Shown one piece after another: positions 1 through 64,000 of a stretch of DNA of 64,000 nucleotides. This DNA is from a virus. Taxonomy: Duplodnaviria; Heunggongvirae; Uroviricota; Caudoviricetes. The stretch is taken from positions 17,576 through 81,575 of the IMG/VR virus record IMGVR_UViG_3300037882_000610, one strand, 5' to 3'. How positions within the stretch are numbered: position 1 is the first letter of the stretch; each line of letters starts with the position of its first letter. Both the position numbers and the translations under genes were made by a program. The notes beneath the pieces were generated by a model that worked only from the letters and a program-made list of their open reading frames with translations, did no database searches and was not told the origin of the DNA.

Positions 1-32
1 CGATTGAAGCAGATACTTGGCTTTGACCCAAG

Positions 33-491
33 GTGAGTAGGTTTGATTCCTACACTCGGTGCCAGGAGAAAATGAAAAAGCATTGTAGAGGGTGTGGAGA
101 AGACAAGTCCGTAGAAGATTTCAACAGGAACAAGGCCAAGACGGACGGTTTGCAAACTCAATGTAGAGATTGTATGCACGACTTGAACAAGTCTCACTAC
201 CACAAGAGTCCAGAGCGAAGGGCCAAGCTCAGAATGAACGGCAAACTTCTCAGAGTTAAGAATGCAAAATTCTTGGCCAGATACAAGAGATTTTATGGTT
301 GCCGTTTGTGCAGGGAGCGTGAGCCAGTTGTGCTAGACTTGCATCACATAGACCCGGCAGTAAAAGATACAGAAGTTTCTAAATTACTTCATAGTAGTGA
401 TAGAATGAAAGAAGAGCTTCGCAAATGTGCGGTCCTGTGCGCCAATTGCCACAGGAAGTTTCATGCAGGCCTAGTCGAATTGGGATTGTAG
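33..491 (+). CDS. HNH-family homing endonuclease (152 aa)
   Basis: ORF track 33..491. Cys-rich N-terminus (CRGCG, CRDC) and HNH core LHHIDP...CANCH. Stop overlaps the first tRNA. Confidence 0.55.
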   Translation: MSRFDSYTRCQEKMKKHCRGCGEDKSVEDFNRNKAKTDGLQTQCRDCMHDLNKSHYHKSPERRAKLRMNGKLLRVKNAKFLARYKRFYGCRLCREREPVVLDLHHIDPAVKDTEVSKLLHSSDRMKEELRKCAVLCANCHRKFHAGLVELGL

Positions 492-555
492 CTCACGGGT
501 AGAGCAGGCGGCTCTTAACCGTCAGGCGAGAGTTCAAGCCTCTCCGGTCCCACCA
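482..555 (+). tRNA. tRNA-Lys (anticodon CTT)
   Basis: Manual fold: acceptor gggattg/cggtccc, anticodon stem ggcgg/ccgtc, loop cTCTTAa, T-arm gagag-ttcaagc-ctctc, encoded CCA. Confidence 0.65.
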
Positions 556-557
556 AA

Positions 558-640
558 TGCCGCGTGGTCGAAAGGTCAGGCGACGGATTGCAAATCCGTG
601 ACGAAAGTCAATGCAGGTTCAACTCCTGTCGCAGTGTCCA
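558..640 (+). tRNA. aberrant tRNA-like element, isotype unresolved (anticodon-arm candidate GCA)
   Basis: Canonical T-arm gcagg-ttcaact-cctgt, 3' acceptor cgcagtg + t + CCA (638-640), hairpin acgga-ttGCAaa-tccgt, possible extra arm gac-gaaa-gtc. The 5' acceptor (tgccgcg) pairs with one C-A mismatch and D/anticodon registers conflict. Confidence 0.3.
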
Positions 641-690
641 GATTTGGGGTGTTATACTCCATAACGCTCCACAAGTAGTATAACGAGTTG

Positions 691-794
691 TCCAAACAAT
701 CCCACGAACGAGTCCATAGGAATGGCACTAGCCGTGAAAAGCTAGGAGCAGGTAGATCGCTGCTTACAGGTTCGAGTCCTGTGTTTGGGGGCCA
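691..794 (+). ncRNA. tRNA-like structured element (104 nt) of unknown function
   Basis: 5' tccaaac (691-697) pairs 7/7 with gtttggg (783-789). Canonical T-arm acagg-ttcgagt-cctgt (766-782). Ends ggCCA (792-794). Too long, and internal arms are non-canonical, for a standard tRNA. Confidence 0.25.
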
Positions 795-800
795 AAATTC

Positions 801-875
801 GGGTTGTTAGATCAGCGGTAGATCACCTCCTTTACACGGAGAACGTCGGCGGTTCGATCCCGTCACAACCCACCA
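801..875 (+). tRNA. tRNA-Val (anticodon TAC)
   Basis: Acceptor gggttgt/acaaccc, D-stem gatc/gatc, anticodon loop tTTACac, T-arm ggcgg-ttcgatc-ccgtc, CCA encoded. C27-A43 mismatch. Confidence 0.65.
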
Positions 876-1040
876 GAAAAAGCGGTGGTGCAGTCTCGTG
901 CCGCTGACCTTAGATTGAGCCCTAACGGCAGTCTCTGAAAGGCTTGTAGATATGCAAGCAAACCAGGGTCAAACGAGATGCCGGTGACTCTAAGGTCCGT
1001 CCTCGCTCTCATAGGACGTAAATCAGAGAGTCCAAACAAA

Positions 1041-1116
1041 TGCGAGTTGGCGCAATAGGTAGCGCAGCGGGCTCATAACCCGAAGGTTCCCGGTTCGAGT
1101 CCGGGGCTCGCAACCA
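1041..1116 (+). tRNA. tRNA-Met (CAT), initiator-like (three G-C pairs at base of anticodon stem)
   Basis: Acceptor tgcgagt/gctcgca, D-stem gcgc/gcgc, anticodon stem gcggg/cccga, loop cTCATaa, T-arm cccgg-ttcgagt-ccggg, CCA encoded. Confidence 0.65.
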
Positions 1117-1337
1117 TCAATGGGGTGTGAGTCATTCTCACGCTTACTCTGAGGGGACATGCTTGCACATTGTGCGAAGCTGCAAGATAGCGTAATGTGG
1201 GTTGCATGTTGAGTAGGAGTAAGTAGCTGCCCCGCCCAATTCGGTGCACGAAGAAATCATCTCCAGGGAGTCGCCCGGTAACATAGCTGGATCAAAAGGT
1301 GGGAGTTAGAAGTCCTCAAGACGGGTTCAAAATTTAA

Positions 1338-1413
1338 TGCGGGGTAGCTCAGTCGGTAGAGCAGGAGGCTCATAACCTCAAGGTCAGGCGTTCGATTCGC
1401 CTCCCCGCAACCA
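1338..1413 (+). tRNA. tRNA with CAT anticodon (elongator Met or Ile2-lysidine type)
   Basis: Acceptor tgcgggg/ccccgca, D-stem gctc/gagc, anticodon stem ggagg/cctca, loop cTCATaa, T-arm aggcg-ttcgatt-cgcct, CCA encoded. Confidence 0.65.
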
Positions 1414-1418
1414 ACAAG

Positions 1419-1495
1419 CCCGTCGTAGCTCAATAGCGTAGAGCACTCGGCTTTTACCCGAGGGGTTGAAAGTTCGAGTCTTTCTGGCGGGACCA
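1419..1495 (+). tRNA. tRNA-Lys (anticodon TTT)
   Basis: Acceptor cccgtcg/tggcggg (2 G-U), D-stem gctc/gagc, anticodon stem ctcgg/ccgag, loop cTTTTac, T-arm gaaag-ttcgagt-ctttc, CCA encoded. Confidence 0.7.
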
Positions 1496-1534
1496 TTGAC
1501 AAATGACGTATTGTAAAGTACAATTACAACATAA

Positions 1535-1610
1535 GGTGAGTTAGCTCAGTTGGTAGAGCACGGGATTGTCTATCCCACGGTCAGGAGTTCAATCCTCCTA
1601 CTCATCGCCA
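1535..1610 (+). tRNA. tRNA-Asp (anticodon GTC)
   Basis: Acceptor ggtgagt/actcatc, D-stem gctc/gagc, loop tTGTCta, T-arm aggag-ttcaatc-ctcct, gCCA encoded. Confidence 0.65.
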
Positions 1611-1611
1611 T

Positions 1612-1688
1612 TCCCGGGTAGCTTAGCGATCCAAAGCACTCGACTGATAATCGAGAGACCGTTGGTTTGAATCCAACTCTGGGAACCA
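1612..1688 (+). tRNA. tRNA-Ile (anticodon GAT)
   Basis: Acceptor tcccggg/tctggga, D-stem gctt/aagc, anticodon stem ctcga/tcgag, loop cTGATaa, T-arm gttgg-tttgaat-ccaac, CCA encoded. Confidence 0.7.
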
Positions 1689-1765
1689 ATCAACGGGCGA
1701 AGACATTGAAAAGCTGAGACGGCCATGTGCGTATCCAGCGTAAGATGTAGTTGTCCACCAATCAT

Positions 1766-1843
1766 GTGGCTATCTGTCTAAAGGTTTAGGACGTTGGACT
1801 TTCAATCCAAAAATGTCGGGTTCGAGTCCCACTAGCCACACCA
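1766..1843 (+). tRNA. tRNA-Glu (anticodon TTC)
   Basis: Acceptor gtggcta/tagccac perfect, anticodon stem ttgga/tccaa, loop cTTTCaa, T-loop ttcgagt, CCA encoded. T-stem has two mismatches. Confidence 0.55.
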
Positions 1844-2005
1844 TGAGTCTCTTCCACGCAAGAAAGTAAGTCGTGGAAGCTTGAGCCCGATTGCGCAGTC
1901 GGGAAACGCACGTAAGCTCTATCACGTCACGGTCGCTCTGTGACTGGCCTGGAGCTTAGGAAATCAACGTGCAGTAGCGAGCATCCGAAGCTTGCACCTA
2001 ACAAT

Positions 2006-2081
2006 TTGCCGGTAGCTCAGTTGGTAGAGCGCTTGACTGTTAATCAAGTGGTCGGGGGTTCGATCCCTCCCCGGTGAGCCA
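2006..2081 (+). tRNA. tRNA-Asn (anticodon GTT)
   Basis: Acceptor ttgccgg/ccggtga, D-stem gctc/gagc, anticodon stem cttga/tcaag, loop cTGTTaa, T-arm ggggg-ttcgatc-cctcc, gCCA encoded. Confidence 0.65.
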
Positions 2082-2165
2082 ATAGACCTAAGTCTTCCGT
2101 AGAGAGCTTGGCAGGAACTGAAGCCTAACCAAGCGGTATCCCGGGTGCGGGCTTAGGTCTATTGG
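2080..2165. repeat. 14-bp inverted repeat (ccaatagacctaag / cttaggtctattgg) flanking a 58-nt spacer; left arm overlaps CCA end of tRNA-Asn
   Basis: Arms at 2080-2093 and 2152-2165 are exact reverse complements. Spacer contains nested hairpin cccgggtgcggg. Confidence 0.55.
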
Positions 2166-2353
2166 TTGGAGAAGTATGATTGAAGAGCGATTATGAGGCT
2201 TTGCAAGGCGCATTTTCGTGACATGATTCAGGCCATGTGACCGAACGGAGTACACCTGAACCTCGACGGCCAGTTGTCGGACTGGCCCGGTAGCTCTGAG
2301 TCGTGGAAACGCACACCAGATTCAATACTGGGCCAATTTAAACAAGGAGTTCT

Positions 2354-2725
2354 GTGCCGTCAAAAGACGTTGAAAAGCAACGCCGATGGCGTAGAGAGTG
2401 GTATGAGAGAAACAAAGACAGGCAGATACAGAGGCAGATGGCCCGGCGCAAAGAACTTGCGCAATGGCTCTGGCAACATAAAAGAACGTTGTCTTGCACT
2501 GACTGCGGAATGTCTTTTGCTGAACACCCCGAAAGGTGTGACTTTCATCATCTAGACCCTTCCGAAAAGGAAGACGTTGTTTCAATCGTTGCCTATTCCA
2601 GCAGGAAGGCTGCGTTGAGTGAGATAGCGAAGTGCGTGCCATTGTGTGCTTGTTGCCACAGGACTCGGCACAAAGATATGTACACTAATATGAACATCGG
2701 GCCAGTAGCTCAATTGGCAGAGTAA
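2354..2725 (+). CDS. HNH-family endonuclease (123 aa) embedded in tRNA array
   Basis: ORF track. Motifs CTDCG, CDFHHLDP and CVPLCACCH (HNH zinc/His-Me finger). 3' end overlaps tRNA-Trp by about 27 nt. Confidence 0.55.
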   Translation: MPSKDVEKQRRWRREWYERNKDRQIQRQMARRKELAQWLWQHKRTLSCTDCGMSFAEHPERCDFHHLDPSEKEDVVSIVAYSSRKAALSEIAKCVPLCACCHRTRHKDMYTNMNIGPVAQLAE

Positions 2726-2774
2726 TCGCCTCCAAAGCGAGAGGTTGTGGGTTCAACTCCTACCTGTCCCGCCA
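2699..2774 (+). tRNA. tRNA-Trp (anticodon CCA)
   Basis: Acceptor gggccag/ctgtccc (one C-U mismatch), D-stem gctc/gagt, loop cTCCAaa, T-arm gtggg-ttcaact-cctac, gCCA encoded. Confidence 0.55.
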
Positions 2775-2780
2775 AACAAC

Positions 2781-2857
2781 ACGTCTTTAGCTCAATGGAC
2801 AAGAGCGTCGCCCTACGAAGGCGCAGGTTGCAGGTTCGAGTCCTGTGAGACGTACCA
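2781..2857 (+). tRNA. tRNA-Arg (anticodon ACG)
   Basis: Acceptor acgtctt/gagacgt, D-stem gctc/gagc, loop cTACGaa, T-arm gcagg-ttcgagt-cctgt, aCCA encoded. Confidence 0.65.
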
Positions 2858-3017
2858 ACAAGTCCTTAGCTGCTATCTGCTCACCGTTTAAATGATACGG
2901 ACAAGTAGGCACGACAGAAATCTAAGGCAACAATTTGGGGGCAGCAGAAGACTGCGGGATAGCTTTGCAAGCTTTCTGTCTACAAGGGCGCGATACCCTG
3001 GGCCTCCACCAACGTTT

Positions 3018-3056
3018 CTTATTCTATACATTCGCCTCTGTTTGTATAGAATAAGA
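3018..3056. repeat. perfect 13-bp inverted repeat hairpin (cttattctataca ... tgtatagaataag)
   Basis: Read directly; 13-nt loop attcgcctctgtt. Sits 6 nt upstream of tRNA-Phe. Confidence 0.5.
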
Positions 3057-3061
3057 TACAT

Positions 3062-3137
3062 GCATCTGTAGCTCAATTGGTAGAGCGCTGCCCTGAAGAG
3101 GCAGGCGTTGAAGGTTCGAGTCCTTCTGGGTGCACCA
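3062..3137 (+). tRNA. tRNA-Phe (anticodon GAA)
   Basis: Acceptor gcatctg/tgggtgc, D-stem gctc/gagc, anticodon stem ctgcc/ggcag, loop cTGAAga, T-arm gaagg-ttcgagt-ccttc, aCCA encoded. Confidence 0.7.
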
Positions 3138-3143
3138 ATCATC

Positions 3144-3226
3144 GCCCCGGTGGCTTATGTAAATTTGGTACAGCTACACGCCTCAGAAGCGTGGCTTTTG
3201 GGAGTTCGAGTCTCCCCTGGGGCACC
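3144..3226 (+). tRNA. aberrant tRNA-like gene, possible tRNA-Leu (CAG) with oversized D region
   Basis: Acceptor gccccgg/ctggggc, anticodon stem cacgc/gcgtg, loop cTCAGaa, T-arm gggag-ttcgagt-ctccc, aCCA encoded. 26 nt lie between acceptor and anticodon stem, giving a D-loop of about 16 nt. Confidence 0.35.
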
Positions 3227-3235
3227 AAACACAAA

Positions 3236-3313
3236 CCGAGTGTAGCGCAGTCTGGTTAGCGCATCTGCTTTGGGAGCAGAGGGTCGCACGTTCGAATCGT
3301 GCCATTCGGACCA
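3236..3313 (+). tRNA. tRNA-Pro (anticodon TGG)
   Basis: Acceptor ccgagtg/cattcgg, D-stem gcgc/gcgc, anticodon stem tctgc/gcaga, loop tTTGGga, T-arm gcacg-ttcgaat-cgtgc, aCCA encoded. Confidence 0.7.
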
Positions 3314-3371
3314 TACAATTTAAATTTCGTGCCCGAAGCTTCCTCTCCTTGAATACGGCACAACTTGAAGC

Positions 3372-3408
3372 CCCGCCCGGATGAAAGTCTGGAGCGGGGT
3401 TATTTCAT
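3372..3408 (+). terminator. hairpin (ccccgc...gcgggg) followed by ttatttc; possible terminator of tRNA array transcript
   Basis: 6-bp GC stem with 17-nt loop then a T-rich run. Overlaps the 5' end of the terminase ORF as called by the track (TTG start). Confidence 0.3.
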
Positions 3409-3418
3409 TGGAGATTAC

Positions 3419-4909
3419 ATGAAGGTTCGCCCACCAGCTCAGCCGGTGCTCAAGCGTCCCGTTTACGGACCTTGTAGCGAGAAACAAAGACTCATCCTCA
3501 CGGATGATAGCACAGACATTCTGCTTTGCGGTGGAGGAGCCGGGGGTGGGAAGTCGCACACATGCCTGACTAAGGCATTGAAGTACATCAACGATCCAGC
3601 AGCTCGTGTGCTGATCGTCCGTCGCACTTACCCTATGCTGAAGATTTCAGGGGGATTGTGGGACGAATCGAAGAAGATTTACAAGCACTTCAAGGGCGTG
3701 CCCAAGGTGCAGCGCTTGACTTGGGAATTCCCCAACGGGGCGACGATTCAGTTCGCTGCTATCCCAGACAACCCGTCTGACTGGCAGGGTTTGCAGGCCT
3801 CCCACATTCTTGTGGACGAAGCCGCTGAATTCACTCAGGAAGAAATCCTCTTCTTGGTATCTCGTCTGCGTGCAGTTGAGTACGTCGGCCACTTGAACGT
3901 CACGATGACGTGCAACCCACACAGAGACTCGTTCCTGTATGACTGGGTTGAGTTCTCGTTGAATGAGCGTGGCATCCCTGTAGATGGCACAGAGAGCGTG
4001 ATCCGCTACTTCGTCAACCTTGCCGGAACCATGTACTGGTCTTCCGAGTCGAAGGATGACCTCTGGGAGCGGTATGGCAAGCCTCAGGGCTATTGCCGGG
4101 AGCATGAAGACCCGACGAAGATCAACTTCATTCCGATGTCGTTCAGGTTCATTCCTTTGACGATCTTCGATAACCCGATTCTGATGAAGAATAACCCGGG
4201 CTATCTGGCGAACCTGCTGCAACAGCCTCGGGTGAACCAAGAGCGTTACTTGTATGGATCGTGGACAGCTCGTGCCGAAGGCTCAGGCTTCTTCCGTCGC
4301 GACTGGGTAGAAATCGTTGACAGGCCTCCCATTGAGACCTACAACCGGGTCCGCTCTTGGGACTTGGCAGCTTCCATTGTATCAGAAACCAACCCTGATC
4401 CCGACTATACAGCCGGTGTAAAGATGTCCAAGGGCTGTGACGGATACTACTATGTAGAGGATGTGCACCGCTTCCGATTGCTCCCTGATGGGGTTATCAA
4501 GGAAATCATTCAGACAGCTAGGCACGATGGCCTGGATGCGTGCAAGGTAACTATCCCCAAAGACCCTGGAGCTGGAGGCAAGACAGCCAACTCATTCCAG
4601 CTCAGGACTCTTGCAGAGAATGGCGTAGCCGCTTCTTCTGTGATTGTCAGTGGGCACAATGGGAAGATTTCTCGATTCCTGCCGTTCTGTACGCTAGCTG
4701 AATCTAGAAAGGTTCGAGTGGTGCGAGGGCCTTGGAATGAGGCATGGCTGACGGAGTTGGAATACTTCGAAGGCCTGCGAACTAACAAGGACGACCAAGT
4801 TGACGCGACAGCCGATGCCTTCAATACGTTGTGCAAGTCTATCGTGCTTCCTACCATCGTTATGCCGTCTCTTCAACAAAAAGCCCCAATTGCAACGATT
4901 GGCTCTTGA
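3419..4909 (+). CDS. terL: terminase large subunit
   Basis: Walker A CGGGAGGGKSHT, Walker B ILVDEAAEF, C-terminal nuclease-like region. ATG at 3419 with GGAG 6 nt upstream is preferred over the TTG at 3365. Confidence 0.85.
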   Translation: MKVRPPAQPVLKRPVYGPCSEKQRLILTDDSTDILLCGGGAGGGKSHTCLTKALKYINDPAARVLIVRRTYPMLKISGGLWDESKKIYKHFKGVPKVQRLTWEFPNGATIQFAAIPDNPSDWQGLQASHILVDEAAEFTQEEILFLVSRLRAVEYVGHLNVTMTCNPHRDSFLYDWVEFSLNERGIPVDGTESVIRYFVNLAGTMYWSSESKDDLWERYGKPQGYCREHEDPTKINFIPMSFRFIPLTIFDNPILMKNNPGYLANLLQQPRVNQERYLYGSWTARAEGSGFFRRDWVEIVDRPPIETYNRVRSWDLAASIVSETNPDPDYTAGVKMSKGCDGYYYVEDVHRFRLLPDGVIKEIIQTARHDGLDACKVTIPKDPGAGGKTANSFQLRTLAENGVAASSVIVSGHNGKISRFLPFCTLAESRKVRVVRGPWNEAWLTELEYFEGLRTNKDDQVDATADAFNTLCKSIVLPTIVMPSLQQKAPIATIGS

Positions 4910-4934
4910 CAATATGTCGTCTGTGTTGTATAAT
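4906..4934 (+). promoter_or_regulatory. consensus sigma70-type promoter TTGACA-N17-TATAAT upstream of portal gene
   Basis: -35 TTGACA 4906-4911, 17-nt spacer, -10 TATAAT 4929-4934. RBS GGAGGA 4953-4958, ATG 4965. Confidence 0.6.
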
Positions 4935-4964
4935 CACAGCTACGACCCTACTGGAGGATAATGA

Positions 4965-6464
4965 ATGCCTGACAAGAAGCCGGCTCAAGCCGACTCGTCA
5001 GCTCTTCAACCAGACCCAGGCTCCGTCATTCCCCGCATGTCGCTAGGCGAGCAAGGTGTGCTCGGTCTAAAGACTGCGCACAAGCGAATTTTGGAGGAAG
5101 CGCAAGCTGCCTTCCGCTACCCAGGCTTCATCAACACTGTAGCAGAAATGCGCAACAACCCAACGGTTGGTGCTGCAATGAATGTCTACCGCATGATGAT
5201 GTCTCGGGTCCAATGGAATGTTGAACCTCCAGAGGGGGGCTCAGACGTTGATATTGCACGTGCCAAGGTTATCGAGAGCATGATGTCTGACATGGAACAC
5301 TCTTGGAGTGGTTTCATTGAGAGCGTCATCCCTTACCTTGAATACGGCTTTGCCATCAACGAGATTGTACTACGTCGTCGCCTCAAGCGCAACGGCTCAA
5401 AGTACAACGACGGACTCGTGGGCTTGAAGAAGCTCGCCCCTCGTAGCCAGGACACAATCAACGGTTGGATTTTCTCCGACGATGGTGCTGACCTGATTGC
5501 TATCGAGCAAAGTATTCGCAATGTTGAGAATCCCAATCGTTTTGCGAATCGAAAGAACATCAATGGGATGTTGGAAATTGATCGGGCTAAGTTCCTGCTC
5601 TTCAGCGCAAGCGCTACGAAGGGGAACCCCGAAGGCAATTCCATCTACAAGAACATTTACCTCGCGTTCAAGCAACTGACACTCCTGCAAAATCAGGAAC
5701 TGCTCGGTATTGCCAAGGACGTTCAAGGTATCCTGAAGATCGGTATCCCGCCTCGATACCTAGACCCTACTGCTTCTGCGGAAGATAAGGCGACGCTGGC
5801 AGCATTCCAGCAGATCATCGACAACTACAACGCGGGAACTCAACGTGGCCTGCTGGTTCCGCTCATGTCGGACCCAGAGACTAAGGCTCCGCTGTTTGAC
5901 TACAGCCTGTTGGAGTCCAAGGGACTCGCCAAGTATGACACAGAGGCTGTCATCAAGCGTCTCCAAGGTGACATCCTCTCAGCTCTGAGTGTTGACATCT
6001 TGAAGCTCGGTGCTGAAGGTGGCGGCTCGTTCTCCCTTGCGGAGAGCAAGAGCAGCGTCTTGGCCCTGGCTATCGACTACCGCCTACGCGAAATCGCCGA
6101 AGTCTTGAACTCACACCTCATGCGTACATTGTACGAGATGAACGGCTGGGACACAAGCAACATGGCGAAATTTTCTTACGCAGACATCGAAGAAGTCAGC
6201 CTCGAAGATTTCAGCAAGGCTATCCAACGTGTCTTCTCGACCAGTGCTATTGAAGTTGACCGTGGAGTTCTCAACCGTATCCGTAAGGTACTCGGAATGG
6301 AACCTAAGGGTGACGATGAGCCTGTGGACAAAGACAATCTTCCAGCCATTCTAACAGGTCAGGCAACTGGCGCTGGGGCAGGTATGGAAGTAGGAACTTC
6401 AGGTAGTGGCACTGCAAAGAAGCCACGTCCGAAGGACGCTTCAACAAGCAACAAGGAAAATTGA
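4965..6464 (+). CDS. portal protein
   Basis: 499 aa immediately after terL; size, position and composition typical of a lambda gpB/HK97-type portal. Confidence 0.7.
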   Translation: MPDKKPAQADSSALQPDPGSVIPRMSLGEQGVLGLKTAHKRILEEAQAAFRYPGFINTVAEMRNNPTVGAAMNVYRMMMSRVQWNVEPPEGGSDVDIARAKVIESMMSDMEHSWSGFIESVIPYLEYGFAINEIVLRRRLKRNGSKYNDGLVGLKKLAPRSQDTINGWIFSDDGADLIAIEQSIRNVENPNRFANRKNINGMLEIDRAKFLLFSASATKGNPEGNSIYKNIYLAFKQLTLLQNQELLGIAKDVQGILKIGIPPRYLDPTASAEDKATLAAFQQIIDNYNAGTQRGLLVPLMSDPETKAPLFDYSLLESKGLAKYDTEAVIKRLQGDILSALSVDILKLGAEGGGSFSLAESKSSVLALAIDYRLREIAEVLNSHLMRTLYEMNGWDTSNMAKFSYADIEEVSLEDFSKAIQRVFSTSAIEVDRGVLNRIRKVLGMEPKGDDEPVDKDNLPAILTGQATGAGAGMEVGTSGSGTAKKPRPKDASTSNKEN

Positions 6465-7324
6465 TGCACCCACACAGCCTATTCAGGCTGTCGTCACGGG
6501 TTCACAACACGCCGCATCTCATCACTCCCGACGCTCTGACAGTCATCCTTGACTACCTCGAAGATCGGAACTCTTCGGAGTTTCATCTTGGAGTGTCAGA
6601 ACGTGTACTAGCTTCCACTCAAGAAGACGACATCCCCAACTATTCAAATGGTGTGGGTGTTCTGTTGATTGATGGAAGCTTGACGTACAAGCCAGTCATG
6701 ACAATGTGTGGAGAGGCCGGTACTAGCTACCAGTCACTCGTCGCTCGTACAGAGAGTTTCATCTCTGCTGGAGCACACACAATCGTTATGGAAGTCTCTT
6801 CGGGAGGAGGAGAAGCATCACACGTGTTTGAAGCTGCGAACGAAATTCGCACGCTCTGTGATGACAACAACATTCGATTGATCGGCTATGCCGACACGAT
6901 GGCAGCCTCTGCGGCCTACGCTCTGCTGAGTGTATGCGACGTGATTGTTGCTAACCCTTCGGCTCAAGTAGGGTCGATTGGATGCGTAGTCGCATTGCTC
7001 GATACCTCAGCCGCGATGGACAAGGCGGGACTCAAGCGAATCTTCATCACCTCTGGTGAATCGAAGGTTCCGTTCGCTGCCGATGGCACGTTCAAGCAGT
7101 CTTTCCTCGACGACATACAAACCCGTGTAGATGCGCTGAACGAAGAGTTCACTGCTCACGTTAGCCAGTACACAGGTCTCGACGCCAAGACCATCAAGAG
7201 TTTTGAAGCCAAGGTGTTTGATGCCAAGACGGCACTCAGCAATGGCCTCATCAACTCTGTGATGACCACAAAGGAATTCGCGCAATACGTTGCGCACGTT
7301 ACCAAGGAACCCAATGAAGTCTAA
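6464..7324 (+). CDS. prohead protease, S49 (SppA/ClpP-like) family
   Basis: SGGGEA...GYADTMAASAAYALL...IGSIGCV, a serine-peptidase S49-like motif block. ATG overlaps portal stop (ATGA), RBS AAGGAAA. Confidence 0.7.
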   Translation: MHPHSLFRLSSRVHNTPHLITPDALTVILDYLEDRNSSEFHLGVSERVLASTQEDDIPNYSNGVGVLLIDGSLTYKPVMTMCGEAGTSYQSLVARTESFISAGAHTIVMEVSSGGGEASHVFEAANEIRTLCDDNNIRLIGYADTMAASAAYALLSVCDVIVANPSAQVGSIGCVVALLDTSAAMDKAGLKRIFITSGESKVPFAADGTFKQSFLDDIQTRVDALNEEFTAHVSQYTGLDAKTIKSFEAKVFDAKTALSNGLINSVMTTKEFAQYVAHVTKEPNEV

Positions 7325-7844
7325 CTCTGTGTTGGCTCGACTGGCTGCTTCATGGGGCATCAGCGCTGACGCTGCTCCCGTGGCTGCTGATGTCGCTGCC
7401 CTCCAAACTGAATTCGACGCCTTCCGCGCACAAGCGGCTGGCGAACTCGCAGAAGTACAAGGCGTCGTAGATGCACTTGCTACTGCTGTCAAGGAAGTAG
7501 AAGCAGAACGTGATGCTCTGACTGCAAAGCTCAGTGCTCTCGAAACTGCTAACGCTGATGTAGTTGCACAAGCTGCTGCTGCAAAGGTTAAGGCACGTGA
7601 AGACAAGCTGATTGCTCTGCTTGGAACTGAACGCGCAGCACCTGTAATTCAAGCGACCAATGGTCTGCCTGATGAAGGTTTCGAAGCTGTAGTGGCTGCA
7701 ATGACTGCTGCCTCTGCTGCTGAATCTACGTCTCCTTTGTTTACTGAGGCTGGTGTCCAAGCAGAAGCTAAGGCTTCCGCAGCAGACGGCCCGTCGCTGG
7801 AAATGCAAATCCTCCGCAAGCAGTACGCCAAGAGCGCTGCCTAA
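7314..7844 (+). CDS. scaffolding protein (Ala-rich coiled coil)
   Basis: Ala/Glu-rich heptad-like sequence between protease and capsid genes. ATG 7314 with RBS AAGGAAC; overlaps protease end by 11 nt. Confidence 0.55.
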   Translation: MKSNSVLARLAASWGISADAAPVAADVAALQTEFDAFRAQAAGELAEVQGVVDALATAVKEVEAERDALTAKLSALETANADVVAQAAAAKVKAREDKLIALLGTERAAPVIQATNGLPDEGFEAVVAAMTAASAAESTSPLFTEAGVQAEAKASAADGPSLEMQILRKQYAKSAA

Positions 7845-7860
7845 TCCACAAGGAATATAA

Positions 7861-8271
7861 ATGCCTGTTTTCGCTACTGACACAACTCGCCTCTCGGCCG
7901 TAGTTAAGTCTGAATTTGAGCCCGCAAGTGGCTACTGCCGTGAATCCATTGTTATCAATGACGTTGCTGCGACCCTCAAGGTTGGCACTGTCCTTGGTAA
8001 GGTAACTGCCACTGGCAAGTACAAGGTTTCTCTCAGCGCTGCCGTTGACGGCTCGCAAACCCCCGCTGGCGTTTACATCGCTGACGTGATGGGTCAATCC
8101 GGTGACCTCGTGCTGGCTGCTGCCACTGACACGAAGGCGATCATCCTTGCTCGTGGCCCTGCCATCGTTGCAGATGCTGGTCTGACACTGGGAACTGGTA
8201 TCACTGCTGCTGCTGCTAAGACAGCCCTGCAAGCTCTGGTGCCGCCTATCCTCGTTGAAGTCGCGGTTTAA
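7861..8271 (+). CDS. head decoration protein (gpD-like position)
   Basis: 136-aa Gly/Ala/Val-rich beta-type protein directly upstream of major capsid gene. RBS AAGGAA. Confidence 0.5.
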   Translation: MPVFATDTTRLSAVVKSEFEPASGYCRESIVINDVAATLKVGTVLGKVTATGKYKVSLSAAVDGSQTPAGVYIADVMGQSGDLVLAAATDTKAIILARGPAIVADAGLTLGTGITAAAAKTALQALVPPILVEVAV

Positions 8272-8291
8272 TTTTTAAGGAATAACTAGAA

Positions 8292-9326
8292 ATGATTATC
8301 CGCTCATTTGCCAATGGCTTTGAAGTTCAAGACTGGACTGAAGAAGTTAACGTAGTTCCCAATCAGTGGGGCACTATCGGCCAGCTCGGCATCTTCCAAG
8401 AAGAGTCCGTTGCAGAACACTCGGTTGTGTTCGAAGAAATCACGAAGGACGGCGCCCTGTTGGTTGACCGTGTTCGTGGAGACCGTGGAACCCAAGGTAA
8501 GGACGCTAGCCGCAAGCTGCACAACTTCCTGATTCCTCACTTCCCACACGACGACTACATCTCGCCGCAAGACCTGCAAGGTAAGCGCGCCTACGGAAAC
8601 GTATCGGCTGCTGAAACCCTGGCTGCTGTCCGTGCACGCAAGATGGAACGTATCCGTCAGAACCACGCCTGGACTCTGGAACGTGCTCGCGCACAAGCCA
8701 TCGTTCTGGGAACTGTGTACGCTCCTAACGGAACCGTATCGCAAGACTGGTTCGCGGAATTCGGTATCACCCGCAAGACGGTTGACTTCGTTCTGGGCAC
8801 TTCGACAACTGAAGTTGTTGCCAAGATTGAAGAAGGTCTGGCTCACATCCAAGACAACGCATTCGGAACGAACTACACCGACACTATCGTGCTGTGTTCG
8901 CCTGAATTCTTCGCGAAGCTGATTTCTCACGCTTCGGTGAAGACTGCGTATATGTACTACGCTCGTGCACAAGACCCGCTGGCTTCGCGCCTGGGTGGTG
9001 TGTCCACTCGTCACCGTGTGTTCGAATTCGGCGGAACAACCTTCCTCGAAATGCGTGACACTCTCGGTGGTACGCTCGGGGCTGGTACTGGTACTCGTCT
9101 GATCCCTGCCAACGAAGCCTACATGGTTGTTCGTGGTAGCGATGCATTCAAGACCTACTTCGGTCCTGCGAATCGTTTCGAATTCGTCAACACGCTCGGC
9201 GAACAAGTTTACTTGTTTGAGACTGCTGACCTCAAGGGAACGAAGATCGAGTTGGAAAGCGAAACGAACTTCGTGAACGCTCTGATGCGTCCTGCCCTGG
9301 CAGTGAAGTTCACCACTTCGAACTAA
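8292..9326 (+). CDS. major capsid protein (lambda gpE-like)
   Basis: 344 aa following protease-scaffold-decoration genes. Strong RBS; followed by terminator. Confidence 0.7.
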   Translation: MIIRSFANGFEVQDWTEEVNVVPNQWGTIGQLGIFQEESVAEHSVVFEEITKDGALLVDRVRGDRGTQGKDASRKLHNFLIPHFPHDDYISPQDLQGKRAYGNVSAAETLAAVRARKMERIRQNHAWTLERARAQAIVLGTVYAPNGTVSQDWFAEFGITRKTVDFVLGTSTTEVVAKIEEGLAHIQDNAFGTNYTDTIVLCSPEFFAKLISHASVKTAYMYYARAQDPLASRLGGVSTRHRVFEFGGTTFLEMRDTLGGTLGAGTGTRLIPANEAYMVVRGSDAFKTYFGPANRFEFVNTLGEQVYLFETADLKGTKIELESETNFVNALMRPALAVKFTTSN

Positions 9327-9351
9327 TCACCTGAGCCCTCGGGCTTGGAAC

Positions 9352-9392
9352 AAGCCCCTTCCCTCTCTATGGGAGGGGGCTTTATTCTTTTA
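9352..9392 (+). terminator. rho-independent terminator after capsid gene
   Basis: 7-bp stem aagcccc/ggggctt with inner imperfect stem, then ttattctttt. Confidence 0.55.
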
Positions 9393-9396
9393 GAGT

Positions 9397-9870
9397 ATGG
9401 GTGAAATCGAAGCTGAAATGGAGCGTAAGAGGCAGGCTAGCAGATTGGCCTCCCAACGCTACTATGCCCGCAATAGAGATGCTGTAAAGACGAGAACACT
9501 TGCTTACGGTCAACGGCCTGAAGTCAAAGTACGTAGAAAAATTCTCAACAATGAGAACATCAACGTTGCGATTCGCAAGGCAGAGTGGCGAAAAGCTAAC
9601 CCTCATAAGATGGCTGCGTACAAGCGCAGACGTAAGGGCGTGGAAGCTACGGCCACTCCCTCTTGGGCCGAAGATGAGTGGGAAAGCTTTACTATGGCGG
9701 AAATCTACAGTCTAGCCAAACTTCGAACAGAAGCTACAGGCTTCGACTGGCATGTAGACCATATCGTCCCTCTTGTTTCTAAGGTAGTTTGTGGACTCCA
9801 CTGCTTTGCCAATCTACAAGTAATACCTGCAACAATGAATCTACGCAAAGGAAATAAGCATGCCACTTGA
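9397..9870 (+). CDS. HNH homing endonuclease, paralog of 24586..25068
   Basis: FDWHVDHIVPL...CGLHCFANLQ...N..KGNK (HNH). C-terminal about 60 aa nearly co-linear with the other copy. Confidence 0.7.
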   Translation: MGEIEAEMERKRQASRLASQRYYARNRDAVKTRTLAYGQRPEVKVRRKILNNENINVAIRKAEWRKANPHKMAAYKRRRKGVEATATPSWAEDEWESFTMAEIYSLAKLRTEATGFDWHVDHIVPLVSKVVCGLHCFANLQVIPATMNLRKGNKHAT

Positions 9871-10285
9871 CCCTACAACATCTCTAGGCAAAGTTCGGCT
9901 GAAAATCGGCGACTACAGCGACCTTCCTATCCTGCCTGACGCGGTTATCAACTCTGCTCTGACAGACAGCAATAACAACGTCAACAGGGCATCGTCTCTG
10001 TGCGCTCAGTACATCCTAGGTGCACTGACTGCCAAGACACACAAGCGACTGGCTCAGCTCGAAACTTGGTCTGGTGAGCAATTCACCAACTACGTCAAGT
10101 TCTTGCAGATGACTGTCTTGAATCCTCACCTCACAACCGTGGCTCCTATCCCGTATAGCGGCAGCGGAACTGAGGATCATCCGATTCAAGACTTCGTGAA
10201 GGACTGGAAGGATGGCTACCTGCCCGGCTCTGAGGTAATTCCGCCGCAAGATGGTGGAAGGGTGATTGAATATGCATTCACTTGA
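9860..10285 (+). CDS. head-tail connector / head completion protein (putative)
   Basis: 141-aa ORF in connector position after capsid. No diagnostic motif. Confidence 0.35.
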   Translation: MPLDPTTSLGKVRLKIGDYSDLPILPDAVINSALTDSNNNVNRASSLCAQYILGALTAKTHKRLAQLETWSGEQFTNYVKFLQMTVLNPHLTTVAPIPYSGSGTEDHPIQDFVKDWKDGYLPGSEVIPPQDGGRVIEYAFT

Positions 10286-10655
10286 AGAAGCGGCCCGTGA
10301 GCTGATTTTGGAGTTCGGAGGTACTGGCACCTACACCAGCACTACTGAAGGCTCCTATGACGTTTCTACGGCCTCTGTGACCCGTGTAGAGCTGAACCAA
10401 ACAGTCCCGATGGTGCTTGTTGACCTTACGCTGCAAAGCAACGGCATGAGCACGAAGTACGGAACTCAAGTTTTGGCTGGAGACAGGGAGGCTTATGTCA
10501 TCCCTCCTCACAAGTACGGTGGACAGCAAGTCAGCATCACCCCCAACTCTGACCGAGTGACATTTGGTGGCGTGACGTACACGGTAGTGACTTTCAAGGA
10601 TGCCAATCCCTCGGGAACGGATTCTTGGGTTTGGTACTTGTACCTGCGTCGCTGA
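10266..10655 (+). CDS. head-tail joining protein (putative)
   Basis: 129-aa ORF overlapping previous gene; synteny only. Confidence 0.3.
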   Translation: MNMHSLEEAARELILEFGGTGTYTSTTEGSYDVSTASVTRVELNQTVPMVLVDLTLQSNGMSTKYGTQVLAGDREAYVIPPHKYGGQQVSITPNSDRVTFGGVTYTVVTFKDANPSGTDSWVWYLYLRR

Positions 10656-10664
10656 GTGCCAGTA

Positions 10665-10693
10665 TTGACAAACATACTCCTGCGTGCTATAAT
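10665..10693 (+). promoter_or_regulatory. consensus sigma70-type promoter TTGACA-N17-TATAAT upstream of tail gene block
   Basis: -35 10665-10670, -10 10688-10693. RBS GGAGAT and GTG start at 10714. Confidence 0.6.
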
Positions 10694-10713
10694 CTCGCAG
10701 GTTTGGAGATTGC

Positions 10714-11139
10714 GTGAAGTTCTCTGACTCACTCCGGGCGAACATCAAGAAAGCGCTCTGGCGAGTAAACGAAGCCTCGTACAAAGTCGCCAGAGCGTTG
10801 TTCGAGAGTGTAGTCAAGCTGACTCCCTCTCCATCACATCCCGGCCCACACGCCCACGGCATGTTGGCAAACCAGTGGTATCCAGACGAGAACGACTTCT
10901 CTGAAGAATTGGATAACCGGCTGAGCCCTACAGGGGCAGATAGCCTTGCTCGCATTCGAGCCATGAAGGGCTACGTCTTCAATCAGCGTGACGGCAAGCT
11001 GACACTCACCAACAACCTCTCATACGCCTACAGAGTGGAAGCTTTGGGCTGGCCTGTGGCTGATGGTTGGAGTGGACAGATTGGTCCGTATCGCATGGTT
11101 GCTCTCTCAATTCAACTGATTGCAGCAAGGTACAAATGA
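10714..11139 (+). CDS. tail completion / neck protein (putative)
   Basis: 141-aa ORF, GTG start, first gene after promoter; synteny. Confidence 0.35.
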   Translation: MKFSDSLRANIKKALWRVNEASYKVARALFESVVKLTPSPSHPGPHAHGMLANQWYPDENDFSEELDNRLSPTGADSLARIRAMKGYVFNQRDGKLTLTNNLSYAYRVEALGWPVADGWSGQIGPYRMVALSIQLIAARYK

Positions 11140-11549
11140 GCAATTCCATTGTACGAAATGCACTGGAGGCTCGACTGAAAGCTTGGGCTCTGGCTCAACC
11201 TACAGCGCCTGCAATCGCATTCGAAAATAGAGCTTTCCCAAAGCCTCAGATTTCGCCTACGGCACCTCTGTGGGTTGAGTGCAAGCTACTCCCGAATCAA
11301 GTATTTAGTCGGGACACGACGGCTCTCAAAGAGACGTTTATCGGGTTCTTCCAAGTGAACGTATGGGGTCCAGCCAACAACGGCATGGGTTCAACGGAGC
11401 AAATGGCGAACTCAATCAAGCAGGCATTCCCTGTGATCCCGAAGCTCGGTGGCGTGTCCATCGAACAACCTCCCAAGGTAGGCTCTCCACTGCAAGATAG
11501 CGGTTGGATTGTCGTACCAGTTCTCATCTCCTACCGCTACGAAAGCTAA
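11136..11549 (+). CDS. tail terminator protein (gpU/DUF4128-like, putative)
   Basis: ATG 11136 overlaps previous stop (ATGA). Position before tail tube gene. Confidence 0.35.
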   Translation: MSNSIVRNALEARLKAWALAQPTAPAIAFENRAFPKPQISPTAPLWVECKLLPNQVFSRDTTALKETFIGFFQVNVWGPANNGMGSTEQMANSIKQAFPVIPKLGGVSIEQPPKVGSPLQDSGWIVVPVLISYRYES

Positions 11550-11555
11550 GGAAAC

Positions 11556-11912
11556 ATGGCTGCTATTACACAAACAGTGGGTGTCAAGTTGGCATCTGCG
11601 CCGATCAACCTGACTCGCACAACCCTGACTGCATCTGACACTTTGGTGTACGGGGCTGGCGCAGGACAAGTTCTGCAACTCTACAACACAACTGCTTCCC
11701 CAGTTGTTGTCACTCTGACGGGCGATGCCCCGACTCCTCTGAATCCTGCGGGCTACGGTGGTGCTGTGACGACTACAGGTGGCAAGGCAGTGACTGTTCC
11801 TGCAAGCGGTTGGACAAACGTCTCGCTTGATGCAATTTCAGCATTCATCACTGGTGTGAACCCTGTCGCAGTGACAGGCGGAACTGGTGTTATTGCTGCC
11901 CTCTACAACTAA
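11556..11912 (+). CDS. hypothetical tail-associated protein (Thr/Gly/Val-rich)
   Basis: 118-aa ORF with RBS AAGGAAA. Confidence 0.3.
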   Translation: MAAITQTVGVKLASAPINLTRTTLTASDTLVYGAGAGQVLQLYNTTASPVVVTLTGDAPTPLNPAGYGGAVTTTGGKAVTVPASGWTNVSLDAISAFITGVNPVAVTGGTGVIAALYN

Positions 11913-11926
11913 GCAAAGGATACATC

Positions 11927-12370
11927 ATGACTGTGATGACCACAGCCGGCTCACAATTTAAGGTGACGGCATCTGCCCCTGCAACTTACGACGCAACGGG
12001 CTACAACGCCATCTACGGTGGCATGGGCCTCGTCGGTGAAGTAACTGACATGGGTGAAGTGGGACGTGAATACAACGTCGTGAACCACAACCCGATCAGC
12101 AATCGTCTGACGCAGAAGATCAAGGGCAGCTACAACGCAGGCTCCATCACTCTGCAATTCGGACGCGACTTCACGGACGCTGGTCAATCGACCCTGTTCA
12201 CGGCTTCGCGCAGCGACTCTCCGTACAGCTTCGTTATCGTTCTCCAGAACGGCAAGCGCCTGTACTTCACCGGTCTCGTGACAAGCTTCAAGAACTCGGT
12301 CGGCTCTGTTGACCAAATCACTGCGGCTAGCTGCGTGATTGAACTCCAGACGGACGTTGTTGAAGTCTAA
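11927..12370 (+). CDS. major tail (tube) protein
   Basis: 147-aa ORF immediately upstream of G/GT chaperone pair. RBS AAGGA. Confidence 0.5.
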   Translation: MTVMTTAGSQFKVTASAPATYDATGYNAIYGGMGLVGEVTDMGEVGREYNVVNHNPISNRLTQKIKGSYNAGSITLQFGRDFTDAGQSTLFTASRSDSPYSFVIVLQNGKRLYFTGLVTSFKNSVGSVDQITAASCVIELQTDVVEV

Positions 12371-12457
12371 TCTGACTTCTCAATTCTGAGAATAGAGGGA
12401 GAGGCATTGACCTCTCCCCACCCCATCTTACCACAACAGCACAAAGGAATACACAAC

Positions 12458-12865
12458 ATGGCATTCAATCTCAACAAGGCTCCTACCTTCAAGGACACAT
12501 ACGTTCTGCAACTGAAGGACGCTATCACTGACGAACTCCTGTTCGAAGATGACAAGCAAGAAGTGCCTGTGACCATCACTCTCTTCGGCAAGAGCAGCAA
12601 GCAGTATCGCAATGCTGTGACAGCCATGCAGAACCGTGAACTCCGTCGCAAGGCAAAGAAGGACACGGCCACTGCTGAGCAAATTCAGAAGGAATCGACT
12701 GACCTGTTGGTCGCTTGCTCTGCTACCTCTACCCTCGAACTCGACGGAGAAGTTGTGGACAACAAGGCAGCTTTCGAGAAGCTGTACCAGAACACGGAAC
12801 TCTCTTGGATTCGCGACCAAGTTGATGCGGCTCTGGGAGACGACTCCAATTTTTTGGTGAAGTAA
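12458..12865 (+). CDS. tail assembly chaperone (gpG-like)
   Basis: ATG 12458 with RBS AAGGAA. Acidic 135-aa protein ending at slippery site. Confidence 0.55.
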   Translation: MAFNLNKAPTFKDTYVLQLKDAITDELLFEDDKQEVPVTITLFGKSSKQYRNAVTAMQNRELRRKAKKDTATAEQIQKESTDLLVACSATSTLELDGEVVDNKAAFEKLYQNTELSWIRDQVDAALGDDSNFLVK

Positions 12866-13302
12866 CCGACTCGCTAAAGCAGTACGTGCGGCACCTAGGG
12901 TGGCTGCACGCTACAGAGGAAGGTTCCAAGAAATCCCGTATGGCACTGTTCAGGGCAATGAGTGAAGACCACACATACCTGACCATGCCAGATATTGAAA
13001 CTGACCACGCTGCCGGCTACCTGATAGGTTTGCTGCAAGAAGCAGGCCTCATGTCCTCAAACGGCATGGGGCCTGTTCCTATTTCGTGGCAGGAGATTTA
13101 CACATGGATTACGGTGACTCGGAGAAATCTGAGCAACTGGGAAATCCTAATGTTGAAGAGTCTGAGCGAAGAATACGTTAGCGAACTGTTGCAGGCTACA
13201 GCCCGGAACAGACCAGCTCCGTACTCTGTCCAAGAGACAGAACGCAAGGCCGTTGAGCACAAGATCATGAGCATCATGGGAAGTCGAATTCGCCGTGAGT
13301 AG
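12458..13302 (+). CDS. tail assembly chaperone frameshift product (gpGT-like), -1 shift near 12853
   Basis: Continuous -1 frame from slippery site through 13302; lambda-like G/GT architecture directly upstream of tape measure. Confidence 0.45.
12850..12856 (+). other. -1 programmed ribosomal frameshift slippery heptamer T_TTT_TTG
   Basis: X_XXY_YYZ in the G frame, 3 codons before stop. The -1 frame is open from here into ORF 12886..13302. Confidence 0.5.
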
Positions 13303-14008
13303 AAAGCTAACGACAGAAGAGTTCATCACTAAGGCCAGAGAAGTTCATGGCGACAAATGGGATTACAGCCTAGTAGATTATGAATGTGCTACCAAGCCTG
13401 TAAAAATTACTTGCCCTCAGCATGGAGTGTTCCTCCAATCACCCGGACCCCACGTTCTACAGAGACAGGGTTGCCCTGAGTGTGGTAAGTGGAAGTCTGG
13501 TGCTGCGAGAGTCTGTAAGCAAGAGCATTTTCTAAGCAAACTTAGTGATGACTACAAAGCCACTTATGACTTGACTTTGGCTATCTACCAAGGTCTGTAC
13601 TCCCCGGTAACTGTGAGCTGCAAGGAGCATGGCAGATTTCAAGTCAAACCTTGCGATATGTACAAAGGTGCGGGCTGTGTTAAGTGTGCCACATCTGGCT
13701 TCAAAATTGACATACCTGCGTACCTATACGTACTGCAATCAGATGGTAGTGTCAAATTAGGGATAACCAACCGAAAACCGTTGGACAGGGCTCGAAGAAT
13801 CTCTTCATCGTCGGGTGTGGAACATACGGTGGTGCAATCCTTCTACTTTGATCTTGGTAGTGAGGCAAGGAAGTTAGAATCGACGTTGCTTGAAATTCTC
13901 CGAAAGGATTACGACAACCCGCGAGATGTTTATGATGGCTATACGGAGTCCTTTGTCGGCATTGATGCTGCAACTCTGATAGAAAAGATAATCGACCTAC
14001 AGAGGTAA
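13295..14008 (+). CDS. putative nuclease (T5orf172/GIY-YIG-like C-terminus) with N-terminal CxxC zinc-ribbon repeats
   Basis: Four CxxC pairs (CPQHG, CPECG, CKEHG, CVKC), then VKLGITN...RAR. Inserted between chaperone and TMP. Confidence 0.35.
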   Translation: MSRKLTTEEFITKAREVHGDKWDYSLVDYECATKPVKITCPQHGVFLQSPGPHVLQRQGCPECGKWKSGAARVCKQEHFLSKLSDDYKATYDLTLAIYQGLYSPVTVSCKEHGRFQVKPCDMYKGAGCVKCATSGFKIDIPAYLYVLQSDGSVKLGITNRKPLDRARRISSSSGVEHTVVQSFYFDLGSEARKLESTLLEILRKDYDNPRDVYDGYTESFVGIDAATLIEKIIDLQR

Positions 14009-14011
14009 ATA

Positions 14012-17000
14012 ATGACAATGGATGTAAGTCGCCTTGGCATCGTAGTTGAATCGACAGGTATCAATGAAGCACGGAAGGCCCTCGACGGTGGCAATGGTCG
14101 CGGAGGCCTTCTTGGCGCTGCGGAAAAGACTGAGAAGGTTGTAGTCAAGTTGACGGACTCGCTGAGCAAGATGCTCAGTGCGAACGCTTCTGGCACTACA
14201 GCAGCTTGGAATCAATCCCTGGCGACATTGGGCAATACGCTCAACGCTCTCAACACCAACGTGGCTGCTACGACTCGTGCCTTGCAAGGCATGGCTCCAG
14301 CTATGCAGAACGCAGCCGCTGCAACGAATCAAGCTGCTACAGCTAACGCCCGCAAGTCTTCTACGGGCAATGTAGTAACGAACACACTGAAGGCAATGAC
14401 GACGGCAGCGGTTGCTTACAACGCTGTCAATCTCGGCATGTCTGTCGTCAAGCAAGCTGATGCTTGGGTGATGATGCAAGCCCGTCTGCGTAATGCAACG
14501 GGAAGTATGAACAACGCACGCGCTGCTCAAGAGCAGATGTTTGACCTGTCTCAGCGCCTGCGTGTGCCTCTTGAAGAATCCGTAAAGCTGTACACACGTC
14601 TCGCTCCCGCGATGCAGAGTGCAGGGAAGTCTTCAGAGTACGCAAAGAACATGGTCGAAGGTATCGCCACTGCTTTGCAGTTGGGTGGTGCTAACGGGTC
14701 TGAAACGTCCTCTGTGATGTTGCAGCTCTCGCAATCGTTCAGCTCTGGTGTTTTGAACGGTGCTGAATTCAACGCTGTTGCCGAAAACGGTAGCGTGCTG
14801 ATGAAGGCCCTGCGTGACTCTACAGGGATGAGCAACGCAGAACTGAAGAAGCTTGGCTCACAAGGCAAGCTGTCTATGGAGACAGTCGGGAAGGCTATCG
14901 AGAAGGCTCTGCCAATGTGGCGTGAGCAGTTCGACCGTCTGCCTCTGACGTTTGAAGGTGGTATGCAACGTCTCAAGAATGCCTGGACTAAGGCAGTCGG
15001 CGAGATGGGTGAGGACACAGGCTTCAACAAGCGCTTGTCCGAAGCTCTGCGCGTCATTGAGAACATGATCCCCGCAATCGCACAAGGACTGGGCAATGCC
15101 TTTGTCGGTGTGCTGAAGTGGGTTGATGCAAACAAGGTTGTACTCGGCCAAATCTGGGATCAAGTCACAGGCCTGATTGTAGATGTGCTGAAGCTCGGTG
15201 CATCGTTTGCTAGCCTCACTGGCGCCGTCGTTGGTGTTGGTGAAGAGATTAGCGTGTGGGGTCTGTTGATCTACACGGTGCGTGGCATGTTGGCTGCTGC
15301 GGCAGACATTGTTAAGGTTGTTGGTGCAGCGTTCGTGCACGTTGGCCTGGACATTGGAACATTCTTTGTCTACCCAATTTACAAGGCTCTGGAAGGTATT
15401 CAGTGGCTGTTGGATGCGTTCAAGAAGTTGATCGAATTTGCTGTCCCTGGACTCCGCGCTATCGGCAAGAACGATGCAGCCGATCAGTTGCAAAAGCAAG
15501 CTGACACAATTGGCGAGTGGGCTACAAAGGCTGGTGACTACGCTAAGTCCATTGACAAGTTCTTTACGGATGCTCGTGCATCTGTGAATGGCTGGACGAA
15601 GGACTTGGAAGATGGCAACGGGGAACTGGATAAGTTCCTTCGTGGGGACGATCTTGACAAGAAGATTGCAGCCCGTGAAAAGGCTCGCATGGACGAAGAA
15701 GCTTGGGCTAAGAACAACCCTGCCAGAAAGAAGAACGCAGTCGATCCGAAGATTCAAGATGCTGTGAACCGTGAGGCCAACAAGTATTACGAAGCTCTCG
15801 GCCACATCAATGCAGCTCTGCGTGAGCAGCAAGCAATCGCTGAAGGCCTTGCTACAAAGGGCTTGGACTACGACAAGGTAGGAACGCAGGCCAAGAAGCT
15901 CCTCGAACTCGAAGAGAAGCTTGGTGCTCTCCGTAAGGAAAAGAGCAAGGACAGTGCTGCTGATGCTGCTCGCAAGGCAGACATCGGCTACACGCAACAA
16001 CTCATTGCTGCTCAGAAGATTGTCGCTGCACAAGAAGCTTTGAACATTGCTGACAAGGCCCGTCTGACAAACGAAGAGGGCTTCATTCAGAAGCAGACAA
16101 CCACTCTCGACAACCTCAAGCAACAGACTGTAGAAGCTGAGCACAAGCTCAAGACCTATGGAATGGAGAAGGGGGCTCTGGAAGAGCTTGAACTCGTTGA
16201 AGCTCGTCGTGCCCTCCTGGCATTTGAACTGCTCCACGGGAAGGAAACTCTGTCTACGAACGAAGCTCGCATGCTCTCGCTCCTCAAGGAGCAAGTAGAG
16301 TGGGCGGAACGTTTGAAGGTTGCCCGTTCAGGGATTGGTGAGAAGGAGTCTGGTAAGGAGTTCGACAAGCTCTTTGACGCCCGCAAGGCTGAGAAGTTCA
16401 CTGCAACTCTGACAGAAGGTTTTGGCAAGGCTGGTAAGGCTATGGGTCAGCTCGCTAACGCGGCAGACAAGTACCTTGCACGTCAAGCGAAGATTGCTCA
16501 AGGTCGCACTATCCTCGACAAGATGGATAAGTCAACGGCTGAATACGCGAAGCGCAATGACAAGCTGATGCAGGAAGAAGCGGAGTCTCGCATTGCTTCT
16601 TATGCTGACATGGCTGGAGCAGCAAAGACTTTCTTCGAAGAAGGTTCTAAGGGCTACAAGGCTATGGAAGCTGCGGAAAAGACTTTCCGTTTGTTCCAAA
16701 TGGCAATGCAGCTCAAGAGCTTCCTGCAAGAGATTGGCTTCATTACGACGACGACAACGGCTGCTGTGACAGGCGACGCGGTTAAGGCTGCTTCTGCTAC
16801 AGCATCTGCGGGTGTGCAAGCATCTGCTTCGATGGTGTCTGGAACAGCGGCTGCGGCGGCTGGCGTGGCGAATCAAGCTGGTGGTGATCCTTACTCTGCA
16901 TTTGTTCGTATGGCTGCTATGGCTGCCATCATGGCTGCTCTCGGGTTCGCTGTAGGTGGTGGAGGCAAGAGTGTAGACGTGGCTAAGCAACGGCAAGCTG

Positions 17001-19144
17001 CACAAGGTACTGGCACTGTGTTCGGAGATGAAAAGGCCAAGTCTGAGTCAATCAGCAAGGCTCTGGACATCGTATCGAAGAACAGTGACATTGCTCTGCG
17101 CTACTCGTCAGGAATGCTGGCTTCATTGCAGAACATTGAGTACAGCCTCACAGGTGCAACTAGCGGAGTGATTCGCACAGGTAGCTCAGTGACTGGCAAG
17201 GGCTATGAAAATGGCTCCTCTATGTTTGGTGGAGCTGGTGGTGTTCTGGGTGCTACGCTGCTGACTGGCATCGTTGCTCCTATGGCTGCCATTGCTGCTA
17301 AGCTCCCACTGATTGGGGGCCTTGTCACTAAGCTTGTGACAAGCTTGTTCGGAAGCACTTCCACTCTGAAGGACTCAGGTCTGATGGGAAGTAGCCAGTC
17401 GGTTGCAGGCATCCTGCAAAGCGGCTTCAACGTGCAAGCCTACCAAGACGTTCAGACAAAGAAGAAGCTGTTCGGCATCACATACTCAGACAAGACCAGT
17501 ACAAACACATCTCCTGTTGATCCAGCGGTAACTCGCGAGTTCGGCAATATCGTGTCTGGAATGGTGGACAGTCTGGCTAATGCTGCGGGTGCTTTGGGTC
17601 TCTCTGGAGATTTGGTGCGTCAGAAGCTGTCGGCTGTGAACATCGACATCGGCAAGATCAGTCTGAAGGACTTGAGCAGTGAAGAGATTCAGAAGCAACT
17701 CGAAGCCGTGTTCAGTGCTATTGGAGACAAGCTCTCAGCGGTAGCATTGCCGATGCTCGTTTCTTTCCAGAAGGCGGGAGAAGGTTTGCTCGAAACTGCT
17801 GTCCGTGTGGCATCAGGTGTAGAGACTGCTAACTACGAACTGGAGAAGCTTGGCATCACTGCTGTCAAGTTCACTGACCTTGTTAACAAGAGTGGTGACG
17901 TGGGGGCTGAGATTGTTCGTCAATCCATCCTCATGCAAGAAGCTGGCACTGGCATCAAGGACATCATCTCGACCCTGACAGGCACTGCGACAGACATCGT
18001 AGAGACTTACAAGTCTCTTGACACTGTGCGTGATGCTTTGCAATCGCTGAACCTCGGAAACGATGTGACGCGAGAGCTGGTGCGAGCTGCTGGTGGCCTG
18101 GATGCTTTGAAGGACGCTCTGAGTTCATACACAGATAACTTCTTCAGCGACTCTGAAAAGAGCGCTATGAAGGCTTCTGTCTTGTCCAAGGAGTTCACGA
18201 AGCTTGGTCTGGCAATGCCGACTAGCAAGGACAGTTTCCGTTCCCTGGTGGAGTCTTTGAACTCCTCTGGAGCAATGGGGCAGGAACTTGCTATGAAGGT
18301 GCTGTTGCTGGCTGACTCGTTTGCTGAGCTGAATGACACGACTGAGAATCTGGTTGCTAGCGCTCGGGATGACTTGTCATCTGCCTATGAACGCGAATCG
18401 AATGCCCTGACGGACACGCGAGATAAGTTCTTGGACTTCGCTAAGTCGCTTGCAGAATTCAAGCAATCCCTGCTGACTGGTGATTTGTCTACACTCAACG
18501 TGGCAGACAAGTACGCAGTAGAGAAGGCTAAGTTCGAAGAGACTCTGGCAAAGGCCAAGGCAGGGGACGCAGATGCGATTGGTTCATTCCAAAACGTAGC
18601 GACATCCTTCCTGCAAGCCAGCCGTGAGATGAATGCCTCTGGCAGCCTCTACACAGCCGACTTCGAACGTGTGCTCGCAGAGACAGACGCAATCCAAGGA
18701 TTGGCAACTCAAAAGGCCTCGGTAGCTGAACAGCAACTGAGTGCACTGGAGAAGCAAGTCTCTTCGCTGATTACGATCAACGAAAGCGTGTTGACAGTTG
18801 CTCAAGCAATTCAGAACCTGTCTGCTGTTATGGCGGGTGTGCCTATCACATCAACTTCTCCGGGAGTTGGTCCGACGATGGGTATCCCTCAGGTTCCTCC
18901 GATGGCTCAAGCTGCTTCTGTTCAATCAGACATGGCTACACAGAACGCAGCTTTGGTTGCTAGTGTGACAGCTCTGTCGATGGAAGTCGCAAGCCTGCGT
19001 GCAGACCAAAACGCTCAAACGGCAGCGCTCATCTCTGCCAACTACGAAGCCAACATGGCTAACGCCACGGCTGTTGTAGATGGTACGAGAGACGCAATGT
19101 CTGTAGGTAACTATCAAGAAAGGGCAGGAACACAGCTAGCCTAA
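14012..19144 (+). CDS. tail tape measure protein (1710 aa)
   Basis: Giant Ala/Gln/Lys-rich coiled-coil protein with Gly-rich hydrophobic segments, after G/GT pair. Confidence 0.85.
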   Translation: MTMDVSRLGIVVESTGINEARKALDGGNGRGGLLGAAEKTEKVVVKLTDSLSKMLSANASGTTAAWNQSLATLGNTLNALNTNVAATTRALQGMAPAMQNAAAATNQAATANARKSSTGNVVTNTLKAMTTAAVAYNAVNLGMSVVKQADAWVMMQARLRNATGSMNNARAAQEQMFDLSQRLRVPLEESVKLYTRLAPAMQSAGKSSEYAKNMVEGIATALQLGGANGSETSSVMLQLSQSFSSGVLNGAEFNAVAENGSVLMKALRDSTGMSNAELKKLGSQGKLSMETVGKAIEKALPMWREQFDRLPLTFEGGMQRLKNAWTKAVGEMGEDTGFNKRLSEALRVIENMIPAIAQGLGNAFVGVLKWVDANKVVLGQIWDQVTGLIVDVLKLGASFASLTGAVVGVGEEISVWGLLIYTVRGMLAAAADIVKVVGAAFVHVGLDIGTFFVYPIYKALEGIQWLLDAFKKLIEFAVPGLRAIGKNDAADQLQKQADTIGEWATKAGDYAKSIDKFFTDARASVNGWTKDLEDGNGELDKFLRGDDLDKKIAAREKARMDEEAWAKNNPARKKNAVDPKIQDAVNREANKYYEALGHINAALREQQAIAEGLATKGLDYDKVGTQAKKLLELEEKLGALRKEKSKDSAADAARKADIGYTQQLIAAQKIVAAQEALNIADKARLTNEEGFIQKQTTTLDNLKQQTVEAEHKLKTYGMEKGALEELELVEARRALLAFELLHGKETLSTNEARMLSLLKEQVEWAERLKVARSGIGEKESGKEFDKLFDARKAEKFTATLTEGFGKAGKAMGQLANAADKYLARQAKIAQGRTILDKMDKSTAEYAKRNDKLMQEEAESRIASYADMAGAAKTFFEEGSKGYKAMEAAEKTFRLFQMAMQLKSFLQEIGFITTTTTAAVTGDAVKAASATASAGVQASASMVSGTAAAAAGVANQAGGDPYSAFVRMAAMAAIMAALGFAVGGGGKSVDVAKQRQAAQGTGTVFGDEKAKSESISKALDIVSKNSDIALRYSSGMLASLQNIEYSLTGATSGVIRTGSSVTGKGYENGSSMFGGAGGVLGATLLTGIVAPMAAIAAKLPLIGGLVTKLVTSLFGSTSTLKDSGLMGSSQSVAGILQSGFNVQAYQDVQTKKKLFGITYSDKTSTNTSPVDPAVTREFGNIVSGMVDSLANAAGALGLSGDLVRQKLSAVNIDIGKISLKDLSSEEIQKQLEAVFSAIGDKLSAVALPMLVSFQKAGEGLLETAVRVASGVETANYELEKLGITAVKFTDLVNKSGDVGAEIVRQSILMQEAGTGIKDIISTLTGTATDIVETYKSLDTVRDALQSLNLGNDVTRELVRAAGGLDALKDALSSYTDNFFSDSEKSAMKASVLSKEFTKLGLAMPTSKDSFRSLVESLNSSGAMGQELAMKVLLLADSFAELNDTTENLVASARDDLSSAYERESNALTDTRDKFLDFAKSLAEFKQSLLTGDLSTLNVADKYAVEKAKFEETLAKAKAGDADAIGSFQNVATSFLQASREMNASGSLYTADFERVLAETDAIQGLATQKASVAEQQLSALEKQVSSLITINESVLTVAQAIQNLSAVMAGVPITSTSPGVGPTMGIPQVPPMAQAASVQSDMATQNAALVASVTALSMEVASLRADQNAQTAALISANYEANMANATAVVDGTRDAMSVGNYQERAGTQLA

Positions 19145-19163
19145 GGGCTAGCTTTTCCTCATT

Positions 19164-21089
19164 ATGAGTGCAACACTGAAGATCAAGCTCAATTACGGCA
19201 CATACGCTGACGTTAACTACCCAGAGGCGTACATCCACGGAACGACTAGTGGTGTGGATGCTGACGTGCCAGGGCAAATCCTAGTGCCAGGGAGTGGTTC
19301 TACTACTGTGCCCAATGGGGCGTTGTTCGCTGGAAGCACTCTCGGGGACTTCTACGTTGTCTGGGACTCGACAGGGGATAACTTCATCACAGGAGTAGTC
19401 CCGAGACCTTACGTGTTCGCACGCTTTAGAGGTTCAAGCTGGGAGTACGACAACAACAACACAATGGTGCAGTTCTCGCCGGGTGCCCAGCACTTCATCA
19501 TTGGCCGGGTGCACATGGCTTCCTTGGACACTGGCAACCCAGGTACAGGGCCAGGCCTCACTTTTGGTGAGATGTTCGACACTGCTATCCCTATGCTGAC
19601 TGATGCCGACTTCAATGCTTGGCTGAAGAAGTCTGATTCCATTCGAGCTGTGCTGGTTGAGGCAGACGTAAAGACTGCGCTAGGGACGACGACAACTCGC
19701 TACTTGTCTAGTCGTGGGTTCACGACAGATAGTACGGCATGGCCTGCTAGCATCAACTATTCAGCTCGTGTGACTGGAGGTATCAAGTTCACTCGCAGTC
19801 TGTCTCTGGATGGGAATGTATCCCTGTCGTTTGGTGACATTGAACTCATCAACACAGACGGGGCACTGGACGAGTGGCTGGATGATTACTGGGTGAACCG
19901 GCAAGTAGTTGTGCTGGTAGGCGATCCTCGTTGGCACCGTGCCAACTTCAGACCTTTGTACACAGGCTCTCTCACAGGCGTGGACACTCGCAAGCGTGAC
20001 CGTATCAACCTGAAGATGAGCGATACGCTCCAGCGACTGAACACTGTTGTCTCGGAGCTGAAGCTGGATGACTCTTCTTTGCAAGACGACAACTTGTTGC
20101 CGCTGTGCTTCGGGGAGTGCCACAACATCACGCCTCTGCTGGTGGACAAGACTGTTGGCCGCTACATGGTGCACAACGGGGCCATCGAGCAAATCATTGA
20201 AGTCCGTGACAACGGAGTTCCTGTAGCTTTCACGCCTAACCTGACGACTGGCACGTTCACGCTCACGGCAGCTCCTTTCGGGACTATCACTGCGAGCGTG
20301 CAAGGAGCAAAGTTTGTCGGCGTCAGCGGTGGTGCAGCAGCCTACTCAAACAAGATCGCGGACATCCTTTACGTGCTGATGACTCAATACGGAAGTGCGA
20401 ATACACGTCTGAGTGATATTGACATTAACATGGTAGGCATGGTACAATTCAACACTGACAATACTCAGGCTGTTGGGCTGTATTTGACCAGCCGCGAGAA
20501 TGTCCTGAACGTCTGCAATGCACTGGCATCGTCCATCGGGGCGAGACTGTATGTCCAATCGACTGGCCTTGTAGGTCTGGTCAAGCTCACACTCCCTTGG
20601 GGTGGTGCAACATCTCCAGTCAACAGCAATGACATGGTAGACCACACGCTTGAAATCAGGCAGGTTGTGGATGTCATCGCCAGTGCGAAGGTTGGCTACT
20701 GCAAGAACTGGACAGTGCAAGATGGCCTGACCACAGGTATTGTCCAAGAACATGCGGCCCTCTTCGGGGAGGAATGGCTGACACAGACCATGACAGATTC
20801 CACAGTAGCAGCCAATTACAAGCTGTTCACTGATCCCGTGATGGGAGAGACGAATCTGATTCGCACAGATGAAGCAACAGCGGAAGCCAATCGGCGTCTC
20901 AGCTTGTTCAATGTGCCGCGTAAGCTGTTCAAGTTCACTGGCTTCGGGCATATGTACAACTATGTTCTCGGCCAGTACATCGTTCTGACGCATCCTCGCT
21001 TCGGCCTGGGTGCTGGCAAGGTCGGACAGATTACAAGCGTAGCAATCGACCCCATGAACCCACAAATAGAATTCGAGGTACTTATCTAA
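19164..21089 (+). CDS. tail tip protein (distal tail / baseplate hub, putative)
   Basis: 641 aa directly after TMP; synteny. Confidence 0.45.
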   Translation: MSATLKIKLNYGTYADVNYPEAYIHGTTSGVDADVPGQILVPGSGSTTVPNGALFAGSTLGDFYVVWDSTGDNFITGVVPRPYVFARFRGSSWEYDNNNTMVQFSPGAQHFIIGRVHMASLDTGNPGTGPGLTFGEMFDTAIPMLTDADFNAWLKKSDSIRAVLVEADVKTALGTTTTRYLSSRGFTTDSTAWPASINYSARVTGGIKFTRSLSLDGNVSLSFGDIELINTDGALDEWLDDYWVNRQVVVLVGDPRWHRANFRPLYTGSLTGVDTRKRDRINLKMSDTLQRLNTVVSELKLDDSSLQDDNLLPLCFGECHNITPLLVDKTVGRYMVHNGAIEQIIEVRDNGVPVAFTPNLTTGTFTLTAAPFGTITASVQGAKFVGVSGGAAAYSNKIADILYVLMTQYGSANTRLSDIDINMVGMVQFNTDNTQAVGLYLTSRENVLNVCNALASSIGARLYVQSTGLVGLVKLTLPWGGATSPVNSNDMVDHTLEIRQVVDVIASAKVGYCKNWTVQDGLTTGIVQEHAALFGEEWLTQTMTDSTVAANYKLFTDPVMGETNLIRTDEATAEANRRLSLFNVPRKLFKFTGFGHMYNYVLGQYIVLTHPRFGLGAGKVGQITSVAIDPMNPQIEFEVLI

Positions 21090-23243
21090 ATGGCAACCGT
21101 AGTCAATGCACGGGACGCACTGCTGCAAGCCGCTGGCACTCGTCTGCTGGGCGTGACAGTTGGTTCTAACGTCTCGGTGCCCATCCCCCAGGTTCCTGGG
21201 CTGGGCGCAGCAATCACAGGAGTGACCCTAACAGGAACCTCCTCAGTGTTTCAAATCCCGAAGGCGGGAACTCCTGTCGCACCTACCAGTATCACAGTTA
21301 CAGCAACGCTCCGTAATTTGACTGGTACGCCAACACTGACACTCGTCGCTGGAACGATGTCTGTAACCCCCGCCCTCTCGGGCGGGGCTTTCACGTTTAC
21401 AGAGTCTCAAATGACAGCAGACGGCATTACGCTTCGTCTGTCGTTGTCTGGGTATACAAGTGATTTCACAGTTGTGAAGGTGAGAGAAGGACAGGACGGG
21501 GCAACTGGGGGTACTGGCTCTCCTGGGGCCAATGGGACTCAGCAAGCCATCGCCTACCTGTATGCATGGTCTACGTCAGCGCCTTCGAATCCTAACGGCT
21601 CTAGCACCTATACATGGGCTACAGCAGCTCACACATCATTCTCTGGGCCTACATGGTCTACAGCAGTGGGTAGCAACCCGGGCGGGGCTGGCGTTAAGTT
21701 GTGGGTAGCCGCACAAGGTGTTTCAGCTTCTGCTGTCACGACATCTTCGACAGTCACTTGGCCCAGTAGTGGGACTGGTTACTCTGTCTACGCAGCCGCC
21801 ACAAACGGTAATGACGGCAGCACTGGAGCTACGGGGCCTACTGGGGCAGCGGGTGCGACTGGCTACCAGAGCGCCTACGCTCGTGTCTATCAATGGGCAA
21901 CAAGCACGCCTTCAGGGCCTTCAGGCTCGCCGACATGGACCTGGGCGTCCTCGTCATTTGGTTCTGCCCCTTCAGGCTGGACACTCACTCCTGGCACACC
22001 CCCATCTGCGGGCTACACCTTGTGGTCAGCGTCTGTTCTGGTATCTGATTCTGCCGCGTCCTCGTCCACTGGTTTCAACTGGTCAAGCGCTGCCATTGAT
22101 GCAATCGGTTATGCAGGTACTAACGGCTCTACTGGTTCGACGGGTGCAACAGGTAGCACAGGGCCGCAAGGTGCCTCAGCCCGTACAGCCTACTCGCGCA
22201 TTGCTGGCAACCCTGCACCTACAAGCGGGAACATCACTACAGCAGGCTCTACAGGATTTCCCACAAGTGGGCAATCGAACACCACATGGGGTGTGAACGT
22301 AAGCTGGACAGGCACTGATCCGAATCCTGCTAGCACTGATACGCTGTACCAGACTGATGGCTTTTATGATCCTGCTACAGGTAACACGGTATGGAACACA
22401 CCGTACATTAGCAGCTTGAAGGTTGGCAGTCTGTCTGCCATCACAGTGAATACAGGCGGCTTGAATGTCACCGGAAATGTGAACATCACAAGTGGGGGTT
22501 CTCTCACTGGCCCTGGATTCTCATTCACAGACTCTGCGGCAACATTCAGCGGGGCTCTCAGTGCGGCAACAGGGACTTTTTCAGGGAACTTGTCTGCTGC
22601 GGGTGGCACTTTTGCAGGAAATCTCTCAGCAGCCGGGGGAACATTCTCTGGCAGTATCAGTGGAGCTTCAGGAACCTTTACCGGGAACCTCTCTGGCAGC
22701 ACTATCACTGGAGCTACTTTCACAGGTGGTTTGTTCCAAACAGCCGCCAGTGGCAACCGAGTAGTAATTAACGACTCAAGCGACAACACGTTGAAGATTT
22801 ATTCCACACGTGGGGGCACTCCGGGGGTCTTGGTTGCTCAGGTTGGAAACAACATCTCTGGAGGCGCAGGCATCAATCCTTGCGCGATCTTCGGTGATTC
22901 TACTACAGGTGACTCAGGTGTTTTTGCACAGACGGGTGCTGGCTACGCAGGTTACTTCGTTGCAAGCACTAACGGCTACGCTGTAGCAGCTCTAGCAACT
23001 AATCGTTCCGCTATTGTAGCAAATACCACTGGCACTCAAGGCCAGATTAGAATGGTGGGAACTTCAGCTCCTAGTGGTGGGCACGGGTCAGGTTCGGGAG
23101 TTATTCAACTAGGAGTTGATGCAGATAAGTTGAAGATTCAGGTCTCGGGTGGCATTGGGACTGCCCTGGATACAAACCACATCACTATCAGCGCTTCCAC
23201 CCCTAGCGGGGGGTCTGACGGTGACATTTGGATTACAACTTAA
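21090..23243 (+). CDS. tail fibre protein with collagen-like Gly-X-Y tracts and tandem 11-aa repeats
   Basis: GATGGTGSPGANGT, GSTGATGPTGAAGATG, GSTGSTGATGSTGPQGAS; repeats FSGNLSAAGGTFAGNLSAAGGTFSGSISGASGTFTGNLSG. Confidence 0.6.
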   Translation: MATVVNARDALLQAAGTRLLGVTVGSNVSVPIPQVPGLGAAITGVTLTGTSSVFQIPKAGTPVAPTSITVTATLRNLTGTPTLTLVAGTMSVTPALSGGAFTFTESQMTADGITLRLSLSGYTSDFTVVKVREGQDGATGGTGSPGANGTQQAIAYLYAWSTSAPSNPNGSSTYTWATAAHTSFSGPTWSTAVGSNPGGAGVKLWVAAQGVSASAVTTSSTVTWPSSGTGYSVYAAATNGNDGSTGATGPTGAAGATGYQSAYARVYQWATSTPSGPSGSPTWTWASSSFGSAPSGWTLTPGTPPSAGYTLWSASVLVSDSAASSSTGFNWSSAAIDAIGYAGTNGSTGSTGATGSTGPQGASARTAYSRIAGNPAPTSGNITTAGSTGFPTSGQSNTTWGVNVSWTGTDPNPASTDTLYQTDGFYDPATGNTVWNTPYISSLKVGSLSAITVNTGGLNVTGNVNITSGGSLTGPGFSFTDSAATFSGALSAATGTFSGNLSAAGGTFAGNLSAAGGTFSGSISGASGTFTGNLSGSTITGATFTGGLFQTAASGNRVVINDSSDNTLKIYSTRGGTPGVLVAQVGNNISGGAGINPCAIFGDSTTGDSGVFAQTGAGYAGYFVASTNGYAVAALATNRSAIVANTTGTQGQIRMVGTSAPSGGHGSGSGVIQLGVDADKLKIQVSGGIGTALDTNHITISASTPSGGSDGDIWITT
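22540..22700 (+). repeat. imperfect tandem repeat of about 33 nt (5 copies) inside tail fibre gene
   Basis: Repeating ggnactttntcaggnaacctntctgcngcn units encoding GTFxGNLSAAG. Confidence 0.5.
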
Positions 23244-23743
23244 TGCCTAAGCTCTCTATCAATAAGGCTGGTACTTGGTATACAGCTAAGAAGTTCTGGA
23301 TTAACGTGGGAGGGACTTGGCAGCTAGCCAAGAAGATGTGGATCAACAAGGGGGGAACTTGGCAGCTTATCACGTTTATCTCTCCGACTGATTATGATTA
23401 TTCTTCCAGCATCACTGACACTTATACGGAGACCACATGGCGTAGCGACGGCGACACCTACTACAACGGTGCTCCTGCTGGTACTGGGTGGCTGGACACT
23501 ATCGCCACTGGGGTAGGCTCTGATTTCTGGATCAGATTCACCAACTCCACATCAAACGCTACTTTGACCGGCCCAGGAACTCCTGGGTTCGGTTCTTGGC
23601 TTCAGATGAGTTCCAACTACACAATCTACCTTACGAGTGCGCCTGGTGCTACAACATATGCAGCAGGGCTCTACGAAGTTTCAGATGATGCAGGTTCTAG
23701 CGTCTTGGTAACAGGCGCCTGGGAAATGTACCTGAACGAGTAA
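23228..23743 (+). CDS. hypothetical tail fibre-associated protein with internal duplication
   Basis: Overlaps fibre gene end. Duplicated motif KKFWINVGGTWQLAKKMWINKGGTWQL. Confidence 0.4.
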   Translation: MDYNLMPKLSINKAGTWYTAKKFWINVGGTWQLAKKMWINKGGTWQLITFISPTDYDYSSSITDTYTETTWRSDGDTYYNGAPAGTGWLDTIATGVGSDFWIRFTNSTSNATLTGPGTPGFGSWLQMSSNYTIYLTSAPGATTYAAGLYEVSDDAGSSVLVTGAWEMYLNE

Positions 23744-23748
23744 GCATA

Positions 23749-23777
23749 TTGACTTTCAACCCCTACCATGGTACAAT
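23749..23777 (+). promoter_or_regulatory. sigma70-like promoter TTGACT-N17-TACAAT
   Basis: -35 23749-23754, -10 23772-23777, 5 nt before ATG 23783. Confidence 0.45.
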
Positions 23778-23782
23778 AGAAA

Positions 23783-24589
23783 ATGGCAAATCTGCGTGTG
23801 GTCTACTACAATGTAGCCAACACTTCCTCGGGCTTGGTCGCTACAACGACTGCTGGAAGCCTTGCGGTAAGCAATCTTCTGACTGATCGGAAGTCTGAGG
23901 TTTGGCGCTCCACTGCCACTTCAGCCGAATTGACTGTGACTTGGGCAAGTGCTGTAGAAATTTCTATGGTTGCCCTGGCATTTTCAAATCTCTCTCCCAC
24001 GGCTACCGTGAATGTGGCCTTCTACACACTGTACACAGACTCTGCACCAGCTTGGACTTCTCCAACTGTGCTTTGCTCGCCAGTGTCCGTGGACCCAACC
24101 GGCCCTGTAGGTTTCGGTGGGGGGGTTTACGCTGCAACATGGTTTGCAGCTCACACAGCCCAGAAGATTGTCATCACGGTCGCTGACTCATCAAATCCTC
24201 AGGGTTATATCCAGGCAAGCCGGCTGATTGCTGGCACCTACTGGTCTCCAGACCGCAATGTTGAGTCGGATAGCGTCAAGATTGGCATGCAGGAAGATAC
24301 CAAGCACTTCCGTTCGGAGTCTGGCTCTTTGTGGACTGACCGAGGACCGATGTACAAGAAGCTTTCGTTCGACCTATCGTATATGACAGCATCGGATCGA
24401 AACACTATCTGGCGCATTATAGCTGGCAATGGGATGTCAAACGCTGTGTATGTGAGCTTGATGCCGGAATCTACGGACGCTTGGGAAGAGCAGATTCACT
24501 CTATCTACGGTCGTCTGTCATCTTCTAGTGCGCTGACTTACAAATACTCTCATCTGCATGCTACGCAGCTACAGCTTGAAGAGGTTTGA
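23783..24589 (+). CDS. hypothetical protein (tail-associated region)
   Basis: 268-aa ORF; no motif recognised. Confidence 0.4.
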   Translation: MANLRVVYYNVANTSSGLVATTTAGSLAVSNLLTDRKSEVWRSTATSAELTVTWASAVEISMVALAFSNLSPTATVNVAFYTLYTDSAPAWTSPTVLCSPVSVDPTGPVGFGGGVYAATWFAAHTAQKIVITVADSSNPQGYIQASRLIAGTYWSPDRNVESDSVKIGMQEDTKHFRSESGSLWTDRGPMYKKLSFDLSYMTASDRNTIWRIIAGNGMSNAVYVSLMPESTDAWEEQIHSIYGRLSSSSALTYKYSHLHATQLQLEEV

Positions 24590-25068
24590 TGGGCGCAGCT
24601 TGCAGAGTGTGCAATGAAGTTAAAGCTCCTGCTGAATACTACCCTAGATACAAGCAATGCAAGGATTGCATGCTTGCTAAGCAGAGGGCTCGTTACGACG
24701 CTAACCCTGAACTGTTCAAGGCTAGATCAGCAAGCGCTTACAAACGACCTGAGTACAAAGAAAAGCTACGGGTAAGTTGTCGTCGTTGGCGTGAAGTCAA
24801 CAGGGCAAAGGTGACGTTCTCCAACGCTAACCGCAGAGCGGCAGCAAGACTTGCTACTCCCGTCTGGGCTGATAGGAGAGCCATGCTAGAAGTATACAAA
24901 GAGGCTAGAAGACTGAGCGAGCAGATGGGATCGAAGTTCCATGTGGATCACATCGTACCTCTACTCTCAGAAATAGTCTGTGGACTTCATTGCGAAAGCA
25001 ATCTTCAAATTCTTCCGGCAGCAGTGAACCTTTCCAAGAGAAATTTTCATTGGCCGGATATGCCTTAG
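24586..25068 (+). CDS. HNH homing endonuclease, paralog of 9397..9870
   Basis: KFHVDHIVPL...CGLHCESNLQ...N.SKRN. Shared architecture with 9397 copy. Confidence 0.7.
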   Translation: MMGAACRVCNEVKAPAEYYPRYKQCKDCMLAKQRARYDANPELFKARSASAYKRPEYKEKLRVSCRRWREVNRAKVTFSNANRRAAARLATPVWADRRAMLEVYKEARRLSEQMGSKFHVDHIVPLLSEIVCGLHCESNLQILPAAVNLSKRNFHWPDMP

Positions 25069-25094
25069 AGCCCGCTTGTGCGGTTCCCTATTCT

Positions 25095-25128
25095 GGCCTG
25101 CCGAGATGTCTTCGGTGGGCCTTTTTTA
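25095..25128 (+). terminator. rho-independent terminator
   Basis: ggcctg-ccga-gatgtct-tcgg-tgggcc stem followed by TTTTTT. Confidence 0.55.
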
Positions 25129-25139
25129 TGTGAGTCTAA

Positions 25140-25478
25140 ATGCTTGACAATATCGAATCGCACAAGGACTCGATCCTTTTTAATTCTGGATGGCTCGCTT
25201 ACGGAAGCGTTATGGCCGTCTCTATTTGGGGTGGACTCGTGAGTTATTTTGAGAAGCGTGAGAAGTTCTCGTGGAGCGGGCTCACAGCTCAGCTCTTGTC
25301 TTCGTCTTTCGCAGGGATGATGACGGCACTTGTGTGCCAGTATGCCAATCTGCCTACGCCTCTTATGGGCGCCCTAAGCGGAGTTGCTGCCTATATGGGC
25401 ACGCCTGCAATGGTGAAGCTTGCTCGTAAGCTGAAGTGGGTTCGTGAGCTGATGGATTCTAAGGACGGTGACAAGTGA
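25140..25478 (+). CDS. holin (three predicted TM segments)
   Basis: 112 aa, hydrophobic helices, charged C-terminus, directly upstream of lysozyme. Confidence 0.5.
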   Translation: MLDNIESHKDSILFNSGWLAYGSVMAVSIWGGLVSYFEKREKFSWSGLTAQLLSSSFAGMMTALVCQYANLPTPLMGALSGVAAYMGTPAMVKLARKLKWVRELMDSKDGDK

Positions 25479-25912
25479 AAGCCCTTGACATTGCAGTAAA
25501 ACTCATTGCGAAGTTTGAAGGCTGTCGCCTCCAGGCTTACAAGGACATTGTTGGAATCCCTACCATCGGGTATGGTGAGACCAAGGGTGTAAAGATGGGC
25601 GATGTTTGGACGCAGGCCAAGGCTGACGCTGAGCTGCGGAGCCGCACACAAGAGTTCCTAGAGGGAGTCTTGAAGGCTGCACCCAAGCTAGCAGCGTTCA
25701 CGTCGAATCAACAAGCTGCCTGCACTTCATTGGCCTACAACATTGGCCTTGGGGCATTCGCTGGTAGCACAGTTGCCAAACGCATTGCAACAGGCGACCG
25801 GGCAGGAGCAGCAGATGCTTTCCTACTCTGGAACAAAGCGGGTGGACAGGTTGTCCAAGGCCTAGTCACTCGTCGCCAAGAAGAGCGTCGTGTCTTCATG
25901 TCACCAGAATGA
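25475..25912 (+). CDS. endolysin, GH24 (T4-type) lysozyme
   Basis: FEGCRLQAYKDIVGIPTIGYGETKG: catalytic E-x8-D-x5-T triad spacing. Confidence 0.8.
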   Translation: MKALDIAVKLIAKFEGCRLQAYKDIVGIPTIGYGETKGVKMGDVWTQAKADAELRSRTQEFLEGVLKAAPKLAAFTSNQQAACTSLAYNIGLGAFAGSTVAKRIATGDRAGAADAFLLWNKAGGQVVQGLVTRRQEERRVFMSPE

Positions 25913-26508
25913 CTGTAGGTATCTACCAAATTCTTAACACTGCAACTGGAAAGTCCTACGTTGGCAGTTCAGTGTGCATTGCCAGACGTTTCAGCAAGCA
26001 TAAAGCTCTACTCAGGAGTGGCAAGCATGTCAATGCCAAGCTGCAAGCTAGCTGGAACAAGCATGGTGAATCTGTGTTTGTGTTTTCTGCTTTAGAGTAT
26101 TGCGACGAAGGCATGCTCGATGCTAGAGAACAGGCGTGGATGCAGAAGTTGAATGCTGTCAAACAAGGCTACAACATCAATCCTGTTGCAGGTAGCAATC
26201 GAGGCTACAAACACACCGAAGAGTCGAAGCTACTCATCTCCAAAGCTGTATCTGGCAGGGAAGTCTCAGAAGCTACTCGCAACAAGCGTGCTGCTCTTAT
26301 GACCGGGACCAGTGTACCACAAGAAGTCAGAGAGAGGATTTCTCTAAGGCTCAAAGAAATTTCAAAGTCTGCGGACTTCCCTGGTAGGAGAAATCTTGAC
26401 AGGACTGGAACGAAGCAGACTCCAGAGCAGATTGCCAAGCGAGTCGCAGCAACTGCAAGAACGAAATCTATCAAAGCTGAGCAGAAGCTTGGCGCAACTG
26501 AAAGGTAA
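25909..26508 (+). CDS. GIY-YIG homing endonuclease (I-TevI/Seg-like)
   Basis: GIYQILNTATGKSYVGSS...RRFSKHK...NAKLQASWNKHG...E...GYN, C-terminal NUMOD-like repeats. Confidence 0.8.
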   Translation: MTVGIYQILNTATGKSYVGSSVCIARRFSKHKALLRSGKHVNAKLQASWNKHGESVFVFSALEYCDEGMLDAREQAWMQKLNAVKQGYNINPVAGSNRGYKHTEESKLLISKAVSGREVSEATRNKRAALMTGTSVPQEVRERISLRLKEISKSADFPGRRNLDRTGTKQTPEQIAKRVAATARTKSIKAEQKLGATER

Positions 26509-26513
26509 ACAAA

Positions 26514-28763
26514 ATGGCTACTACACAACTAGACATCAAGGGCGTGTTCGACAAGGACACAGGCCAACTGACTGGCTTCGCCTCACCTATGTCCCCTGAG
26601 ATTCCTCTCACATCCTTGGTGTCAGGGGCTCGGATTGTCGTCCTCCAGCCCGGTCGGTCGGCTGCGGCGGCAAACTGGGCGGCGATTGACGAGGCGCTGG
26701 CCGCTGCGCACACAGCTGGCCTTGCTGCCAAGGCCATGCAGTCTGTCGCTGTCTGGGGGCCTGGTGTGTTCTGGGTCGCCGGCCAAATCCGCGTCGGCAG
26801 CTGGACGAATCTGATCGTCGGTGATGGCGTGATCCTGCGCCGGGCGTGGACTGGTACAACCGAGAACGGCACGTTCCTGCGGAACCGGAACCAGCCGGCC
26901 AGCAACGCCGACACGACGACCGGAGACGTGAACGTCAAGGTGACGTGCTACGGCGAGTTCGACTGCAACTGCTACGACCCTACCGCAGTGTTCGGTCCCG
27001 GCTACTACTGGGACGGCATGCAGTGGATCTCGGTGGAGGGCCTGGGGCTCGACCCGATCCGCATCACGAATCCGGTCAAGACCCACGGGCGTTTGGCGAA
27101 GGTGAGCAACGCGCGCATCTACAACTACACGGTCGAGTACGACACGGCCGGCGTCTACACGCCCAACAACGGCAAGGACTTTTTGTTCATCGCCGGAAAC
27201 TGCCGCAACATCCACGTCAAGGGCGTCACCGGCCGCTCCAACGACGACGGCATCACTTGCAATACAGCCGACGTGCCTACGTGGTCGATCCCGTTTGCCG
27301 TCGGCCACATCAGCGACATCCTCGTCGAGGACGTGGACATCAACACGCGCGCACCAGGGCCTGGCGGCGCCACGCTGGCGCTTTATGCAGAGTGCTGGCT
27401 TGATGAAGCCAGCGGCCTCGGTGCCGGCAACGTCGATCCGTTCCTGGGCAACAAACCGGCAATCGCCTTCATCACGCAGTCGGCCGGCGTCGCAACGGTG
27501 ACGACCGACATCCCGCACAAGCTCAACGTCGGGTCTCGCGTCCAGATCAGCGGCGCCAACCCCTCGGGCTACAACACGACCGGATTTGGCTACCAGAACG
27601 GCTGGGCGGATGTCCACGCCGTGCCGTCCGCGACGACGTTTGAATATTTCGTGCAGAACACGACGGGCGCCTATGTGGGCAGCGCCGCGCTGCTGATTTC
27701 GTGGGATCTGAAAAACGTCGTGTACCGCAACGTGCGCGGCGTTGTCGGCACGAAGTTGAACACCTTCCGCAATCGCGGAGGCGTGGCTCGAAACGTCCGC
27801 TACGAGAACGTGCGCAGCAGCTCGTCCGCTAACGCGGCGGAGAGCATGATCGGCCTGAGCGGAACGACGGTGGTCAACCTCACGGTCGGGGATTGCGCGC
27901 CCGACACAAATGAGTGGGTCGGCCTCTTTGGCATGATCAACGGCGCCTATCTGGGCGGCGTGACCCGGTTCCTGGGCGGCGCAACGGCTTCGACTTTCCG
28001 CTCTCACTCGCCGAGCGGCCTGTGCTACATCGACGTGTCGCTGGGCGCCGAGCATGTTGTCGTCGAGGGCTACCATTTCCGGCAGGGCTTGGAGTCGGGC
28101 GACACCACAAAGTCGATCATCCGTATCGGCTCCGCCGTCAGGATGCTGACGGTCCGTGACTCGCGCTACTACTCTCCTCGCTCGGTCGGTGGGCGGTTTA
28201 TCCGGGCTGAGGGCGGTGATGCCTCGGACCAGATCATCAACATCGACGGCTGCGTGATCGGCGGCGACGGCTCGACCGGAGACGGTGGCGTGCTGCTGAT
28301 CCAGCCCACCACGACCGGCTCCGGGAAGCTGATCCTGAACCTGCAGAACACGCACTTTACTGGCGCTTTCAACTCGGCCATTGGTACGGTGGGCGGCCTG
28401 AATCTGCAGGTCAACGTGGACCGCGTGACGCTCAACAGCCTGACGAACGGTCTGCTGTATTTCTCGAATGCGAACTCCAACGTCGAGCTGAACGTCGGCG
28501 CCATCAACTACAACGGCCAGGCGTTGATGGCGGCGTCGCAGCCGTCGTGGACTGGCGGCGGCCTGACGGTGCGCGGCCTCAATGCCCGCATTGACATCGC
28601 CAAAGCGTTGCGCGCGGACGGCGCGGTCCTCTACAACACCAACGCGGCGGCCAACAACGGCACGGATGGTGCTGTGCCTGCTGGCCTGTACTTCTGCACC
28701 GGCACCGCGTCGGGCTCCTGGAAGCTCGCCGGCTCGACGGGCGGCGCGAACAAGCAGTATTGA
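26514..28763 (+). CDS. right-handed beta-helix protein (pectate-lyase-3 / tailspike / polysaccharide depolymerase-like), on high-GC island
   Basis: 749 aa; NCRNIHVKGVTGRSNDDGI, NxxG/VxxV parallel beta-helix rungs. Local GC about 65-68% versus about 50-55% elsewhere; a 719-aa shadow ORF lies on the opposite strand. Confidence 0.55.
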   Translation: MATTQLDIKGVFDKDTGQLTGFASPMSPEIPLTSLVSGARIVVLQPGRSAAAANWAAIDEALAAAHTAGLAAKAMQSVAVWGPGVFWVAGQIRVGSWTNLIVGDGVILRRAWTGTTENGTFLRNRNQPASNADTTTGDVNVKVTCYGEFDCNCYDPTAVFGPGYYWDGMQWISVEGLGLDPIRITNPVKTHGRLAKVSNARIYNYTVEYDTAGVYTPNNGKDFLFIAGNCRNIHVKGVTGRSNDDGITCNTADVPTWSIPFAVGHISDILVEDVDINTRAPGPGGATLALYAECWLDEASGLGAGNVDPFLGNKPAIAFITQSAGVATVTTDIPHKLNVGSRVQISGANPSGYNTTGFGYQNGWADVHAVPSATTFEYFVQNTTGAYVGSAALLISWDLKNVVYRNVRGVVGTKLNTFRNRGGVARNVRYENVRSSSSANAAESMIGLSGTTVVNLTVGDCAPDTNEWVGLFGMINGAYLGGVTRFLGGATASTFRSHSPSGLCYIDVSLGAEHVVVEGYHFRQGLESGDTTKSIIRIGSAVRMLTVRDSRYYSPRSVGGRFIRAEGGDASDQIINIDGCVIGGDGSTGDGGVLLIQPTTTGSGKLILNLQNTHFTGAFNSAIGTVGGLNLQVNVDRVTLNSLTNGLLYFSNANSNVELNVGAINYNGQALMAASQPSWTGGGLTVRGLNARIDIAKALRADGAVLYNTNAAANNGTDGAVPAGLYFCTGTASGSWKLAGSTGGANKQY

Positions 28764-28819
28764 TTCCCGCCCACATGCCACGAATCCCGAACCAGACAGA
28801 AGGTCGCACCCAGCCCGCG

Positions 28820-29314
28820 CTACTTCGTCGGGTGCGGCGGCGAGACGGAAGGTGGCGGAGCGCCTATCAGCTGATCAATCAGGCGATTCCCATCCAACTT
28901 CACATCCAAGGTGCAGCTGTTGATCGCGGCAAGAATGATGGCGAGAAGCGCGGCGTACAGGCCTGTTCGAGAGTTTGCTCGCACCAGCTTGCCGAACTCC
29001 GGATCAATCTTCTCTACCGCTTTCGCGAGGGTTTCTGGGTCCGCGTGTCTGGCACCTGCCTCCCTGATTGCCGCCGCAAAAGCTTGAAGCATCTCTCTCG
29101 TGACGTTAGAAGCAGAGATGACGGTAGCCACTTGGTTCGCCACATTGAAGACGCCTTCGGCGGCGTACGCAAGTCCGCCGCAATGCGGGCATCGGTCCTC
29201 AACGTTCTTGATGGTGAGCCCCACGACGGTGATTCCGCCTCCGACGGAGATGGCCTGGGTAGGGAATATGGCGCCGCACACGGTGCAGGCGGCAGGAAGC
29301 GGTGTATTGCTCAT
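28820..29314 (-). CDS. hypothetical zinc-ribbon protein with C-terminal TM helix
   Basis: CTVCG...CPHCGG plus LYAALLAIILAAI; inside GC-rich island. Confidence 0.3.
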   Translation of the reverse strand: MSNTPLPAACTVCGAIFPTQAISVGGGITVVGLTIKNVEDRCPHCGGLAYAAEGVFNVANQVATVISASNVTREMLQAFAAAIREAGARHADPETLAKAVEKIDPEFGKLVRANSRTGLYAALLAIILAAINSCTLDVKLDGNRLIDQLIGAPPPSVSPPHPTK

Positions 29315-29340
29315 TTATCTCTCCCCTTAAAAATCAGACT

Positions 29341-29460
29341 AGGAGTCCAGCCATGAACACCAAGGATAAGGTTTTCCTGCACGGCATCTTCGCGCTCGGC
29401 GCTTTCGCGGGCGGCATCGGTACCTGCGGCGCCTTTCTTCTGCTTGCTTGGCTTCGCTGA
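29341..29460 (+). CDS. small hydrophobic peptide (39 aa), putative
   Basis: MNTKDKVFLHGIFALGAFAGGIGTCGAFLLLAWLR read from sequence; not in ORF track (<60 aa). Confidence 0.2.
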   Translation, partial: RSPAMNTKDKVFLHGIFALGAFAGGIGTCGAFLLLAWLR

Positions 29461-29492
29461 TTGCCACGCCCTGCCGGTAGCTGCGGGAATTC

Positions 29493-30494
29493 TCAGGAAT
29501 GAGAGTTCTCTACGGCTTTCCAGTCTGCGTCTGTCAGCCCTCTGTCGTTAAGGTAGAGGGCTGTCATCTCAGCATGCTTATGTCCTAAGAGAGTTTGAAC
29601 CACTTCTGGCTTCATTTTCTCTGCGATGTAGGTGCGTGCAGACAGGGATCGGCATTCGTGAAGGCTGGGCCACTCGAACTGCTTGTAGGCCTCAGGTCCG
29701 CAGACAGCTACGATGTGCTCACGGAATCTCGCGCTTAGCGATGACATCTCGATAGGCTTGCCATTCTTCTTGCGAAGAAGCGTAGGCCCTTCGGCTCCGA
29801 TGTCTTTGCAGAGTTCTATGATTTCACCAAGCGTGATGCCAATTGCTTCAAGCTTCAAGTCAAGTGGGATAGCTACTCGGGCTCCGACTAGCTTCCTAGC
29901 TTTCTTCTGTTGTTCGATTCGCAAATGACCGTCCACAACATCCTCGAACTTCATCTTCACTAAGTCACCTCTACGTTGACCTGTAGCTAGAGCAAGTAAG
30001 AGCATGGCTGGCACCCACCGTTGAGGGCCAGACAATGCAAGGTGATACATAGCTTGCCACGTCTCCAAGGTCAGGCGTTTCCTAAGGCCTGGGGCTGCGG
30101 GAGTTTTGACGTGTGCCGCTGGGTTGTTATCTGCGATACCGTTGGCTATAGCCTCAACATATACATCTTTCAACTCAGATAAGACTCGTCCTGCTGAATG
30201 GGGAGAAAAAGTCTTCAGTTGTGTGGCAATCTCGAACGGCTTGATGGCTCGTAGTGGTCTGTCACCCAAGATACGTTGGATATGTCTGATAGAGCATCCA
30301 CGATTCTTGAGAGTCTGTTGGTGATAGCCTCGTTCAGAGACGATCCTCTGGAAGGTTTCTAACCACTCTGACATGGTTGGGCCTTCAGGGACGACCTGAG
30401 TTGGCGCAGGGGTTTGCGCTACTGGAGGGACGGACGAAGCTGCAATAAGTTGCCGAGCTTGCTTCAAAAGCTTTTTGAGTTTCTTCTTTTTCAT
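29493..30494 (-). CDS. int: tyrosine integrase / site-specific recombinase
   Basis: R (LATGQRRGDL), HxxR (HECRSLSAR), catalytic Y (TALYLNDRG); 333 aa. Confidence 0.8.
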   Translation of the reverse strand: MKKKKLKKLLKQARQLIAASSVPPVAQTPAPTQVVPEGPTMSEWLETFQRIVSERGYHQQTLKNRGCSIRHIQRILGDRPLRAIKPFEIATQLKTFSPHSAGRVLSELKDVYVEAIANGIADNNPAAHVKTPAAPGLRKRLTLETWQAMYHLALSGPQRWVPAMLLLALATGQRRGDLVKMKFEDVVDGHLRIEQQKKARKLVGARVAIPLDLKLEAIGITLGEIIELCKDIGAEGPTLLRKKNGKPIEMSSLSARFREHIVAVCGPEAYKQFEWPSLHECRSLSARTYIAEKMKPEVVQTLLGHKHAEMTALYLNDRGLTDADWKAVENSHS

Positions 30495-30585
30495 GCCGCT
30501 ATCCTAACGGCTCAACTTCAACGTAGGGATGGACAACCGCTCAAGTAAGCGGCCCATGTTTGCGTGCCCTCAATTAAGGGATCAA

Positions 30586-31110
30586 ATGGACTTCACATCA
30601 ATCGTAAAGACTGTAGCGCCTTGGATCGGTACAGCACTAGGCGGGCCTCTAGGAGGCATCGCTGTAGAAATGGCTACCAAGGCCTTGGGCGTGTCAGATA
30701 AAACGACTGAGGGGCTTAAAGCAGCCCTTGCCGGGGCCACTGCTGCGGATATGCTTGCCTTGAAGAAGGCAGATCAAGATTTTCAGACTCAAATGACTGA
30801 GCTGGGATTCAAAAATCAAGCGGACCTTGAGGGCATCGCCGCCAATGATCGGGCGTCAGCTCGTGACATGCAGAAGAGCATCCGCTCTTGGGTGCCTTCA
30901 GCCCTCTCAATCCTCATCGTCTCTGGCTTCTTCGTTTTGCTTGGCGGGATGATGACGGGCTGGCTAACAATCTCTGAGAGCCAAGCCTTGCTGTTGATGC
31001 TAGGCTCTCTCACGACAGGATTTGGTGTGGTGATGTCTTATTGGTTTGGAAGTACCAGTGGCAGCTCTGAAAAGACAGCCCTGCTGGCTAAGGCCTCACC
31101 AATCAAGTGA
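30586..31110 (+). CDS. holin-like membrane protein (3-TM, GTA-holin-like)
   Basis: Internal ATG 30586 with RBS AAGGGA. Motif ADLEGIAANDRASARDMQK then two TM helices. Confidence 0.35.
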   Translation: MDFTSIVKTVAPWIGTALGGPLGGIAVEMATKALGVSDKTTEGLKAALAGATAADMLALKKADQDFQTQMTELGFKNQADLEGIAANDRASARDMQKSIRSWVPSALSILIVSGFFVLLGGMMTGWLTISESQALLLMLGSLTTGFGVVMSYWFGSTSGSSEKTALLAKASPIK

Positions 31111-31580
31111 AGCCCGCCGATTGTTGCCCTGAGAAGCCTGTCCTGGCAAAAGGGCTTTGCAAACTATGCTACAGTAGAAGTCGATCAGACTATTTCAAAG
31201 CGTACAAGAAAGAGAACCCCACGACGAATGAGTCTTGGCAGATTCGTAAACATGATCCTGTGCAAAAAGACAGGGACGTTCAGACGTGGAAATGGAAGGC
31301 TCTGAAAAGGAACTACGGTCTGGGGAAAGACGAGTATTTGGCAATATTGGCAGAACAAAATTATGCTTGCAAGATATGCCAGAGACAGTTCTCAGAACTG
31401 ATTACCAGTAAGAAGCGTACACCAGAGAACGTAGACCATTGCCACACTTCAGGGCATGTTCGGGGAATTCTCTGCCATAACTGCAACGCAGGGCTAGGGC
31501 ACTTCAAAGACGATCCTAGTGCTATGCGAGCTGCCGCTCTGTACATAGAAACGACAAAAGCTCCTCAGACATCAGCCTGA
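31107..31580 (+). CDS. endonuclease VII (T4 gp49-like Holliday junction resolvase)
   Basis: CKLCY...ACKICQ...VDHCHTSGHVRGILCHNCNAGLGHF. Confidence 0.75.
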   Translation: MKPADCCPEKPVLAKGLCKLCYSRSRSDYFKAYKKENPTTNESWQIRKHDPVQKDRDVQTWKWKALKRNYGLGKDEYLAILAEQNYACKICQRQFSELITSKKRTPENVDHCHTSGHVRGILCHNCNAGLGHFKDDPSAMRAAALYIETTKAPQTSA

Positions 31581-31624
31581 GGAGCTTCACATTCAAATAT
31601 CAGCGCCTGTGGTAAGGCTCTTTG

Positions 31625-31652
31625 GCTCCTCCCGAAAGGGAGGGGCTTTTTT
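31625..31652 (+). terminator. rho-independent terminator at end of + strand block
   Basis: ggctcctccc-gaaa-gggaggggc then TTTTTT. Confidence 0.6.
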
Positions 31653-31812
31653 CATGGCTGCTTGTTTTCAATCGCCACGACAATCTCAGAAACTACAGGA
31701 TCAATAGCTTCCAGACTGTGTGCACGGCAGGCCCAGATTCCCATCTCGCCTTTGGGATTTTGTCTGAACAAGGCTAGGCCCTCAGACATTCCCTTGCCGC
31801 AAATCATACAGC

Positions 31813-32046
31813 TCATTGGTCAATCGCGTAATGGATGACTCGGACAGTTTCCATGTTGATGAACAACGGCACGTTTGCACCTCCAACGCCTGTAGCGTCG
31901 ATAGTGCCGTCAGTGTCAAACTTGAACTTGGTGAGTCCCTTGAACACAGAGGGCACCGTGTACTTGTCGTTGTACTCAACCATGACCGTCATAGTTCTTG
32001 CCTCAGTCACTTGAGGCGCCTGCTGCAATTTCAGGAGGCACAGCAT
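31813..32046 (-). CDS. hypothetical small protein
   Basis: ORF track; likely starts at internal MTVMVEYNDKY. Confidence 0.3.
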   Translation of the reverse strand: MLCLLKLQQAPQVTEARTMTVMVEYNDKYTVPSVFKGLTKFKFDTDGTIDATGVGGANVPLFINMETVRVIHYAIDQ

Positions 32047-32329
32047 CGTCCAGCGCCTGGAATGTCGTCGCTAGTTCCTTGGCCTTCTCAGTCTCGTCCT
32101 TGTAACGAGCCTTGAGCCACTTTGACATGATTGCCTTTGGGATGCCAGACGTTTCTTCAATCGTCTCCAGCACGCCCTTGAACCCAGCCTTGGCTTCAGT
32201 CTCAGTCTTCAGGTAGCCGAATGCTTCGTCCTTGTAGCCCTTCAGAACGTCAGGGTGGATGTTCTTCACGCCATCAGGCGTAGGAATGCCCACCAATTCG
32301 TGTGTGCTGCTTGTGTCTTCAGTTGTCAA
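32003..32329 (-). CDS. hypothetical acidic protein (108 aa)
   Basis: TTG start preceded by AAGGAGA. Confidence 0.4.
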   Translation of the reverse strand: MTTEDTSSTHELVGIPTPDGVKNIHPDVLKGYKDEAFGYLKTETEAKAGFKGVLETIEETSGIPKAIMSKWLKARYKDETEKAKELATTFQALDDAVPPEIAAGASSD

Positions 32330-32493
32330 TCATTCTCCTTGTTTGTAGGGCTTCCCAATTTTGCACTCACCGGGAAGTCGGGGTGAGGTTGTCGTACACG
32401 CTTCACGAACGCAGGGTCATGGCCGTACACCATCACATGGAAGGAAGCGTAGCCTGGGTCAGGTGTGTAGGTGCTCTCTTGGACGAGATTCAT
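32326..32493 (-). CDS. hypothetical small protein (55 aa)
   Basis: Read from sequence: MNLVQESTYTPDPGYASFHVMVYGHDPAFVKRVRQPHPDFPVSAKLGSPTNKEND. ATGA overlap with upstream gene. Confidence 0.25.
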   Translation of the reverse strand: MNLVQESTYTPDPGYASFHVMVYGHDPAFVKRVRQPHPDFPVSAKLGSPTNKEND

Positions 32494-32618
32494 CACTTGG
32501 CCTTGCGCAGCTTCTTCTTGCTGGCGACTGTCTTCAGTCGATCTTTGGCGTTGGTACGCTGGTTCTTGTTGTGGGCGGCGGCAGCCTTGGGGTCAGATTC
32601 ACGGTCGCGGAAGTACAT
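32493..32618 (-). CDS. hypothetical small highly basic protein (41 aa)
   Basis: MYFRDRESDPKAAAAHNKNQRTNAKDRLKTVASKKKLRKAK; RBS AAGGAGA 7 nt upstream. Confidence 0.3.
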   Translation of the reverse strand: MYFRDRESDPKAAAAHNKNQRTNAKDRLKTVASKKKLRKAK

Positions 32619-32627
32619 GGGTTCTCC

Positions 32628-32873
32628 TTACTTGAGGATGTTGCTGAGTTGGTTGAGAGCCTTGTAGAGGGCGTCGAACTTGGCCTTCTGTTCGGGAGTC
32701 AGGAAGCTGGAGTCTGAGGGCTCTCCGTCGAAGTCTCCCGCGATGTATAGGGCTACGGCGGGGACATTGGATGTCAGGTCGGTGAGCGCGTCCAACTCAC
32801 TCTGGTTCTCAAGCGTGAGAGTGAGGACTACAGGCTGGAAGCCTTGGACTTGAACTACTTTTTGTACTTTCAT
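32628..32873 (-). CDS. hypothetical protein (81 aa)
   Basis: ORF track; RBS present. Confidence 0.4.
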   Translation of the reverse strand: MKVQKVVQVQGFQPVVLTLTLENQSELDALTDLTSNVPAVALYIAGDFDGEPSDSSFLTPEQKAKFDALYKALNQLSNILK

Positions 32874-32927
32874 AAGCTCCTTTGTTTGATTGCTTCTAGT
32901 GTAGCACAGAATTCTCAGTGTTGAGAA

Positions 32928-33293
32928 TCAGCGCTTGCGTTTGTCTTGTTCGATGGTTGCAGTCAGCTCGGCGATCAGAGCTTCCACCATCTTGATTCGG
33001 TCTGGAGTGCGCCCTCCACGGTGAGGACAGGCAACGCGGCGGACTTCCCAGTCCTTGGCTACAGAACCTCGCACATCTGACAGGGTACTCCAGATGCTGT
33101 ACGCATGGATGTTGGAGGCAAGTGTGACTTTCGGATGTCGTGATGCGTAGTTGCACAAGCCACTGTATCCCGGCTCAGGGGTGGTTAGGTAGTCCTTGGA
33201 TGCAGCAACGTAAGCCTCCACATCTGCACGAGTGAGTTTTGCACTGGCGCCATTGTAGGCCTTGTGTGCTTTGCGAAGGGTCTTCATTTGCAT
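32928..33293 (-). CDS. hypothetical protein (121 aa)
   Basis: ORF track; RBS GGAGAG. Confidence 0.4.
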   Translation of the reverse strand: MQMKTLRKAHKAYNGASAKLTRADVEAYVAASKDYLTTPEPGYSGLCNYASRHPKVTLASNIHAYSIWSTLSDVRGSVAKDWEVRRVACPHRGGRTPDRIKMVEALIAELTATIEQDKRKR

Positions 33294-33302
33294 GGGATGC
33301 TC

Positions 33303-33333
33303 TCCAAAAAGAAAAGCCGCCCCGAAGGGCGGC
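33303..33333 (-). terminator. rho-independent terminator (- strand) after nrdH
   Basis: 8-bp stem agccgccc-cgaa-gggcggct; on - strand followed by TTTCTTTTT. Confidence 0.6.
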
Positions 33334-33344
33334 TCGGGTAGATG

Positions 33345-33545
33345 TCAGAGACTGTTCAGGTCTGTAACGTGAATGTCGCCATTGTACACGACAGGAAGAC
33401 TTCGGTGTTGCTTCTCAACCACAAAATCCATTGCTGTCAGGTCTTCGTCAATGTTCTTTGCGACGAAGGGCAAATTCTTAGAATTGAGAAAAGCCTTAGC
33501 TCGTGTACAAGCTGGGCAGTTGTTCTTTGTGTAGATTGTAATCAA
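33345..33545 (-). CDS. nrdH: glutaredoxin-like protein NrdH
   Basis: 66 aa, CPAC redox motif near N-terminus; adjacent to RNR genes. Confidence 0.7.
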   Translation of the reverse strand: MITIYTKNNCPACTRAKAFLNSKNLPFVAKNIDEDLTAMDFVVEKQHRSLPVVYNGDIHVTDLNSL

Positions 33546-34108
33546 GTTCCGTGCCTCTCTGTGTAGCCTGCACCTTGCAGGTTGAGTTGTTCAATCATTG
33601 CCTTCCTGTATTTCACAGCCGCCGCAAAGGCTGGTAGAAGCCCCAGCTTGGAAATCGAAAAGCATTTCTGAGATGGCAATCTTTTGGTTGGATTCTTCCA
33701 AAAGGCTGTCCAATAGTAGTTCCCACTTTTTCCGTTGCTTGTACACGACACGCCAGTCACACCGGATGAGTTTGTTACCTGCTTCTTCTTGTTACGGCAA
33801 TTCACCTCGAAAGGTATAACGCGAAGGTTAGTAATGCAGTTGTTGTGGGAGTCGCCGTCTATGTGATCTACAGTCCCATTAGGAAGGCCATGAAATAGCT
33901 TCCAGATTATGATGTGGATAGGATAATCGCACATCTCCAACATCACGTGGGCGTAGCGTTTTTTCTTTTTACTCCCCGCCACACTACCGGCTGGGAGACG
34001 GACGTAGCCAACGCCACGTCCGTTTATCACGTCATGTTTCCATCTCAAAAACGTGGGGCTAGTCTCGTCGTAGTAGAAATGAGCGTGCCAATCAATTTCA
34101 TCTTGCAT
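33542..34108 (-). CDS. HNH-AP2 homing endonuclease (paralog family 1 of 4)
   Basis: YYDETSPTFLRW...VDHIDGDSHNNCITNLR (HNH) plus SSGVTGVS...YWTAFW (AP2-like). Start moved to internal Met because the promoter -10 lies downstream of the ORF-track ATG. Confidence 0.65.
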   Translation of the reverse strand: MQDEIDWHAHFYYDETSPTFLRWKHDVINGRGVGYVRLPAGSVAGSKKKKRYAHVMLEMCDYPIHIIIWKLFHGLPNGTVDHIDGDSHNNCITNLRVIPFEVNCRNKKKQVTNSSGVTGVSCTSNGKSGNYYWTAFWKNPTKRLPSQKCFSISKLGLLPAFAAAVKYRKAMIEQLNLQGAGYTERHGT

Positions 34109-34125
34109 GATGCCTCCAAAGCGAG

Positions 34126-34154
34126 ATTGTAGCATGAAGTTCTCGCTTTGTCAA
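34126..34154 (-). promoter_or_regulatory. consensus sigma70-type promoter (- strand) TTGACA-N17-TACAAT driving HNH-nrdH
   Basis: -35 at 34154..34149, -10 at 34131..34126. Followed by GGAGG and ATG at 34108. Confidence 0.55.
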
Positions 34155-34168
34155 GATAGAGTATTAAC

Positions 34169-35917
34169 TCATTGGCACGACTCACAGATTTCCTCTTTAG
34201 ACGCTGTAACTCCTGCCTTGCTGTAGTAGTAGTAGATGCCGAGAATCAGAGGATTCAGAAAAGCCAAGGAAGTGATACGAGCGATTTCTGCTTCTGGAAC
34301 GTCACCAGCAAAGAATAGGTTCATACTTTGCCCTTGATCCAGATACCGTTGACGTGCTGCTGCAAGCTTCAGGATCGACTCTTGAGGAATCTCAAAAGCT
34401 GTTCGGAAGACACGCTTCTCCTCGTCTGTCAGCCAGTCTACACCTTGCACAGAGCCCTGAGCATCAGTGATTTCCTGCATGTGCTTCTTGTCGTACACAC
34501 CCCTCTCCTTCATCAACTCTAGAAAGATCGGATTAGCACGGTCAACTTCGCCAGCCGGGGTCAATTGCAGGAACGTCATAGCCACGTCAGGGTTGGCACC
34601 TTCAGAGATGCCAGCCATCAGCATAGCAGTGCTCTTGGTAGGAGCCTGAGCTGTCCTGTGCGTGTTGCGTAGGCCTGAGCCCTTGCACCACTCAGGTTCT
34701 CCAAAGACGCTTGCTAGCCACTTCGAAGCCTCAAGAGTGTCGTCATGCAGCGCCTTGTAGATTTCGTTGTTGAAGGCGTAAGCCTCGTAGCTGTCCCAGG
34801 CCCAGCGCTTCATCTGCAAGTAGGTGTGGAATCCTACCAGACCCAGGCCTAGAGGACGACCAAGCTCAGCAAACTTGACAGCCTTCTCCATACCAGGGAC
34901 ACCCTTAGCCTTACTGATGAAGTCTGCGTTGACGCAATCCAAGAACACATGGGCAATGAAGATTGCCCGGGTTCCCTTGATCTTGTCCCAACGTGAGGCA
35001 TTGATGCTCGACAGGACACAAGTGTACGTCAAGTCGTAGCTGCTGTGCAAGTGAATCTCATTGCAGAGCTGTGGAGCCACGACCATAAGGCCACGGTCTT
35101 TGTAGACCTGAGGACGACGCTCATTGATCTTGTCAATGAAAGCGAAGTAGCCCTTGCCAGTCACCATCTTCGTGAACAGCGCCTGCTTGTAGCGGGCCAC
35201 AGCATCTTCGTCTCCAGCCTTCAGGCGTTCGATGAACTCGTTGCTGATATTCCAGCCAACGTTCAAGCCGTCTGGACTGTCCTTCAGGTAGTTGCACAGC
35301 TCAAAGAAGTCCCCATGCTCGATAGGCAGATAGCCTGCCCAAGCACCACGACGGTTCGAGCCTTGGCTGACGACAGTCGTGTCAAGCACGAAGGTCTTAA
35401 TCCATTCAACTACGCCACCACTCACCACGCCCTTAGCACTTACAACACCACGTGCACTGATGTCCCCGAGATAAGAAGCAGTACCAAAGCCATTCTTGGT
35501 TAGCACAGCTACTTCCAGCTTGGCAGAGTAGATGCCGTAGACGCTGTTGTCGATTCGATTGCCAGAGCAAGAAACCGAAAATCCCCTGTCCGTCCCCGTG
35601 TTGGAGATGACAGGGGTAGAGCCCGACAGATTGCCGTTCCACATCTGGTCAAAGAATGCCTGAGCCCAGGTGTAGTCCTTGCCGAACTCAGCCTCCCACC
35701 AATCGGGGTAGTGGCCCTCAACGTACTGAGCCAACGTGTTTGCGATGCGGGAGTATTGCTCCTTAGGAGTCTGAGCATTGTAAAGGTACTTGCCCTTGAA
35801 CAATTGCCAAGCCCCTGTGCTCCACCAGTCTTGCATGTTGCCCGAGGCTTGGAGAGCCTTACGCTCCCGGCTCAGGCTGTCATAGATATTGTCACTCATT
35901 GTGCTTCGTAATTCCAA
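34169..35917 (-). CDS. nrdA: ribonucleotide reductase class I alpha subunit (no ATP cone)
   Basis: SNRRGAWAGYLPIEHGD, LCNEIHL, C-terminal CESCQ tail; 582 aa. Confidence 0.8.
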   Translation of the reverse strand: MELRSTMSDNIYDSLSRERKALQASGNMQDWWSTGAWQLFKGKYLYNAQTPKEQYSRIANTLAQYVEGHYPDWWEAEFGKDYTWAQAFFDQMWNGNLSGSTPVISNTGTDRGFSVSCSGNRIDNSVYGIYSAKLEVAVLTKNGFGTASYLGDISARGVVSAKGVVSGGVVEWIKTFVLDTTVVSQGSNRRGAWAGYLPIEHGDFFELCNYLKDSPDGLNVGWNISNEFIERLKAGDEDAVARYKQALFTKMVTGKGYFAFIDKINERRPQVYKDRGLMVVAPQLCNEIHLHSSYDLTYTCVLSSINASRWDKIKGTRAIFIAHVFLDCVNADFISKAKGVPGMEKAVKFAELGRPLGLGLVGFHTYLQMKRWAWDSYEAYAFNNEIYKALHDDTLEASKWLASVFGEPEWCKGSGLRNTHRTAQAPTKSTAMLMAGISEGANPDVAMTFLQLTPAGEVDRANPIFLELMKERGVYDKKHMQEITDAQGSVQGVDWLTDEEKRVFRTAFEIPQESILKLAAARQRYLDQGQSMNLFFAGDVPEAEIARITSLAFLNPLILGIYYYYSKAGVTASKEEICESCQ

Positions 35918-36462
35918 AGTTTTTCGTACACCCTTGGGTCCACGAGATGTTGATACTTAGAAGCTAGCTCTCTAGCTGTTGCTTCTTTGAACGTCTTGTA
36001 AGCCTGAAACGCCTCTTCTGGACTTGGATACGTCCCTATGTAGACCTTCTTTTCGGAACTGTCGTTGCAGAGTGCTTGAAATTTCTTACCGTTAGGCTTG
36101 ACTCCAACTGGCAAGCCTTTATCTCTGTAGTCCCTGAAGAATTTATTCAAGGCCTGAGGTATGAATACGCAAGTAGATGGAGAGTAAATCTTCACTCCAT
36201 CCCGGAGAGCATCCGCGTCAAGATGCCAGTCTAAGTTTTTGTACCCTATCTGCGTGACTGACCAATCTACAAAAGCCGGAAAATCTCGAAACTCGCATTC
36301 AGCATCCCTATAAGTCTCATAGCGTTTAGGGTTGAAACAACGAGTCTGCATGTTTTTCCAACGCCTGCCGCTAAGAGTCCTGTACAGCACTTTGTCAATA
36401 GAGAATGATTTAATCCATTCTCCTGCGCTGTTCTTCTGGTCAGCTACTAGCTCTTCGGCCAT
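35896..36462 (-). CDS. AP2-domain protein between nrdA and nrdB (possible degenerate homing endonuclease)
   Basis: C-terminal NGKKFQALCNDSSEKKVYIGTYPSPEEAFQAYK (AP2-like); no HNH/GIY motif seen. Confidence 0.35.
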   Translation of the reverse strand: MAEELVADQKNSAGEWIKSFSIDKVLYRTLSGRRWKNMQTRCFNPKRYETYRDAECEFRDFPAFVDWSVTQIGYKNLDWHLDADALRDGVKIYSPSTCVFIPQALNKFFRDYRDKGLPVGVKPNGKKFQALCNDSSEKKVYIGTYPSPEEAFQAYKTFKEATARELASKYQHLVDPRVYEKLWNYEAQ

Positions 36463-37436
36463 TCGAAGTCCTGAATCTTCCAGTCTCTCTGGTATTCCCT
36501 GCCGATACCCTGGAAAAAATCATTCATTTGATAGTCGTTAACACCTTTGTAGAAGTATTCAGCAATCGGGTTGTACTTCACTTCCTCTCGGGTGAAGATG
36601 CGAGGGATGTTCAAGTTGTCCAGGCACAGATTGATGCGGCTCTTAACGAACTGGTCAAGCTGATGCTCCGTGATTCCTTCCTGCTTGCCCTTCTCAAAAA
36701 TCTTGCTGATGATTTCCCGCTCGTGTGCATAGATTGTCTTGGCAGATTCGTGTACAGCGTCCCTAAACTGAATCATTTCATACTCAGTGCGACCTTGCTC
36801 TGCCAGTGTGCGTCGAACAATAGCTGCACCACCTAGAGCGTGAAGGTTCTCATCGCGAGCTGTCATGTTCAGGCCACGGACGATGTTCTGAATCTTGTTC
36901 TTACCTTGGCTTTGGAAGTGCTTCAAGTAGCCCAGGTTGGAGTACAGAATAGCTCCCTCAGCCATGCTGAACACTGCCGTTGCCAACTCTTCGTCAGGAT
37001 TCTCTAGCATCACATCCAAGAACTTGATGCGATCCGATAGAGCAGGATCATTCAAGTAGGACGTGTAGAACTCCATCGTGCCCAGACCAAGCTGCTCATT
37101 GATTTCGTTGTAGAACGGTGCATGGCTATTCTGCTCAACATGAGAGAAAGCGGCAGCCATTCTTTGGATGCCTACTTGGGGGTACTTCTTTCGAACGTGA
37201 TCCGCCCAATATTCGTTCCCGATGATTAGCTCGTACTTGGTGAACAGCTTCAGCGTCGATACAACTCCGTGGTACTCCGACTCAGACATATTGGTCAGCA
37301 AGTCTTGCTTGTCCTTGCCAACCGCAATCTCATCCCAAGGCCAAAAGATTTTGATTTGAGCATCGGCCATGTGCCCGAACTCAGGGTACTTATCAATGTA
37401 CCCGTCAAGGGGTTGCTTAATCGGAGCTAGATTCAT
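36447..37436 (-). CDS. nrdB: ribonucleotide reductase class I beta subunit
   Basis: 329-aa ferritin-like diiron protein (E..H pairs, tyrosyl radical region) next to nrdA. Confidence 0.75.
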   Translation of the reverse strand: MNLAPIKQPLDGYIDKYPEFGHMADAQIKIFWPWDEIAVGKDKQDLLTNMSESEYHGVVSTLKLFTKYELIIGNEYWADHVRKKYPQVGIQRMAAAFSHVEQNSHAPFYNEINEQLGLGTMEFYTSYLNDPALSDRIKFLDVMLENPDEELATAVFSMAEGAILYSNLGYLKHFQSQGKNKIQNIVRGLNMTARDENLHALGGAAIVRRTLAEQGRTEYEMIQFRDAVHESAKTIYAHEREIISKIFEKGKQEGITEHQLDQFVKSRINLCLDNLNIPRIFTREEVKYNPIAEYFYKGVNDYQMNDFFQGIGREYQRDWKIQDFEWPKS

Positions 37437-37948
37437 GTTGTTTGGTACTCAGCTGGCGTCTTCAAATTGCCTTGTTCGTTGTAGGGAGAGCCCCGGACTT
37501 CATCGCGGTAGAAGGTGAGAGCTTCAATCTGCATCTGAATGATTCCATAGTCGGGGTCGATATCCGAGTCAGGGAAGTCGTTCACCTCGTCTGCAGCATC
37601 TTCGTCCAGGTTGACACTGTGCCCCATCATCTTGGAAAGTTCCCGGGCAAGGCTTGGGTCTTTCTGAGATGCCCAGATCAAGCGCTCAATCAGAGGGCAC
37701 AGCTTGCTATTCAGGTACACAGGATCGTTGCTGATTTCCCCTACTGCCCTGAAGCCTACCTCAACCTTACCGGCCAAGTCTCTATGCCGAGAGGGCACAT
37801 ACAAGATTGGAGCCTGGATGTTGAAGCCTACAGCAGCCAGGACTTCATTAACTGCTGCATCATGCTTTGGATTCAGCAGCTCTGTCTCGCTAAAACCCGT
37901 AAGACTCGGGACACGCTTAAGGTCACGGAAAGAAAAAACTCGACTCAT
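37433..37948 (-). CDS. hypothetical protein (171 aa)
   Basis: ORF track; overlaps nrdB start. Confidence 0.4.
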   Translation of the reverse strand: MSRVFSFRDLKRVPSLTGFSETELLNPKHDAAVNEVLAAVGFNIQAPILYVPSRHRDLAGKVEVGFRAVGEISNDPVYLNSKLCPLIERLIWASQKDPSLARELSKMMGHSVNLDEDAADEVNDFPDSDIDPDYGIIQMQIEALTFYRDEVRGSPYNEQGNLKTPAEYQTT

Positions 37949-38118
37949 TACTGCTCCTCTGCCACTTCCGCTGTGGCTGTTTCTGTTGTTCCGTTGATTT
38001 CATGAATCAACGCCGTCTCGCAACTGCGCAGGGCGCACAGTGGAAGGACTTTACTGCCTCCGAAAATCCACGTAGATGGCTCGCCGCAGATTATGCAAAG
38101 GCTTTCTTGTTCACTCAT
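37948..38118 (-). CDS. small Cys-containing protein (56 aa), putative zinc ribbon
   Basis: MSEQESLCIICGEPSTW...LPLCALRSCE...; RBS AAGGAG; TAATG overlap with downstream gene. Not in ORF track. Confidence 0.35.
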   Translation of the reverse strand: MSEQESLCIICGEPSTWIFGGSKVLPLCALRSCETALIHEINGTTETATAEVAEEQ

Positions 38119-38402
38119 TTAGGCTCCTTAAAGTCTGGGTACTGGAGGTTCTGCTGTTGGAGCCATCGCTTCAGCCCTGGATAAAGACGTAATGGGTATG
38201 CCACGTTGTAGCTCAGCTCTTCCAGGTGCACCCCGTCTGCAATGATGAACTCATCCTGCCAGAAGAAAGCCCAGGCCTCTCCCGAGCTGTCAAGATCAAT
38301 CAGCTCACCCATAGGAGCCAGCCTCCAGACTACGACTGAACCGTCGTGACGCAAACCAAGCCCAAAGGGCATGGCTCCAATCTGAATGTTAACTTGCCAC
38401 AT
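38115..38402 (-). CDS. hypothetical protein (95 aa)
   Basis: ORF track. Confidence 0.35.
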   Translation of the reverse strand: MWQVNIQIGAMPFGLGLRHDGSVVVWRLAPMGELIDLDSSGEAWAFFWQDEFIIADGVHLEELSYNVAYPLRLYPGLKRWLQQQNLQYPDFKEPK

Positions 38403-39253
38403 TACAGTCGCATCTCTTCCAGGATAGGCTTGCCGTCAATAATCAGGCCTGTGCCGATTACAGGTCGCTTGATGTTGACGTTGTTGTAGTTGAATGCCAA
38501 CGACTTGCGATCAATCAAACAGCCCGTATTCATGCCCCACAACAGCTTCGTCGGCGTGCTCCAGTATTGGATACCAAAACTCTCATGGTAATGGCCGCTA
38601 ACATGTGACATTCCCATAAGCTGAGCAGTACGCAATGCCTGAGGACTCTTGCCGTGGTGCACATAAACGTCTTGACCGTCTGGCAGCTTCAGAGTCAAAT
38701 CTGGATGCCAGACCCACCCTGAACCAACCTGGAGGACATCGTTGTAGCTCTTGATGTAAGCTCTTGAGATGCCGTGAGTCTTTGCCTTGCGCCACACCAG
38801 CGAGCCATGGTTAGACTCAATCAAATCCATCTGAGGAAACAAATCATGCATCTCAGCGATGACAGGCAAGCTCTTCTGAAGCTCTGTGCCAGCACTGTCG
38901 AGGTCTGGGTCGCTGTCGTGATAAGACAACGCATGCTTGTCAAGTTCGTCGCCTAGGTTGATAATCCGTGTCGGCTCATAACGTTGCTTGAGCAGGTACA
39001 GAAAGTCAATGAGGTTCGGATGATGGTAAGGGATGTGCTGGTCAGAGATGAACAGGATGCGAGAGTTGTCTACTTTTCTTGGTTCTGAGAATTTCGGGGC
39101 AGCCGGGCCATCCCAGATAGTCCCAGAGCTTTCTCTACTCCTGAGGTAGTCACTCACTGTACTCTTTGGTACTCCGATAATCCCGGCAATCTGACGCCAA
39201 GAACTCCCTGTGTCTGCTAGGGACGCGGCGCACTGCCGCTGAAAATCATTCAT
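38402..39253 (-). CDS. calcineurin-like metallophosphoesterase with N-terminal HTH
   Basis: SDQHIPYHH, NLGDELD, ESNHG, GHYHE phosphoesterase motifs; N-terminal GVPKSTVSDYLR helix-turn-helix. Confidence 0.6.
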   Translation of the reverse strand: MNDFQRQCAASLADTGSSWRQIAGIIGVPKSTVSDYLRSRESSGTIWDGPAAPKFSEPRKVDNSRILFISDQHIPYHHPNLIDFLYLLKQRYEPTRIINLGDELDKHALSYHDSDPDLDSAGTELQKSLPVIAEMHDLFPQMDLIESNHGSLVWRKAKTHGISRAYIKSYNDVLQVGSGWVWHPDLTLKLPDGQDVYVHHGKSPQALRTAQLMGMSHVSGHYHESFGIQYWSTPTKLLWGMNTGCLIDRKSLAFNYNNVNIKRPVIGTGLIIDGKPILEEMRL

Positions 39254-39797
39254 CAGACTCCTTCTTAAAAGTTTCTACCAACGCTGCTCGGCGTTTGGAG
39301 GCATTCGTCAGCAGGCGAGCATTATACCCGAGACCTACTAGGTAGTCAAGTTGCTGTTTCGTATTGTGAGACTTCACATACTCGATAGCTTTCTTTTCTG
39401 CCATAGCATCCTTGAAATCCAAACCTGTACGTTCCGCGTAGCTCTTCACCTTGTGACAAGGTTTGCAAGCCAGAACCCAGTTGTTGTTGCAGTCCAACAG
39501 ATTATACAGGAATTGATAGGCAGTCTCCCAAGAGTTACACTCCCCTGCTTGCTTGACGTGATCTACTTCTAGAGCTGATGCTGCAAAGCTCTGGGAGCAG
39601 TAGTGACACTTCCCTAGCTTCTTGGCACGTCCAGTGTACCCCTTGGGAGGGGTCACTAGCTGAGACTGCTTCCAAGAGAGCTTTGGAGGGTAGACAGCCC
39701 ATATACGCCGGATAGCCCCTCTAAGATACGTCCAGAACGCAGCAGAAGTTTTCCAGATTCCGGGGTACGCCACCCAAGGCTCAAGTCCTTTTGTCAA
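39246..39797 (-). CDS. HNH-like nuclease (putative)
   Basis: CHYC...EVDHV...CKPCH. Confidence 0.45.
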   Translation of the reverse strand: MTKGLEPWVAYPGIWKTSAAFWTYLRGAIRRIWAVYPPKLSWKQSQLVTPPKGYTGRAKKLGKCHYCSQSFAASALEVDHVKQAGECNSWETAYQFLYNLLDCNNNWVLACKPCHKVKSYAERTGLDFKDAMAEKKAIEYVKSHNTKQQLDYLVGLGYNARLLTNASKRRAALVETFKKESDE

Positions 39798-40356
39798 CAG
39801 CGCCTCCCCATTGGGCTGCCATGGCTTCTGCGATGCCCGCGAAAGTCCGGTCCCGGACTTTCCAACGATCAGGGCTAGGCGGAAGCTTATGAATCCTCTG
39901 TTCTCTCCCTTCCACTATGTTTGTAGGTACAAGCTTAGGAAGGTTCTTCAACCAAAGGCAAGTAGCTTTAGTCTCCCCGTGTCCAAACATCCAAGGTTGT
40001 ATAGTTTGATCCGGCTTACGCCACTTCGTGGACATGATACAGACTGGATTCTCGATAGCAATTCTCTCAATAGGGCTGTTCGCAAGCCTCGTGAAAAATT
40101 CAATTGCTGCCTGCTGTCTTCCATCTGCGATCTTTGCAGCAAAATGTCTTGCTCCGCTGACTGCTAGATGCGTACAGGGAGGGTGCGCAATCATCAAATC
40201 CCATCCTTGGTCAATGATGTCGAATACATCTCCTTTGTAGTGATAAGGACTTCCGTCCTCTGCATCTAACAAATCGCATGACCAGGCATCATGGCCCAGT
40301 TTTCGGAACGCCTCCCTCACACGCCCACTGTATTCACAGGCGACTAGAACGCGCAC
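39781..40356 (-). CDS. short protein with C5-cytosine-methyltransferase-like motif IV (PPCT..S..G)
   Basis: VLVACEYSG ... MIAHPPCTHLAVSGARH; only 191 aa, other MTase motifs not seen. Confidence 0.3.
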   Translation of the reverse strand: MRVLVACEYSGRVREAFRKLGHDAWSCDLLDAEDGSPYHYKGDVFDIIDQGWDLMIAHPPCTHLAVSGARHFAAKIADGRQQAAIEFFTRLANSPIERIAIENPVCIMSTKWRKPDQTIQPWMFGHGETKATCLWLKNLPKLVPTNIVEGREQRIHKLPPSPDRWKVRDRTFAGIAEAMAAQWGGAVDKRT

Positions 40357-40922
40357 GTTCCACCTTCCAAGTGCCTATCAGTGTAGCCTGCATATTGCTC
40401 GTTCAATTCTTTCATCTTTTCCTTTCGAAAATTCACAGCCGCTTGGAACGATTCTGTAGAGAGCCCCATGAAGTATTTGCTACCTCTGGTGCCATCTAGA
40501 TTGCTCCACTGAGCTACCCACCCCGAATAGACCTCACCTCGCTTGGTTCTGTGTTTCTGTGAGACTCCCGTTGTACCCGATACATTGTCGTGCCGCCGTA
40601 TCTTGTTTCTAGCGTTCAAGGTAGAGTCCACAAGACGGAGATTACCGATTTTGTTGTTCGACCTATCTCCGTCCTTGTGATCTAGCATCTTGCCAGCCGG
40701 TACGGAACCGTGATGCAATTCATAGACTACGATGTGAACATTGTAATCAACATCGAACAGACTGAGCCTGAAATAGCCGTCGTTCATTCGTCCTCCGGCT
40801 ACAGAATCCCTAGCATGTTCTAATTTGCACAGACCTTTGCCAGAGTAGCGGTCACAAGAAAATCTCAGATAAGTTGGGCTAGTCTCGTCGTAGTAGACGT
40901 GTTCTGACCAGTTAATATTCAA
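40344..40922 (-). CDS. HNH-AP2 homing endonuclease (paralog 2 of 4)
   Basis: VYYDETSPTYLRF...LDHKDGDRSNNKIGNLR...SGTTGVSQ...YSGWVAQW; TTG start. Confidence 0.7.
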   Translation of the reverse strand: MNINWSEHVYYDETSPTYLRFSCDRYSGKGLCKLEHARDSVAGGRMNDGYFRLSLFDVDYNVHIVVYELHHGSVPAGKMLDHKDGDRSNNKIGNLRLVDSTLNARNKIRRHDNVSGTTGVSQKHRTKRGEVYSGWVAQWSNLDGTRGSKYFMGLSTESFQAAVNFRKEKMKELNEQYAGYTDRHLEGGTCAF

Positions 40923-42012
40923 TTCCCAGCTTGTTCATTACCTCCCTCACATCTGTAGGTTTCTCATCCAAGGTTCTCAGCATCTTTGCAAGCGTAAAAT
41001 TTTCTTGCAAGACATACAACCAGTCCACTTCGATTTCCCAGCTCTGGAAATCCGGCTTCAGAATCTTCATAGTCTTTGGATCACTATAGCCTCTCCAGCC
41101 GATTATTTTCCTCGGGGAGGGGTAGAGTAGCTGGTAGCCCTTTTTAAGCGCTTCCCAGGCCTCTGTGTCGTTCGTAGCATCCTTCAGGATGTCGTAGGCA
41201 GACTTGTCAGCCCATTTGATCCCTGGATTGGCAGAGTTGGCAAAGTAGTTGTCAGCATCGTCGCCGCACATCACTTGGAAGTACAGCCACTTGCGCCCCC
41301 AACCATCCACCTTCTTGGCTCCTGCATCCCAGGTCAGCTCTCCGAAGATGTCACCTTGGCTTCGAATGGTCATCGAAGGAGCGTGTAGCAATTCTCCAAC
41401 GCCAGACTTGTAGTCCTTGTCAGTGTACGACAGAATCACCCTGTCTGAATCGTTACCAGTCTTCTTGTACTTCAGCCAACCGTCGCGGACATCAATCGTG
41501 CAAACGTCGTCCGCTTCCACGTTCTGGTCTGGGTCTGGATCGTAAACGATGATGCAGCCATGCTGCCGCTCCAGATAGTCCTTCATGTCTTCCAAGTGCA
41601 CCGGACGGAGCATGCCTTCACGATTCCCCTTGTACTTGACAATCGTGGATACGCCTTCACGGAAGACAACGCCTCGGCCAGAGTAGCCGTAATACTTCTT
41701 GGCTCCTGTGAACTCCTTAGCAGAGACGATCATCTGCTTCAGCGTGTGCAAGCAGTTGGATAGAGGCTCTGGCGTTTGGATGTCGGTGACATCAAACTCC
41801 TCAGGAAGCCGCTTCTTGTCATCAGGACGGCCTTCGTTGTACTGAGCCAGCCAACCCCCTGCCTTCTTCTTCCAATGGCCCCAGAAGGCCGTGCGAGTGG
41901 CAAACTCGTACTCATCCCCACTGACACGGTGCACAACCTTGATTGTGCGTTCTTCCCCAACTGCCCCTGCCTGATACAGCAAGGGGTCATAGTCGAAACA
42001 CAGTGTTGTCAT
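40912..42012 (-). CDS. 5'-3' exonuclease / flap endonuclease (FEN, RNase H-like), putative
   Basis: SYTDKDYKS and CGDDADNYFANSANPGIKWADKSAYDIL resemble the DKD and GDxxDN..PG.G.K.A H3TH motifs of T5 D15/T4 RNase H. Confidence 0.45.
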   Translation of the reverse strand: MTTLCFDYDPLLYQAGAVGEERTIKVVHRVSGDEYEFATRTAFWGHWKKKAGGWLAQYNEGRPDDKKRLPEEFDVTDIQTPEPLSNCLHTLKQMIVSAKEFTGAKKYYGYSGRGVVFREGVSTIVKYKGNREGMLRPVHLEDMKDYLERQHGCIIVYDPDPDQNVEADDVCTIDVRDGWLKYKKTGNDSDRVILSYTDKDYKSGVGELLHAPSMTIRSQGDIFGELTWDAGAKKVDGWGRKWLYFQVMCGDDADNYFANSANPGIKWADKSAYDILKDATNDTEAWEALKKGYQLLYPSPRKIIGWRGYSDPKTMKILKPDFQSWEIEVDWLYVLQENFTLAKMLRTLDEKPTDVREVMNKLGIEY

Positions 42013-42191
42013 TCAGTTCTCGGGAAACGGTAAATCCAATACCGTCCGTCGTACTCCCGACGTTCGACATGCTCCAGCCACACGATCTTCGGCTTGTCTA
42101 GGAAGCCTTCCAAGATGACCGGATACCATGCATACCACGAGTGCCATTCAGCCAGCTTATGGTTGATTTCTTTGTACAGTTTGATTCTCAT
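42009..42191 (-). CDS. hypothetical protein (60 aa, Trp/Tyr-rich)
   Basis: ORF track. Confidence 0.3.
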   Translation of the reverse strand: MRIKLYKEINHKLAEWHSWYAWYPVILEGFLDKPKIVWLEHVERREYDGRYWIYRFPRTE

Positions 42192-42254
42192 TCAATCCTC
42201 CAATGCAGAAAAGCCCGCCCTTGCGGGGCAGGGCGTAGGATCAGCTAGGGCCGA

Positions 42255-43193
42255 TCAGAAAGGCGCGTCAACATCGTCCTCGGGTGCCAGAGGAGCCGGT
42301 GCAGGGGCCTTGGCCTTTGCAGCAGTCTTGGCAGCCGGCTTCGGAGCGGGCGTAGGAGCAGCCTTGGCAGGCTCAGGAGCATCGTCGCCTTGGTCAGCTT
42401 CGAATGCCTCGATAGCAGCTTGCATCGCAGAGCCGGGATAGTTCTTTGCCAGCTTGATTTGGTTGCGAATGCCCTTGCGGATGAACATGATGTCTTCCTT
42501 GGTGGCATTGTCAAACGTGATGCACAGCGGCTTGGCGTCCAGCTCATCCACATCCTCAGGATTGTCGTTCTTGTCCAGTGGGACAGGAGACGCACCCTTG
42601 TAGTGAACGTTCTTGTACGTCACAGTCTTGCCGTCCTTTTCCTTCTCAGTGACCTTGACATCGACGTTCGCGAGGAACGGCTGATTCAGGAGCAGAGAGA
42701 TGTCCAGCGAACGAGCATCGCCACGAACGTCCAGCGTGACGTATTCCATCTCCACAGCCTTTGCCAACTTGGTCAGCAGGTTCTGCGGATGGAAGCCCCA
42801 CGGCTTGCCTTCGATGATCTTGCCCTTGGCATCCTTCGGAGGACCGACAGTGAAGTTGATGCCTTGCAGCTTGCCCGCGAAGCTCTTGTTGAGCAGCATG
42901 CGGTACTGCTTCTCGCCGATGTCGCCACCGTAGTCAACACGGTCGTTCACGAGGTCAGCGAAGACAGCAACTTGTTGGCAGTCCTTCTGATCGTGACGCA
43001 CAGCGCCTTCGGTGTCTTCGTCTACGAGCTGCCCAGCGGCATTCTTGTAGACTGGCTCACGTTCCTGGGTTCCCAGGTCGATGATGAGCGACACACGTGC
43101 ACGGCGATTGCCAGCACGGGGCACCGGAAGATTGACAGGTTCGTCAGAGTCGCGAGTCGGTGCGTTTGCCTTAGCGGCAGGCTTAAAAGCCAT
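42255..43193 (-). CDS. putative single-stranded DNA-binding protein
   Basis: Pro/Ala/Lys linker and acidic C-terminal tail ...PEDDVDAPF resembling SSB tail DDDIPF. Confidence 0.4.
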   Translation of the reverse strand: MAFKPAAKANAPTRDSDEPVNLPVPRAGNRRARVSLIIDLGTQEREPVYKNAAGQLVDEDTEGAVRHDQKDCQQVAVFADLVNDRVDYGGDIGEKQYRMLLNKSFAGKLQGINFTVGPPKDAKGKIIEGKPWGFHPQNLLTKLAKAVEMEYVTLDVRGDARSLDISLLLNQPFLANVDVKVTEKEKDGKTVTYKNVHYKGASPVPLDKNDNPEDVDELDAKPLCITFDNATKEDIMFIRKGIRNQIKLAKNYPGSAMQAAIEAFEADQGDDAPEPAKAAPTPAPKPAAKTAAKAKAPAPAPLAPEDDVDAPF

Positions 43194-43221
43194 TGATGAG
43201 TCCCTTTACTTGAGGTAGGAT

Positions 43222-43476
43222 TTAGCGCCTGATGAGGGCACGGATGTTCTGCACAGCAGCCTTGGCAGACTCAATTTCGCCCTCGGCCTTGGCCTTCGCT
43301 TGGAGAGCGAGTTCAGCGGCGGTAGCTTGAGCCTTTGCAGCAGCAGAGTGCACTTCCACGGCAGTTTCCAGCTTGGCAACTACGGTGTGGAAAGAGTTCA
43401 GGATGTCGCTCACGTTGTGAGTGCGACCCCGGGCCTTGTCGATCAGCTTCTTCAGCTTTGCGATCAGTTCATTCAT
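43222..43476 (-). CDS. hypothetical coiled-coil protein
   Basis: Internal start MNELIAKLKK; ATGA overlap with next gene. Confidence 0.3.
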   Translation of the reverse strand: MNELIAKLKKLIDKARGRTHNVSDILNSFHTVVAKLETAVEVHSAAAKAQATAAELALQAKAKAEGEIESAKAAVQNIRALIRR

Positions 43477-43736
43477 TTCTTCTCCTTGAGGTTGAGGTAT
43501 TGACGTACATAGAAGTTCGACACAGAATCCGTCTGATCCTTGAACTTCTGGATTTGAATCCACATATTCTCCTCGGTGACAGGAATCCCCGAGTTCTCCA
43601 TGTAGGAAATCAAGCTGGCACTGACAGCCATGCTGAACGAATTGAACAGTGTGTTCGTATCCGCTTCACATGCAGAGGCAATGTTGATGTACCCAGCGGC
43701 AAGTTCCTGGGCTGCTCCGATTTGCTCAGGCGTCAT
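43473..43736 (-). CDS. hypothetical protein (87 aa)
   Basis: ORF track. Confidence 0.35.
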   Translation of the reverse strand: MTPEQIGAAQELAAGYINIASACEADTNTLFNSFSMAVSASLISYMENSGIPVTEENMWIQIQKFKDQTDSVSNFYVRQYLNLKEKK

Positions 43737-43933
43737 GCGGGCGTGTACACGGCATCTTCTGTCGTGAATGTCTCTGTGGCTTCGTCGTATTCGAGGACTG
43801 GATTCGTGAGTCCTCTGATGTTCGTGCAGCCTTCAAGGCCCGGCACAGGAACCGATAGAACGTATACAGCCCCCTTGCCAATGACGACTTCACCGATAAT
43901 CTCGGCGTATCGGACGAGTTCTTTTTCGATCAT
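43733..43933 (-). CDS. hypothetical protein (66 aa)
   Basis: ORF track. Confidence 0.3.
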   Translation of the reverse strand: MIEKELVRYAEIIGEVVIGKGAVYVLSVPVPGLEGCTNIRGLTNPVLEYDEATETFTTEDAVYTPA

Positions 43934-44598
43934 AGGCTCCCCTCATTGAAAGCTTCCAACACCATCTCCCGGAGTTCGTCCAAGGTTCCAACGTTGTAGA
44001 TAGTGATGTCGTCAAGACCGAACGAAACTCCGGCCTCGCTTGCATGTGCATTGACGGTTTGAGCGTCTGGACGATATACATGCCAGACTTGCCCACCCAG
44101 AGAGCGAATCATCTCAGCTTCGTTGTCGAAACGAACGTCTGTGACAATCACTGGCACACTCAGACGCAGAATGCTCTCAATCTTGCGCTTGGCAAGCATG
44201 AGCCACAAGTCAGTGTGCACCATCGACCGTCCCCAGTCAGTGCCCAGCATCTGGAGCAGTTGTCGAGGGCTCTTGCCCAGCCAGTCCAGAACCTCTTCCT
44301 TGAGGCTGCCATTGACGTGTTCGTCCGTCAATTGTAGCATAGTTTTGAGGCCTGTCTTCAAAGGCTCCGCAAAAGATACGGAAGCAATCGCCCTGCCCTC
44401 TGAGAGCATGGATGCTACTGTGTCCTTACCTGAGCGTGCCTTGCCAGTAAGGCCAATCAAACGTGCAGGAGCGGCTACCTCTTGTGTACTCGGTGCTACT
44501 GGCTTCCACTTCAGGAAGTCCTCTGTCTTTACTTCGACGACGGTCTTAGCAAGACCAGGGGCGTAAAGCCGACCTTGATCCGCAACTTCTGGAACCAT
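43930..44598 (-). CDS. deoxynucleoside monophosphate kinase (T4 gp1-like)
   Basis: P-loop GLTGKARSGKDT, TDVRFDNEAEMIRSLGG. Confidence 0.6.
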   Translation of the reverse strand: MVPEVADQGRLYAPGLAKTVVEVKTEDFLKWKPVAPSTQEVAAPARLIGLTGKARSGKDTVASMLSEGRAIASVSFAEPLKTGLKTMLQLTDEHVNGSLKEEVLDWLGKSPRQLLQMLGTDWGRSMVHTDLWLMLAKRKIESILRLSVPVIVTDVRFDNEAEMIRSLGGQVWHVYRPDAQTVNAHASEAGVSFGLDDITIYNVGTLDELREMVLEAFNEGSL

Positions 44599-45131
44599 GT
44601 TCCCTCCTTAGTAATTTCAGCATGCCTGTCAAGGTACGCAAGTCGAGCCATCCAGATAGGCAAGCGCCTGATCTTCAGATTCGGGTATGGTTCATATCCA
44701 GGCCACTCCACAGGCGGCTGGCCTGGAGCTGGCTTGGGCATGACTGCCGGCTTCTCAGTCATCAAGACCCGCATGTCCGCTTCCTTGACGGATGGCGGGA
44801 ACGGGAAGCGAATGCCTGTGTTCTTGGCAATAGCTGTCTCAACGTGGAACTCGCGACACTTGTAGTCGGGCAGCAGGCGCTTCAAGGGGCTAGACACATC
44901 CCCAAGGTAGGCTTCTGAGTCGTCGTGGTGGAGTCCTTCAAGAGCATCCTCTTCAGGCACCATGTAGCTCACATACACCGCATGCTGAGACACAGGGTAG
45001 AACCACTTGCAGTGGCCTGTGTATCGGCAAATGTGAGAAAGGGCATGAGCCCTCTCTTTCAGTGGATAGCTGTGACGCTCAGGCTCTTCGAACTCGAAGT
45101 AGTAGCCCTCGCTTGTGAGGATATGACTCAC
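44529..45131 (-). CDS. HD-domain 5'-deoxynucleotidase (YfbR-like)
   Basis: H...HICRYTGH ... HHDDSEAYLGDV (HD motif). Confidence 0.55.
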   Translation of the reverse strand: MSHILTSEGYYFEFEEPERHSYPLKERAHALSHICRYTGHCKWFYPVSQHAVYVSYMVPEEDALEGLHHDDSEAYLGDVSSPLKRLLPDYKCREFHVETAIAKNTGIRFPFPPSVKEADMRVLMTEKPAVMPKPAPGQPPVEWPGYEPYPNLKIRRLPIWMARLAYLDRHAEITKEGTWFQKLRIKVGFTPLVLLRPSSK

Positions 45132-45460
45132 CAGAAGTCCGTGTAGTTGCCGGATTCGACAGCCTCGTACAGGTCATTCAAGTCCCTGAACAGAGCCACG
45201 CTCCTGTTGTTGCGGAAGTGGCCTTCCAAGGCGTTGCCTTCGGCATCAACGGGCACCATGTACGCTCCGATGGAGCCTCCATTGATGAGGAAGTTCAGTT
45301 CGAATCGCTTCTCACCGAGAACCAGAATGTCCCCTGGCCGTTCCAACTTCCGCACATCGGTGACGGTCTGGGCTTCCTTCAGCCAACGTTGGGCGTTCCT
45401 GTATCCTTCGCTCATCTCAACCTCCTTGAACTCGTGCACGAATGGTGGCGAAATTCTCAT
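45128..45460 (-). CDS. hypothetical protein (110 aa)
   Basis: ORF track. Confidence 0.35.
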   Translation of the reverse strand: MRISPPFVHEFKEVEMSEGYRNAQRWLKEAQTVTDVRKLERPGDILVLGEKRFELNFLINGGSIGAYMVPVDAEGNALEGHFRNNRSVALFRDLNDLYEAVESGNYTDFW

Positions 45461-47003
45461 TGATGAGAATCTTGCCGTCCTTGAAGACTGTCTGAAGCAG
45501 ACTGCTATCTTCTTCCTCAGGCGTCACTTGGTCACTCTGCTTCAGTGTGCCGTCAGCCCCCCTGTAGACGCAGATCAGACCACGGGCAGACTTCTTGGTG
45601 CCGTCATCCGTCTTCGGGTCTTTGAACAACTCCAGGCCCTTGCCATCGACAACAGCATACGTGGCCTTGATTGCCATGCCCAGCGTGTCACGGCTGACCA
45701 TCTGATACGTGTAGCTGCCCACACCGAACACGACATTGCTGGAGGCGAAGCCCTTCTCTTGCAAGCGACGGAAGATTTCGTCCGCACGCTCCAGAGTGAT
45801 GGAGTCACCGTAGATCAGGCCGATGCTCGGGTCCAGCAGCTTGTAGCCGTTGGCGTTGAGCGTACCACCGAACTCATCGTACAGCACTTGAATGCTGCCC
45901 TTCACTTCTTCTTCAGTGATCGGCTTGAGATGGAAGTCATGGATAGCCGGGGCGTTCCATTGCTCCTTGACAAAGATGCCTTGCGAGGATCGGACAATCT
46001 CATCCTCACGGTAGCCGCAGATGACTCGCACGGGGTCGCCAGAGTCGGGACGCACCACAACCTTGCCCGGCAGCACACCGAGAGCAGGACGTGCACGAAT
46101 CTCGTCCTTGAGAGCCGGCAGGTACTTGGTCAGCACTTGCCAGTAGTCGAGCGTATCGCTGACGACAGACACGATGCCAGCCGGGTAGTCCTTGGTGATC
46201 CAACGCTTGATGGTCTCCAGCTCGCCATCCACAGCGATGCCCAGAGAGGTCACGCTGTGCTCAGAGGCCGGGACAGACGCTGCAATGAACGTGCCTTGTG
46301 GTGAGCCACCGTAGAGCTGGTCGATGTAGTCGAGGGCAGCCACAGTGTCAGTGCCGCAGTGGCCTGCCAGCAAGTGGGCGAAGCCTGACATTGCAGCAGC
46401 GTGCCGACCGAACATGCCACGAGCAGAGAAGTCGTGGAACTGGAAAACCAAGTGATCCAGATTGGCACAAGTCTCCAGGCCGAAGCGCTTGCCCAGCAGG
46501 TAGAACTGGTAGGCGACAGTCGCGTTGGTGACGATAGGCCACACTTCTTGCGACAGCACAGTCTCCAGATATGTCACCAGCCATGCGAAGCGGGGGTCCG
46601 TGTTCGTGACGGTCAGGAATGCCACCTTCAGGGGCACCTTGGAGCCCTCAGGCAAGGCCTTCAGCTCGATAGGCAGGTAGCCCAGCTTGTGCAGCTCTTG
46701 GAAGTGCTCCATGCTGACGGAGCCAGCGCCCAGGTAGCCTTCGACACGGGCCTTCCACTCGGCAATCACGGTCTTGAACGGACGCTTGAAGAAAGTGTCG
46801 TTCCACTCACCAATCAGGACATTCTTGATGAATGCCTGAACACCCGCCACGATGACGAGATGTTCACCCGGACCCCACTTGGCGTACTTGCCAGAGCGGG
46901 CCGTGAAGTTGGCGTAGATTTGCGTGGTGCCGTCAGCCATGAACTTCTTGTGGCTCAGCTTGTAGGCGTCGGTCTGGGCGGTTGCAACGGGGGTGTAACT
47001 CAT
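45417..47003 (-). CDS. nicotinamide phosphoribosyltransferase-family enzyme (NadV/Namat-like)
   Basis: 528 aa, NAMPT-type fold signatures (DAYKLSH, FGRHAAAMSGFAH, SVPASEHSV, GDSITLERA). Confidence 0.75.
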   Translation of the reverse strand: MSYTPVATAQTDAYKLSHKKFMADGTTQIYANFTARSGKYAKWGPGEHLVIVAGVQAFIKNVLIGEWNDTFFKRPFKTVIAEWKARVEGYLGAGSVSMEHFQELHKLGYLPIELKALPEGSKVPLKVAFLTVTNTDPRFAWLVTYLETVLSQEVWPIVTNATVAYQFYLLGKRFGLETCANLDHLVFQFHDFSARGMFGRHAAAMSGFAHLLAGHCGTDTVAALDYIDQLYGGSPQGTFIAASVPASEHSVTSLGIAVDGELETIKRWITKDYPAGIVSVVSDTLDYWQVLTKYLPALKDEIRARPALGVLPGKVVVRPDSGDPVRVICGYREDEIVRSSQGIFVKEQWNAPAIHDFHLKPITEEEVKGSIQVLYDEFGGTLNANGYKLLDPSIGLIYGDSITLERADEIFRRLQEKGFASSNVVFGVGSYTYQMVSRDTLGMAIKATYAVVDGKGLELFKDPKTDDGTKKSARGLICVYRGADGTLKQSDQVTPEEEDSSLLQTVFKDGKILINENFATIRARVQGG

Positions 47004-47012
47004 GTTCTCTCC

Positions 47013-47852
47013 TTAGATTTGTTCCACGTACTGGCTGAATTGCTTCTTAGCCTCTGGACGCAGATTGTACACGAAGATGCGATCAAACAGATCATTCAGC
47101 TCCACGAATTTTTCGGGATTGGTGAACATCCCGTGTGTCACGTACAAGCACAACTCAGCCGGCTCGAACTCGCGTGCAACCCTGCCCAGCTCAAGGAAGG
47201 TAGCTCCACCATCGCAGAGGTCGTCCACGATGCAGACAGTCTTGCCAGTCAGCCTGCCACCATAGGGCAGCACTGTCTTGGTGATCTTGCCTTCAGGGCT
47301 GCGGACCTTCGATGCACAGATGACTTCCGTTCCCAAGGCCACTTGATTGTGCTTGAAGATTTTCTTCTCAGCACCAGCGTCAGGAGCCAGCAGCACGTCG
47401 AACTTGGGCAGCTCCCTTGCACACTTTTCTTGCGGATAGGGAGCCAAGCGATCCAGCAACGCCTCCAGCACAGTCGAGTGGGCGTCATCAACGCACACGT
47501 ACTTGAAGTTGAGCTGGTTGATGAATTGGCAGGCAATCTTGAGGGCGTGACCTTCTCCCAGATTCGCACGACGGTCCTGCCGTGCATACGGGAAGTAGGG
47601 AATCCAAGCTGAGATTGCCACGTCGAGGTTGACAGCGCGGATAGCGTCCACTAGCTGTGCTAGAGCGAACAGGTCGTCGTTGCTTGAGAACTCAACCTTG
47701 ATTCCCACTTCAGTCAGCTTGGGGCTGGCGAGATTGGCGAGGATTTCGGTTGTGAGCTGCACGCCCACTTCTCCGCAAGGGAACTTCCACACCTTGGGAT
47801 CGTAGAACTCGGCTGCATCGTTTGTGAAGCCCTTGAATGCGATCTTCAGCAT
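47013..47852 (-). CDS. ribose-phosphate pyrophosphokinase-family enzyme (Prs/Adps-like)
   Basis: PYFPYARQDRR flag region and PRPP-binding loop CIVDDLCDGGATF. Start at internal MLKIAFKG with GGAG. Confidence 0.7.
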   Translation of the reverse strand: MLKIAFKGFTNDAAEFYDPKVWKFPCGEVGVQLTTEILANLASPKLTEVGIKVEFSSNDDLFALAQLVDAIRAVNLDVAISAWIPYFPYARQDRRANLGEGHALKIACQFINQLNFKYVCVDDAHSTVLEALLDRLAPYPQEKCARELPKFDVLLAPDAGAEKKIFKHNQVALGTEVICASKVRSPEGKITKTVLPYGGRLTGKTVCIVDDLCDGGATFLELGRVAREFEPAELCLYVTHGMFTNPEKFVELNDLFDRIFVYNLRPEAKKQFSQYVEQI

Positions 47853-48190
47853 TTGCGAATCTCCACGTCGCCAGAGCCGACTTTGCCGACCCAGATGAAT
47901 TGGACTTCGCCCAGCTCGGAACGAATCTCGAATGTCGTCGTCCACTCACCTTCGTGGTAGGACGTGGCAGCGTAGCCGCCTGTGATGCGGGTGTTGAGCA
48001 CGCTGGTCAGGTCGCCAGTGACTTCAACCAAGCGACTGTGGCCTGAGCTGCTGTCAATGATGACATCAGGGCTGAGAGCATCCTTCGTGTTCAGGACAAC
48101 GAAGTCCCGATTCACGTCATCTCCCATCTCCACGCTCATGCCTTCGATTTCAACGCCAGCTACCCAGTAGCCAAAGTCATTGTAGTTCAC
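47846..48190 (-). CDS. hypothetical protein (114 aa)
   Basis: ORF track. Confidence 0.35.
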   Translation of the reverse strand: MNYNDFGYWVAGVEIEGMSVEMGDDVNRDFVVLNTKDALSPDVIIDSSSGHSRLVEVTGDLTSVLNTRITGGYAATSYHEGEWTTTFEIRSELGEVQFIWVGKVGSGDVEIRKC

Positions 48191-48542
48191 TAAGCAACTC
48201 CTTCATTTGTTGATTGAATGACTGGATGGCCCAGCCGATCTTTGCACCTGTCAAGTCGGTGTAGCCTTTTTCATGCAACCACTTCAGCAGGACAGGGGCG
48301 CTGATCCTGTAGTAGTAGATGCGACCTTCTGACCTGACGAAGCGCTTGTGAGGAAAGTCCTCGGGGAACTTCGTCACATACGGAAAGGCCACTATAACAT
48401 TGTTCGCACCAAGAAGATAGGCATCCAGACAAGCTTTTTCAAGCTTCACGTAGTCTTTTCGCCTCATGCTCCTCAGGGTTGCGAGGTAAGCCTTGGTAGG
48501 CCTGCCTCGTAAACGCTCTTTCTCAGTTCTGAGATTTTCCAT
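48177..48542 (-). CDS. hypothetical protein (121 aa)
   Basis: ORF track. Confidence 0.35.
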   Translation of the reverse strand: MENLRTEKERLRGRPTKAYLATLRSMRRKDYVKLEKACLDAYLLGANNVIVAFPYVTKFPEDFPHKRFVRSEGRIYYYRISAPVLLKWLHEKGYTDLTGAKIGWAIQSFNQQMKELLSELQ

Positions 48543-48984
48543 GCACCTCCAAGTATTGGACTGCTCTTCTTACCAACATCAAGTCGTCTCTGAAAAAGCC
48601 AAGGCCTCGATTGCAAGTGTTGCATAGCAGCCCACGAACCCTGTCAGTCTCGTGGCAATGATCCACGGCAAAGGACATACGCTTGCGTGGGGTGTTGCCC
48701 TCTCCTGCTGGATTCTTGGTTCTGCATATGTCACAAGCAGAGCCTTGCTGCTCTAGCATGGCTTCATAAGCTTCTACAGTTAGCCCGAATGTTTTAGACA
48801 AGTGTCTTCGTCTGTTACCCAACCAAGTACCGGGGCTGTTTGCTCTGGCACTTTTCCGAGCTGCATCGTCGCAAGGCTTACACCTATACCCTTTACCATC
48901 TTTGGAACTTTTGCTGTTGTAGAACGCCTCCAGAGGTTTCAGTTCCTTGCATGTACCGCACTTCTTCAATGACAGTCCCGCCAA
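48523..48984 (-). CDS. endonuclease VII family protein (second copy)
   Basis: CGTCKE...CKPCD...CDICR...VDHCHETDRVRGLLCNTCNRGLGFF. Confidence 0.7.
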   Translation of the reverse strand: MAGLSLKKCGTCKELKPLEAFYNSKSSKDGKGYRCKPCDDAARKSARANSPGTWLGNRRRHLSKTFGLTVEAYEAMLEQQGSACDICRTKNPAGEGNTPRKRMSFAVDHCHETDRVRGLLCNTCNRGLGFFRDDLMLVRRAVQYLEVHGKSQN

Positions 48985-51389
48985 TTCAAACCTAAGATGT
49001 AGTCAGCGGCAAGGGTGACATTCAATTTGTAGTAGCGGCTAGTCTCTACCACAGCTTCTTGGATGGCTCGTCCAGCTTCACACCAGCCTATGAAGTAGCC
49101 CTTTGCAGAGTGTCCAATTTCGGACCAACCCGGATTGTCATTCTTGAACTCTCTGGCTTCTTCCTCTGTCTTAAACATCTTCCACTTGACCAGAGACTTG
49201 TGCATCTCAAGCTGTGCTTCGTCGTGGTACGCAATCAGTTGCTGGACGAACTTCGCATTCTTCCAGTCATCCTTGAAGAAGTCAACGTACAGCCCAGCAG
49301 CCTTCAGCTTCTGCTCATGCAGCACCATAGCACGCTTGGCACAGATAACACCAGCAGATTGGAATAGGCTGTTGATGAGAGCAGAAGCCGAACGAGTCGG
49401 AATCTTGCGGCCATCAAGCCCGAGGATAAACTTCTTACCACCTGTAGTCTCCCAGTAATACTTCAGCTTCTCACCAAGCAACGCCAGAGGCTTTGCCGCT
49501 TCCCAGTAGGCCTTGTGGATCAGCGTTCCAATTTCAACGCTACATCCCACAGTCTTCGCAACTCGTGCAGGCTGGGCACCATAGGCACATGCGTACTTGA
49601 CTGGCTTAGCTGCTCCCCGAGTGAACGGGAAGGCCTTGCCAATAGCCTCAGCAACCATCGTCTCGATGAGCTTGGCTGTCTTGGTGTGCACGTCATTGGG
49701 CTTCTCCTGTGTGAGCGAGTTGCAATATGGCTTGCCCTCTTCCGTGTCGTACTTCCAGCAGTAGTGCGACTCGATCATTGCCTCCAGAGAGGCGAAGTCG
49801 TAGCCCATCTGCACGAAGCCTTCGGCCACGTCCACACCGAACTGTGCTCGCATCTTATCACCGTACAGCGACGTGATGCGAGGAACATTGGCTACGAGGC
49901 GATGCTTGAAACGAGAAGTACCAGCACCACAGGAGTCAGCAGGAGTAGGAATACGGCCATCGACGGAGATACGCTCGGCAGCCAGGAAGCCTTTGCCAGC
50001 GAACTCATCATCGTCGTCAATCTCGTCAGGATCATAGCCACCTCCAAGAATGCTGTTACGTCGATGGGAGTACGTCAGGTACTCGCTCACCAACTTGGCA
50101 TGCGGGAACAAGTCCGCAAGCTTCAGAAGTTGCGGGTCGATTTCCTTTTCCATCCCAACCGTGATAGTCGGGTTCGTGTAGACCTTCAGCGGACGCTTCA
50201 TGTCCCACCTCAGGAGCTTTTCTCGGAGCCGGGAAGGGCGTACCCCCAACTCTTCGCAACGATGGTCTCTGAAGGGGCTAGAGAGGGTCTGTTCGACATA
50301 CCTCTCAACCGTCTCCTCGAACTTCTCTTGCGTCAGCTTCTGCTTCTTCGTGTTGACCGTGAGGTCACGTTCCTTGTACTGGCTTGGTTGCCAGCCCAGC
50401 TCCACCAGCCAACCCTTGATGTGGGTCGTGTCCTTGATAGCCGCAGGCTCATGGGTCTTGATTGGCGTGTCGCCCAAAGGCAGCTTCCATTCATTCCCAT
50501 AGGCCTTCAAATACCAGCCATCGTCTCGTTGCTCCAGAGCCCCTTCGTGCTTGTTGGCAAAGTTTACCATGTGCACACTCGGCGTGCCATCCTTCTTGAA
50601 TGGCTTCGCAGGGCCTTGGTACTCCTTCAGCTTCGTCTTGCCCATCAGCTTTGGAGGAAGCGTAGGTTCGACGATAGCACGAAGCTCTTCCATCAGCTTG
50701 TCCAGCTCTCGAACGTTGGCCTGCGCCAACAGAGCATCGAACCAGAAACCTCTGTGGCTCTGACGAGTCACAATGTCACGCACTTGCTGCTCTAGGCAAA
50801 TAGGATTCGCCCAGGGCCAGTCTCCAATCTCCTCCAGCAACGCCCAGTACAGCTTGACGTTCACGCCGCAGTCACGGTCATTGTAGTCCAGCATCTTGGG
50901 ATGGTATTGACCAAACTCGGCTCCCTTAGGTGCATGGGTCTCAATCAAGCCCAGAGCCATAGCTTCTGAACGCCAGTCGATCTTCTCGTAGCCTAGGCGC
51001 TTGCCCCACTCATCCAGACTGTGCCCGCCATAACGGTCAGGGTTCAGGCACTTCGACCACACAAGCGTGTCAATGATTTCTACGGGGTTGCCGTCGATGT
51101 AGCACTGCTCGCCGATAACGTAGTCGATGCCGAAGACGAGCTTCAGTACCAACAAGTCATAGTCGATGATGTTGTGGCCGATGATGACCTTGAGCTTGCG
51201 AAACATGGGCAGAAAGCCGTTACGCAGCTCTTCCATACCCGCAAAGCGATAAACCGCCCCGGTGTCGATGTCGTGAATGACAGCGCACCAGAGGCGGAAA
51301 GTCGGCTTGATAGTGAATGGGGCAGTTAGGTAGTCGATTGTTGTGTGATCTAGAAGACCATTGCCTTCTAAGTCAAATACTCCCCGCAT
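48966..51389 (-). CDS. DNA polymerase, family A with 3'-5' exonuclease
   Basis: N-terminal FDLEGNG (Exo I), palm motifs R...K...YG..YG (KPVKYACAYGAQP); 807 aa. Confidence 0.85.
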   Translation of the reverse strand: MRGVFDLEGNGLLDHTTIDYLTAPFTIKPTFRLWCAVIHDIDTGAVYRFAGMEELRNGFLPMFRKLKVIIGHNIIDYDLLVLKLVFGIDYVIGEQCYIDGNPVEIIDTLVWSKCLNPDRYGGHSLDEWGKRLGYEKIDWRSEAMALGLIETHAPKGAEFGQYHPKMLDYNDRDCGVNVKLYWALLEEIGDWPWANPICLEQQVRDIVTRQSHRGFWFDALLAQANVRELDKLMEELRAIVEPTLPPKLMGKTKLKEYQGPAKPFKKDGTPSVHMVNFANKHEGALEQRDDGWYLKAYGNEWKLPLGDTPIKTHEPAAIKDTTHIKGWLVELGWQPSQYKERDLTVNTKKQKLTQEKFEETVERYVEQTLSSPFRDHRCEELGVRPSRLREKLLRWDMKRPLKVYTNPTITVGMEKEIDPQLLKLADLFPHAKLVSEYLTYSHRRNSILGGGYDPDEIDDDDEFAGKGFLAAERISVDGRIPTPADSCGAGTSRFKHRLVANVPRITSLYGDKMRAQFGVDVAEGFVQMGYDFASLEAMIESHYCWKYDTEEGKPYCNSLTQEKPNDVHTKTAKLIETMVAEAIGKAFPFTRGAAKPVKYACAYGAQPARVAKTVGCSVEIGTLIHKAYWEAAKPLALLGEKLKYYWETTGGKKFILGLDGRKIPTRSASALINSLFQSAGVICAKRAMVLHEQKLKAAGLYVDFFKDDWKNAKFVQQLIAYHDEAQLEMHKSLVKWKMFKTEEEAREFKNDNPGWSEIGHSAKGYFIGWCEAGRAIQEAVVETSRYYKLNVTLAADYILGLNWRDCH

Positions 51390-51556
51390 GGGTTCCTTTC
51401 AAATGAAATTCTCTAGGGCTTCGTCGTAGCCATCTTGCCAACCTCTTTCGAAGTCATCATGATCTTGCGTCAAGACAGCATAAGGATTTGGCGTGGAAAG
51501 TCCCCTAATGTCGAAGTCATTCTTGCCAGCCTCAAACCCTAACTCATAGGCCGTCT

Positions 51557-51973
51557 TCACGTTGCCAGGACGTTCAAGGTATCCCCGTACTTCCTGACAC
51601 GCTTCATGTCACCACGGAACAAGCTTCTCCGCAGGTTACAGAAAGAGTCAGCCAGCTTCCCCTTGCGGCCAAGTTCGTTGGAACGGCAACGGATGAGGTA
51701 TTCGTGGCGAGTCTCACCTTCTTTATGGGTCATAGACAGAACTGCGTCTACAACTGCCTTCTCAAAGAGAGTTCTCAGAATAGCTTCGGTGCAGTCTGTG
51801 TCCTCCAGGATGTCGTGGAGCTGACCAAGGATACGCACCCGCTCATCTCCAGGGAACATCGCATGCGCAGCCGCTTCCACTTCGTCCAAATGAGTCGTGT
51901 ACGGGTCATCCCCGTACTTCTGGCCTGCGTGGTACTTGGCTGCTAGGTGCCGCGCAAGGTCAAGATCATTCAT
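51557..51973 (-). CDS. RelA/SpoT-type HD domain small alarmone hydrolase
   Basis: KYHAGQKYGDDPYTTHLDEV and LGQLHDILEDT match the (p)ppGpp-hydrolase HD signature (H.GQ.R..G.PY..H...V; HDv.EDT). Confidence 0.55.
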   Translation of the reverse strand: MNDLDLARHLAAKYHAGQKYGDDPYTTHLDEVEAAAHAMFPGDERVRILGQLHDILEDTDCTEAILRTLFEKAVVDAVLSMTHKEGETRHEYLIRCRSNELGRKGKLADSFCNLRRSLFRGDMKRVRKYGDTLNVLAT

Positions 51974-52202
51974 TCTTCTCTCCTACAGGTTCTTGGTCAT
52001 CCACACAGCCTCTGTTGATGGCTTGTTGTGTGGCTTCGTTGTTGAGTCGGATCAATCCGCAATGCCAGCAGCTCCAGAAAGAGCCACCACAAATCTTACG
52101 TCTGAAGTTGTGCTGCGGCTTCCCCTTCGGTTTCTTGTACTTCATCGAGCCAGAAAACGTCCGAGTGGTATGTGTACCCTTCGACCGGAGATTTGTCGCC
52201 AC
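51966..52202 (-). CDS. hypothetical small Cys/His-containing protein
   Basis: ORF track; KICGGSFWSCWHCG. Confidence 0.25.
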   Translation of the reverse strand: MATNLRSKGTHTTRTFSGSMKYKKPKGKPQHNFRRKICGGSFWSCWHCGLIRLNNEATQQAINRGCVDDQEPVGEKNE

Positions 52203-52702
52203 GTGTCTTTAGTGCCACCATCCGCAGGTTCTGCCCCTTCTCCCCACGTGTATGCAAGACAAGCATTGGAGGCTCTAGCGACCTTAGCATTGCGGACGAA
52301 GAATGCGCCCATCCCAGCAGCCTTCGGCTCCGACTCAGCCCTGGCTCCCTGGGCAATTGCATCAAGAATTCTTTGCCTGCCATCAACTCCCGTAGCGTCT
52401 CGAAACATTTCGTGATACCAGTTGCTGGCACTTCCTGAGCTTGCTCGCTCTCCCTCATAGATGCCCTTTGCTGTAAGTGGTGCTGGCAAGTATAGCTGAA
52501 GTTCTTTGAAGAATTCCGGGCAATTGAGGAACAATTCCACAGCCAAATGATCGGCCCAGGCTGCCCCTCCACTTACAAGCTTGTACTCCTTCGATTGATC
52601 GAACCGACCAAGAGCGTCCTCGTACATCGCCTCCCACAGACACATCGTGTAGTGCTTGCCACGGTCCCGCCCCGCAGTCCCGATGATTGCTACGGCACGC
52701 AT
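52142..52702 (-). CDS. SLOG/DUF2493-like Rossmann-fold protein (putative)
   Basis: IIGTAGRD ... VSGGAAWADHLAVE. Confidence 0.3.
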   Translation of the reverse strand: MRAVAIIGTAGRDRGKHYTMCLWEAMYEDALGRFDQSKEYKLVSGGAAWADHLAVELFLNCPEFFKELQLYLPAPLTAKGIYEGERASSGSASNWYHEMFRDATGVDGRQRILDAIAQGARAESEPKAAGMGAFFVRNAKVARASNACLAYTWGEGAEPADGGTKDTWRQISGRRVHIPLGRFLAR

Positions 52703-52905
52703 CTGTCACTCCCGAAGCAGAGAATGTAGTAAGGGTCCGTGTCATACGGGCTCTCATCAAACATCCAGTCGAAGTCACGGCCACAGGCCCTGCATCGGGC
52801 CATGTAGCGAATTTTCCCTTGCTCGTCTTCAGTCTCCCATACACCCGTAGGCAGCAAGTCTTCGTCTAGTTCCACAGCTCCTCCTCTTCCTCTAGCAGTG
52901 CACAA
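52690..52905 (-). CDS. small zinc-ribbon protein (71 aa)
   Basis: CTARG...CRACG...CFGSDRC. Confidence 0.3.
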   Translation of the reverse strand: MCTARGRGGAVELDEDLLPTGVWETEDEQGKIRYMARCRACGRDFDWMFDESPYDTDPYYILCFGSDRCVP

Positions 52906-54455
52906 CCGTCCTTCGGGCCTTCTCGCCGCAGGTCAGCCATCAGCTTGCGAACGGCAAAGCCGGTCGAATGCGCCTTAGCACCTTCCCTGAGGTAGCCCTT
53001 GACAGTCTCGTTGTACTCCAGCACGTTGATGGCTCGTGTACAGGCCACGTACAGCAGGTTCTGTTCCTCTGTAGGAAGCCCGATCCACTCGCCCTCTTCG
53101 TTGTAGCCGCTCTTGAAGTCGTCTTCAACGATGACTTGGAACCATTCCCGACCCTTGCTCTTGTGGGCCGTCGTGAACGTCACCAGCGGACGGGCAGCAT
53201 TTGAGAAGTTCTCCAGAATGTCGATCCACTCCAGGGCCTTCCCGTCCTCCACGATCTTGACGATGCGCTTCAGCTCGGGGTCATTCTTCGTGCCATCGGC
53301 CTTCAGCTCTTCCCAGTCCAGATAGGGCACAACCTTGTCGTGCTTCACATCTTTCTTGATGCCCTGAGCCAACGAGAAGGCCGAGAACAAAAGCTTCACG
53401 AAGTCCTTAACGTCGATTTCCAATGCCACCTTTGTGCCATTCAGAATCTCGGGGACAGCAGCAGACAGCAGGGCACCATTGGTGCGGAAGAGCCGGGTGT
53501 AGGACTTGGTACGGTCAACCAAGTCAAAGCGTGCACAGCGGCTTTCGATAGTCTCGTTGCCAGTGATGACCATAGCACACTCCAGCACAGCCGTAGCGAT
53601 GTCAGCGATTGCTTGGCCGTAGCGGAAGGATTTGGTGAGCTTGCGCTCTTCAGCTTCCACCCTAGCCATTGCATTCACAGCGCCACGCCAGCCGTAGATG
53701 GCCTGACGGGAGTCGCCCACCATGACCACTTGCATGTGCGGAGCTTGGTTCATAACGATGTCCAAAACACAAGGCGTAGTGTCTTGAAACTCGTCCACGT
53801 ACAGCACGTCGTAGCCCTTCAGAACGGGCTTGCTGAGCTGGTACAGCTTCAGGTAGGTGTCATGGGAGGCCTGCACCACAGACTTCGTGTTGATGCGGTC
53901 TTCCCACAGCCGACGTGCCAGAGGCAGAATCTTGTCAACGCAGTAGGCAATGTTTCCCACGTTGTCATGCAGCTTTTCCTTGAGGTCGCCCTTCGGGACA
54001 TGCTTGTCTTCGATTACCATGTCGGCAGATTGCTCGAAGCGGGCCACGGTGTCACGCACCAGCAGGCCGAAATGGCTGGCTGTGATGGTTTCACCAGTGC
54101 GAGTCTCGTAAGACTCGATTTCGTAGAGCTTGCCAATCTCAGTGCCTGTCCAACCACAGTTCTGGTATTTGCCAGGAGGACGCTTCAGCTTGTCCTTCAG
54201 CTTCGAACCGAAGGCAGCATAGGCAATGCTGTGGGTAGTACGGCAAGTCACATGCTGAGGGAACTTCAGAGCAGCCTCTTCCGCAGTGACCTTGTTGAAA
54301 GCAAGGTACAGCGAGGGCAGATCAAGCGCCTCAGCCATCATCACCAATGTGGAAGTCTTGCCAGAGCCTGCACAAGCCTCAATCTTCAAGATTCGGATAG
54401 CTGACGTGATTGCAGTGACGCATGCTTGTTGTTCGAGTGTTGGGGTGCGGCTCAT
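52866..54455 (-). CDS. UvrD/Rep-like superfamily 1 DNA helicase
   Basis: Walker A ACAGSGKTS, Walker B YVDEFQD, QAIYGWRGA, TAHKSKGRE, YVACTRA. Confidence 0.8.
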   Translation of the reverse strand: MSRTPTLEQQACVTAITSAIRILKIEACAGSGKTSTLVMMAEALDLPSLYLAFNKVTAEEAALKFPQHVTCRTTHSIAYAAFGSKLKDKLKRPPGKYQNCGWTGTEIGKLYEIESYETRTGETITASHFGLLVRDTVARFEQSADMVIEDKHVPKGDLKEKLHDNVGNIAYCVDKILPLARRLWEDRINTKSVVQASHDTYLKLYQLSKPVLKGYDVLYVDEFQDTTPCVLDIVMNQAPHMQVVMVGDSRQAIYGWRGAVNAMARVEAEERKLTKSFRYGQAIADIATAVLECAMVITGNETIESRCARFDLVDRTKSYTRLFRTNGALLSAAVPEILNGTKVALEIDVKDFVKLLFSAFSLAQGIKKDVKHDKVVPYLDWEELKADGTKNDPELKRIVKIVEDGKALEWIDILENFSNAARPLVTFTTAHKSKGREWFQVIVEDDFKSGYNEEGEWIGLPTEEQNLLYVACTRAINVLEYNETVKGYLREGAKAHSTGFAVRKLMADLRREGPKDGCALLEEEEELWN

Positions 54456-54531
54456 GTCTAGCTCCGTTGTTGATGGACGTACTTTAGCACAGCCCTCCCA
54501 GACTGTGCAAGAAAATTCTCAGATTTGCGAA

Positions 54532-55014
54532 TCAACGTCGCGCAGACGGCGTAGACGTTCGACCCACGGAGATGGATGTGCGTGTGCTGGTGCCCATTGT
54601 GGAGGGGCGTTGAACCACTCGGGGAGGAGCCACATAGCGCTGAGCTGGGGCTGTGTAGGAAGGCGTTGGCGCCGTGTAGCGAGGGGCTACAGGGGCGTAG
54701 GACGGTTGTGCCACAGGCTGGCGATCCCGGCTCAGGTGATTGCCCACCATCGTGCCAATGGTCGAGCCCACGGCTGTGCCGATGATCGTGTCACCGATGC
54801 CACCGCTGTGCCCACCACCGTTCTGTACGATGACAGGGGCAGGTTGTTGAATGACCTGGGGCTGTGGTGCGTACTGAGGTTGAACAGCCGGGATGGCTGC
54901 GTAGCCAGGGTTGTAGGCTGGTCGCGAGCACGAGGCCATGATGACGACGAGCAGGAAGGCAGCGACGATGCCGCCAATCACCTTACGGTGCATGGGTGTG
55001 AAAAAGTTTTGCAT
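54532..55014 (-). CDS. lipoprotein with glycine-zipper segment
   Basis: Signal/lipobox VVIMASC, then GGGHSGGIGDTIIGTAVGSTIGTMVG, Pro/Gln-rich linker. Confidence 0.5.
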   Translation of the reverse strand: MQNFFTPMHRKVIGGIVAAFLLVVIMASCSRPAYNPGYAAIPAVQPQYAPQPQVIQQPAPVIVQNGGGHSGGIGDTIIGTAVGSTIGTMVGNHLSRDRQPVAQPSYAPVAPRYTAPTPSYTAPAQRYVAPPRVVQRPSTMGTSTRTSISVGRTSTPSARR

Positions 55015-55023
55015 GGGTTCTCC

Positions 55024-55204
55024 TTACTTGATACGGACTAGGATTGGACGAGCATTTGTCACATCCGCTTTGACAAAGCTCCGGGCTTGACGATGTTCCA
55101 CAGCGGCAACTTCGTAGATTTGAATCTCTCCCTCAACCCGGCAACCAACCCGAAAGACGGGCAACGGTGAGAAATCAAATTCGTACTGCAAATTCTCATT
55201 CATG
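55024..55204 (-). CDS. hypothetical small protein (59 aa)
   Basis: Read from sequence: MNENLQYEFDFSPLPVFRVGCRVEGEIQIYEV...; RBS GGAAGG; not in ORF track. Confidence 0.25.
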
Positions 55205-55262
55205 AGATTTCCTTCCAGATTTACAGGATTTGGGAGAGACAGGGCACAAGGCCCTGCCGTGT

Positions 55263-57098
55263 TCAGATTTCCTTTGGACCGAACTTAGACTTCCAATCGT
55301 CCAAGTCATACATCGTGTGAGTGGCGTTGTCGTAGTAGAACTCGCCAACCAAACCTGTGTGTCCAGTCCAACGAATCTTACTCGCCTTCATCCGAGTAGT
55401 GTTGCGCTCAATCTCGTCTTCAGCTTCCTTGTTGCGAGTGAACAACAAGTTACAGGAGCCCGATTTGAAGATCGAACTTGTACCTTGCATGTCTTCTTCG
55501 AACAGCTCTGCGCCTGTCGAGTTTGCTTGCTTCCCACCCTGACTCTTACGCACGTGATTGACGTTGATAAAGATCACATCGTGGCTCTTCATCATGCCCT
55601 TCATCCACTTCAGGAACACTGCCTGTTCCTCATTCGGCAAGCCGTCGAGGATGTCTTGCAGCGGGTCCAAGATGATGAGCTGGCATCCACACGAGATGAT
55701 AAGCTCTTCAATCTTGTCCTTCATGGACTCAATGCCGCCATCGCGATCCTCGATCAACGAGAAACGTTCTGCGCCAGACTCATTCATGTACAGATGCGTC
55801 TCTGCATCCATCACCCATTGCTGGTCTAGGAATGCAATACGCTCTTCTGGTGTTTCGATCAAGTCGATCTTGCGACCGATGTGACGAGACAACAGCTTGG
55901 TTCCGTACTGGCCTACATCGCTCTCAAGCGTTACGATTCCGGGCTTGTATGGGCTGTTGAAAATCCAGAAGTACGTGCACTCGTCCACGATTGTAGACTT
56001 GCCTGTGCCCGATGCCGATCCCAAATTGACCATGTTTTTCAATGGGATGCCGCCAGCCATTTTTTTCTGCAACTTGTACATGAAAGGGGGCAGCGGAACC
56101 CGAGGAGCCGAGGCTGACTGCCGGATGCGCTTCCCTACGGAAGACGATCCGACGATGCCGTCAGGCGTCCAGGCCTTGGCATTCCAGTAGTCCTGCATGA
56201 ACTCGCTCTCAAGGCCTAGCGCGTTGCCTTCCTTGTCCTGAACGTAGTCGTCAGCATCCTTGTACCGCATGGTCATGATGAAGGCCTTCCCCTTGGGGAG
56301 AACCTTAGCAATCTTCTCGGCTGCTTCCTTGCCAGCCTTGTCGTTGTCCATGCAGATAACGACCTTCTCAAAGCGATCAAAGAAGGCATACTGAGCTTGA
56401 ACTTGCTTAGCTGCCCCTCCCTCCCCTGTGGTCGAACAAACTACTGCTGGAGGGCTCCAGTCCTCTTTGCCGCGACGCTTTAGATCGTCTTTGAAAATCT
56501 GGTAGGCGTTGAGTTGCTTAGTCTCTCCACCCACGATCACACAGACCCTGTTCTCCGATTTGAAGAAGAACTGGCCGATCATTTCCACTTCCTTGCCGAC
56601 TTGACCGATAGAGCCGGTGAAGTCCTTGGGGAAGCGACGAATGCGGTAGCCTACCAGCTTGCCGTCGATGGTAGTCGGGTAATACTGGGCACAGGGCTTG
56701 CCTGTCTCCGGGTCATACTCGTATCTTACACCAAATTGGATGCTGGTTTCGTCTCGAATGCCTCGGTAGCCTTGGCCTTTTTGACTGGTAGTCGATTTTA
56801 CGCTAGCCGCTTCTTCTGTTGTGAGAGCTTCGCGTGTCACTATTGATTCATCCTCTTCCTCTTCTTGCCACCCCATGCGCTCCATGTGCTCAAGGGATGG
56901 AATTGTAAATTCACAAGCATGACAAAAGGCCCCGCGTTCGGGGCCATAGACATGGAGATTGTCACCAGAGCGGTCCTTGCCGTTACGACGGCACCGTGGG
57001 CAAGCCGTCTTGTGCTCGTGGCTTAGATCAATGCCGTACTTCTCAGCGAGGTTCAAATAAGTTCGAAAGTAGCCTCGCGTCCGTTGCCGATGTACCAA
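55263..57098 (-). CDS. bifunctional primase-helicase (T7 gp4-like)
   Basis: Zinc ribbon CPRC...CHAC, TOPRIM region, DnaB-type Walker A GSASGTGKST, Walker B IILD. Confidence 0.8.
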   Translation of the reverse strand: MVHRQRTRGYFRTYLNLAEKYGIDLSHEHKTACPRCRRNGKDRSGDNLHVYGPERGAFCHACEFTIPSLEHMERMGWQEEEEDESIVTREALTTEEAASVKSTTSQKGQGYRGIRDETSIQFGVRYEYDPETGKPCAQYYPTTIDGKLVGYRIRRFPKDFTGSIGQVGKEVEMIGQFFFKSENRVCVIVGGETKQLNAYQIFKDDLKRRGKEDWSPPAVVCSTTGEGGAAKQVQAQYAFFDRFEKVVICMDNDKAGKEAAEKIAKVLPKGKAFIMTMRYKDADDYVQDKEGNALGLESEFMQDYWNAKAWTPDGIVGSSSVGKRIRQSASAPRVPLPPFMYKLQKKMAGGIPLKNMVNLGSASGTGKSTIVDECTYFWIFNSPYKPGIVTLESDVGQYGTKLLSRHIGRKIDLIETPEERIAFLDQQWVMDAETHLYMNESGAERFSLIEDRDGGIESMKDKIEELIISCGCQLIILDPLQDILDGLPNEEQAVFLKWMKGMMKSHDVIFINVNHVRKSQGGKQANSTGAELFEEDMQGTSSIFKSGSCNLLFTRNKEAEDEIERNTTRMKASKIRWTGHTGLVGEFYYDNATHTMYDLDDWKSKFGPKEI

Positions 57099-57634
57099 GC
57101 ACCATCAAGAGAGTCATCAAAAGAGCCCTCGGGATTGCCAAGGTCACGGAAAGAAGCTTCCCAGTCACCAATACCAATGTCATACTTGCGCAGTTTGGCA
57201 GTGAGTCCCGCCCTGAAGTAGGGTCCGTCGCCCTTCAGAACTCGGACAACATCCCCGGCAGCCCAACGCTTTTTGGCAGGCTTGGGGGAACGAGATTGGC
57301 CCTGGAGGACGTATTGCTGCTTCAGGAGCTGACGGTCCAGGGTCTGGTCCTTCGCCAGAGCAATGACGCTCTCGCCCAGTGCATCCTTGAAGTCCAGCAG
57401 ATCAGCGGCGACGGGGTAGCCGACGAGACGCAGATTCTTGATGGCAGTCTTGGCAGCAGTGCGGCTGCGTTCGTACTTGGCGAGGAGCTTGCCTCGTTTG
57501 TGCGTGCGGCTCTGGAGGCCACGGATGTTGCTGTTCACGACAGCTTGATTGATGGTCACTTGTTGAGTTCCTTTCGGGTATGCGTTGTTGATGAAGTTGG
57601 CCCAGGCGTCGTATTGGGAATCACGGTCTCCCAT
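57053..57634 (-). CDS. hypothetical protein (193 aa)
   Basis: ORF track; overlaps primase start by 46 nt. Confidence 0.35.
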   Translation of the reverse strand: MGDRDSQYDAWANFINNAYPKGTQQVTINQAVVNSNIRGLQSRTHKRGKLLAKYERSRTAAKTAIKNLRLVGYPVAADLLDFKDALGESVIALAKDQTLDRQLLKQQYVLQGQSRSPKPAKKRWAAGDVVRVLKGDGPYFRAGLTAKLRKYDIGIGDWEASFRDLGNPEGSFDDSLDGAWYIGNGREATFELI

Positions 57635-58435
57635 TTACTTCCCCGTGTTGACGATGCCCTTGAAGTCGTAAGGCACGACTACGGCATGAACCTTGCCTTC
57701 CTTCACGCCTTGAGCGATCAGGTTGAGCGACTGGGCGTTCATGTACTCGATGTTCTGCTTGTTCGAGCTGAGCAGCGTCTGACGTTCAGCTTCCTTCGCA
57801 GCAGTCTGCACTTCCACAGCCTTCTGCTTCAGCTCGTTCTCGGCGTTCACCAAGTCATTGGCGCTCTTCAAGATGCTGGCTGCCGGCAGGGCATTCGTCA
57901 CTTGCACTTGGCTGATGACGATGCTCTTCTCCAAGCCACGGCTCTGAAGGGCTTCTTCGATGCCACTCTTGATCTTCGCTTCGATCACAGAGCGATTGTC
58001 GCCAATCACCAGTGACTTGTGCTCACGCACGGCCTTGGTAGAGGCATTGCGCAGCAGCGTCGAGATGTAGCCGTTCATCAGCAGCACCTGACCGTGGCTG
58101 TCGATTGCATGGAAGCTGCGGCTCTCCTTCGTCCACAGCTCAGCGACAGCAGCCGGGTTGAGGGAGTAGATGACCTGAGCGTCGAAGTCAGCCAGGGCCG
58201 AGTTGTCCGCAGCTTGCGGGTGCAAGTCGCTGACGACAGCAGCCACTTCCTGCACCTTGAAGGTGACAACATCACCAATCAGGGTCTGGTTGAGCGTGCC
58301 CGGTTGCAGCTCCTGCATGTTGAACGTCTTGTCGAAGTTGCGACGCAAGCCGACTTCGCCCGTTTCGATACGGGTACAGCCGACAGCAGCGACACACATC
58401 AGTGCGAGGGCGAGGGAACGGAAGATGCTCTTCAT
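57635..58435 (-). CDS. SPFH/band-7 family lipoprotein
   Basis: Internal start MKSIFRSLALALMCVAAVGC (lipobox) preceded by AAGGAGAAACCC. The 80-aa His/Arg-rich N-terminal extension of the ORF-track call looks non-coding. Confidence 0.5.
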   Translation of the reverse strand: MKSIFRSLALALMCVAAVGCTRIETGEVGLRRNFDKTFNMQELQPGTLNQTLIGDVVTFKVQEVAAVVSDLHPQAADNSALADFDAQVIYSLNPAAVAELWTKESRSFHAIDSHGQVLLMNGYISTLLRNASTKAVREHKSLVIGDNRSVIEAKIKSGIEEALQSRGLEKSIVISQVQVTNALPAASILKSANDLVNAENELKQKAVEVQTAAKEAERQTLLSSNKQNIEYMNAQSLNLIAQGVKEGKVHAVVVPYDFKGIVNTGK

Positions 58436-58458
58436 TGGGTTTCTCCTTGAATTGTGCG

Positions 58459-58635
58459 TTAGAACGCGATGACGATGAAAACTGTGCAGAGGGCTGCGAA
58501 GATGGTGACGCCTGTCGTGACCATAACGGCCCGTCCGAGCTTCAACTTCTCCTTCAGCGTGGTTGCTGACCAGACGTAGTATACGCCGAAAACCAGCAGC
58601 CACACAAGAAAGAAGCCAAAAAGATTTCTCAACAT
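58459..58635 (-). CDS. small two-TM membrane protein (58 aa), alternative frame upstream of SPFH gene
   Basis: MLRNLFGFFLVWLLVFGVYYVW...AVMVTTGVTIFAALCTVFIVIAF read in a frame overlapping the long ORF's N-terminal extension. Confidence 0.25.
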   Translation of the reverse strand: MLRNLFGFFLVWLLVFGVYYVWSATTLKEKLKLGRAVMVTTGVTIFAALCTVFIVIAF

Positions 58636-58640
58636 TGAGA

Positions 58641-59177
58641 TTAAGCCTTTCCATGCCTATTGGTGTAGCCAGCACCTTGGGCGTTAAGTTGTAAAATTTG
58701 TTCCTCCCGCCACTGGCAGGCTAGGTGGAACGCAGCGTCTCCGTATGTGCCCACAGAGTATGACTTGTACCTTCTTTTACCATCCAGAGTCTTGATGCCG
58801 GCTTGCCAACTATCAGACTTTGAATGGTAGTTCACTCCACAGACACCCGATGTGTTTCTGAAGTTCATCTTGGTATTTCTATTGTTTACAGCTAGCGGAA
58901 TCGCTCTCAGATTACTTCTAAAGTTGTTCCGCCAATTCCCGTCTTCATGATCTACGATGTACCCTTCCGGGACTTCCCCGTTGAACATTTCGTAGATGAT
59001 CTTGTGCACAGGATGCTGAACGCCTCTCAGCTTGATTCTATAGCATCTAGAGCCGACACTACCTGCAACAGCATCCTTCTGTACGAGCAAAACACTATCT
59101 TGAAAGCCAGTCCAAACATTTATTGCCCATCTCAGGCACGTTGGGCTACTTTCATCGTAGTAAAACTCAGACCACAT
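58641..59177 (-). CDS. HNH-AP2 homing endonuclease (paralog 3 of 4)
   Basis: FYYDESSPTCLRW...VDHEDGNWRNNFRSNLR...SGVCGVN...SWQAGI. Confidence 0.7.
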   Translation of the reverse strand: MWSEFYYDESSPTCLRWAINVWTGFQDSVLLVQKDAVAGSVGSRCYRIKLRGVQHPVHKIIYEMFNGEVPEGYIVDHEDGNWRNNFRSNLRAIPLAVNNRNTKMNFRNTSGVCGVNYHSKSDSWQAGIKTLDGKRRYKSYSVGTYGDAAFHLACQWREEQILQLNAQGAGYTNRHGKA

Positions 59178-60249
59178 CCAGCAAAAATCCAGGCTTGTTT
59201 TCTCCTGGGATCAACTTTCTGTGCATCGCCCAACCTCGGAATTGGGCACTCCACAACTGACCTTCACGATCTACATGCGAGACACCTTCTTGCCACGTAG
59301 CTGGGTTGAAAGGCTCGTTGACTCCAACTCTTGATTCTTCGAGGGCTGTAGCCTGATGCTGGAACGCAGAGCCGTGAATGCGCAAGTCACTCGTCAGCTT
59401 GGCGAACACTTCAGTGGACTTTTCCACATCATAGTCCACGTTGCGGAATGACACAGCAGCGCACCGAGCAGAGCTGACCTTAATTGCTTCGTCAAGCGTC
59501 AGCTCACGGATACCACGGTCGTCCTTCTCGTCTTCGATGAAGTACACAGTCTCGCCCGGGTAACGGTCGCGGATAGTGTACGACTGAACGTAAGGCAAGT
59601 GCCACTCCCCCGGCAACAGCTCCACAGGTGTGCTCACCTTCGCAGCTTCGTGCATGCAACGTGCCAGCTCATGCAGGGACGGGTCCGCAGCTCCATGATC
59701 CCGCAGCCAGAAGAGGTTCGCCCACTCGGTAGCTGAGAGGACAGTCTTCATCATCTGGAACGATTCAGTGACGCGGTTGTATACCTGCTTGTGGTAGCCG
59801 GATTCGAAGAACATCTGAGAGATGCCCGACATGATCCACTGAGCGAAATCCCACCACACTTCAGGCGTTGTCCAGAAGCCGTAGGCGTCCTCATCCCACG
59901 TGCAGTGATGCGTTGTCGGTGGACGGTAGCGCACAAGCCATGTCTGGAATGCGTTCTGCAATTCCCTGTGCACAAACACGGGAGCTGCATAGTCCTCGCC
60001 CTTGTCCTGCATGCCGGCTTGATTGGCTCCGAAGCGAATCGGCCGGCCTGTCAAGTTCTCTTGCATCTTGGCGAACGGGATAGCCCGGCTGCTGGAGCTG
60101 TTCTTGCAGACCATGCCGTGCGTGTTCAGCTCTGCCAGGATGATGCGAGGGTAGCTCACCTCGAACGTTAGCAGGTTGACGCCAGCAGGGCTGATGCTGT
60201 GCTTCAGGACACGGGCGTAGACCCCGTACTTGCCACGGACTTCGATCAT
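59167..60249 (-). CDS. ThyX-fold (flavin-dependent thymidylate synthase-like) protein with non-canonical active-site motif and C-terminal extension
   Basis: FEVSYPRIILAELNTHGMVCKNSSSSRAIPF aligns with ThyX FEh..F.......RHR..S....S.RY (RHR replaced by THG, first Ser by Cys). Later SATEWANLFWLRDH...LHELARCMHEAAK matches the ThyX W.H...LR region. 360 aa versus about 220 for ThyX. Confidence 0.45.
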   Translation of the reverse strand: MIEVRGKYGVYARVLKHSISPAGVNLLTFEVSYPRIILAELNTHGMVCKNSSSSRAIPFAKMQENLTGRPIRFGANQAGMQDKGEDYAAPVFVHRELQNAFQTWLVRYRPPTTHHCTWDEDAYGFWTTPEVWWDFAQWIMSGISQMFFESGYHKQVYNRVTESFQMMKTVLSATEWANLFWLRDHGAADPSLHELARCMHEAAKVSTPVELLPGEWHLPYVQSYTIRDRYPGETVYFIEDEKDDRGIRELTLDEAIKVSSARCAAVSFRNVDYDVEKSTEVFAKLTSDLRIHGSAFQHQATALEESRVGVNEPFNPATWQEGVSHVDREGQLWSAQFRGWAMHRKLIPGENKPGFLLDVV

Positions 60250-60782
60250 TCCTTCACCTCGATTCCAGCAGCCTTGAGCGTGGACAGAACTTCAGCTTCG
60301 GGAATCAACGTCAGCTTGTGCTCAGGTTGCTTCTCGGAGATGCTTCCCATCACGCCAGCACTGTAGCCAGTCATGCCGTAGCTGCCATCCGTACAGTCGT
60401 AAGTGCTGCCCGAAGAGTTGTGAAACAGGAAGCCGCCTTCACGCAGTTCGACGCTCTGGATTTTAGAGCTGAGCTTCCCTGCAGCCCCGTAGAGGTAGCT
60501 GCCAGACCACGAAGCCAGTACGCGATAGGCTGTCTCAGCCTTCTCGGTGCCTACGTGGTATTCGATCTTGTAGAGTGACCAGAGGTCAGGTGTAGTTGCC
60601 ATTCCAGCCTTTGTCAGGTTCGCTCCAGGCGATTCGATAGCCCAGGCAGGAACGCAATCGAACCCACTGCGACGCATGTGCTGAGTCATCTCCTTTACCG
60701 GCCTGCCCAGGATAGTGCTGTAGAGCAGCAGGAAGGCCCTGACGGCTTGGTTCTCTCCGTCCGTGTCCATGAGTTCTTTCAC
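60246..60782 (-). CDS. hypothetical protein (178 aa)
   Basis: ORF track. Confidence 0.35.
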   Translation of the reverse strand: MKELMDTDGENQAVRAFLLLYSTILGRPVKEMTQHMRRSGFDCVPAWAIESPGANLTKAGMATTPDLWSLYKIEYHVGTEKAETAYRVLASWSGSYLYGAAGKLSSKIQSVELREGGFLFHNSSGSTYDCTDGSYGMTGYSAGVMGSISEKQPEHKLTLIPEAEVLSTLKAAGIEVKE

Positions 60783-61259
60783 TTATGTCTTCTCCTTGCA
60801 AAATATGTGCTTGCCGATTCTCCTGCATCCCACTCCATGTGGCCTGACGCCATTGAAGTACAGGAATTTCTCATCTTTGAGAACCGGGCCGTATTCGAGA
60901 GCCTGATTGTAATGTAACAAAGTCTCAGGGTTCAAGGGCACCAGCCCCTTTTTCTTGAACCACGGGAACTGTCGCTTCTGCGCCACAACCTCACAAATTG
61001 ACTTGCCAGATTTGGCAGACCTGTGTAGCACGACTTCTAGGACAGCTCGCTTGCCCTTTGCAGGCTCTCCACGTGCTTCGTGGTAGACAGCTGACACGAG
61101 ACATTGCCAGTCAGGGTCTGGAGAGGGCGCAGGAGGGCCGTAGGCAGGCTTTTGGAAGGCAAATAAGGCCAGGGTAGCCAGGAAGAGCCTGAACGCCTTG
61201 TAGATCGTTCTAAGGCCTCGGTCCAAGATACTCTTCTCCGTACTTATCCCACAGCTCAT
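60783..61259 (-). CDS. SleB/Hydrolase_2-like cell-wall hydrolase with N-terminal signal-anchor
   Basis: CLVSAVYHEARGEP...AVLEVVLHR core; hydrophobic N-terminus LFLATLALFAF. Confidence 0.5.
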   Translation of the reverse strand: MSCGISTEKSILDRGLRTIYKAFRLFLATLALFAFQKPAYGPPAPSPDPDWQCLVSAVYHEARGEPAKGKRAVLEVVLHRSAKSGKSICEVVAQKRQFPWFKKKGLVPLNPETLLHYNQALEYGPVLKDEKFLYFNGVRPHGVGCRRIGKHIFCKEKT

Positions 61260-61413
61260 CCATGTTCATCCGGGCTGCATCCAGCAGATAGCCCTTGAAC
61301 TTCTCAACCTCTGCTAGGTCTGTAGCTGTCAGGCTTGGTTTTCTCCGCTTGTCGTTCCAGCCTTCGTACTTGCGCAATCGGGATATTACTTCGCTTCGCC
61401 CTGTTGGCTTCAA
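61210..61413 (-). CDS. hypothetical protein (67 aa)
   Basis: ORF track. Confidence 0.3.
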   Translation of the reverse strand: MKPTGRSEVISRLRKYEGWNDKRRKPSLTATDLAEVEKFKGYLLDAARMNMDELWDKYGEEYLGPRP

Positions 61414-61423
61414 TATGTTCCTC

Positions 61424-61453
61424 CCACAAATAAGAAAGCGCCCCGAAGGGCGC
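61424..61453 (-). terminator. rho-independent terminator (- strand)
   Basis: gcgccc-cgaa-gggcgc stem; on - strand followed by TTTCTTATTTG. Confidence 0.5.
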
Positions 61454-61475
61454 CTGTTTCGAGAGCTGGAGTGTA

Positions 61476-62312
61476 TCAGCTCGCAGCGGTTTGTGCAACC
61501 GGGCCTTTGTCCACCGGGAGAGGCATCTGTGTCTTGGCGAACGTCATCAGCTCTTCCACCAGCGACATCACGTCGGTGTACGTAGCGTTGAACGGCACGG
61601 CCAGTTGCAGAGGCCCCTTGGTGAAGATGCGGCCCGGGGGCATACCGGATGCTTCGGCCAGCTTGCGCTCCAGAATCTGAGCGTCGAGCTGAGCTGCCAT
61701 CAGCTTCTCCGTGTCCGACAGTTCCTTGACAGGTTCGGTCGGAGCCGGTGCGGGAGCTGCCGCTTCCTTCTGGACACGGGGCTTCTTCACCGGGGGCTTG
61801 CCGACGTAGGTCAGCACGTCGCTGATGTAGGCGAACTTCTTGGGGCCGAGTGCTTCTTGGATGCGGGCCACATGCTTGGCAGCAGGGGCGTCGTCAACCC
61901 AGTCACGGATGGTCTCATGCCCGCCCAGATGGGTGAACAGGGCAGCCGTGGCACCGATCCAGCGTTGCACGCTCTTGCAGTTCTCGCCCTCAGGAGTGGC
62001 GCAAGCGTAGCCGGCCTTCTCGTAGATCGCCCGGAGAGCCTTCTTCATCGGCAAGTCCACCTTGTTGCCATCCGTGAGGGAGGCGAACAGGGCCAGACCG
62101 ACCGAGATTTCGATCAGCAGGGCGTCACGGTGGAAGCCTTCTGCGTTGGCGAGGGCGTTGACCAGGATGGTTTCGCTGGGCTTCGCCATCTTGGGCAGCG
62201 GGTTCTCGCCGGGCAGGGGCTTGTCGGCAGCGAGCTTCTTGTTGCCGAGGACGAGAGGGGAGGGCAGGCGCTTGGTAGCGGAGGTCTTGGAAGCAGTAGA
62301 ACGGGTTGCCAT
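61476..62312 (-). CDS. hypothetical protein (278 aa), GC-rich gene
   Basis: ORF track; Ala/Pro-rich; elevated GC with shadow ORF on + strand. Confidence 0.4.
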   Translation of the reverse strand: MATRSTASKTSATKRLPSPLVLGNKKLAADKPLPGENPLPKMAKPSETILVNALANAEGFHRDALLIEISVGLALFASLTDGNKVDLPMKKALRAIYEKAGYACATPEGENCKSVQRWIGATAALFTHLGGHETIRDWVDDAPAAKHVARIQEALGPKKFAYISDVLTYVGKPPVKKPRVQKEAAAPAPAPTEPVKELSDTEKLMAAQLDAQILERKLAEASGMPPGRIFTKGPLQLAVPFNATYTDVMSLVEELMTFAKTQMPLPVDKGPVAQTAAS

Positions 62313-62431
62313 GATGGGCTCCTATTAAGTTTCCGTTGTCGGGCCAGCTCCGTGCTTTCCCGATGACTGAACTTTAGGACTCCGTAGCAACCCTGTCAAC
62401 AACTTCCTGTCCCTGATTTAAGGGACGGCCT

Positions 62432-63424
62432 TTAGTCGCTCATATCCTCTTCAGCCCTCAAACACAGCCAAGTAGGCATGCGCAACTTGTCCTTCTGCCC
62501 ATGGGGCATGAACTTGGCCTTGCCAATCTCGCCCATGATGTAGTCTTCTGATTCTGTGTCATCCGCAGCAAAAGCCTGCCACGCAGCAATTCGTTGCTCG
62601 TGGGGCATGCAGCCAGCTCCAACAACAATCTCTTGTCCCTTCTGAATGACAACCTTGCCACGGTACTCCACATCAGCCAGGGCTTCCAAAAGGATGTTGC
62701 CCACCATGCCCTTGGGGATCATGTTCTCTTGGTGCGTGGAGCGTTCAGTCCGTCCAAGCTCATTCGTCTTGGCTTCGTTCTGGTTCTCCATGGCTTCAGT
62801 CATGCCCACGACCTTACCTTCGAAGTCAATGAATCGCTTGATACGCAGGTAGGCCCCGAGCTTGGTTGTAGCACGACCACTCTTATGCAGGCCATTAGGG
62901 TCACGCACAATGACACCTTCGAAGCCAGCATCCAAGCACTCATCTTCAAATGCGTACAGCTCTTCCAGCGTGTGGACAAGCTTCCATGGGACAAGACGAA
63001 CACGAGTGTCCTCCTCTCCATCGTACCAATTCAGATGAGCTGTTTTAAGAGCTGTTAGTCGGTCAATGTACGGCTTGTCGATGACTGTCGGGTGCAAGAA
63101 GTCGAAGGCGTACCAAAAGAAGTCATCACTCTTCGTGGGCTTACCATCTCGTGCAGTCTTTCGGTTGACAAAACCTGTAGTCTCGCGGCACAGGCCTGGG
63201 CGATTCCAATCCCCTAGGACGAGTTCTCCGTCCACTCCTCGGAAGCATTCGCTACTGAAGCACTCTGCAACAAACTTGTTCTTGAAAGCCTTCAGGCTGC
63301 GGCCCGTGATGTCACCCTTCAGGTTGATCCCTCGCACGCCGTCTATCTTTACTTGGACTATCACGGGGAACTTGAGCTTGCTTTCATCAAGATCGCAAGC
63401 GAGGTGTGGTCGAATTTCATCCAT
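62432..63424 (-). CDS. ATP-dependent DNA ligase
   Basis: Motif I VKIDGVRG (KxDGxR), adenylation-domain signatures. Start at internal MDEIRPHL. Confidence 0.65.
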   Translation of the reverse strand: MDEIRPHLACDLDESKLKFPVIVQVKIDGVRGINLKGDITGRSLKAFKNKFVAECFSSECFRGVDGELVLGDWNRPGLCRETTGFVNRKTARDGKPTKSDDFFWYAFDFLHPTVIDKPYIDRLTALKTAHLNWYDGEEDTRVRLVPWKLVHTLEELYAFEDECLDAGFEGVIVRDPNGLHKSGRATTKLGAYLRIKRFIDFEGKVVGMTEAMENQNEAKTNELGRTERSTHQENMIPKGMVGNILLEALADVEYRGKVVIQKGQEIVVGAGCMPHEQRIAAWQAFAADDTESEDYIMGEIGKAKFMPHGQKDKLRMPTWLCLRAEEDMSD

Positions 63425-63953
63425 TGTTACTAAACTCCTTATGTAGTTGTGAGCGAGCTTCCTCCACTGCGACCTTAGCATCCTCCAGTCGTTCGTAGTA
63501 GCCCAATGAGATTCTCTGATTGTCAACTTGTATTCGCGCAGACCATTTGCCAGATTTCTGGTGCCAATTGACACCCTTAACACCCGAAGAATTATCCTGC
63601 CGAAGAGGATGGTTCTGACTGTTGCCGGCCCGAGTCGCAAGCCTTAGATTATGTATCCTATTGTTGGCCCTGTCTAAGTCCTCATGGTCAATGAAGTGAC
63701 TCGGCCACTCTCTGTAGTGTAGCAGCCATGCCACACGATGGGCAAGATAGGGTACAGTATCGTACTCAAGAGTGATGTAACCCTTGTTGTGCTTGCTCCC
63801 CGCTACCATGCCAGCCTTGACTCTCTTGCTTCTATCTTCCTTCCATGTCAGCAAGCCAGTCTCTGCATTGTAATCTAGAACTGCTGCAAGTTGCTTGTAT
63901 GTGTGTGGCTCTCTTACGGAGCCTAGCGTTTTATCCATCTTCCTCCAAAACAT
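63417..63953 (-). CDS. HNH-AP2 homing endonuclease (paralog 4 of 4)
   Basis: HFIDHEDLDRANNRIHNLR (HNH) + SSGVKGVNWHQKSGKWSARI (AP2). Confidence 0.7.
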   Translation of the reverse strand: MFWRKMDKTLGSVREPHTYKQLAAVLDYNAETGLLTWKEDRSKRVKAGMVAGSKHNKGYITLEYDTVPYLAHRVAWLLHYREWPSHFIDHEDLDRANNRIHNLRLATRAGNSQNHPLRQDNSSGVKGVNWHQKSGKWSARIQVDNQRISLGYYERLEDAKVAVEEARSQLHKEFSNNG

Positions 63954-64000
63954 CTATTGTACACCATTCAGGCATTGAAGTCAAGCTTTGCAACTTTTAC

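Follow-up and report, generated by a model that had tools for sequence, protein, structure and literature searches.

A predicted GH28-like beta-helix gene of probable high-GC phage origin behind the lysis cassette of a siphovirus-type phage

Cargo of foreign composition beside a phage integrase has familiar precedents, as morons and variable regions occupy this position in the lambda b-region and in the P22 gene 9-gtr-int region. Phage depolymerases can be soluble or attached to the virion, undergo exchange as modules, and in some cases dock via a short N-terminal peptide (PMC5380687). The protein described here shares its central beta-helix with tailspike and capsular depolymerases such as APK14 gp49 (8oq1), the Klebsiella K1 lyase (7w1c) and KP34gp57 (8bke), further comparators being phi297 gp61 (4ru5), HK620 (2vji) and phi29 gp12 (3gq7). 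With GH28 enzymes (polygalacturonases and rhamno- or xylogalacturonases; 5olp, 8ikx, 3jur, 1bhe, 4c2l, 1rmg) it has in common a right-handed parallel beta-helix with an N-terminal capping helix.

The recipient of the gene is an uncultured siphovirus-type phage of ~53% GC, represented by a 64-kb window (the whole 64,000-nucleotide stretch of DNA analysed). Its gene set includes a terminase, portal, protease, major head protein and tape measure, and it encodes its own DNA polymerase, a ribonucleotide reductase (RNR) and 14 tRNA genes, which, together with many homing endonucleases, are features of the lytic type. The large terminase is only ~43% identical to those of cultured phages. No relatives of the recipient were found in INPHARED (megablast of positions 24000-32000), by tblastn with a 268-aa tail-region protein, in IMG/VR with either that protein or the integrase as query, in JGI metagenome contigs with the tail-region protein, or in GTDB genomes with the integrase, and a comparison of island presence and absence thus had no relatives to draw on in these four collections.

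Composition and setting of the GC-rich block

The features of the region are as follows.
25095-25121, plus strand: terminator-like hairpin, followed by the lysis genes
25140-25478, plus strand: holin
25475-25912, plus strand: lysozyme-type endolysin
25909-26508, plus strand: free-standing GIY-YIG/NUMOD3 homing endonuclease, 47.5% GC, GC3 0.47
26514-28763, plus strand: the big gene, 749 aa, a predicted GH28-like right-handed beta-helix glycan hydrolase (depolymerase-like)
26618-29303, no strand assigned: GC-rich block of ~2.7 kb, ~63% GC, between two likelihood change-points
26622-28781, minus strand: shadow ORF of 719 aa, no true gene but a consequence of the high coding-strand GC3
26625-28772, plus strand: block 82% identical in nucleotides to positions 10313-12460 of a P22-like, 67%-GC contig (L001)
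28820-29314, minus strand: orphan ORF of 164 aa, convergent with the big gene, 59.8% GC, strong RBS aaggggagag
29354-29460, plus strand: hydrophobic ORF of 35 aa, ATG start, RBS taggag
29493-30494, minus strand: tyrosine integrase, the right neighbour, 50.7% GC

The stretch from 26514 to 29470 has 62.7% GC against 52.7% in the remaining window and is the GC maximum among all sliding windows of equal length (mean 0.532, sd 0.023; ~4 sd), and no other 1-kb bin exceeds 0.598. In the big gene (63.7% GC; GC1/2/3 of 0.58/0.50/0.83) the rise falls mostly at third positions and is therefore not accounted for by amino-acid content. GC3 in the 12 neighbouring genes is 0.46-0.60, and the RSCU distance of the big gene to resident genes is 0.70, compared with 0.25-0.57 among the residents themselves. 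The 719-aa minus-strand ORF, which is accompanied by several shorter shadow ORFs, was judged not to be a gene because conservation and purifying selection apply to the plus frame. The left change-point, 26618, lies ~35 codons inside the big gene rather than at its ATG (26514), the first 105 nt of the gene having 52% GC and a GC3 of 0.60 and the following 105 nt 70% GC; the right change-point, 29303, falls where the minus-strand 164-aa ORF begins. The codon usage of this ORF is unlike that of the phage and unlike the donor type, and the island is composite.

The last tail-region gene ends at 24589 and is followed by an HNH gene, the hairpin, the holin, the endolysin, the GIY-YIG gene and the big gene. 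The GIY-YIG gene overlaps the endolysin stop, and the ATG of the big gene comes 5 nt after the GIY-YIG stop. Within 26024-31149 a scan for the sigma-70 consensus gave no promoter-like sites, and no terminator-like site follows 28763 on the plus strand. The big gene appears to close the holin-endolysin transcription unit, and from the 5-nt gap and the lack of a promoter-like site it would be late-operon cargo, not a classical moron. All 14 tRNA genes lie at 482-3313, distant from the island; no tRNA-linked att site was found near it, and a search for flanking direct or inverted repeats, of transposon-like or att-like kind, returned short chance-level matches only.

To the right of the big gene, the 164-aa ORF carries Cys10, Cys13, Cys42 and Cys45 in a zinc-ribbon-like N-terminus (CxxC...CxxC) and a hydrophobic segment at ~117-140, and its only homologue is itself. 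A plus-strand ORF of 198 aa (28760-29356) was rejected as a true gene in favor of the minus-strand ORF, on the basis of the GC1/2/3 pattern, the RBS, its Arg-rich, shadow-like translation and the gene call of the source itself. For the hydrophobic ORF, the 35-aa version with the ATG start is most likely the correct one, in preference to a 52-aa version starting at GTG 29302. Both ORFs are separate orphan cargo, and PADLOC defence-system models matched neither the big gene nor the 164-aa ORF.

These results bear out most of an earlier note on this DNA, which had described a jump in base composition, full-length shadow ORFs on the opposite strand, and a large gene wedged between the lysis cassette and the integrase, away from the tail genes. 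The note had further taken the GIY-YIG endonuclease and the integrase as the bounds of the island; both do adjoin it, but the endonuclease gene mismatches the cargo in GC (47.5% against 63.7%) and GC3 (0.47 against 0.83), the GC step comes only after a further ~105 nt of native-like composition (49-52% GC), and the endonuclease gene is not in the foreign block. Its two tiny membrane/zinc-ribbon ORFs do follow the big gene, and zinc-ribbon-like and hydrophobic features are present, but one of the pair is 164 aa long and on the minus strand.

The predicted enzyme and its family

Within the big gene, the following parts were distinguished.
26514-26624, plus strand: the first ~37 codons, for a disordered N-terminal peptide, 49-52% GC, GC3 0.60
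27177-27248, plus strand: candidate catalytic Asp codons, D222 (27177-27179) and D244/D245 (27243-27248), aligned to GH28 'NTD' and 'G/QDD'
27450-27698, plus strand: inserted beta-barrel, ~aa 313-395, interrupting the beta-helix (phrog_9998 match 313-375; model strands 317-396)
28611-28760, plus strand: C-terminal tag of ~50 aa, R.DG..YNTNAAANNGTDG...G.YFCTGTASGSWKLAG.TGGANKQY

The accepted AF2 model was built from 16 sequences and has a pLDDT of 76, a model from four sequences being poor (pLDDT 57). Residues 1-37 have pLDDT < 50 and the capping helix begins at residue 48; no N-terminal particle-binding (anchor) domain was recognised in this disordered stretch, and neither a TM segment nor a signal peptide was found in the 749-aa protein. 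The N-terminal peptide contains a motif, DxDTGxLxGxxxP, that is common to the family protein P0004, with whose N-terminus it is colinear (E 1e-6). In a search of representatives the barrel segment alone draws separate matches, and the ~50-aa tag forms the extreme C-terminus of many otherwise dissimilar proteins. The 749-aa protein has no similarity to other proteins of the window, where candidate second copies of the N-terminal peptide, the barrel or the tag were rejected. With a dN/dS of 0.135, the big gene is shown to be under purifying selection.

Sequence searches of Pfam, NCBIfam and PDB gave no match to the protein, and the Pfam GH28 model (PF00295) does not match it even at E<=10; its GH28 likeness is drawn from the family profile and the predicted structure. 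The 16-sequence profile matches GH28 PDB chains at E 2e-7 to 1.6e-5, and against 8ikx and 7b7a it places the family's 'GrDgIh' on 'NTDGIH' and 'nDDfi' on 'GDDCIS'. The Pfam model does reach the distant member P0028 (26.7 bits against a cutoff of 22.9) and P0004 (E 2.4e-5). D244 and D245 are invariant in 16/16 family sequences, most of which also have D222. H265 occurs only in the four close relatives, 20 residues past D245, a spacing that we take to be roughly one turn of the helix, like that of the 'GHG' motif in GH28; an 'RIK'-like motif was not recognised. In contrast to GH28 enzymes, to which identity is just 12-16%, the window protein is phage-encoded and ~2x longer, its helix running ~300 residues further and carrying the 80-aa beta-barrel insert and the conserved 50-aa end tag.

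Only four family members above 50% identity were found among 5.8e9 proteins, the window protein included. The three close homologues (85%, 55% and 52% aa identity) lie in three unrelated podovirus-like phage contigs of ~67% GC, where the GC of the gene is native. No endonuclease gene was recognised beside the homologues in L001-L003. The big gene had no sequence match in 50,697 deposited phage genomes, and the contig index contains no entry for the window protein itself. Searching the 5.8e9 proteins again with a profile added no new family members, and the family alignment (A1) found no further loci in IMG/VR, metagenome contigs or GTDB genomes. Family genes adjoin the portal at three loci (L003, L009, L010), and the L001 copy lies between P22 gp4-like and gp10-like genes; at two others they follow lysis genes (holin-lysozyme-Rz-[gene] in L007, amidase-[gene] in L008), L007 being a 52%-GC phage with a native-GC member behind its lysis cassette. 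The L003 copy occupies the slot of the 109-aa bbp20 of BPP-1, between portal and head genes; Bbp20 of BPP-1 as a counterpart of the family N-terminus was considered and rejected. N-termini differ within the family, with one of tail-fibre type in P0009 and an additional domain of 75 aa in P0002.

Origin and deployment of the gene

A recent transfer of the big gene from a high-GC phage pool is well supported on comparative grounds, since its few close homologues are all from ~67%-GC contigs, the similarity is limited to the gene, codons are donor-like and third positions have not drifted. The L001-like block ends 9 nt past the stop of the big gene, and the window and L001 share nothing beyond 26625-28772. 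The RSCU distance of the gene to L001 genes is 0.36, against 0.70 to residents, and amelioration is absent, with GC3 of 0.847 versus 0.844 and third-position AT/GC swaps of 70 versus 72. The high-GC donor proposed in the earlier note is thereby upheld, as is, from the predicted fold and the conserved GH28 aspartates, its reading of the product as a beta-helix polysaccharide enzyme. Its term moron fits the foreign composition but not the strict sense of the word, given the lack of a promoter-like site, the 5-nt gap and the late/lysis orientation. The case is clear yet ordinary phage-to-phage gene exchange.

Taken as a whole, the best explanation, which we regard as likely, is the recent import of a GH28-like depolymerase gene that is expressed late and acts on host surface polysaccharide. 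The imported block (~26625-28772) would be the body of a gene circulating among ~67%-GC phages, and the product would consist of the 37-aa disordered peptide, a capping helix, an Asp...Asp-Asp beta-helix, the inserted beta-barrel and a portable C-terminal tag. It would be produced late, alongside the lysis proteins, presumably by co-transcription. Lacking a signal peptide, the enzyme would exit the cell at lysis only, virion-bound or free, and may then hydrolyse an acidic host surface polysaccharide, putatively capsule, EPS or O-antigen, which could give progeny access to the cell surface or allow their release from it. Carriage on the virion, with docking via the short N-terminal peptide, appears slightly more likely than free enzyme at lysis, the virion-bound option being weakened by the lack of an anchor domain and by the location of the gene outside the tail module.

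The free enzyme is the foremost alternative, if a tentative one. It would be an anchor-less accessory of the lysis cassette, encoded by a self-sufficient mobile cassette, that clears capsule or EPS around the burst cell. The gene stands directly behind the holin-endolysin pair in a unit parted from the tail genes by the terminator-like hairpin, and residues 1-37 are disordered and anchor-free. Further, the N-terminal peptide is also present in P0004 of a BPP-1-like podovirus, and being common to very different virions it is unlikely to be a specific anchor. The distant members L007 and L008 with their positions after lysis genes and the L003 copy in the bbp20 slot are in keeping with free release, and soluble phage depolymerases are documented (PMC5380687). 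However, most characterised beta-helix depolymerases are virion-bound, several family members sit among structural genes, and the tail-fibre N-terminus of P0009 and additional N-terminal domain of P0002 argue in the same direction.

It is somewhat unlikely, though conceivable, that the transfer was an allelic replacement, in which a resident family gene was overwritten from codon ~37 by a high-GC allele and kept its native docking peptide; the break may have been stimulated by the endonuclease of the adjacent GIY-YIG gene, which ends 5 nt ahead of the big gene. Such a replacement would refine the best explanation and is not exclusive of it. The coincidence of the GC change-point (26618) with the start of L001 homology (26625) inside the ORF would be expected of it, as would the step from 52% to 70% GC between the first and second 105 nt, the still family-like N-terminus shared with P0004, and the precedent of L007, whose native-GC member also follows a lysis cassette. 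However, low GC is frequent at gene 5' ends (the L002 copy has a GC3 of 0.57 in its first 35 codons), the N-terminus of L001 is different, so that the homology start may mark a mere domain boundary, just 35 codons are concerned, and neither an island-less relative nor one with the old allele was found in INPHARED, IMG/VR, JGI contigs or GTDB.

A broader version of free release seems unlikely. An undescribed, anchor-less GH28-like cassette with a portable C-tag (...NNGTDG...GSWK..G..GGA..QY) would serve as a free 'third-layer' lysis accessory clearing capsule or EPS, LysB being the counterpart that acts on the mycobacterial outer layer. This cassette would hop between late operons of P22-like, BPP-1-like and SU10-like phages and the present siphovirus, and would land beside portals or lysis genes rather than serve as a receptor-binding tailspike.

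We consider it very improbable that the island is a lysogenic-conversion moron, expressed from the prophage to alter the surface of the lysogen or to exclude other phages. It does adjoin a tyrosine integrase, a classical variable region, and the 164-aa ORF lies on the integrase strand with its own strong RBS; yet the big gene is packed 5 nt behind late genes without a promoter-like site, its product, with neither signal peptide nor TM segment, would be unable to reach the surface of a living lysogen, PADLOC gave no matches, and the polymerase, RNR, 14 tRNAs and many homing endonucleases give the phage lytic-type features. An artefact, whether chimeric assembly (the window is a jgi metagenome contig, and a second contig copy was not found) or a GC rise through amino-acid composition, is the least credible reading of all, as an internal insert requires two chimeric joins, the ORF is in frame across the left one, both flanks come from the same phage, and the rise is concentrated at third positions.

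The preferred reading, recent import of a late-expressed enzyme gene, thus provides a clean and quantifiable example of very recent module transfer between phages ~15 GC points apart that have no other gene in common. It suggests that the recipient, which is lower in GC and equipped with tRNAs and replication genes of its own, may infect the same host as 67%-GC phages and acquire surface-sugar enzymes from them. The family is all but unannotated, with no Pfam or PHROG function, and its GH28-like predicted fold and identifiable catalytic residues make it a candidate for a new depolymerase specificity, of use in work on biofilms or capsules. In addition, the portable C-terminal tag and the repeated placement beside lysis genes or portals bear on how such enzymes are deployed.

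Comparison with known systems

As in tailspike depolymerases, a catalytic body is exchanged between unrelated phages while N-termini vary, which is the textbook pattern (PMC5380687), and the relatives lie in late or structural neighbourhoods. An insertion domain within the helix is likewise described for LKA1 gp49 (PMC5701251). The window protein differs from tailspikes in having no N-terminal anchor, only the 37-aa disordered peptide, and in having another conserved tag in place of a Peptidase_S74-type C-terminal chaperone, and its gene follows the lysis cassette and two homing-endonuclease genes instead of lying with the tail genes. With peptide-docked depolymerases it shares a short N-terminal peptide ahead of the enzymatic body (concept in PMC5380687); in contrast to them, no adaptor protein was identified here and the recipient is siphovirus-type. 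Docking by the peptide is put forward as pure conjecture. Finally, the island resembles moron regions as an insert of foreign composition where the late region ends, beside a tyrosine integrase, whereas the big gene has no autonomous promoter, terminator or export signal and would be read together with the late lysis genes.

Composition and origin of the GC-rich block

Between positions 26514 and 29470 the window has 62.7% GC against 52.7% in its remainder, which places this block above all sliding windows of the same length (mean 0.532, sd 0.023); 1-kb bins outside it, taken over the whole window, reach at most 0.598, and maximum-likelihood change-points fall at 26618 and 29303. The composition jump reported in the earlier note is thus real and GC is far from uniform, while the opposite-strand shadow ORFs also described there are present as one long and several shorter frames. 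The lysis genes, GIY-YIG gene and integrase named as flanks are confirmed by Pfam, PHROG and NCBIfam matches.

Features in and around the GC-rich block
25140-25478: holin
25475-25912: lysozyme-type endolysin
25909-26508: GIY-YIG/NUMOD3 endonuclease
26514-28763, plus strand: big gene, 749 aa (homologues, coding-type GC pattern, dN/dS)
26622-28781, minus strand: shadow ORF, 719 aa (ORF listing)
28820-29314, minus strand (that of the integrase): orphan ORF, 164 aa (CxxC...CxxC motif; a single hydrophobic, membrane-like segment; strong RBS)
29493-30494, minus strand: tyrosine integrase

Homologues and a GC pattern of coding type mark the plus-strand ORF, and with dN 0.10, dS 0.76 and dN/dS 0.135 against its closest homologue it is a working gene. 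Its GC1/2/3 values are 0.58/0.50/0.83, as compared to a GC3 of 0.46-0.60 in 12 neighbouring genes; as the excess lies mostly in third codon positions, amino-acid content does not explain it. The three close homologues reside in phage contigs unrelated to one another, namely P22-like L001 (terminase, P22 portal, coat, gp4-like, the homologue, then a gp10-like head-closure gene), L002 with SU10-type adaptors, and BPP-1-like L003 (T7-type portal, the homologue, Bbp19-like, protease, major head protein). These contigs have 66.7-67.0% GC and their copies of the gene 61-65% with GC3 of 0.80-0.91, such that the gene's composition is native there. DNA shared with L001 is confined to 26625-28772 (82% nucleotide identity), ending 9 nt past the stop codon. 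In codon usage (RSCU distance) the big gene lies 0.70 from the resident genes, which themselves score 0.25-0.57, and 0.36 from the L001 genes, from which residents are 0.67-1.07 distant. Where the two copies encode the same amino acid (621 codons), the window has a GC3 of 0.847 and L001 one of 0.844, and third-position AT/GC swaps are symmetrical (70 vs 72). The window copy has therefore not drifted toward the GC3 of roughly 50% seen in the recipient, which makes the transfer a recent one on the amelioration time-scale. The proposal of recent acquisition from a high-GC source is in this way upheld. L001 itself is ruled out as donor by the dS of 0.76; the gene putatively came from another phage of that high-GC pool, one not yet sampled. 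The hosts of cultured phages related to L001 and L003 are Ralstonia, Pseudomonas, Sphingopyxis, Bordetella, Limnohabitans and Caulobacter.

The recipient is of siphovirus type (large terminase, portal, protease, major head and major tail proteins, 1710-aa tape measure), with a minus-strand replication arm carrying ribonucleotide reductase and family-A DNA polymerase. With cultured phages its terminase shares no more than about 43% identity; four collections yielded no close relative, and no orthologous phage was seen to carry the gene at this site with native codon usage. Among the best terminase matches are some low-GC phages that infect Pseudomonas aeruginosa, a high-GC host, and it may be that recipient and donors share high-GC hosts, with the recipient retaining a lower GC of its own. 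Fourteen tRNA genes lie upstream of the terminase (482-3313), an array that would fit a lower-GC phage in a higher-GC host; it includes U34 species for A-ending codons (Lys-UUU, Glu-UUC, Val-UAC, Pro-UGG). A 717-aa tail-region protein (21090-23243), with collagen-like Gly-X-Y runs, a weak NCBIfam Scl1/SclA match and an unusually high GC2 of 0.66, is probably the resident fibre.

Junctions and neighbouring genes

At the left junction the big-gene ATG lies 5 nt past the GIY-YIG stop, and the first ~105 nt have 49-52% GC before a rise to 70% where L001 homology starts. Two readings remain open. The whole gene may have been imported with a 5' end that is simply less GC-rich, as the same dip in the L002 copy would support, or the body of a resident family member may have been overwritten and its own N-terminal peptide kept. 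Over its first 65 residues the protein runs colinear with the close relative P0004 (E 1e-6), a DxDTGxLxGxxxP motif included, and the peptide thus belongs to the family under both readings. The GIY-YIG gene, at 47.5% GC, was not imported together with the cargo; that it stimulated recombination is conceivable but unsupported. The window contains at least five homing-endonuclease-like ORFs, free-standing at 13295-14008, 24586-25068, 25909-26508, 31107-31580 and 33542-34135 (HNH, endonuclease VII-like, GIY-YIG); one separates the tail genes from the tape measure, and the lysis cassette has one on either side.

On the right, ~530 nt of raised GC (28772-29303) contain the 164-aa ORF, followed by a 35-aa hydrophobic ORF. 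No homologue of the former turned up among 5.8e9 proteins, nor did any defence model match it; its codon usage fits neither phage nor donor type, and it is a candidate for true lysogeny-side cargo. No flanking repeats marking the island were found, nor was an attP candidate or tRNA fragment seen beside the integrase. The integrase stands alongside lytic-type features (own DNA polymerase, ribonucleotide reductase, at 34169-35917 and 48966-51389, tRNA array, many homing endonucleases), and it may act in lysogeny or in some other recombination task.

Expression, mode of action and mobility

The big gene is in late orientation, packed behind holin, endolysin and homing endonuclease. Between the HNH gene and holin lies a strong terminator-like hairpin (25095-25121; 11-bp stem, 7 of its pairs GC, and a T-run), which suggests that the lysis cassette and imported gene form a unit apart from the tail operon. 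A promoter scan found no promoter-like site just before the big gene, which would be co-expressed late with the lysis genes. A sequence check found neither a hydrophobic segment nor a signal-like N-terminus in its product; lacking an export signal, the protein would leave the cell at lysis, on particles or free. Of the earlier suggestion of a moron, the foreign composition stands. A moron in the strict sense, expressed by the lysogen, is an improbable reading of the big gene but may apply to the 164-aa ORF.

Beta-helix depolymerases occur in virion-bound and soluble forms, are exchanged as modules, and in some cases dock via short N-terminal peptides (PMC5380687). We lean slightly toward a virion-bound protein, as relatives are located among structural genes and two of them carry additional N-termini (tail-fibre-type in P0009, an extra domain in P0002); however, the window protein has no anchor domain. 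This absence speaks for a free enzyme, the slightly less favoured reading, as do the one short peptide common to a BPP-1-like podovirus and this siphovirus, the position behind lysis genes here and in two contigs with distant members (L007, L008), and the L003 slot, that of a 109-aa BPP-1 gene between portal and head genes. The slots taken by family members differ from phage to phage and are not homologous, and the family behaves like a wandering late-operon cassette.

Family members in other phage contigs
L003 2583-4844: directly after portal, replacing the 109-aa bbp20 slot of BPP-1 (L004 7624-7953)
L009 8001-10304: directly after portal
L010 4385-6688: directly after portal
L007 2303-4591: after holin-lysozyme-Rz
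L008 8001-10343: after amidase

Protein family, fold and C-terminal tag

As a single sequence the window protein has no match in Pfam, NCBIfam, PADLOC, PDB or 50,697 phage genomes, and its sole PHROG match (residues 313-375) is to a family of unknown function. Its only relatives among 5.8 billion clustered proteins, the window's own aside, are P0002 (85%), P0003 (55%) and P0004 (52%); a profile search run exhaustively over 1.84 billion representatives added 89 distant ones, nine below E 1e-30. The beta-helix named in the earlier note finds support in an AlphaFold model built from a 16-sequence alignment (pLDDT 76, pTM 0.80), with residues 1-37 disordered, a capping helix at 48-72, a long series of short strands, a barrel inserted at about 313-395 and a C-terminal segment of lower confidence, and, independently of the model, in profile matches to GH28 chains in the PDB (E 2e-7 to 1.6e-5). 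The alignment places the family's 'GrDgIh' on GH28 'NTDGIH' and 'nDDfi' on 'GDDCIS', corresponding to D222 and D244/D245 in the window protein, the latter pair invariant in all 16 aligned sequences. Pfam GH28 scores above cutoff in one distant member and sub-threshold in P0004. We class the protein as GH28-like in fold and, probably, in chemistry, but not as a certified GH28 member, because it fails the Pfam GH28 model, no RIK motif was recognised, and the GHG histidine is confined to the four close relatives.

The last ~50 residues (aa ~700-749; 28611-28760) form a tag, R.DG...N.NA.ANNGTDG...G.F.C.GT..GSWK..GT.GGA..QY, found nearly unchanged at the extreme C-terminus of many proteins (P0017, P0019-P0021, P0023, P0024, P0044, P0048) that span 206 to 883 aa, have otherwise different bodies and carry no Pfam or PHROG annotation; it was not found in deposited phage genomes. 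It may serve in folding or trimerisation, or act as a binding module.

Modular horizontal exchange of beta-helix depolymerase and tailspike bodies is well established. What is new is a family unannotated and absent from cultured phages, its portable C-terminal tag, an unusually sharp composition contrast that dates the transfer, and the gene's position behind the lysis cassette. Among known systems, GH28 is the closest enzyme family, and phage beta-helix depolymerases and tailspikes the closest functional class.

Follow-up and report, generated by a model that had tools for sequence, protein, structure and literature searches.

Organization of the locus

The window, that is, the whole 64-kb stretch of phage DNA analysed here (64,000 nt), carries a gene for a PRPS-like protein of 279 aa directly upstream of a gene for a NAMPT-like protein of 528 aa (Table 1). 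The TAA stop of the first gene, adps, is followed after 9 nt by the ATG of the second, namat, on the same strand, and a ribosome-binding site (AAGGAGAG) lies inside this gap. The 279-aa product begins at an internal ATG (47852) of a minus-strand ORF spanning 47013-47945; the same start is the JGI call for an identical metagenome protein (P0001), and close relatives start likewise. The motifs PYFPYARQDRR and CIVDDLCDGGATF are both found in the Prs-like protein. Everything that a preliminary description of the interval 45417-47852 had listed, namely the ORFs, both motifs, their order and the common strand, is thus present in the sequence.

Table 1. Positions (in the window) of the adps-namat pair and of the features around it
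Feature	Position	Strand	Description
adps	47013..47852	minus	279-aa PRPS-like predicted ADP-ribose pyrophosphokinase (ADPR-PP synthetase)
namat	45417..47003	minus	528-aa NAMPT-like predicted nicotinamide ADP-ribose transferase
Shine-Dalgarno-like AAGGAGAG	47007..47014	minus	Between adps stop (47015-47013) and namat ATG (47003-47001); read from sequence
orf114	47846..48190	minus	114 aa, predicted all-beta; distant DUF7448 relative; candidate accessory gene
orf95	45128..45415	minus	95 aa; variable slot between namat and HD phosphatase
orf121	48177..48542	minus	121 aa; context gene, outside NARP1
HD-domain dNMP phosphatase (phrog_318)	44529..45131	minus	Context gene
dNMP kinase	43930-44598		

The pair is not a chance assembly of reading frames: the 528-aa protein scores 603 bits against phrog_448 (NAMPT) and the 279-aa protein 223 bits against phrog_619 (phage Prs-like), and comparison with the closest relative gives dN/dS values of 0.09 (adps) and 0.15 (namat). 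Both genes are under purifying selection. On the plus strand, opposite namat and adps, there are two further long ORFs (45147-46304 and 46401-47612), which are taken to be shadow ORFs.

Identity of the 528-aa protein

Several lines of comparison predict that the 528-aa protein is a Namat and not a Nampt. Its best matches in the PDB are 9w5x/9w5w (411 bits), whose residue numbering agrees with that of the SPbetaL1 Namat of PMC12774641, against 200 bits for human NAMPT. Identity amounts to 44-47% with the Namats of SPbetaL1, FADO and Felixounavirus, and to 30-34% with eight Nampts gathered by a search with human NAMPT; the latter include the Nampt of the KVP40-like phage ValKK3 (30%) and two phage Nampts adjoining NMNAT-Nudix genes. 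In a neighbour-joining tree of 61 sequences the eight Nampts are split from all others in 100 of 100 bootstrap replicates, and the window protein lies on the side of the Namats. PDB entry 9ke8 (motif GAQTYQRNTRD), which scores 372 bits against the window protein, was considered as a KVP40 Nampt but rejected as such: among phage proteins it comes closest to the Namats of Bacillus phages (56-58% identity), and IMG/VR contains few relatives of it.

Namats are distinguished by an adenine-clamp helix with the consensus GS-X-Phi-X-Phi-X-Phi-TRD, whereas Nampts have GxGG(G/A)LLQ instead (PMC12774641). The corresponding helix in the window protein reads GSYTYQMVSRD (G429-S-Y431-T-Y-Q-M435-V-S-R-D439), with Tyr at position 3, Thr, Gln and Val at Phi1, Phi2 and Phi3, and SRD at its end. 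Six of the seven positions that discriminate Namat from Nampt match, the exception being position 7, which is occupied by the non-aromatic Met435; in SPbetaL1 this position is Tyr396, an aromatic adenine contact (PMC12774641). Met is found here in the whole lineage of the window phage and in a few other Adps-linked Namats (loci L027, L047, L071/72 and L074), and for this reason Met435 looks like tolerated variation. The substrate preference of a Namat bearing it could be weaker.

The clamp loop S37-G38-K39-Y40 aligns with R40 of SPbetaL1, NKY of FADO and DKW of Felixounavirus. By the criterion of Arg, Lys or Tyr at the third position, a Lys there being followed by the stacking residue, K39-Y40 is of the Lys type, as in FADO and Bas63. 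The catalytic core is conserved throughout: D12, Y14, F192, R195, D219, H249, R318 and D320 correspond to D13, Y15, F189, R192, D215, the His of A-x-E-H-S, R306 and D308 in SPbetaL1 numbering, R318 (R306) being the catalytic Arg. An insertion of 27 aa is located at approximately aa 336-362; at this site some 90 aa are present in the Felixounavirus Namat.

Identity of the 279-aa protein

The 279-aa Prs-like protein is in turn predicted to be an Adps. It scores 184.6 bits on an HMM built from Namat-linked viral Adps, with its own lineage left out. A Prs HMM gives it 43.8 bits, close to the 43.9 bits of the SPbetaL1 Adps. On TIGR01251 (cut-off 113) the values are 84.6 bits for the window protein, 106 for the SPbetaL1 Adps and 422.7 for E. 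coli Prs, and neither the window protein nor the SPbetaL1 Adps reaches the cut-off of any of the 11 NCBIfam Prs models. These models span a wider Prs family than the outgroup of our tree, in which Prs represented by Gammaproteobacteria only are separated from the remaining sequences, the window protein among them, in 100 of 100 replicates. Identity is low throughout, with 36% to the Felixounavirus Adps, 29% to that of ICP1, 27% to that of SPbetaL1 and 25% to E. coli Prs.

Adps are described as being marked, as a defining signature, by having lost the alpha11-alpha12 filament/regulatory module at the C-terminus of Prs (PMC13586617). This module is missing from the window protein, which stops about 25 alignment columns short of E. 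coli Prs (315 aa), and the Prs N-terminal module is missing as well. Acceptor residues, and a PP loop by which the ATP donor is bound, are defined by the structure of the ICP1 Adps (PMC13586617). Its acceptor residues R87, H121, D161, D212, D213 and D216 correspond to R91, H125, D158, D210, D211 and D214, and the catalytic Lys of the beta-hairpin is K182 here, K185 in ICP1 and K162 in SPbetaL1. As these catalytic and acceptor residues are largely conserved in Prs too, they would indicate an active enzyme and not its substrate specificity. The PP loop, which is remodelled in Adps, reads C213-D-G-G-A-T218-F219, compared with C215-D-G-A-A-S220-F in ICP1, CDGGRTF in Felixounavirus and IDTGGTL in E. 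coli Prs. Of the ICP1 adenine contacts F18, R87 and F92, the first two are conserved as F24 and R91, while F92 is replaced by Ala96; other Adps have Met or no residue at this position, which is hence not conserved. The canonical Prs motif ARQDRR is retained.

The comparison of both proteins with the Prs/NadV and the Adps/Namat clades, which the preliminary description had proposed as a check, accordingly places both on the Adps/Namat side. The opposite outcome, a position in the housekeeping Prs and NadV clades together with an NMNAT gene, was looked for and is not what we found in the 64-kb window.

NAD+ genes in the window and linkage of the pair

None of the 78 ORFs in the window that reach 60 aa has an NMNAT domain (PF01467), and six-frame tblastn and hmmsearch of the window with two phage NMNAT-Nudix proteins gave no match, so that the absence of NMNAT first claimed for the neighbouring ORFs extends to the 64-kb window. 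The window is part of a source contig of 81,575 bp, about 17.5 kb of which lies beyond it. Nudix, Macro and RyR domains are likewise lacking within the window. The small flanking ORFs match neither of the known NARP1 accessory genes (the Macro-domain Adpp and the RyR-domain RyDEP), with no Pfam match for a Macro domain or RyR (PF02026) even at E up to 5.

Linkage of the two genes is widespread. An Adps homolog occurs at most 6 kb from the Namat homolog, always on the same strand, in 76 of 80 IMG/VR loci, and 97% of Adps are reported to have a Namat within 10 genes. The order adps-namat is kept in five further metagenomic relatives. Moreover, the two proteins match the N-terminal and the C-terminal part of a single profile, phrog_12872, which suggests that fused Adps-Namat versions exist. 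Relatives of the window Namat in IMG/VR are at most 48% identical, and closer ones came from a search of metagenome proteins.

Two relatives (L187 and L190) have the same operon backbone but not adps and namat, and the pair is therefore accessory. The DNA polymerase is 56% identical to that of Aeromonas Plateaulakevirus phages, to which the window phage is only distantly related, and NARP1 does not lie beside the polymerase of the cultured relative Aeromonas phage phiA047. No megablast match to positions 44500-48600 was found among 50,697 phage records; hence the window phage is new at the DNA level.

Neighbouring genes

The three small ORFs reported earlier on the flanks of the pair (45128-45460 and 47846-48542) exist, the first with its start refined to the ATG at 45415 and the others delimited as orf114 and orf121. 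The orf114 stop and the adps ATG lie in a 7-nt overlap of the two genes, an arrangement of translational coupling. This gene is fast-evolving; it stands directly upstream of adps in all six NARP1-bearing relatives and is missing in both NARP1-less relatives with the same polymerase/orf121/dNMP-kinase backbone. Its link to DUF7448 is indirect, since a jackhmmer search from a true DUF7448 ORF (in L046) did not recover it. We regard it as rather unlikely that orf114, adps and namat form a three-gene NARP1 module in this phage lineage; the co-variation may reflect a single acquisition event, and the structural model of orf114 is poor. In such a module orf114 could be a new accessory factor, inhibiting a host effector in an immunity-like manner or, by analogy with Adpp and RyDEP, acting as an enzyme that feeds a non-standard NAD+ breakdown product into NARP1.

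On the other side of the pair, the likeliest start of orf95 lies 1 nt past the namat stop, with AAGGAGG 5 nt upstream. Neither the four closest relatives (L082, L086, L087 and L088) nor the 80 IMG/VR loci yielded a homolog of orf95, and searches of Pfam, PHROGs and NCBIfam gave none either. Its stop is overlapped by the GTG start of the HD phosphatase gene, which in L082 directly follows namat. The HD phosphatase and the dNMP kinase are taken to be one nucleotide-metabolism module. The phosphatase was also considered as an analogue of Adpp but discarded as such: its family is that of the T5-type dNMP phosphatases, it is found nearby in just one of 80 other NARP1 loci, and in L088 a dGTP diphosphohydrolase-like gene stands in its place. 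The orf121 family consists of small proteins encoded after the DNA polymerase gene in relatives with and without NARP1.

Proposed function and competing explanations

The phage is an uncultured tailed one, and the two genes in its early/replication operon very probably constitute a functional NARP1 pathway. This reading, which the preliminary description had put forward, is supported by the clade placement, the clamp motif with its six matching positions out of seven, the Adps signatures, the operon linkage and the absence of NMNAT from the window, and all sequence-level discriminators from the canonical route that could be tested agree with it. The two reactions and the anti-defence role are proposed by analogy with the characterised homologs of SPbetaL1, Bas63, FADO and ICP1. 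Host NADases (SIR2, TIR and SEFIR effectors) of Thoeris I, DSR1/2, SIR2-HerA and similar systems would cleave NAD+ into ADP-ribose and nicotinamide. Adps, with K182 as the catalytic residue, would pyrophosphorylate ADP-ribose on its 1'' hydroxyl, taking the beta,gamma-pyrophosphate from ATP and yielding ADPR-PP, and Namat would swap the pyrophosphate of ADPR-PP for nicotinamide. The product would be NAD+ directly, and therefore NMN adenylyltransferase would not be needed.

In canonical salvage, the Prs-like protein would instead make PRPP and the NAMPT-like protein NMN, which would be converted further by an NMNAT, either that of the host (NadR/NadD) or one encoded by the phage beyond the window, as part of a NARP2-like or a plain metabolic route. 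The generic Pfam/NCBIfam names (Prs and NAPRTase) and the retained ARQDRR motif fit this scheme, Namat enzymes also yield NMN from PRPP in vitro (10.1101/2024.02.11.579819; PMC12774641), and the remainder of the contig has room for an NMNAT. It is nevertheless very improbable, and the earlier judgement that NadV plus NMNAT does not fit is supported: the sub-cut-off TIGR01251 score, the missing N- and C-terminal Prs modules and the Adps-type PP loop speak against a Prs, while the adenine clamp and the position in the 100/100 split speak against a Nampt. The window moreover has no NMNAT, whereas 94% of Nampt-type phage enzymes co-occur with one, and the two pathways were not found together in any phage (10.1101/2024.02.11.579819).

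A further explanation accepts NARP1 chemistry but sees its main role in general NAD+ homeostasis during infection, for instance in recycling ADP-ribose from ADP-ribosylation and NAD+ turnover by phage or host. The pair does lie in a nucleotide-metabolism/replication operon, near genes for the dNMP phosphatase, dNMP kinase, ribonucleotide reductase and thymidylate synthase and in surroundings that are not an obvious anti-defence island, and its location is the same in six related contigs. However, NARP1 deletion had a phenotype solely with NAD+-depleting systems in every phage tested, and ADPR-PP was detected solely when a defence system was present (10.1101/2024.02.11.579819); together with the accessory nature of the pair this leaves a main role in homeostasis with only a slim chance. 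Hardly credible is a decaying, non-functional remnant of a NARP1 cassette, to which the non-aromatic Met435 and the 27-aa insertion might point. Catalytic residues are intact in both enzymes, the dN/dS values are low, ribosome-binding sites are intact and the genes tightly coupled; the Met and the insertion site are also common to the relatives at 67-87% identity, and the Met recurs in other Adps-linked Namats.

Comparison with known systems

The predicted NARP1 pair of the window has the same gene order on one strand as the NARP1 of Bacillus phages SPbetaL1 and FADO, E. coli phage Bas63 (Felixounavirus) and Vibrio phage ICP1 (NrsA/NrsB). It also shares with them the protein families and clades, the catalytic Lys and Arg, the PP loop, the clamp loop and, position 7 excepted, the clamp helix, the lost C-terminal module and, within the 64-kb window, the lack of NMNAT. 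It differs in its low sequence identity, in Met435 for the Tyr of SPbetaL1, in the Prs-like ARQDRR of Adps, in the lineage-specific 114-aa gene coupled upstream and in its position inside a DNA-polymerase/dNMP-kinase operon.

NARP2 of Vibrio phage KVP40 (Nampt/NadV with the bifunctional NMNAT-Nudix protein NatV) likewise rebuilds NAD+ and uses a homologous NAMPT fold with the same catalytic core. Its route through PRPP and NMN, however, needs NMNAT and has no Adps, and its Nampt carries GxGG(G/A)LLQ instead of the aromatic clamp; the window has neither NMNAT nor Nudix. Extra small operon genes beside a core adps-namat pair, as here, are known from NARP1-AP of Vibrio phage Gary, with the Macro-domain ADPR-1''-phosphatase Adpp, and from the NARP1 of mycobacteriophage DyoEdafos, with the RyR-domain glycosidase RyDEP, but the flanking ORFs of the window have neither domain. 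Housekeeping Prs and bacterial NadV/Nampt have folds and core catalytic residues in common with the window proteins. These nevertheless differ from Prs in falling under all Prs cut-offs and lacking the regulatory/filament modules, from NadV/Nampt in the adenine clamp, and from both in being encoded by adjacent phage genes.

Implications

NARP1 is an established, widespread counter-defence reported in 4.3% of sequenced phages (10.1101/2024.02.11.579819). The system is already known, and the pair in the window is one more example of it, divergent but ordinary. The analysis corrects the annotation of the two genes, which databases would name Prs and nicotinate/nicotinamide phosphoribosyltransferase. 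The Met in the clamp helix and the ARQDRR motif of Prs type are natural variants for probing the published specificity rules. The pair is a movable cassette that occupies a variable slot within a conserved replication operon and is accompanied by one gene that co-varies with it (orf114), and the phage and its relatives are predicted to resist NAD+ depletion by type I Thoeris, DSR, SIR2-HerA and SEFIR systems.

Classification of the two proteins

Generic models assign the 528-aa protein to the NAPRTase/NAMPT family alone, and we therefore applied the published discriminators between Namat (nicotinamide ADP-ribose transferase) and Nampt. The alignment comprised the window protein, four metagenomic relatives, 80 IMG/VR homologs, validated or near-validated reference Namats (Bacillus phages SPbetaL1 and FADO, and Felixounavirus Alf5, of the genus of Bas63) and eight Nampts (human, KVP40-like ValKK3 and phages RsoM2USA, RTH11, Mx1, B23, Cp1R7A-A1 and V1VFA-S; the last two genes adjoin annotated NMNAT-Nudix genes). 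Nampts were separated from all other sequences (bootstrap 100/100) with the window protein on the Namat side, and it shares 44-47% identity with Namats and 30-34% with Nampts. Its best PDB matches are 9w5x and 9w5w (411 bits; human NAMPT 200 bits), whose residue numbering agrees with that of SPbetaL1 Namat in PMC12774641.

The clamp helix of Namats follows the consensus GS-X-Phi-X-Phi-X-Phi-TRD (PMC12774641); the window protein reads G429-S-Y-T-Y-Q-M-V-S-R-D439, and all eight Nampts have GxG(G/A)(G/A)LLQ at the corresponding site. In the clamp loop, K39-Y40 aligns to SPbetaL1 R40 and is of the same type as the lysine followed by a stacking residue in Bas63 Namat (PMC12774641). The catalytic core residues are all conserved (R318 corresponds to SPbetaL1 R306). 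Met435, at clamp position 7, replaces the adenine-contacting Tyr396 of SPbetaL1, but is common to 5/5 metagenomic relatives and several unrelated Adps-linked Namats, and may be tolerated variation. A 27-aa insertion (about residues 336-362) coincides in position with some 90 additional residues in the Felixounavirus Namat. We also observed that PDB 9ke8, labelled nicotinamide phosphoribosyltransferase (see also locus L170), is nearest to Bacillus-phage Namats (56-58% identity) and has a non-aromatic clamp, GAQTYQRNTRD.

The 279-aa Prs-like protein carries both motifs named in the preliminary description, PYFPYARQDRR and CIVDDLCDGGATF, and thus retains the ARQDRR motif of Prs. However, Pfam Prs domains score only 26.7, 21.9 and 18.5 bits, at or under threshold, against 223 bits for phage family phrog_619, and the best solved Prs (E. 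coli) reaches only 54 bits. It falls under the cut-off of 11/11 NCBIfam Prs models, as does the experimentally characterised Adps (ADP-ribose pyrophosphokinase) of SPbetaL1; on TIGR01251 (cut-off 113) the window protein scores 84.6 bits, SPbetaL1 Adps 106 and E. coli Prs 423. Against an HMM of Namat-linked viral Adps that leaves out the window's own lineage it scores 184.6 bits, versus 43.8 for a Prs HMM, on which SPbetaL1 Adps scores 43.9. The Prs sequences, gammaproteobacterial only, split from the rest at 100/100 in a neighbour-joining tree.

K182 corresponds to the catalytic lysine (K185 in ICP1, K162 in SPbetaL1; mapped to PMC13586617), and counterparts of ICP1 R87, H121, D161, D212, D213 and D216 are all kept. 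The donor-binding PP loop reads CDGGAT-F; ICP1 has CDGAAS-F and Prs has IDTGGT-L. The protein is without the C-terminal alpha11-alpha12 module of Prs, whose loss is described as a defining signature of the Adps family (PMC13586617). ICP1 Phe92 aligns to Ala96, a position variable among Adps. Identity is only 27-36% to reference Adps and 25% to E. coli Prs. A further Adps-like protein (P0119, 38% identical to the window Adps) is encoded in a cyanobacterial chromosome of 3.88 Mb (Geminocystis sp. NIES-3708), consistent with reported bacterial NARP1 homologs.

Gene layout and linkage

The coordinates first proposed for the two ORFs matched exactly. The mechanical adps ORF reaches back to GTG 47945, but the ATG start is backed by a JGI metagenome protein of identical sequence (P0001, 279 aa, from a contig of 81,575 bp) and is likewise favoured by start codons in relatives. 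The genes are closely packed: the TAA stop of adps is followed by AAGGAGAG and the namat ATG, a gap of 9 nt. The three small flanking ORFs of the preliminary description are present, with adjusted junctions: orf114 (47846-48190, minus strand, 114 aa), upstream, runs 7 nt into the start of adps. orf95 (45128-45415, minus strand, 95 aa) starts 1 nt past the namat stop, preceded by a perfect AAGGAGG, and its own stop overlaps the start codon, GTG, of the gene for an HD-domain dNMP phosphatase. No same-strand terminator-like site was found inside the cluster, the first being at 42232-42214. With dN/dS against the closest relative of 0.09 (Adps), 0.15 (Namat), 0.24 (orf114) and 0.16 (orf121), all four are real coding genes.

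Coordinates of features in the window and in one unrelated phage
Feature	Position	Strand	Remarks
namat (NAMPT-like)	45417-47003	-	ORF, 528 aa
adps (PRPP-synthetase-like)	47013-47852	-	ORF, 279 aa counted from ATG 47852
14 tRNA genes	482-3313	+	upstream of terminase gene
Tyrosine integrase	29496-30494	-	phrog_7244/phrog_1, Pfam Phage_integrase; between lysis/tail and early genes
HNH/AP2-type ORFs (three)	33542-34135, 40344-40922, 58641-59177	-	shared motif YYDETSPT.LR
GIY-YIG/NUMOD3 ORF (one) and endonuclease VII-like ORFs (two)	25909-26508 (+), 31107-31580 (+), 48523-48984 (-)
Bona fide DUF7448 gene	L046 3614-4018		104 bits; three genes upstream of adps in IMG/VR phage L046/L070

Among the 80 IMG/VR loci, which were retrieved using the window Namat, an Adps homolog lies within 6 kb of the Namat homolog in 76 and is in every case encoded on the same strand; of the other four, two are interrupted by a contig end. 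Separate halves of one profile, phrog_12872, match Adps and Namat, which suggests that fused versions exist. Phage enzymes of the Nampt type co-occur with NMNAT in 94% of cases, and no phage with both pathways is reported (Osterman et al., 10.1101/2024.02.11.579819). Among the 78 ORFs in the window with 60 aa or more, none has a CTP_transf_like/NMNAT, Nudix, Macro or RyR domain, and a six-frame search of the window with two phage NMNAT-Nudix proteins gave no match, so the proposed lack of an NMNAT holds across these 64 kb of the 81,575-bp source contig. Within the window, the alternative of housekeeping Prs and NadV proteins accompanied by an NMNAT is thus contradicted by clade placement, adps-namat linkage and the lack of NMNAT.

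Flanking ORFs and relatives

Five metagenomic relatives (L082, L086, L087, L088 and L189; Adps 54-85% and Namat 67-87% identical) keep the order polymerase, (endonuclease VII), orf121, orf114, adps, namat, (variable small ORF), HD phosphatase, dNMP kinase. The orf121 family has 121 cluster representatives, and because members follow the polymerase gene in L187 and L190, contigs without adps and namat, orf121 is, judging from gene order, part of the replication backbone and not of NARP1. The slot after namat holds orf95 in the window, is empty in L082 and is taken up in L086, L087 and L088 by unrelated small ORFs; no orf95 homolog was found in the relatives or libraries searched.

The presence of orf114 tracks NARP1 (6/6 bearing contigs, 0/2 lacking). 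It may hence be part of the cassette that is inserted between orf121 and the dNMP kinase; all six positive contigs belong to a single clade, however, so that this co-occurrence may reflect a single acquisition. A word-indexed protein search gave only one orf114 homolog. The L088 homolog scores 25.2 bits against DUF7448 (cut-off 27), and the family HMM matches a true DUF7448 gene in an unrelated IMG/VR phage (E 4e-4), weakly suggesting distant kinship with this Pfam family. Neither of the known NARP1 add-ons, Macro-domain Adpp and RyR-domain RyDEP (10.64898/2026.01.28.702374; 10.64898/2026.05.28.727677), occurs among orf95, orf114 and orf121. orf114 could, with low probability, be a lineage-specific third component.

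Divergence from L086 is uneven along the operon (Namat 83%, HD phosphatase 86%, Adps only 60% and orf114 46% identical), which suggests recombination or faster evolution in the upstream half of the cassette. In L190, which lacks NARP1 but shares the operon backbone, a Gad2-like gene (PF26128, anti-Gabija) lies a few kb further downstream, at 10272-11042; it thus appears that relatives gather different counter-defence genes in this region.

Genomic setting

The window is a segment of a tailed-phage genome. Terminase, portal, capsid, tape measure and lysis genes lie on the plus strand, as does the tRNA array (Lys x2, Cys, Val, Met x2, Asp, Ile, Glu, Asn, Trp, Arg, Phe, Pro). The minus-strand replication block encodes primase-helicase, UvrD-like helicase, family A DNA polymerase, endonuclease VII and ATP-dependent ligase, together with dNMP kinase, ribonucleotide reductase and thymidylate synthase. 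Given the tyrosine integrase the phage may be temperate, a lifestyle unusual for a phage that also encodes a DNA polymerase, ribonucleotide reductase and tRNAs. None of 50,697 phage records matches its 44500-48600 region at the nucleotide level. The DNA polymerase of the phage shares 56% identity with those of the Aeromonas Plateaulakevirus phages, and the adps-namat pair is absent beside the polymerase in the Plateaulakevirus phage phiA047.

A GC-rich island (26000-30000; 0.59 versus about 0.52 elsewhere) contains ORFs of 749 aa (26514-28760) and 198 aa (28760-29356) with essentially no family matches, and may represent a tail-fibre or host-range module gained by horizontal transfer. Homing-endonuclease-like genes are numerous; the second HNH/AP2-type ORF separates exonuclease and DNA methyltransferase genes that are adjacent in L082.

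Predicted pathway

By analogy with homologs characterised in SPbetaL1, Bas63, FADO and ICP1, from which we infer the chemistry, ADP-ribose and nicotinamide released by defence NADases would be reused: Adps would convert ADP-ribose with ATP to ADPR-PP, and Namat would join this to nicotinamide to give NAD+, with no NMN intermediate and no NMNAT. Clades, motifs, HMM scores, linkage and the lack of NMNAT in the window support the NARP1-type interpretation originally put forward, and the pair is best taken, at the level of sequence, as a divergent new example of known NARP1, one that existing anti-defence annotation rules would detect.

Follow-up and report, generated by a model that had tools for sequence, protein, structure and literature searches.

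We asked what a short open reading frame, lodged in the replication genes of an uncultivated phage, is likely to do to its host. An initial annotation, made from the sequence alone, had called it a phage-encoded hydrolase of the RelA/SpoT (RSH) type without any synthetase domain, i.e. a small alarmone hydrolase (SAH), that could collapse the host stringent response or detoxify the products of toxSAS-type defenses. The question has several layers: whether the gene is real and belongs to this family, which 3'-pyrophosphorylated nucleotides its product may hydrolyze, and whether its neighborhood argues for immunity, host takeover, nucleotide metabolism or counter-defense.

A single-domain RSH hydrolase encoded by a phage

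The window, a stretch of 64,000 nucleotides from an 81.6-kb contig, is a phage genome, as the initial annotation had supposed: it carries a terminase, a Mu-type portal, an S49 prohead protease, tail genes, a holin and a lysozyme. Its capsid protein is about 50% identical to phage capsids, most closely those of Limnohabitans, Curvibacter and Pseudomonas phages, and nucleotide searches of deposited phages returned short patches of match only. The gene is an ORF of 138 codons with an ATG start on the minus strand, which the initial annotation had left unspecified (Table 1), for a computed product of 15.7 kDa and pI 6.4, and the identical protein was called independently on the JGI contig. Its base composition is typical for its genome (GC 54.4% against 53.2%, with the coding-type order GC1>GC3>GC2). 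Both the ORF and its ribosome-binding site are genuine, and the matches reported below are far beyond chance. Plus-strand ORFs overlapping the gene were taken as by-products, as they lie within a long run of minus-strand genes.

Table 1. Positions of the SAH gene, its ribosome-binding site and its main motifs in the window
Feature	Position	Strand	Remark
SAH coding sequence, stop codon included	51557..51973	minus	ORF list; profile, PDB, AlphaFold2 and Foldseek matches
Shine-Dalgarno AGGAGA	51979..51984	minus	5 nt upstream of the SAH ATG, read directly from the sequence
HAGQKYGDDPYTTH, residues 15-28	51890..51931	minus	N-terminal substrate loop; clade-specific Y20-G21; first metal-ligand histidine, H28
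LHDILEDT, residues 52-59	51797..51820	minus	HD metal ligands and ED catalytic pair typical of RSH hydrolases
KLADSFCNLRRS, residues 106-117	51623..51658	minus	K106, metal-ligand D109, ribose-contact N113, short loop
K128-Y129	51587..51592	minus	Aligned equivalents of Aph1 K133-Y134

Searches by sequence and by fold converge on the RSH hydrolases. PHROG_990 ("metal-dependent phosphohydrolase") matches the protein at E=5e-38, and TIGR00691, the spoT_relA N-terminal region, at E=4.8e-9. The best sequence match in the PDB is Aph1 (7SMG, E=1.7e-11), and no match at E<=1 falls outside the RSH hydrolases and SAH-type HD proteins. When a profile of 126 family sequences was run against the PDB, Aph1 again scored highest (90 bits, 9e-25), followed by PaSAH (76 bits), Rel (about 60) and Mesh1 (about 54), and an exhaustive search with a profile retrieved 7,254 cluster representatives at E<=1e-10. 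Ten relatives traced through their clusters all proved to be metagenomic proteins without a name. DSSP assigns 9 helices to the AlphaFold2 model (pLDDT 96.9), compared with the 8 given for Aph1. The best Foldseek match of the model in the PDB is 7smg (TM 0.87/0.85, normalized to each of the two proteins), then Mesh1, PaSAH and Rel; the first 44 chains are RSH hydrolases, and the first generic HD protein appears at E=0.27. The same fold is common to many viral proteins, with TM scores up to 0.96. The hydrolase domain spans the entire protein, with no synthetase domain, and ten longer family members that were scanned contain HD domains only, some of them in tandem copies. The protein is a single-domain RSH hydrolase of the SAH type, so that both the family and the single-domain architecture first proposed are upheld.

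These results leave a vanishingly small probability to the idea that the ORF arose by chance or encodes a generic HD-superfamily phosphohydrolase (a dNTPase or nucleotidase) unrelated to alarmone-type substrates. Many phage records do label the homologues merely as metal-dependent phosphohydrolases, and the score against Pfam HD_4 (PF13328; E 6.4e-5, 23.2 bits, matching the N-terminal half of the model only) falls under the curated gathering cut-off of 27.2 bits. Three of the ten clade members scanned pass that cut-off, at 28-40 bits, and we read the sub-threshold score as that of a model tuned to long RSH enzymes rather than as an exclusion from the family. The generic reading is also at odds with the motifs, since the ED pair after HD, HxxQ...Y..H and K..D...N are those of RSH hydrolases; with the searches, in which every significant match is an RSH enzyme and generic HD phosphohydrolases stay at noise level; and with the retention of the active site across thousands of homologues.

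The active site of the protein is intact in sequence. The motifs of the string originally proposed are all there, with two corrections to its spacing: the gap from G to PY is two residues rather than one, and the string ends in H-x-x-x-V rather than H-x-x-V. H53, E57, K106, D109, N113 and Y129 are found in all 152 sequences of the family alignment, D54 in 151 and D58 in 150; H15, Q18, Y20, Y25 and H28 are each conserved in at least 146, G21 in 142, S117 in 132 and K128 in 128. The residues H15, Q18, Y25, H28, K106, D109 and N113 are all present here, with a conservation of at least 96%, and are matched by identical residues in Aph1, PaSAH and Rel, and the KLADSFCNLRRS stretch aligns to PaSAH and Rel without gaps. 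[quoted passage not shown]

Specificity residues and the two types of phage SAH

The closest solved relative, Aph1 from Bacteroides caccae (PMC10083569), is likewise a phage-encoded single domain of about 140 aa, described as a compact protomer without the helices that flank the core of Rel and PaSAH. It is 30% identical to our protein, shares its metal and catalytic residues, and has R96, K133 and Y134 where ours has R95, K128 and Y129. Yet two elements of Aph1 are missing. Aph1 has one residue more in the N-terminal loop: the position of D24 is gapped in 150 of 152 aligned sequences, and our protein has Q18-K-Y20-G there, with an invariant Tyr-Gly at the D24 site. A nine-sequence alignment with Aph1, PaSAH and Rel also shows this deletion. 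The second element is the four-residue loop D116-x-x-R119 (D116-I-T-R119 in Aph1), absent from our N113-L-R-R-S117, which has the length found in PaSAH and Rel. Both are deleted in our SAH and its 149 best-scoring aligned relatives, and both are kept in Aph1, PVP-SE1 gp220 and Streptococcus phage K13. A D24R/R119A double variant of Aph1 gained ppGpp hydrolysis (PMC10083569). With a (p)ppApp-specific enzyme as the nearest solved relative, and with the specificity residues of that enzyme absent here, the substrate range is not readable by homology: a specificity for (p)ppApp only cannot be assumed, nor is activity on ppGpp proven by the absence of the Aph1 determinants. The invariant Y20 and S117 may define another specificity.

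The relatives that share these deletions form a clade marked by the motifs GQxYG and NLxxS, present in all 149 best-scoring cluster representatives aligned. The clade occurs mostly in phages: both motifs are found in 18 of the 80 best IMG/VR loci, against 1 of the 80 best loci from cellular genomes. We found no assayed member of it in the literature searched. The phage SAHs compared here are of two types: one is Aph1-like, the other is encoded within replication or auxiliary-metabolism modules. Some SAHs of the Aph1-like type adjoin MuF toxins.

Comparison with named phage proteins fits this division. The SAHs of the lytic phages PVP-SE1 and SSU5, stand-alone like ours, neutralize CapRel, PhRel, PhRel2, FaRel and FaRel2 when co-expressed in E. 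coli (PMC7229694). PVP-SE1 gp220, which we take to be the tested protein because it is the sole match in the PVP-SE1 genome, is 38.8% identical over 93% of our protein; it keeps an Aph1-type QKDKGG loop and an N-S-D-V-R-R insertion and so belongs to the other type. A tblastn search (E<=1e-5) found SAH homologues in 410 deposited phage records, and no record named SSU5 is among the best 99 of them. PAK_P1 gp158, Adele gp032 and the phiK7A1 SAH (Pakpunavirus/Otagovirus) fall in the same clade as our protein, at 30-39% identity, with the GQxYG and NLxxS motifs and without the Aph1 insertion, although PAK_P1 gp158 differs in having some 20 inserted residues and a tail at the C-terminus. In 2025 the homologue of Pseudomonas phage Adele was described as a small alarmone hydrolase whose specificity is not predictable (PMC12846349).

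Among cellular enzymes, PaSAH, which ranks second after Aph1 when the family profile is run against the PDB, aligns gap-free with our protein over the K..D...N-L loop and the K/N-Y motif, from which a broader substrate range is expected. It differs in being a dimer of about 190 aa whose C-terminus bears an additional helix (PMC10083569). Its N-terminal loop (QTLSGSPLPY) is also longer than ours, and the fold alignment gives only 20-22% identity. Mesh1, XccSAH and ATfaRel of C. marina share the RSH hydrolase fold and catalytic motifs. Enzymes of the Mesh1 type, however, are NADPH phosphatases of about 180 aa, compared with 138 here, and ATfaRel serves as antitoxin in a toxSAS operon of three genes, for which there is no counterpart at our locus. 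ATfaRel and MESH1 restore the aminoacylation of tRNA pyrophosphorylated by FaRel2; by analogy, tRNA de-pyrophosphorylation is a possible extra activity of the phage enzyme.

A more radical view of the clade is that the GQxYG/NLxxS proteins are a distinct, essentially phage-restricted SAH subfamily whose substrate is neither that of Aph1, (p)ppApp, nor that of Rel, (p)ppGpp. The motif counts given above speak for it, but we regard it as speculative and, on balance, unlikely. Were it true, its most interesting version would be a 3'-end "healing" enzyme that removes the pyrophosphate added by CapRel/FaRel2-type toxins to the CCA ends of tRNA. It would then work alongside the products of its neighbors in PAK_P1-like phages (phosphoesterase, RNA ligase, P-loop ATPase) and, together with the NARP1-like genes described below, would be part of a multi-purpose counter-defense island.

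Genomic setting and competing roles

The SAH gene, flanked by those for a UvrD-like helicase and DNA polymerase I, appears to be read within a long operon that includes ribonucleotide reductase, dNMP kinase, primase-helicase and ligase. Between 51.2 and 53.0 kb we found no promoter-like site on the minus strand and no terminator-like site, and between 49 and 55 kb no Rfam match; the 191-nt stretch upstream showed no better folding than shuffled sequences (z=0.76). A pair of NAMPT-like and PRS-like genes (NARP1-like) lies 3.6 kb downstream, and the same phage carries 14 tRNA genes. Two related metagenomic phages, with SAHs 63% and 56% identical to ours, show the same gene order: helicase, SAH, DNA polymerase I, NARP1-like pair. 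In Pakpunavirus/Otagovirus phages the NARP1-like pair is also nearby, but there the SAH gene has phosphoesterase, RNA ligase and P-loop ATPase genes as neighbors rather than helicase and polymerase. A PADLOC scan of the SAH and three small or unknown neighbors gave no matches, and the 53-aa ORF after the SAH gene has no similarity to the 53-aa DUF7336 gene that precedes the SAH gene in L005.

This setting bears on whether the gene could be an immunity gene of the Aph type, that is, a strictly (p)ppApp-specific hydrolase protecting against a (p)ppApp synthetase toxin of the same phage, as Aph1 does next to the MuF-fused Apk2 in a Bacteroides prophage. The similarity to Aph1 in size, fold (TM 0.87) and the three matching residues would favor it, as would the succession of portal, MuF-like minor head protein, small protein and SAH in Streptococcus phage K13 and in 4 of 49 Aph1-type IMG/VR loci. 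But D24, D116 and R119 are deleted throughout our clade, the SAH gene lies in the replication module, away from the head genes, and no MuF homologue lies close by in any of the 18 query-type IMG/VR loci. In the window itself, outside which roughly 17 kb of the contig lie, Pfam scans found neither an RSH synthetase (RelA_SpoT domain) nor a MuF protein. They took in, as concatenated translations of at least 80 aa, all ORFs of the minus-strand module at 29.5-63.6 kb and most of the structural module at 0-29 kb, apart from the head genes at 7290-9870, the tape-measure protein and three large tail proteins. The portal is a 499-aa protein without an extension. As no synthetase or MuF toxin was found in the ORFs scanned, we put the immunity reading aside as quite improbable.

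The NARP1-like pair raises another candidate, in which the main substrate would be the 2'-phosphate of NADP(H) or another phosphorylated nucleotide, so that the enzyme would refill NAD(H) together with the NARP1-like genes. Mesh1 and XccSAH do hydrolyze NADPH (PMC9765508). Such a pair also lies within 8 kb of the SAH gene in 6 of 18 query-type IMG/VR loci, compared with 0 of 49 Aph1-type loci, and near the SAH gene in PAK_P1, phiK7A1, L004 and L007. These co-occurrences are largely confined to one related group of 90-100-kb phages, however, and may for that reason reflect shared ancestry instead of a link in function. Moreover, in Vibrio phage 193E37-1, which has an SAH of the same type, the annotation shows neither a NAMPT-like nor a PRS-like gene within 3.5 kb of it; Mesh1 is the lowest-scoring RSH hydrolase against the family profile; and XccSAH, which does not have the nicotinamide-riboside motif of Mesh1, is about 40-fold less efficient on NADPH than reported for Mesh1 (PMC9765508). 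We give little credence to a non-alarmone main substrate.

Somewhat more credible, though still unlikely in our estimate, is a pure host-takeover enzyme, for which (p)ppGpp would be the sole relevant substrate and which would lower the stringent response, leaving DNA replication of host and phage, nucleotide synthesis and translation active, with no role against defenses. The conserved position between helicase and DNA polymerase I in a replication and nucleotide operon would suit such a role, as would a C-terminal loop of Rel/PaSAH length, and the stringent response can restrict phages (bioRxiv 10.64898/2026.01.27.700999). On the other hand, our protein has K19 and Y20 where Rel has its guanine-stacking arginines (R43/R44 in TtRel, PMC10083569), and the top relatives by profile score are (p)ppApp-active enzymes. 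The NARP1-like pair and the 14 tRNA genes are consistent with an investment in counter-defense, which is a property of the phage and not evidence on the SAH gene itself.

Predicted function and significance

Taken together, our findings argue that the gene probably encodes an active 3'-pyrophosphohydrolase of a single domain, which the phage would express from its replication and nucleotide-metabolism operon and which would erase host alarmones or the products of toxSAS enzymes. By reference to its family, H28, H53, D54 and D109 would hold Mn2+ or Mg2+, and the E57-D58 pair would activate a water molecule. The enzyme would then cut the 3'-pyrophosphate from a 3'-pyrophosphorylated purine nucleotide, leaving a 5'-nucleotide and pyrophosphate. 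[quoted passage not shown]

During infection, the SAH would erase 3'-pyrophosphorylated nucleotides made by the host. Its targets could be the ppGpp of the stringent response or the products of toxSAS or Tas1-type enzymes, and the outcome would be that replication, nucleotide synthesis and translation are kept running. The two roles suggested at the outset, collapse of the stringent response and detoxification of toxSAS products, are both plausible by analogy, because of published work on other phage SAHs (PMC7229694). In the literature searched we found no test of a phage SAH during infection.

Phage SAHs are already known, and the protein described here adds a divergent member of that kind, which shares no more than about 40% identity with any deposited phage protein among the matches listed. 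Phage SAHs are the simplest conceivable counter to defenses built on RSH synthetases, such as CapRel, FaRel, PhRel and Tas1-type effectors, and to growth restriction by the stringent response too. The second type, devoid of the Aph1 specificity residues, includes homologues in PAK_P1-like (Pakpunavirus) phages, which are under exploration for the therapy of Pseudomonas aeruginosa infections.

The hydrolase gene and its phage

The initial annotation had placed a 138-aa RelA/SpoT-type HD hydrolase in this phage, without giving its strand. The ORF was confirmed and lies on the minus strand, and an independent gene call on the 81,575-bp JGI contig gives an identical protein (MNDLDLARHLAAKYHAGQKYGDDPYTTHLDEVEAAAHAMFPGDERVRILGQLHDILEDTDCTEAILRTLFEKAVVDAVLSMTHKEGETRHEYLIRCRSNELGRKGKLADSFCNLRRSLFRGDMKRVRKYGDTLNVLAT). 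The GC content and codon-position GC of the gene are typical of the window. The hydrolase motifs quoted at the time are present in the translation, with two spacings to be corrected: G-D-D-PY in place of G-x-PY, and H-L-D-E-V in place of H-x-x-V.

The window is a phage genome. It carries structural genes (large terminase, Mu-type portal, S49 prohead protease, tail terminator and tube, holin, lysozyme) and a minus-strand replication and nucleotide module (ribonucleotide reductase, dNMP kinase, primase-helicase, UvrD-like helicase, DNA polymerase I, endonuclease VII, ligase, SPFH protein) that also holds several homing-endonuclease-like ORFs. The major capsid protein shares 47-54% identity with its counterparts in Limnohabitans phage DC31, Curvibacter phage P26059A, Pseudomonas phage vB_PseuGesM_254 and KPP10-like phages, relatives that suggest a myovirus-like phage. 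The tRNA genes are for Lys (two), Met (two), Cys, Val, Asp, Ile, Glu, Asn, Trp, Arg, Phe and Pro. Its integrase-like gene apart, the ~80-kb genome looks lytic.

Homing-endonuclease-like ORFs occur in both modules (31107-31580, 33542-34135, 40344-40922, 48523-48984, 58641-59177, 25909-26508 and others) and comprise HNH_3 alone or with AP2, endonuclease VII, and GIY-YIG with NUMOD3. One adjoins the ribonucleotide reductase large subunit gene and another directly follows DNA polymerase I.

Features of the phage genome; rows from the helicase onwards follow the order of transcription on the minus strand
Feature	Position	Strand	Detail
Block of 14 tRNA genes	482-3313	+	small ORFs interspersed
Tyrosine-integrase-like gene	29493-30494	-	Phage_integrase (2.4e-15) and Phage_int_M; structural/replication module junction
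UvrD-like helicase	52866-54455	-	
71-aa ORF	52690-52905	-	acidic, zinc-ribbon-like (CRACG...C...C.P); between helicase and 186-aa gene
186-aa protein	52142-52702	-	upstream of SAH
Possible 59-aa ORF	51966-52145	-	basic; C-x6-C-x2-C...C pattern
Shine-Dalgarno AGGAGA	51979-51984	-	5 bases upstream of SAH ATG; sequence read
SAH, 138 aa	51557-51973	-	ATG start; ORF list
53-aa ORF	51399-51560	-	acidic, pI 4.1; GTG start
DNA polymerase I	48966-51389	-	
Endonuclease VII	48523-48984	-	
PRS-like gene, 310 aa	47013-47945	-	phrog_619, 1.4e-65
NAMPT-like gene, 528 aa	45417-47003	-	phrog_448, 1e-180

Family assignment and departure from Aph1

The only Pfam match of the protein is to the N-terminal half of HD_4, the RelA/SpoT-type HD family, at 23.2 bits, ~4 bits short of the curated cut-off of 27.2. 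It also matches phrog_990 ('metal-dependent phosphohydrolase', 5e-38) and the N-terminal hydrolase part of TIGR00691 spoT_relA in NCBIfam (4.8e-9). Against all PDB sequences the best match is Aph1 of Bacteroides caccae (7SMG, '(p)ppApp hydrolase', 1.7e-11), with Lmo0812, mycobacterial Rel, Drosophila Mesh1 and further small alarmone hydrolases (SAHs) ranking next; a 126-member family profile finds Aph1 at 9e-25 (90 bits), PaSAH at 76 bits, Rel at ~50-60 and Mesh1 at ~54. An AlphaFold2 model built from 12 close relatives (pLDDT 96.9, pTM 0.89) has nine helices. Foldseek ranks four Aph1 chains first in the PDB (TM 0.85-0.87 on both lengths, 30% identity), then Mesh1, PaSAH, TdActSpo2, TtRel, RelH, SpoT, BsRel and RelSeq, and the first protein that is not a hydrolase of the RelA/SpoT homologue (RSH) group appears at rank 45 (E=0.27). 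Since RSH enzymes head both the sequence and the fold matches, the best match is not a generic HD phosphohydrolase, and we give negligible weight to a generic HD enzyme or an artefact. Profiles and fold comparison alike bear out the assignment first proposed: motifs and fold are those of the RSH hydrolase domain, the curated Pfam cut-off being the single miss. Judged by its modelled fold and its active-site residues, the protein is a small alarmone hydrolase.

In an alignment of 152 proteins (the query, Aph1, gp220 of phage PVP-SE1 and 149 relatives), H53, E57, K106, D109, N113 and Y129 are each conserved in 152/152, D54 in 151, H28 and D58 in 150, Y25 in 149, H15 in 148 and Q18 in 146. By comparison with RelSeq and related structures, the conserved residues comprise the ligands of Mn2+ (in RelSeq H53, H77, D78 and D144), the catalytic ED pair and an Asn that contacts the ribose. 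The active site appears intact, with no sign of an inactive enzyme.

The Aph family is defined by six residues (D24, R96, D116, R119, K133, Y134), and Aph1 gains ppGpp hydrolysis only as the double variant D24R/R119A (PMC10083569). The query shares R95, K128 and Y129 with Aph1 (R96, K133 and Y134 there), but a one-residue deletion removes the D24 position, giving Q18-K-Y20-G21, and a four-residue deletion removes the D116-I-T-R119 loop, giving N113-L-R-R-S117. Both deletions are common to 149/149 aligned relatives, among which Y20 and G21 are nearly invariant. The Aph1 pattern (QxDK..., N-x-D-x-x-R) is retained in Aph1 itself, PVP-SE1 gp220 and the Streptococcus phage K13 SAH; PAK_P1, phiK7A1 and Vibrio phage 193E37-1 have homologues that resemble the query in type. 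We therefore distinguish two types of phage SAH, A (Aph1-like) and B (the query's clade). The label of Aph-family (p)ppApp-specific hydrolase does not suit the query, because it lacks three of the six signature residues, among them D24 and R119, whose joint substitution broadened Aph1 specificity.

Neighbouring genes

Two related metagenomic phages (L004 and L007), whose SAHs share 63% and 56% identity with the query, have the same arrangement: helicase, SAH and DNA polymerase A, with PRS-like (ribose-phosphate-pyrophosphokinase-like) and NAPRTase-like genes after them. The SAH is therefore a stable part of the replication operon of this lineage. No minus-strand promoter-like or terminator-like site (51.2-53.0 kb searched) and no Rfam match (49-55 kb searched) flanks the gene.

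Homologues of the 71-aa ORF lie next to or near the SAH in L004 (9497-9748) and L007 (8450-8773; BLASTP E=5e-6 and 4e-3), which by sequence makes it a small conserved SAH neighbour. The 186-aa gene does not adjoin the SAH in either phage. Its product has no Pfam, PHROG or PADLOC match and >590 homologues, some named 'DNA helicase II' by JGI, with invariant GTAGRD and SGGAAWAD motifs. The closest structures to its AlphaFold2 model (pLDDT 95) are YpsA, DprA and ShosA of the Shosta defence system (TM ~0.5), a SLOG-type Rossmann-like fold, and the protein looks like a member of an uncharacterised phage SLOG/DprA-like family. The 59-aa ORF fills an apparent 168-bp gap before the SAH. It begins within the stop codon of the 186-aa gene (ATGA) and its end shares 8 nt with the start of the SAH; as no homologue was found in the retrieved comparison loci, it is a possible gene only. 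The GTG of the 53-aa ORF overlaps the SAH stop codon by 4 nt. This ORF weakly resembles ribosome modulation factor (RMF) in Pfam (E=0.038, 14.5 bits, cut-off 27.9) and does not resemble the 53-aa gene that adjoins the SAH at another locus (L005). RMF is a basic, ppGpp-induced protein, whereas the ORF is acidic, so the resemblance may be a mere shared small-helical motif.

A Pfam scan of window ORFs (29.5-63.6 kb and most of 0-29 kb) found no RelA_SpoT synthetase domain or MuF toxin. A toxSAS-type (RSH synthetase toxin) or MuF-type antitoxin or immunity gene was rejected for the SAH because no partner toxin was found in the ORFs scanned. The query locus differs from that of Streptococcus phage K13 (L010 443-3911), where a portal, a 527-aa 'minor head protein' and a 69-aa protein precede a type A SAH. 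By gene order, the K13 layout is that described for MuF-fused (p)ppApp synthetase toxins with immunity genes. MuF homologues occur at 4/49 type A loci among the best 80 IMG/VR loci sampled, unlike the query locus, and Aph-type immunity is a quite improbable role for the query.

The adjacent NAMPT-like and PRS-like genes resemble the phage NAD+ reconstitution pathway NARP1 (Adps and Namat), which counters NAD-depleting defences. In L004 and L007 the same pair follows the SAH and polymerase genes, and among the best 80 IMG/VR loci sampled it lies within 8 kb of the SAH at 6/18 type B and 0/49 type A loci. A non-alarmone substrate linked to these genes, such as NADP(H), is very improbable.

In PAK_P1 (L003 3989-8450) and phiK7A1 (L001 6001-12393) a type B SAH has genes for a phosphoesterase, an RNA ligase and a small P-loop ATPase as neighbours, with PRS-like and NAMPT-like genes after them. 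The set recurs at 4/18 type B loci of the same IMG/VR sample and has the look of an island for the repair of both RNA and NAD; the window yielded no RNA ligase.

Distribution and proposed role

Homologues were found by tblastn in 410 deposited phage genomes, with identity of at most ~40% among the matches listed; the largest host groups are Pseudomonas (176 phages), Vibrio (105), Streptococcus (35) and Klebsiella (30). At E<=1e-3 an exhaustive profile search returned 26,002 cluster representatives, of which 7,254 reach E<=1e-10, and BFVD holds many viral models with the SAH fold. The best 80 loci per collection, samples rather than censuses, comprise 49 type A, 18 type B and 13 unclassified loci in IMG/VR, and in 185,579 species-representative cellular genomes ~20 type A, a single type B (on a cyanobacterial MAG contig) and otherwise long Rel/SpoT genes. 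Type B SAHs thus look largely phage-borne.

Phage-encoded SAHs have been known since 2020. Five toxSAS toxins were tested against those of PVP-SE1 and SSU5, and both SAHs neutralise every one (PMC7229694). CapRel serves bacteria as a defence against phages (PMC9712102). Once tRNA has been pyrophosphorylated by FaRel2, MESH1 and ATfaRel make it chargeable with amino acids again. The query has an intact RSH hydrolase active site and a confidently modelled Aph1-like fold, lacks the specificity residues of Aph1 and occupies a conserved place in the replication operon. Like its family, it would remove the 3'-pyrophosphate from 3'-pyrophosphorylated purine nucleotides in a metal-dependent manner, and its loop anatomy suggests a substrate range beyond (p)ppApp. 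Published work on SAHs and CapRel indicates that the phage probably uses it to clear the infected cell of the ppGpp, ppApp and perhaps pp-tRNA produced there. We favour this combined reading as the probable one; host takeover through ppGpp only is unlikely. The main benefit would be counter-defence or relief of the stringent response, between which sequence alone does not decide.

The homologue of phage Adele (Pakpunavirus, like PAK_P1) has already been described as an SAH of unknown specificity (PMC12846349). What is modestly new here is that the query belongs to a so far unassayed clade that appears mostly phage-borne and lacks the Aph1 determinants.
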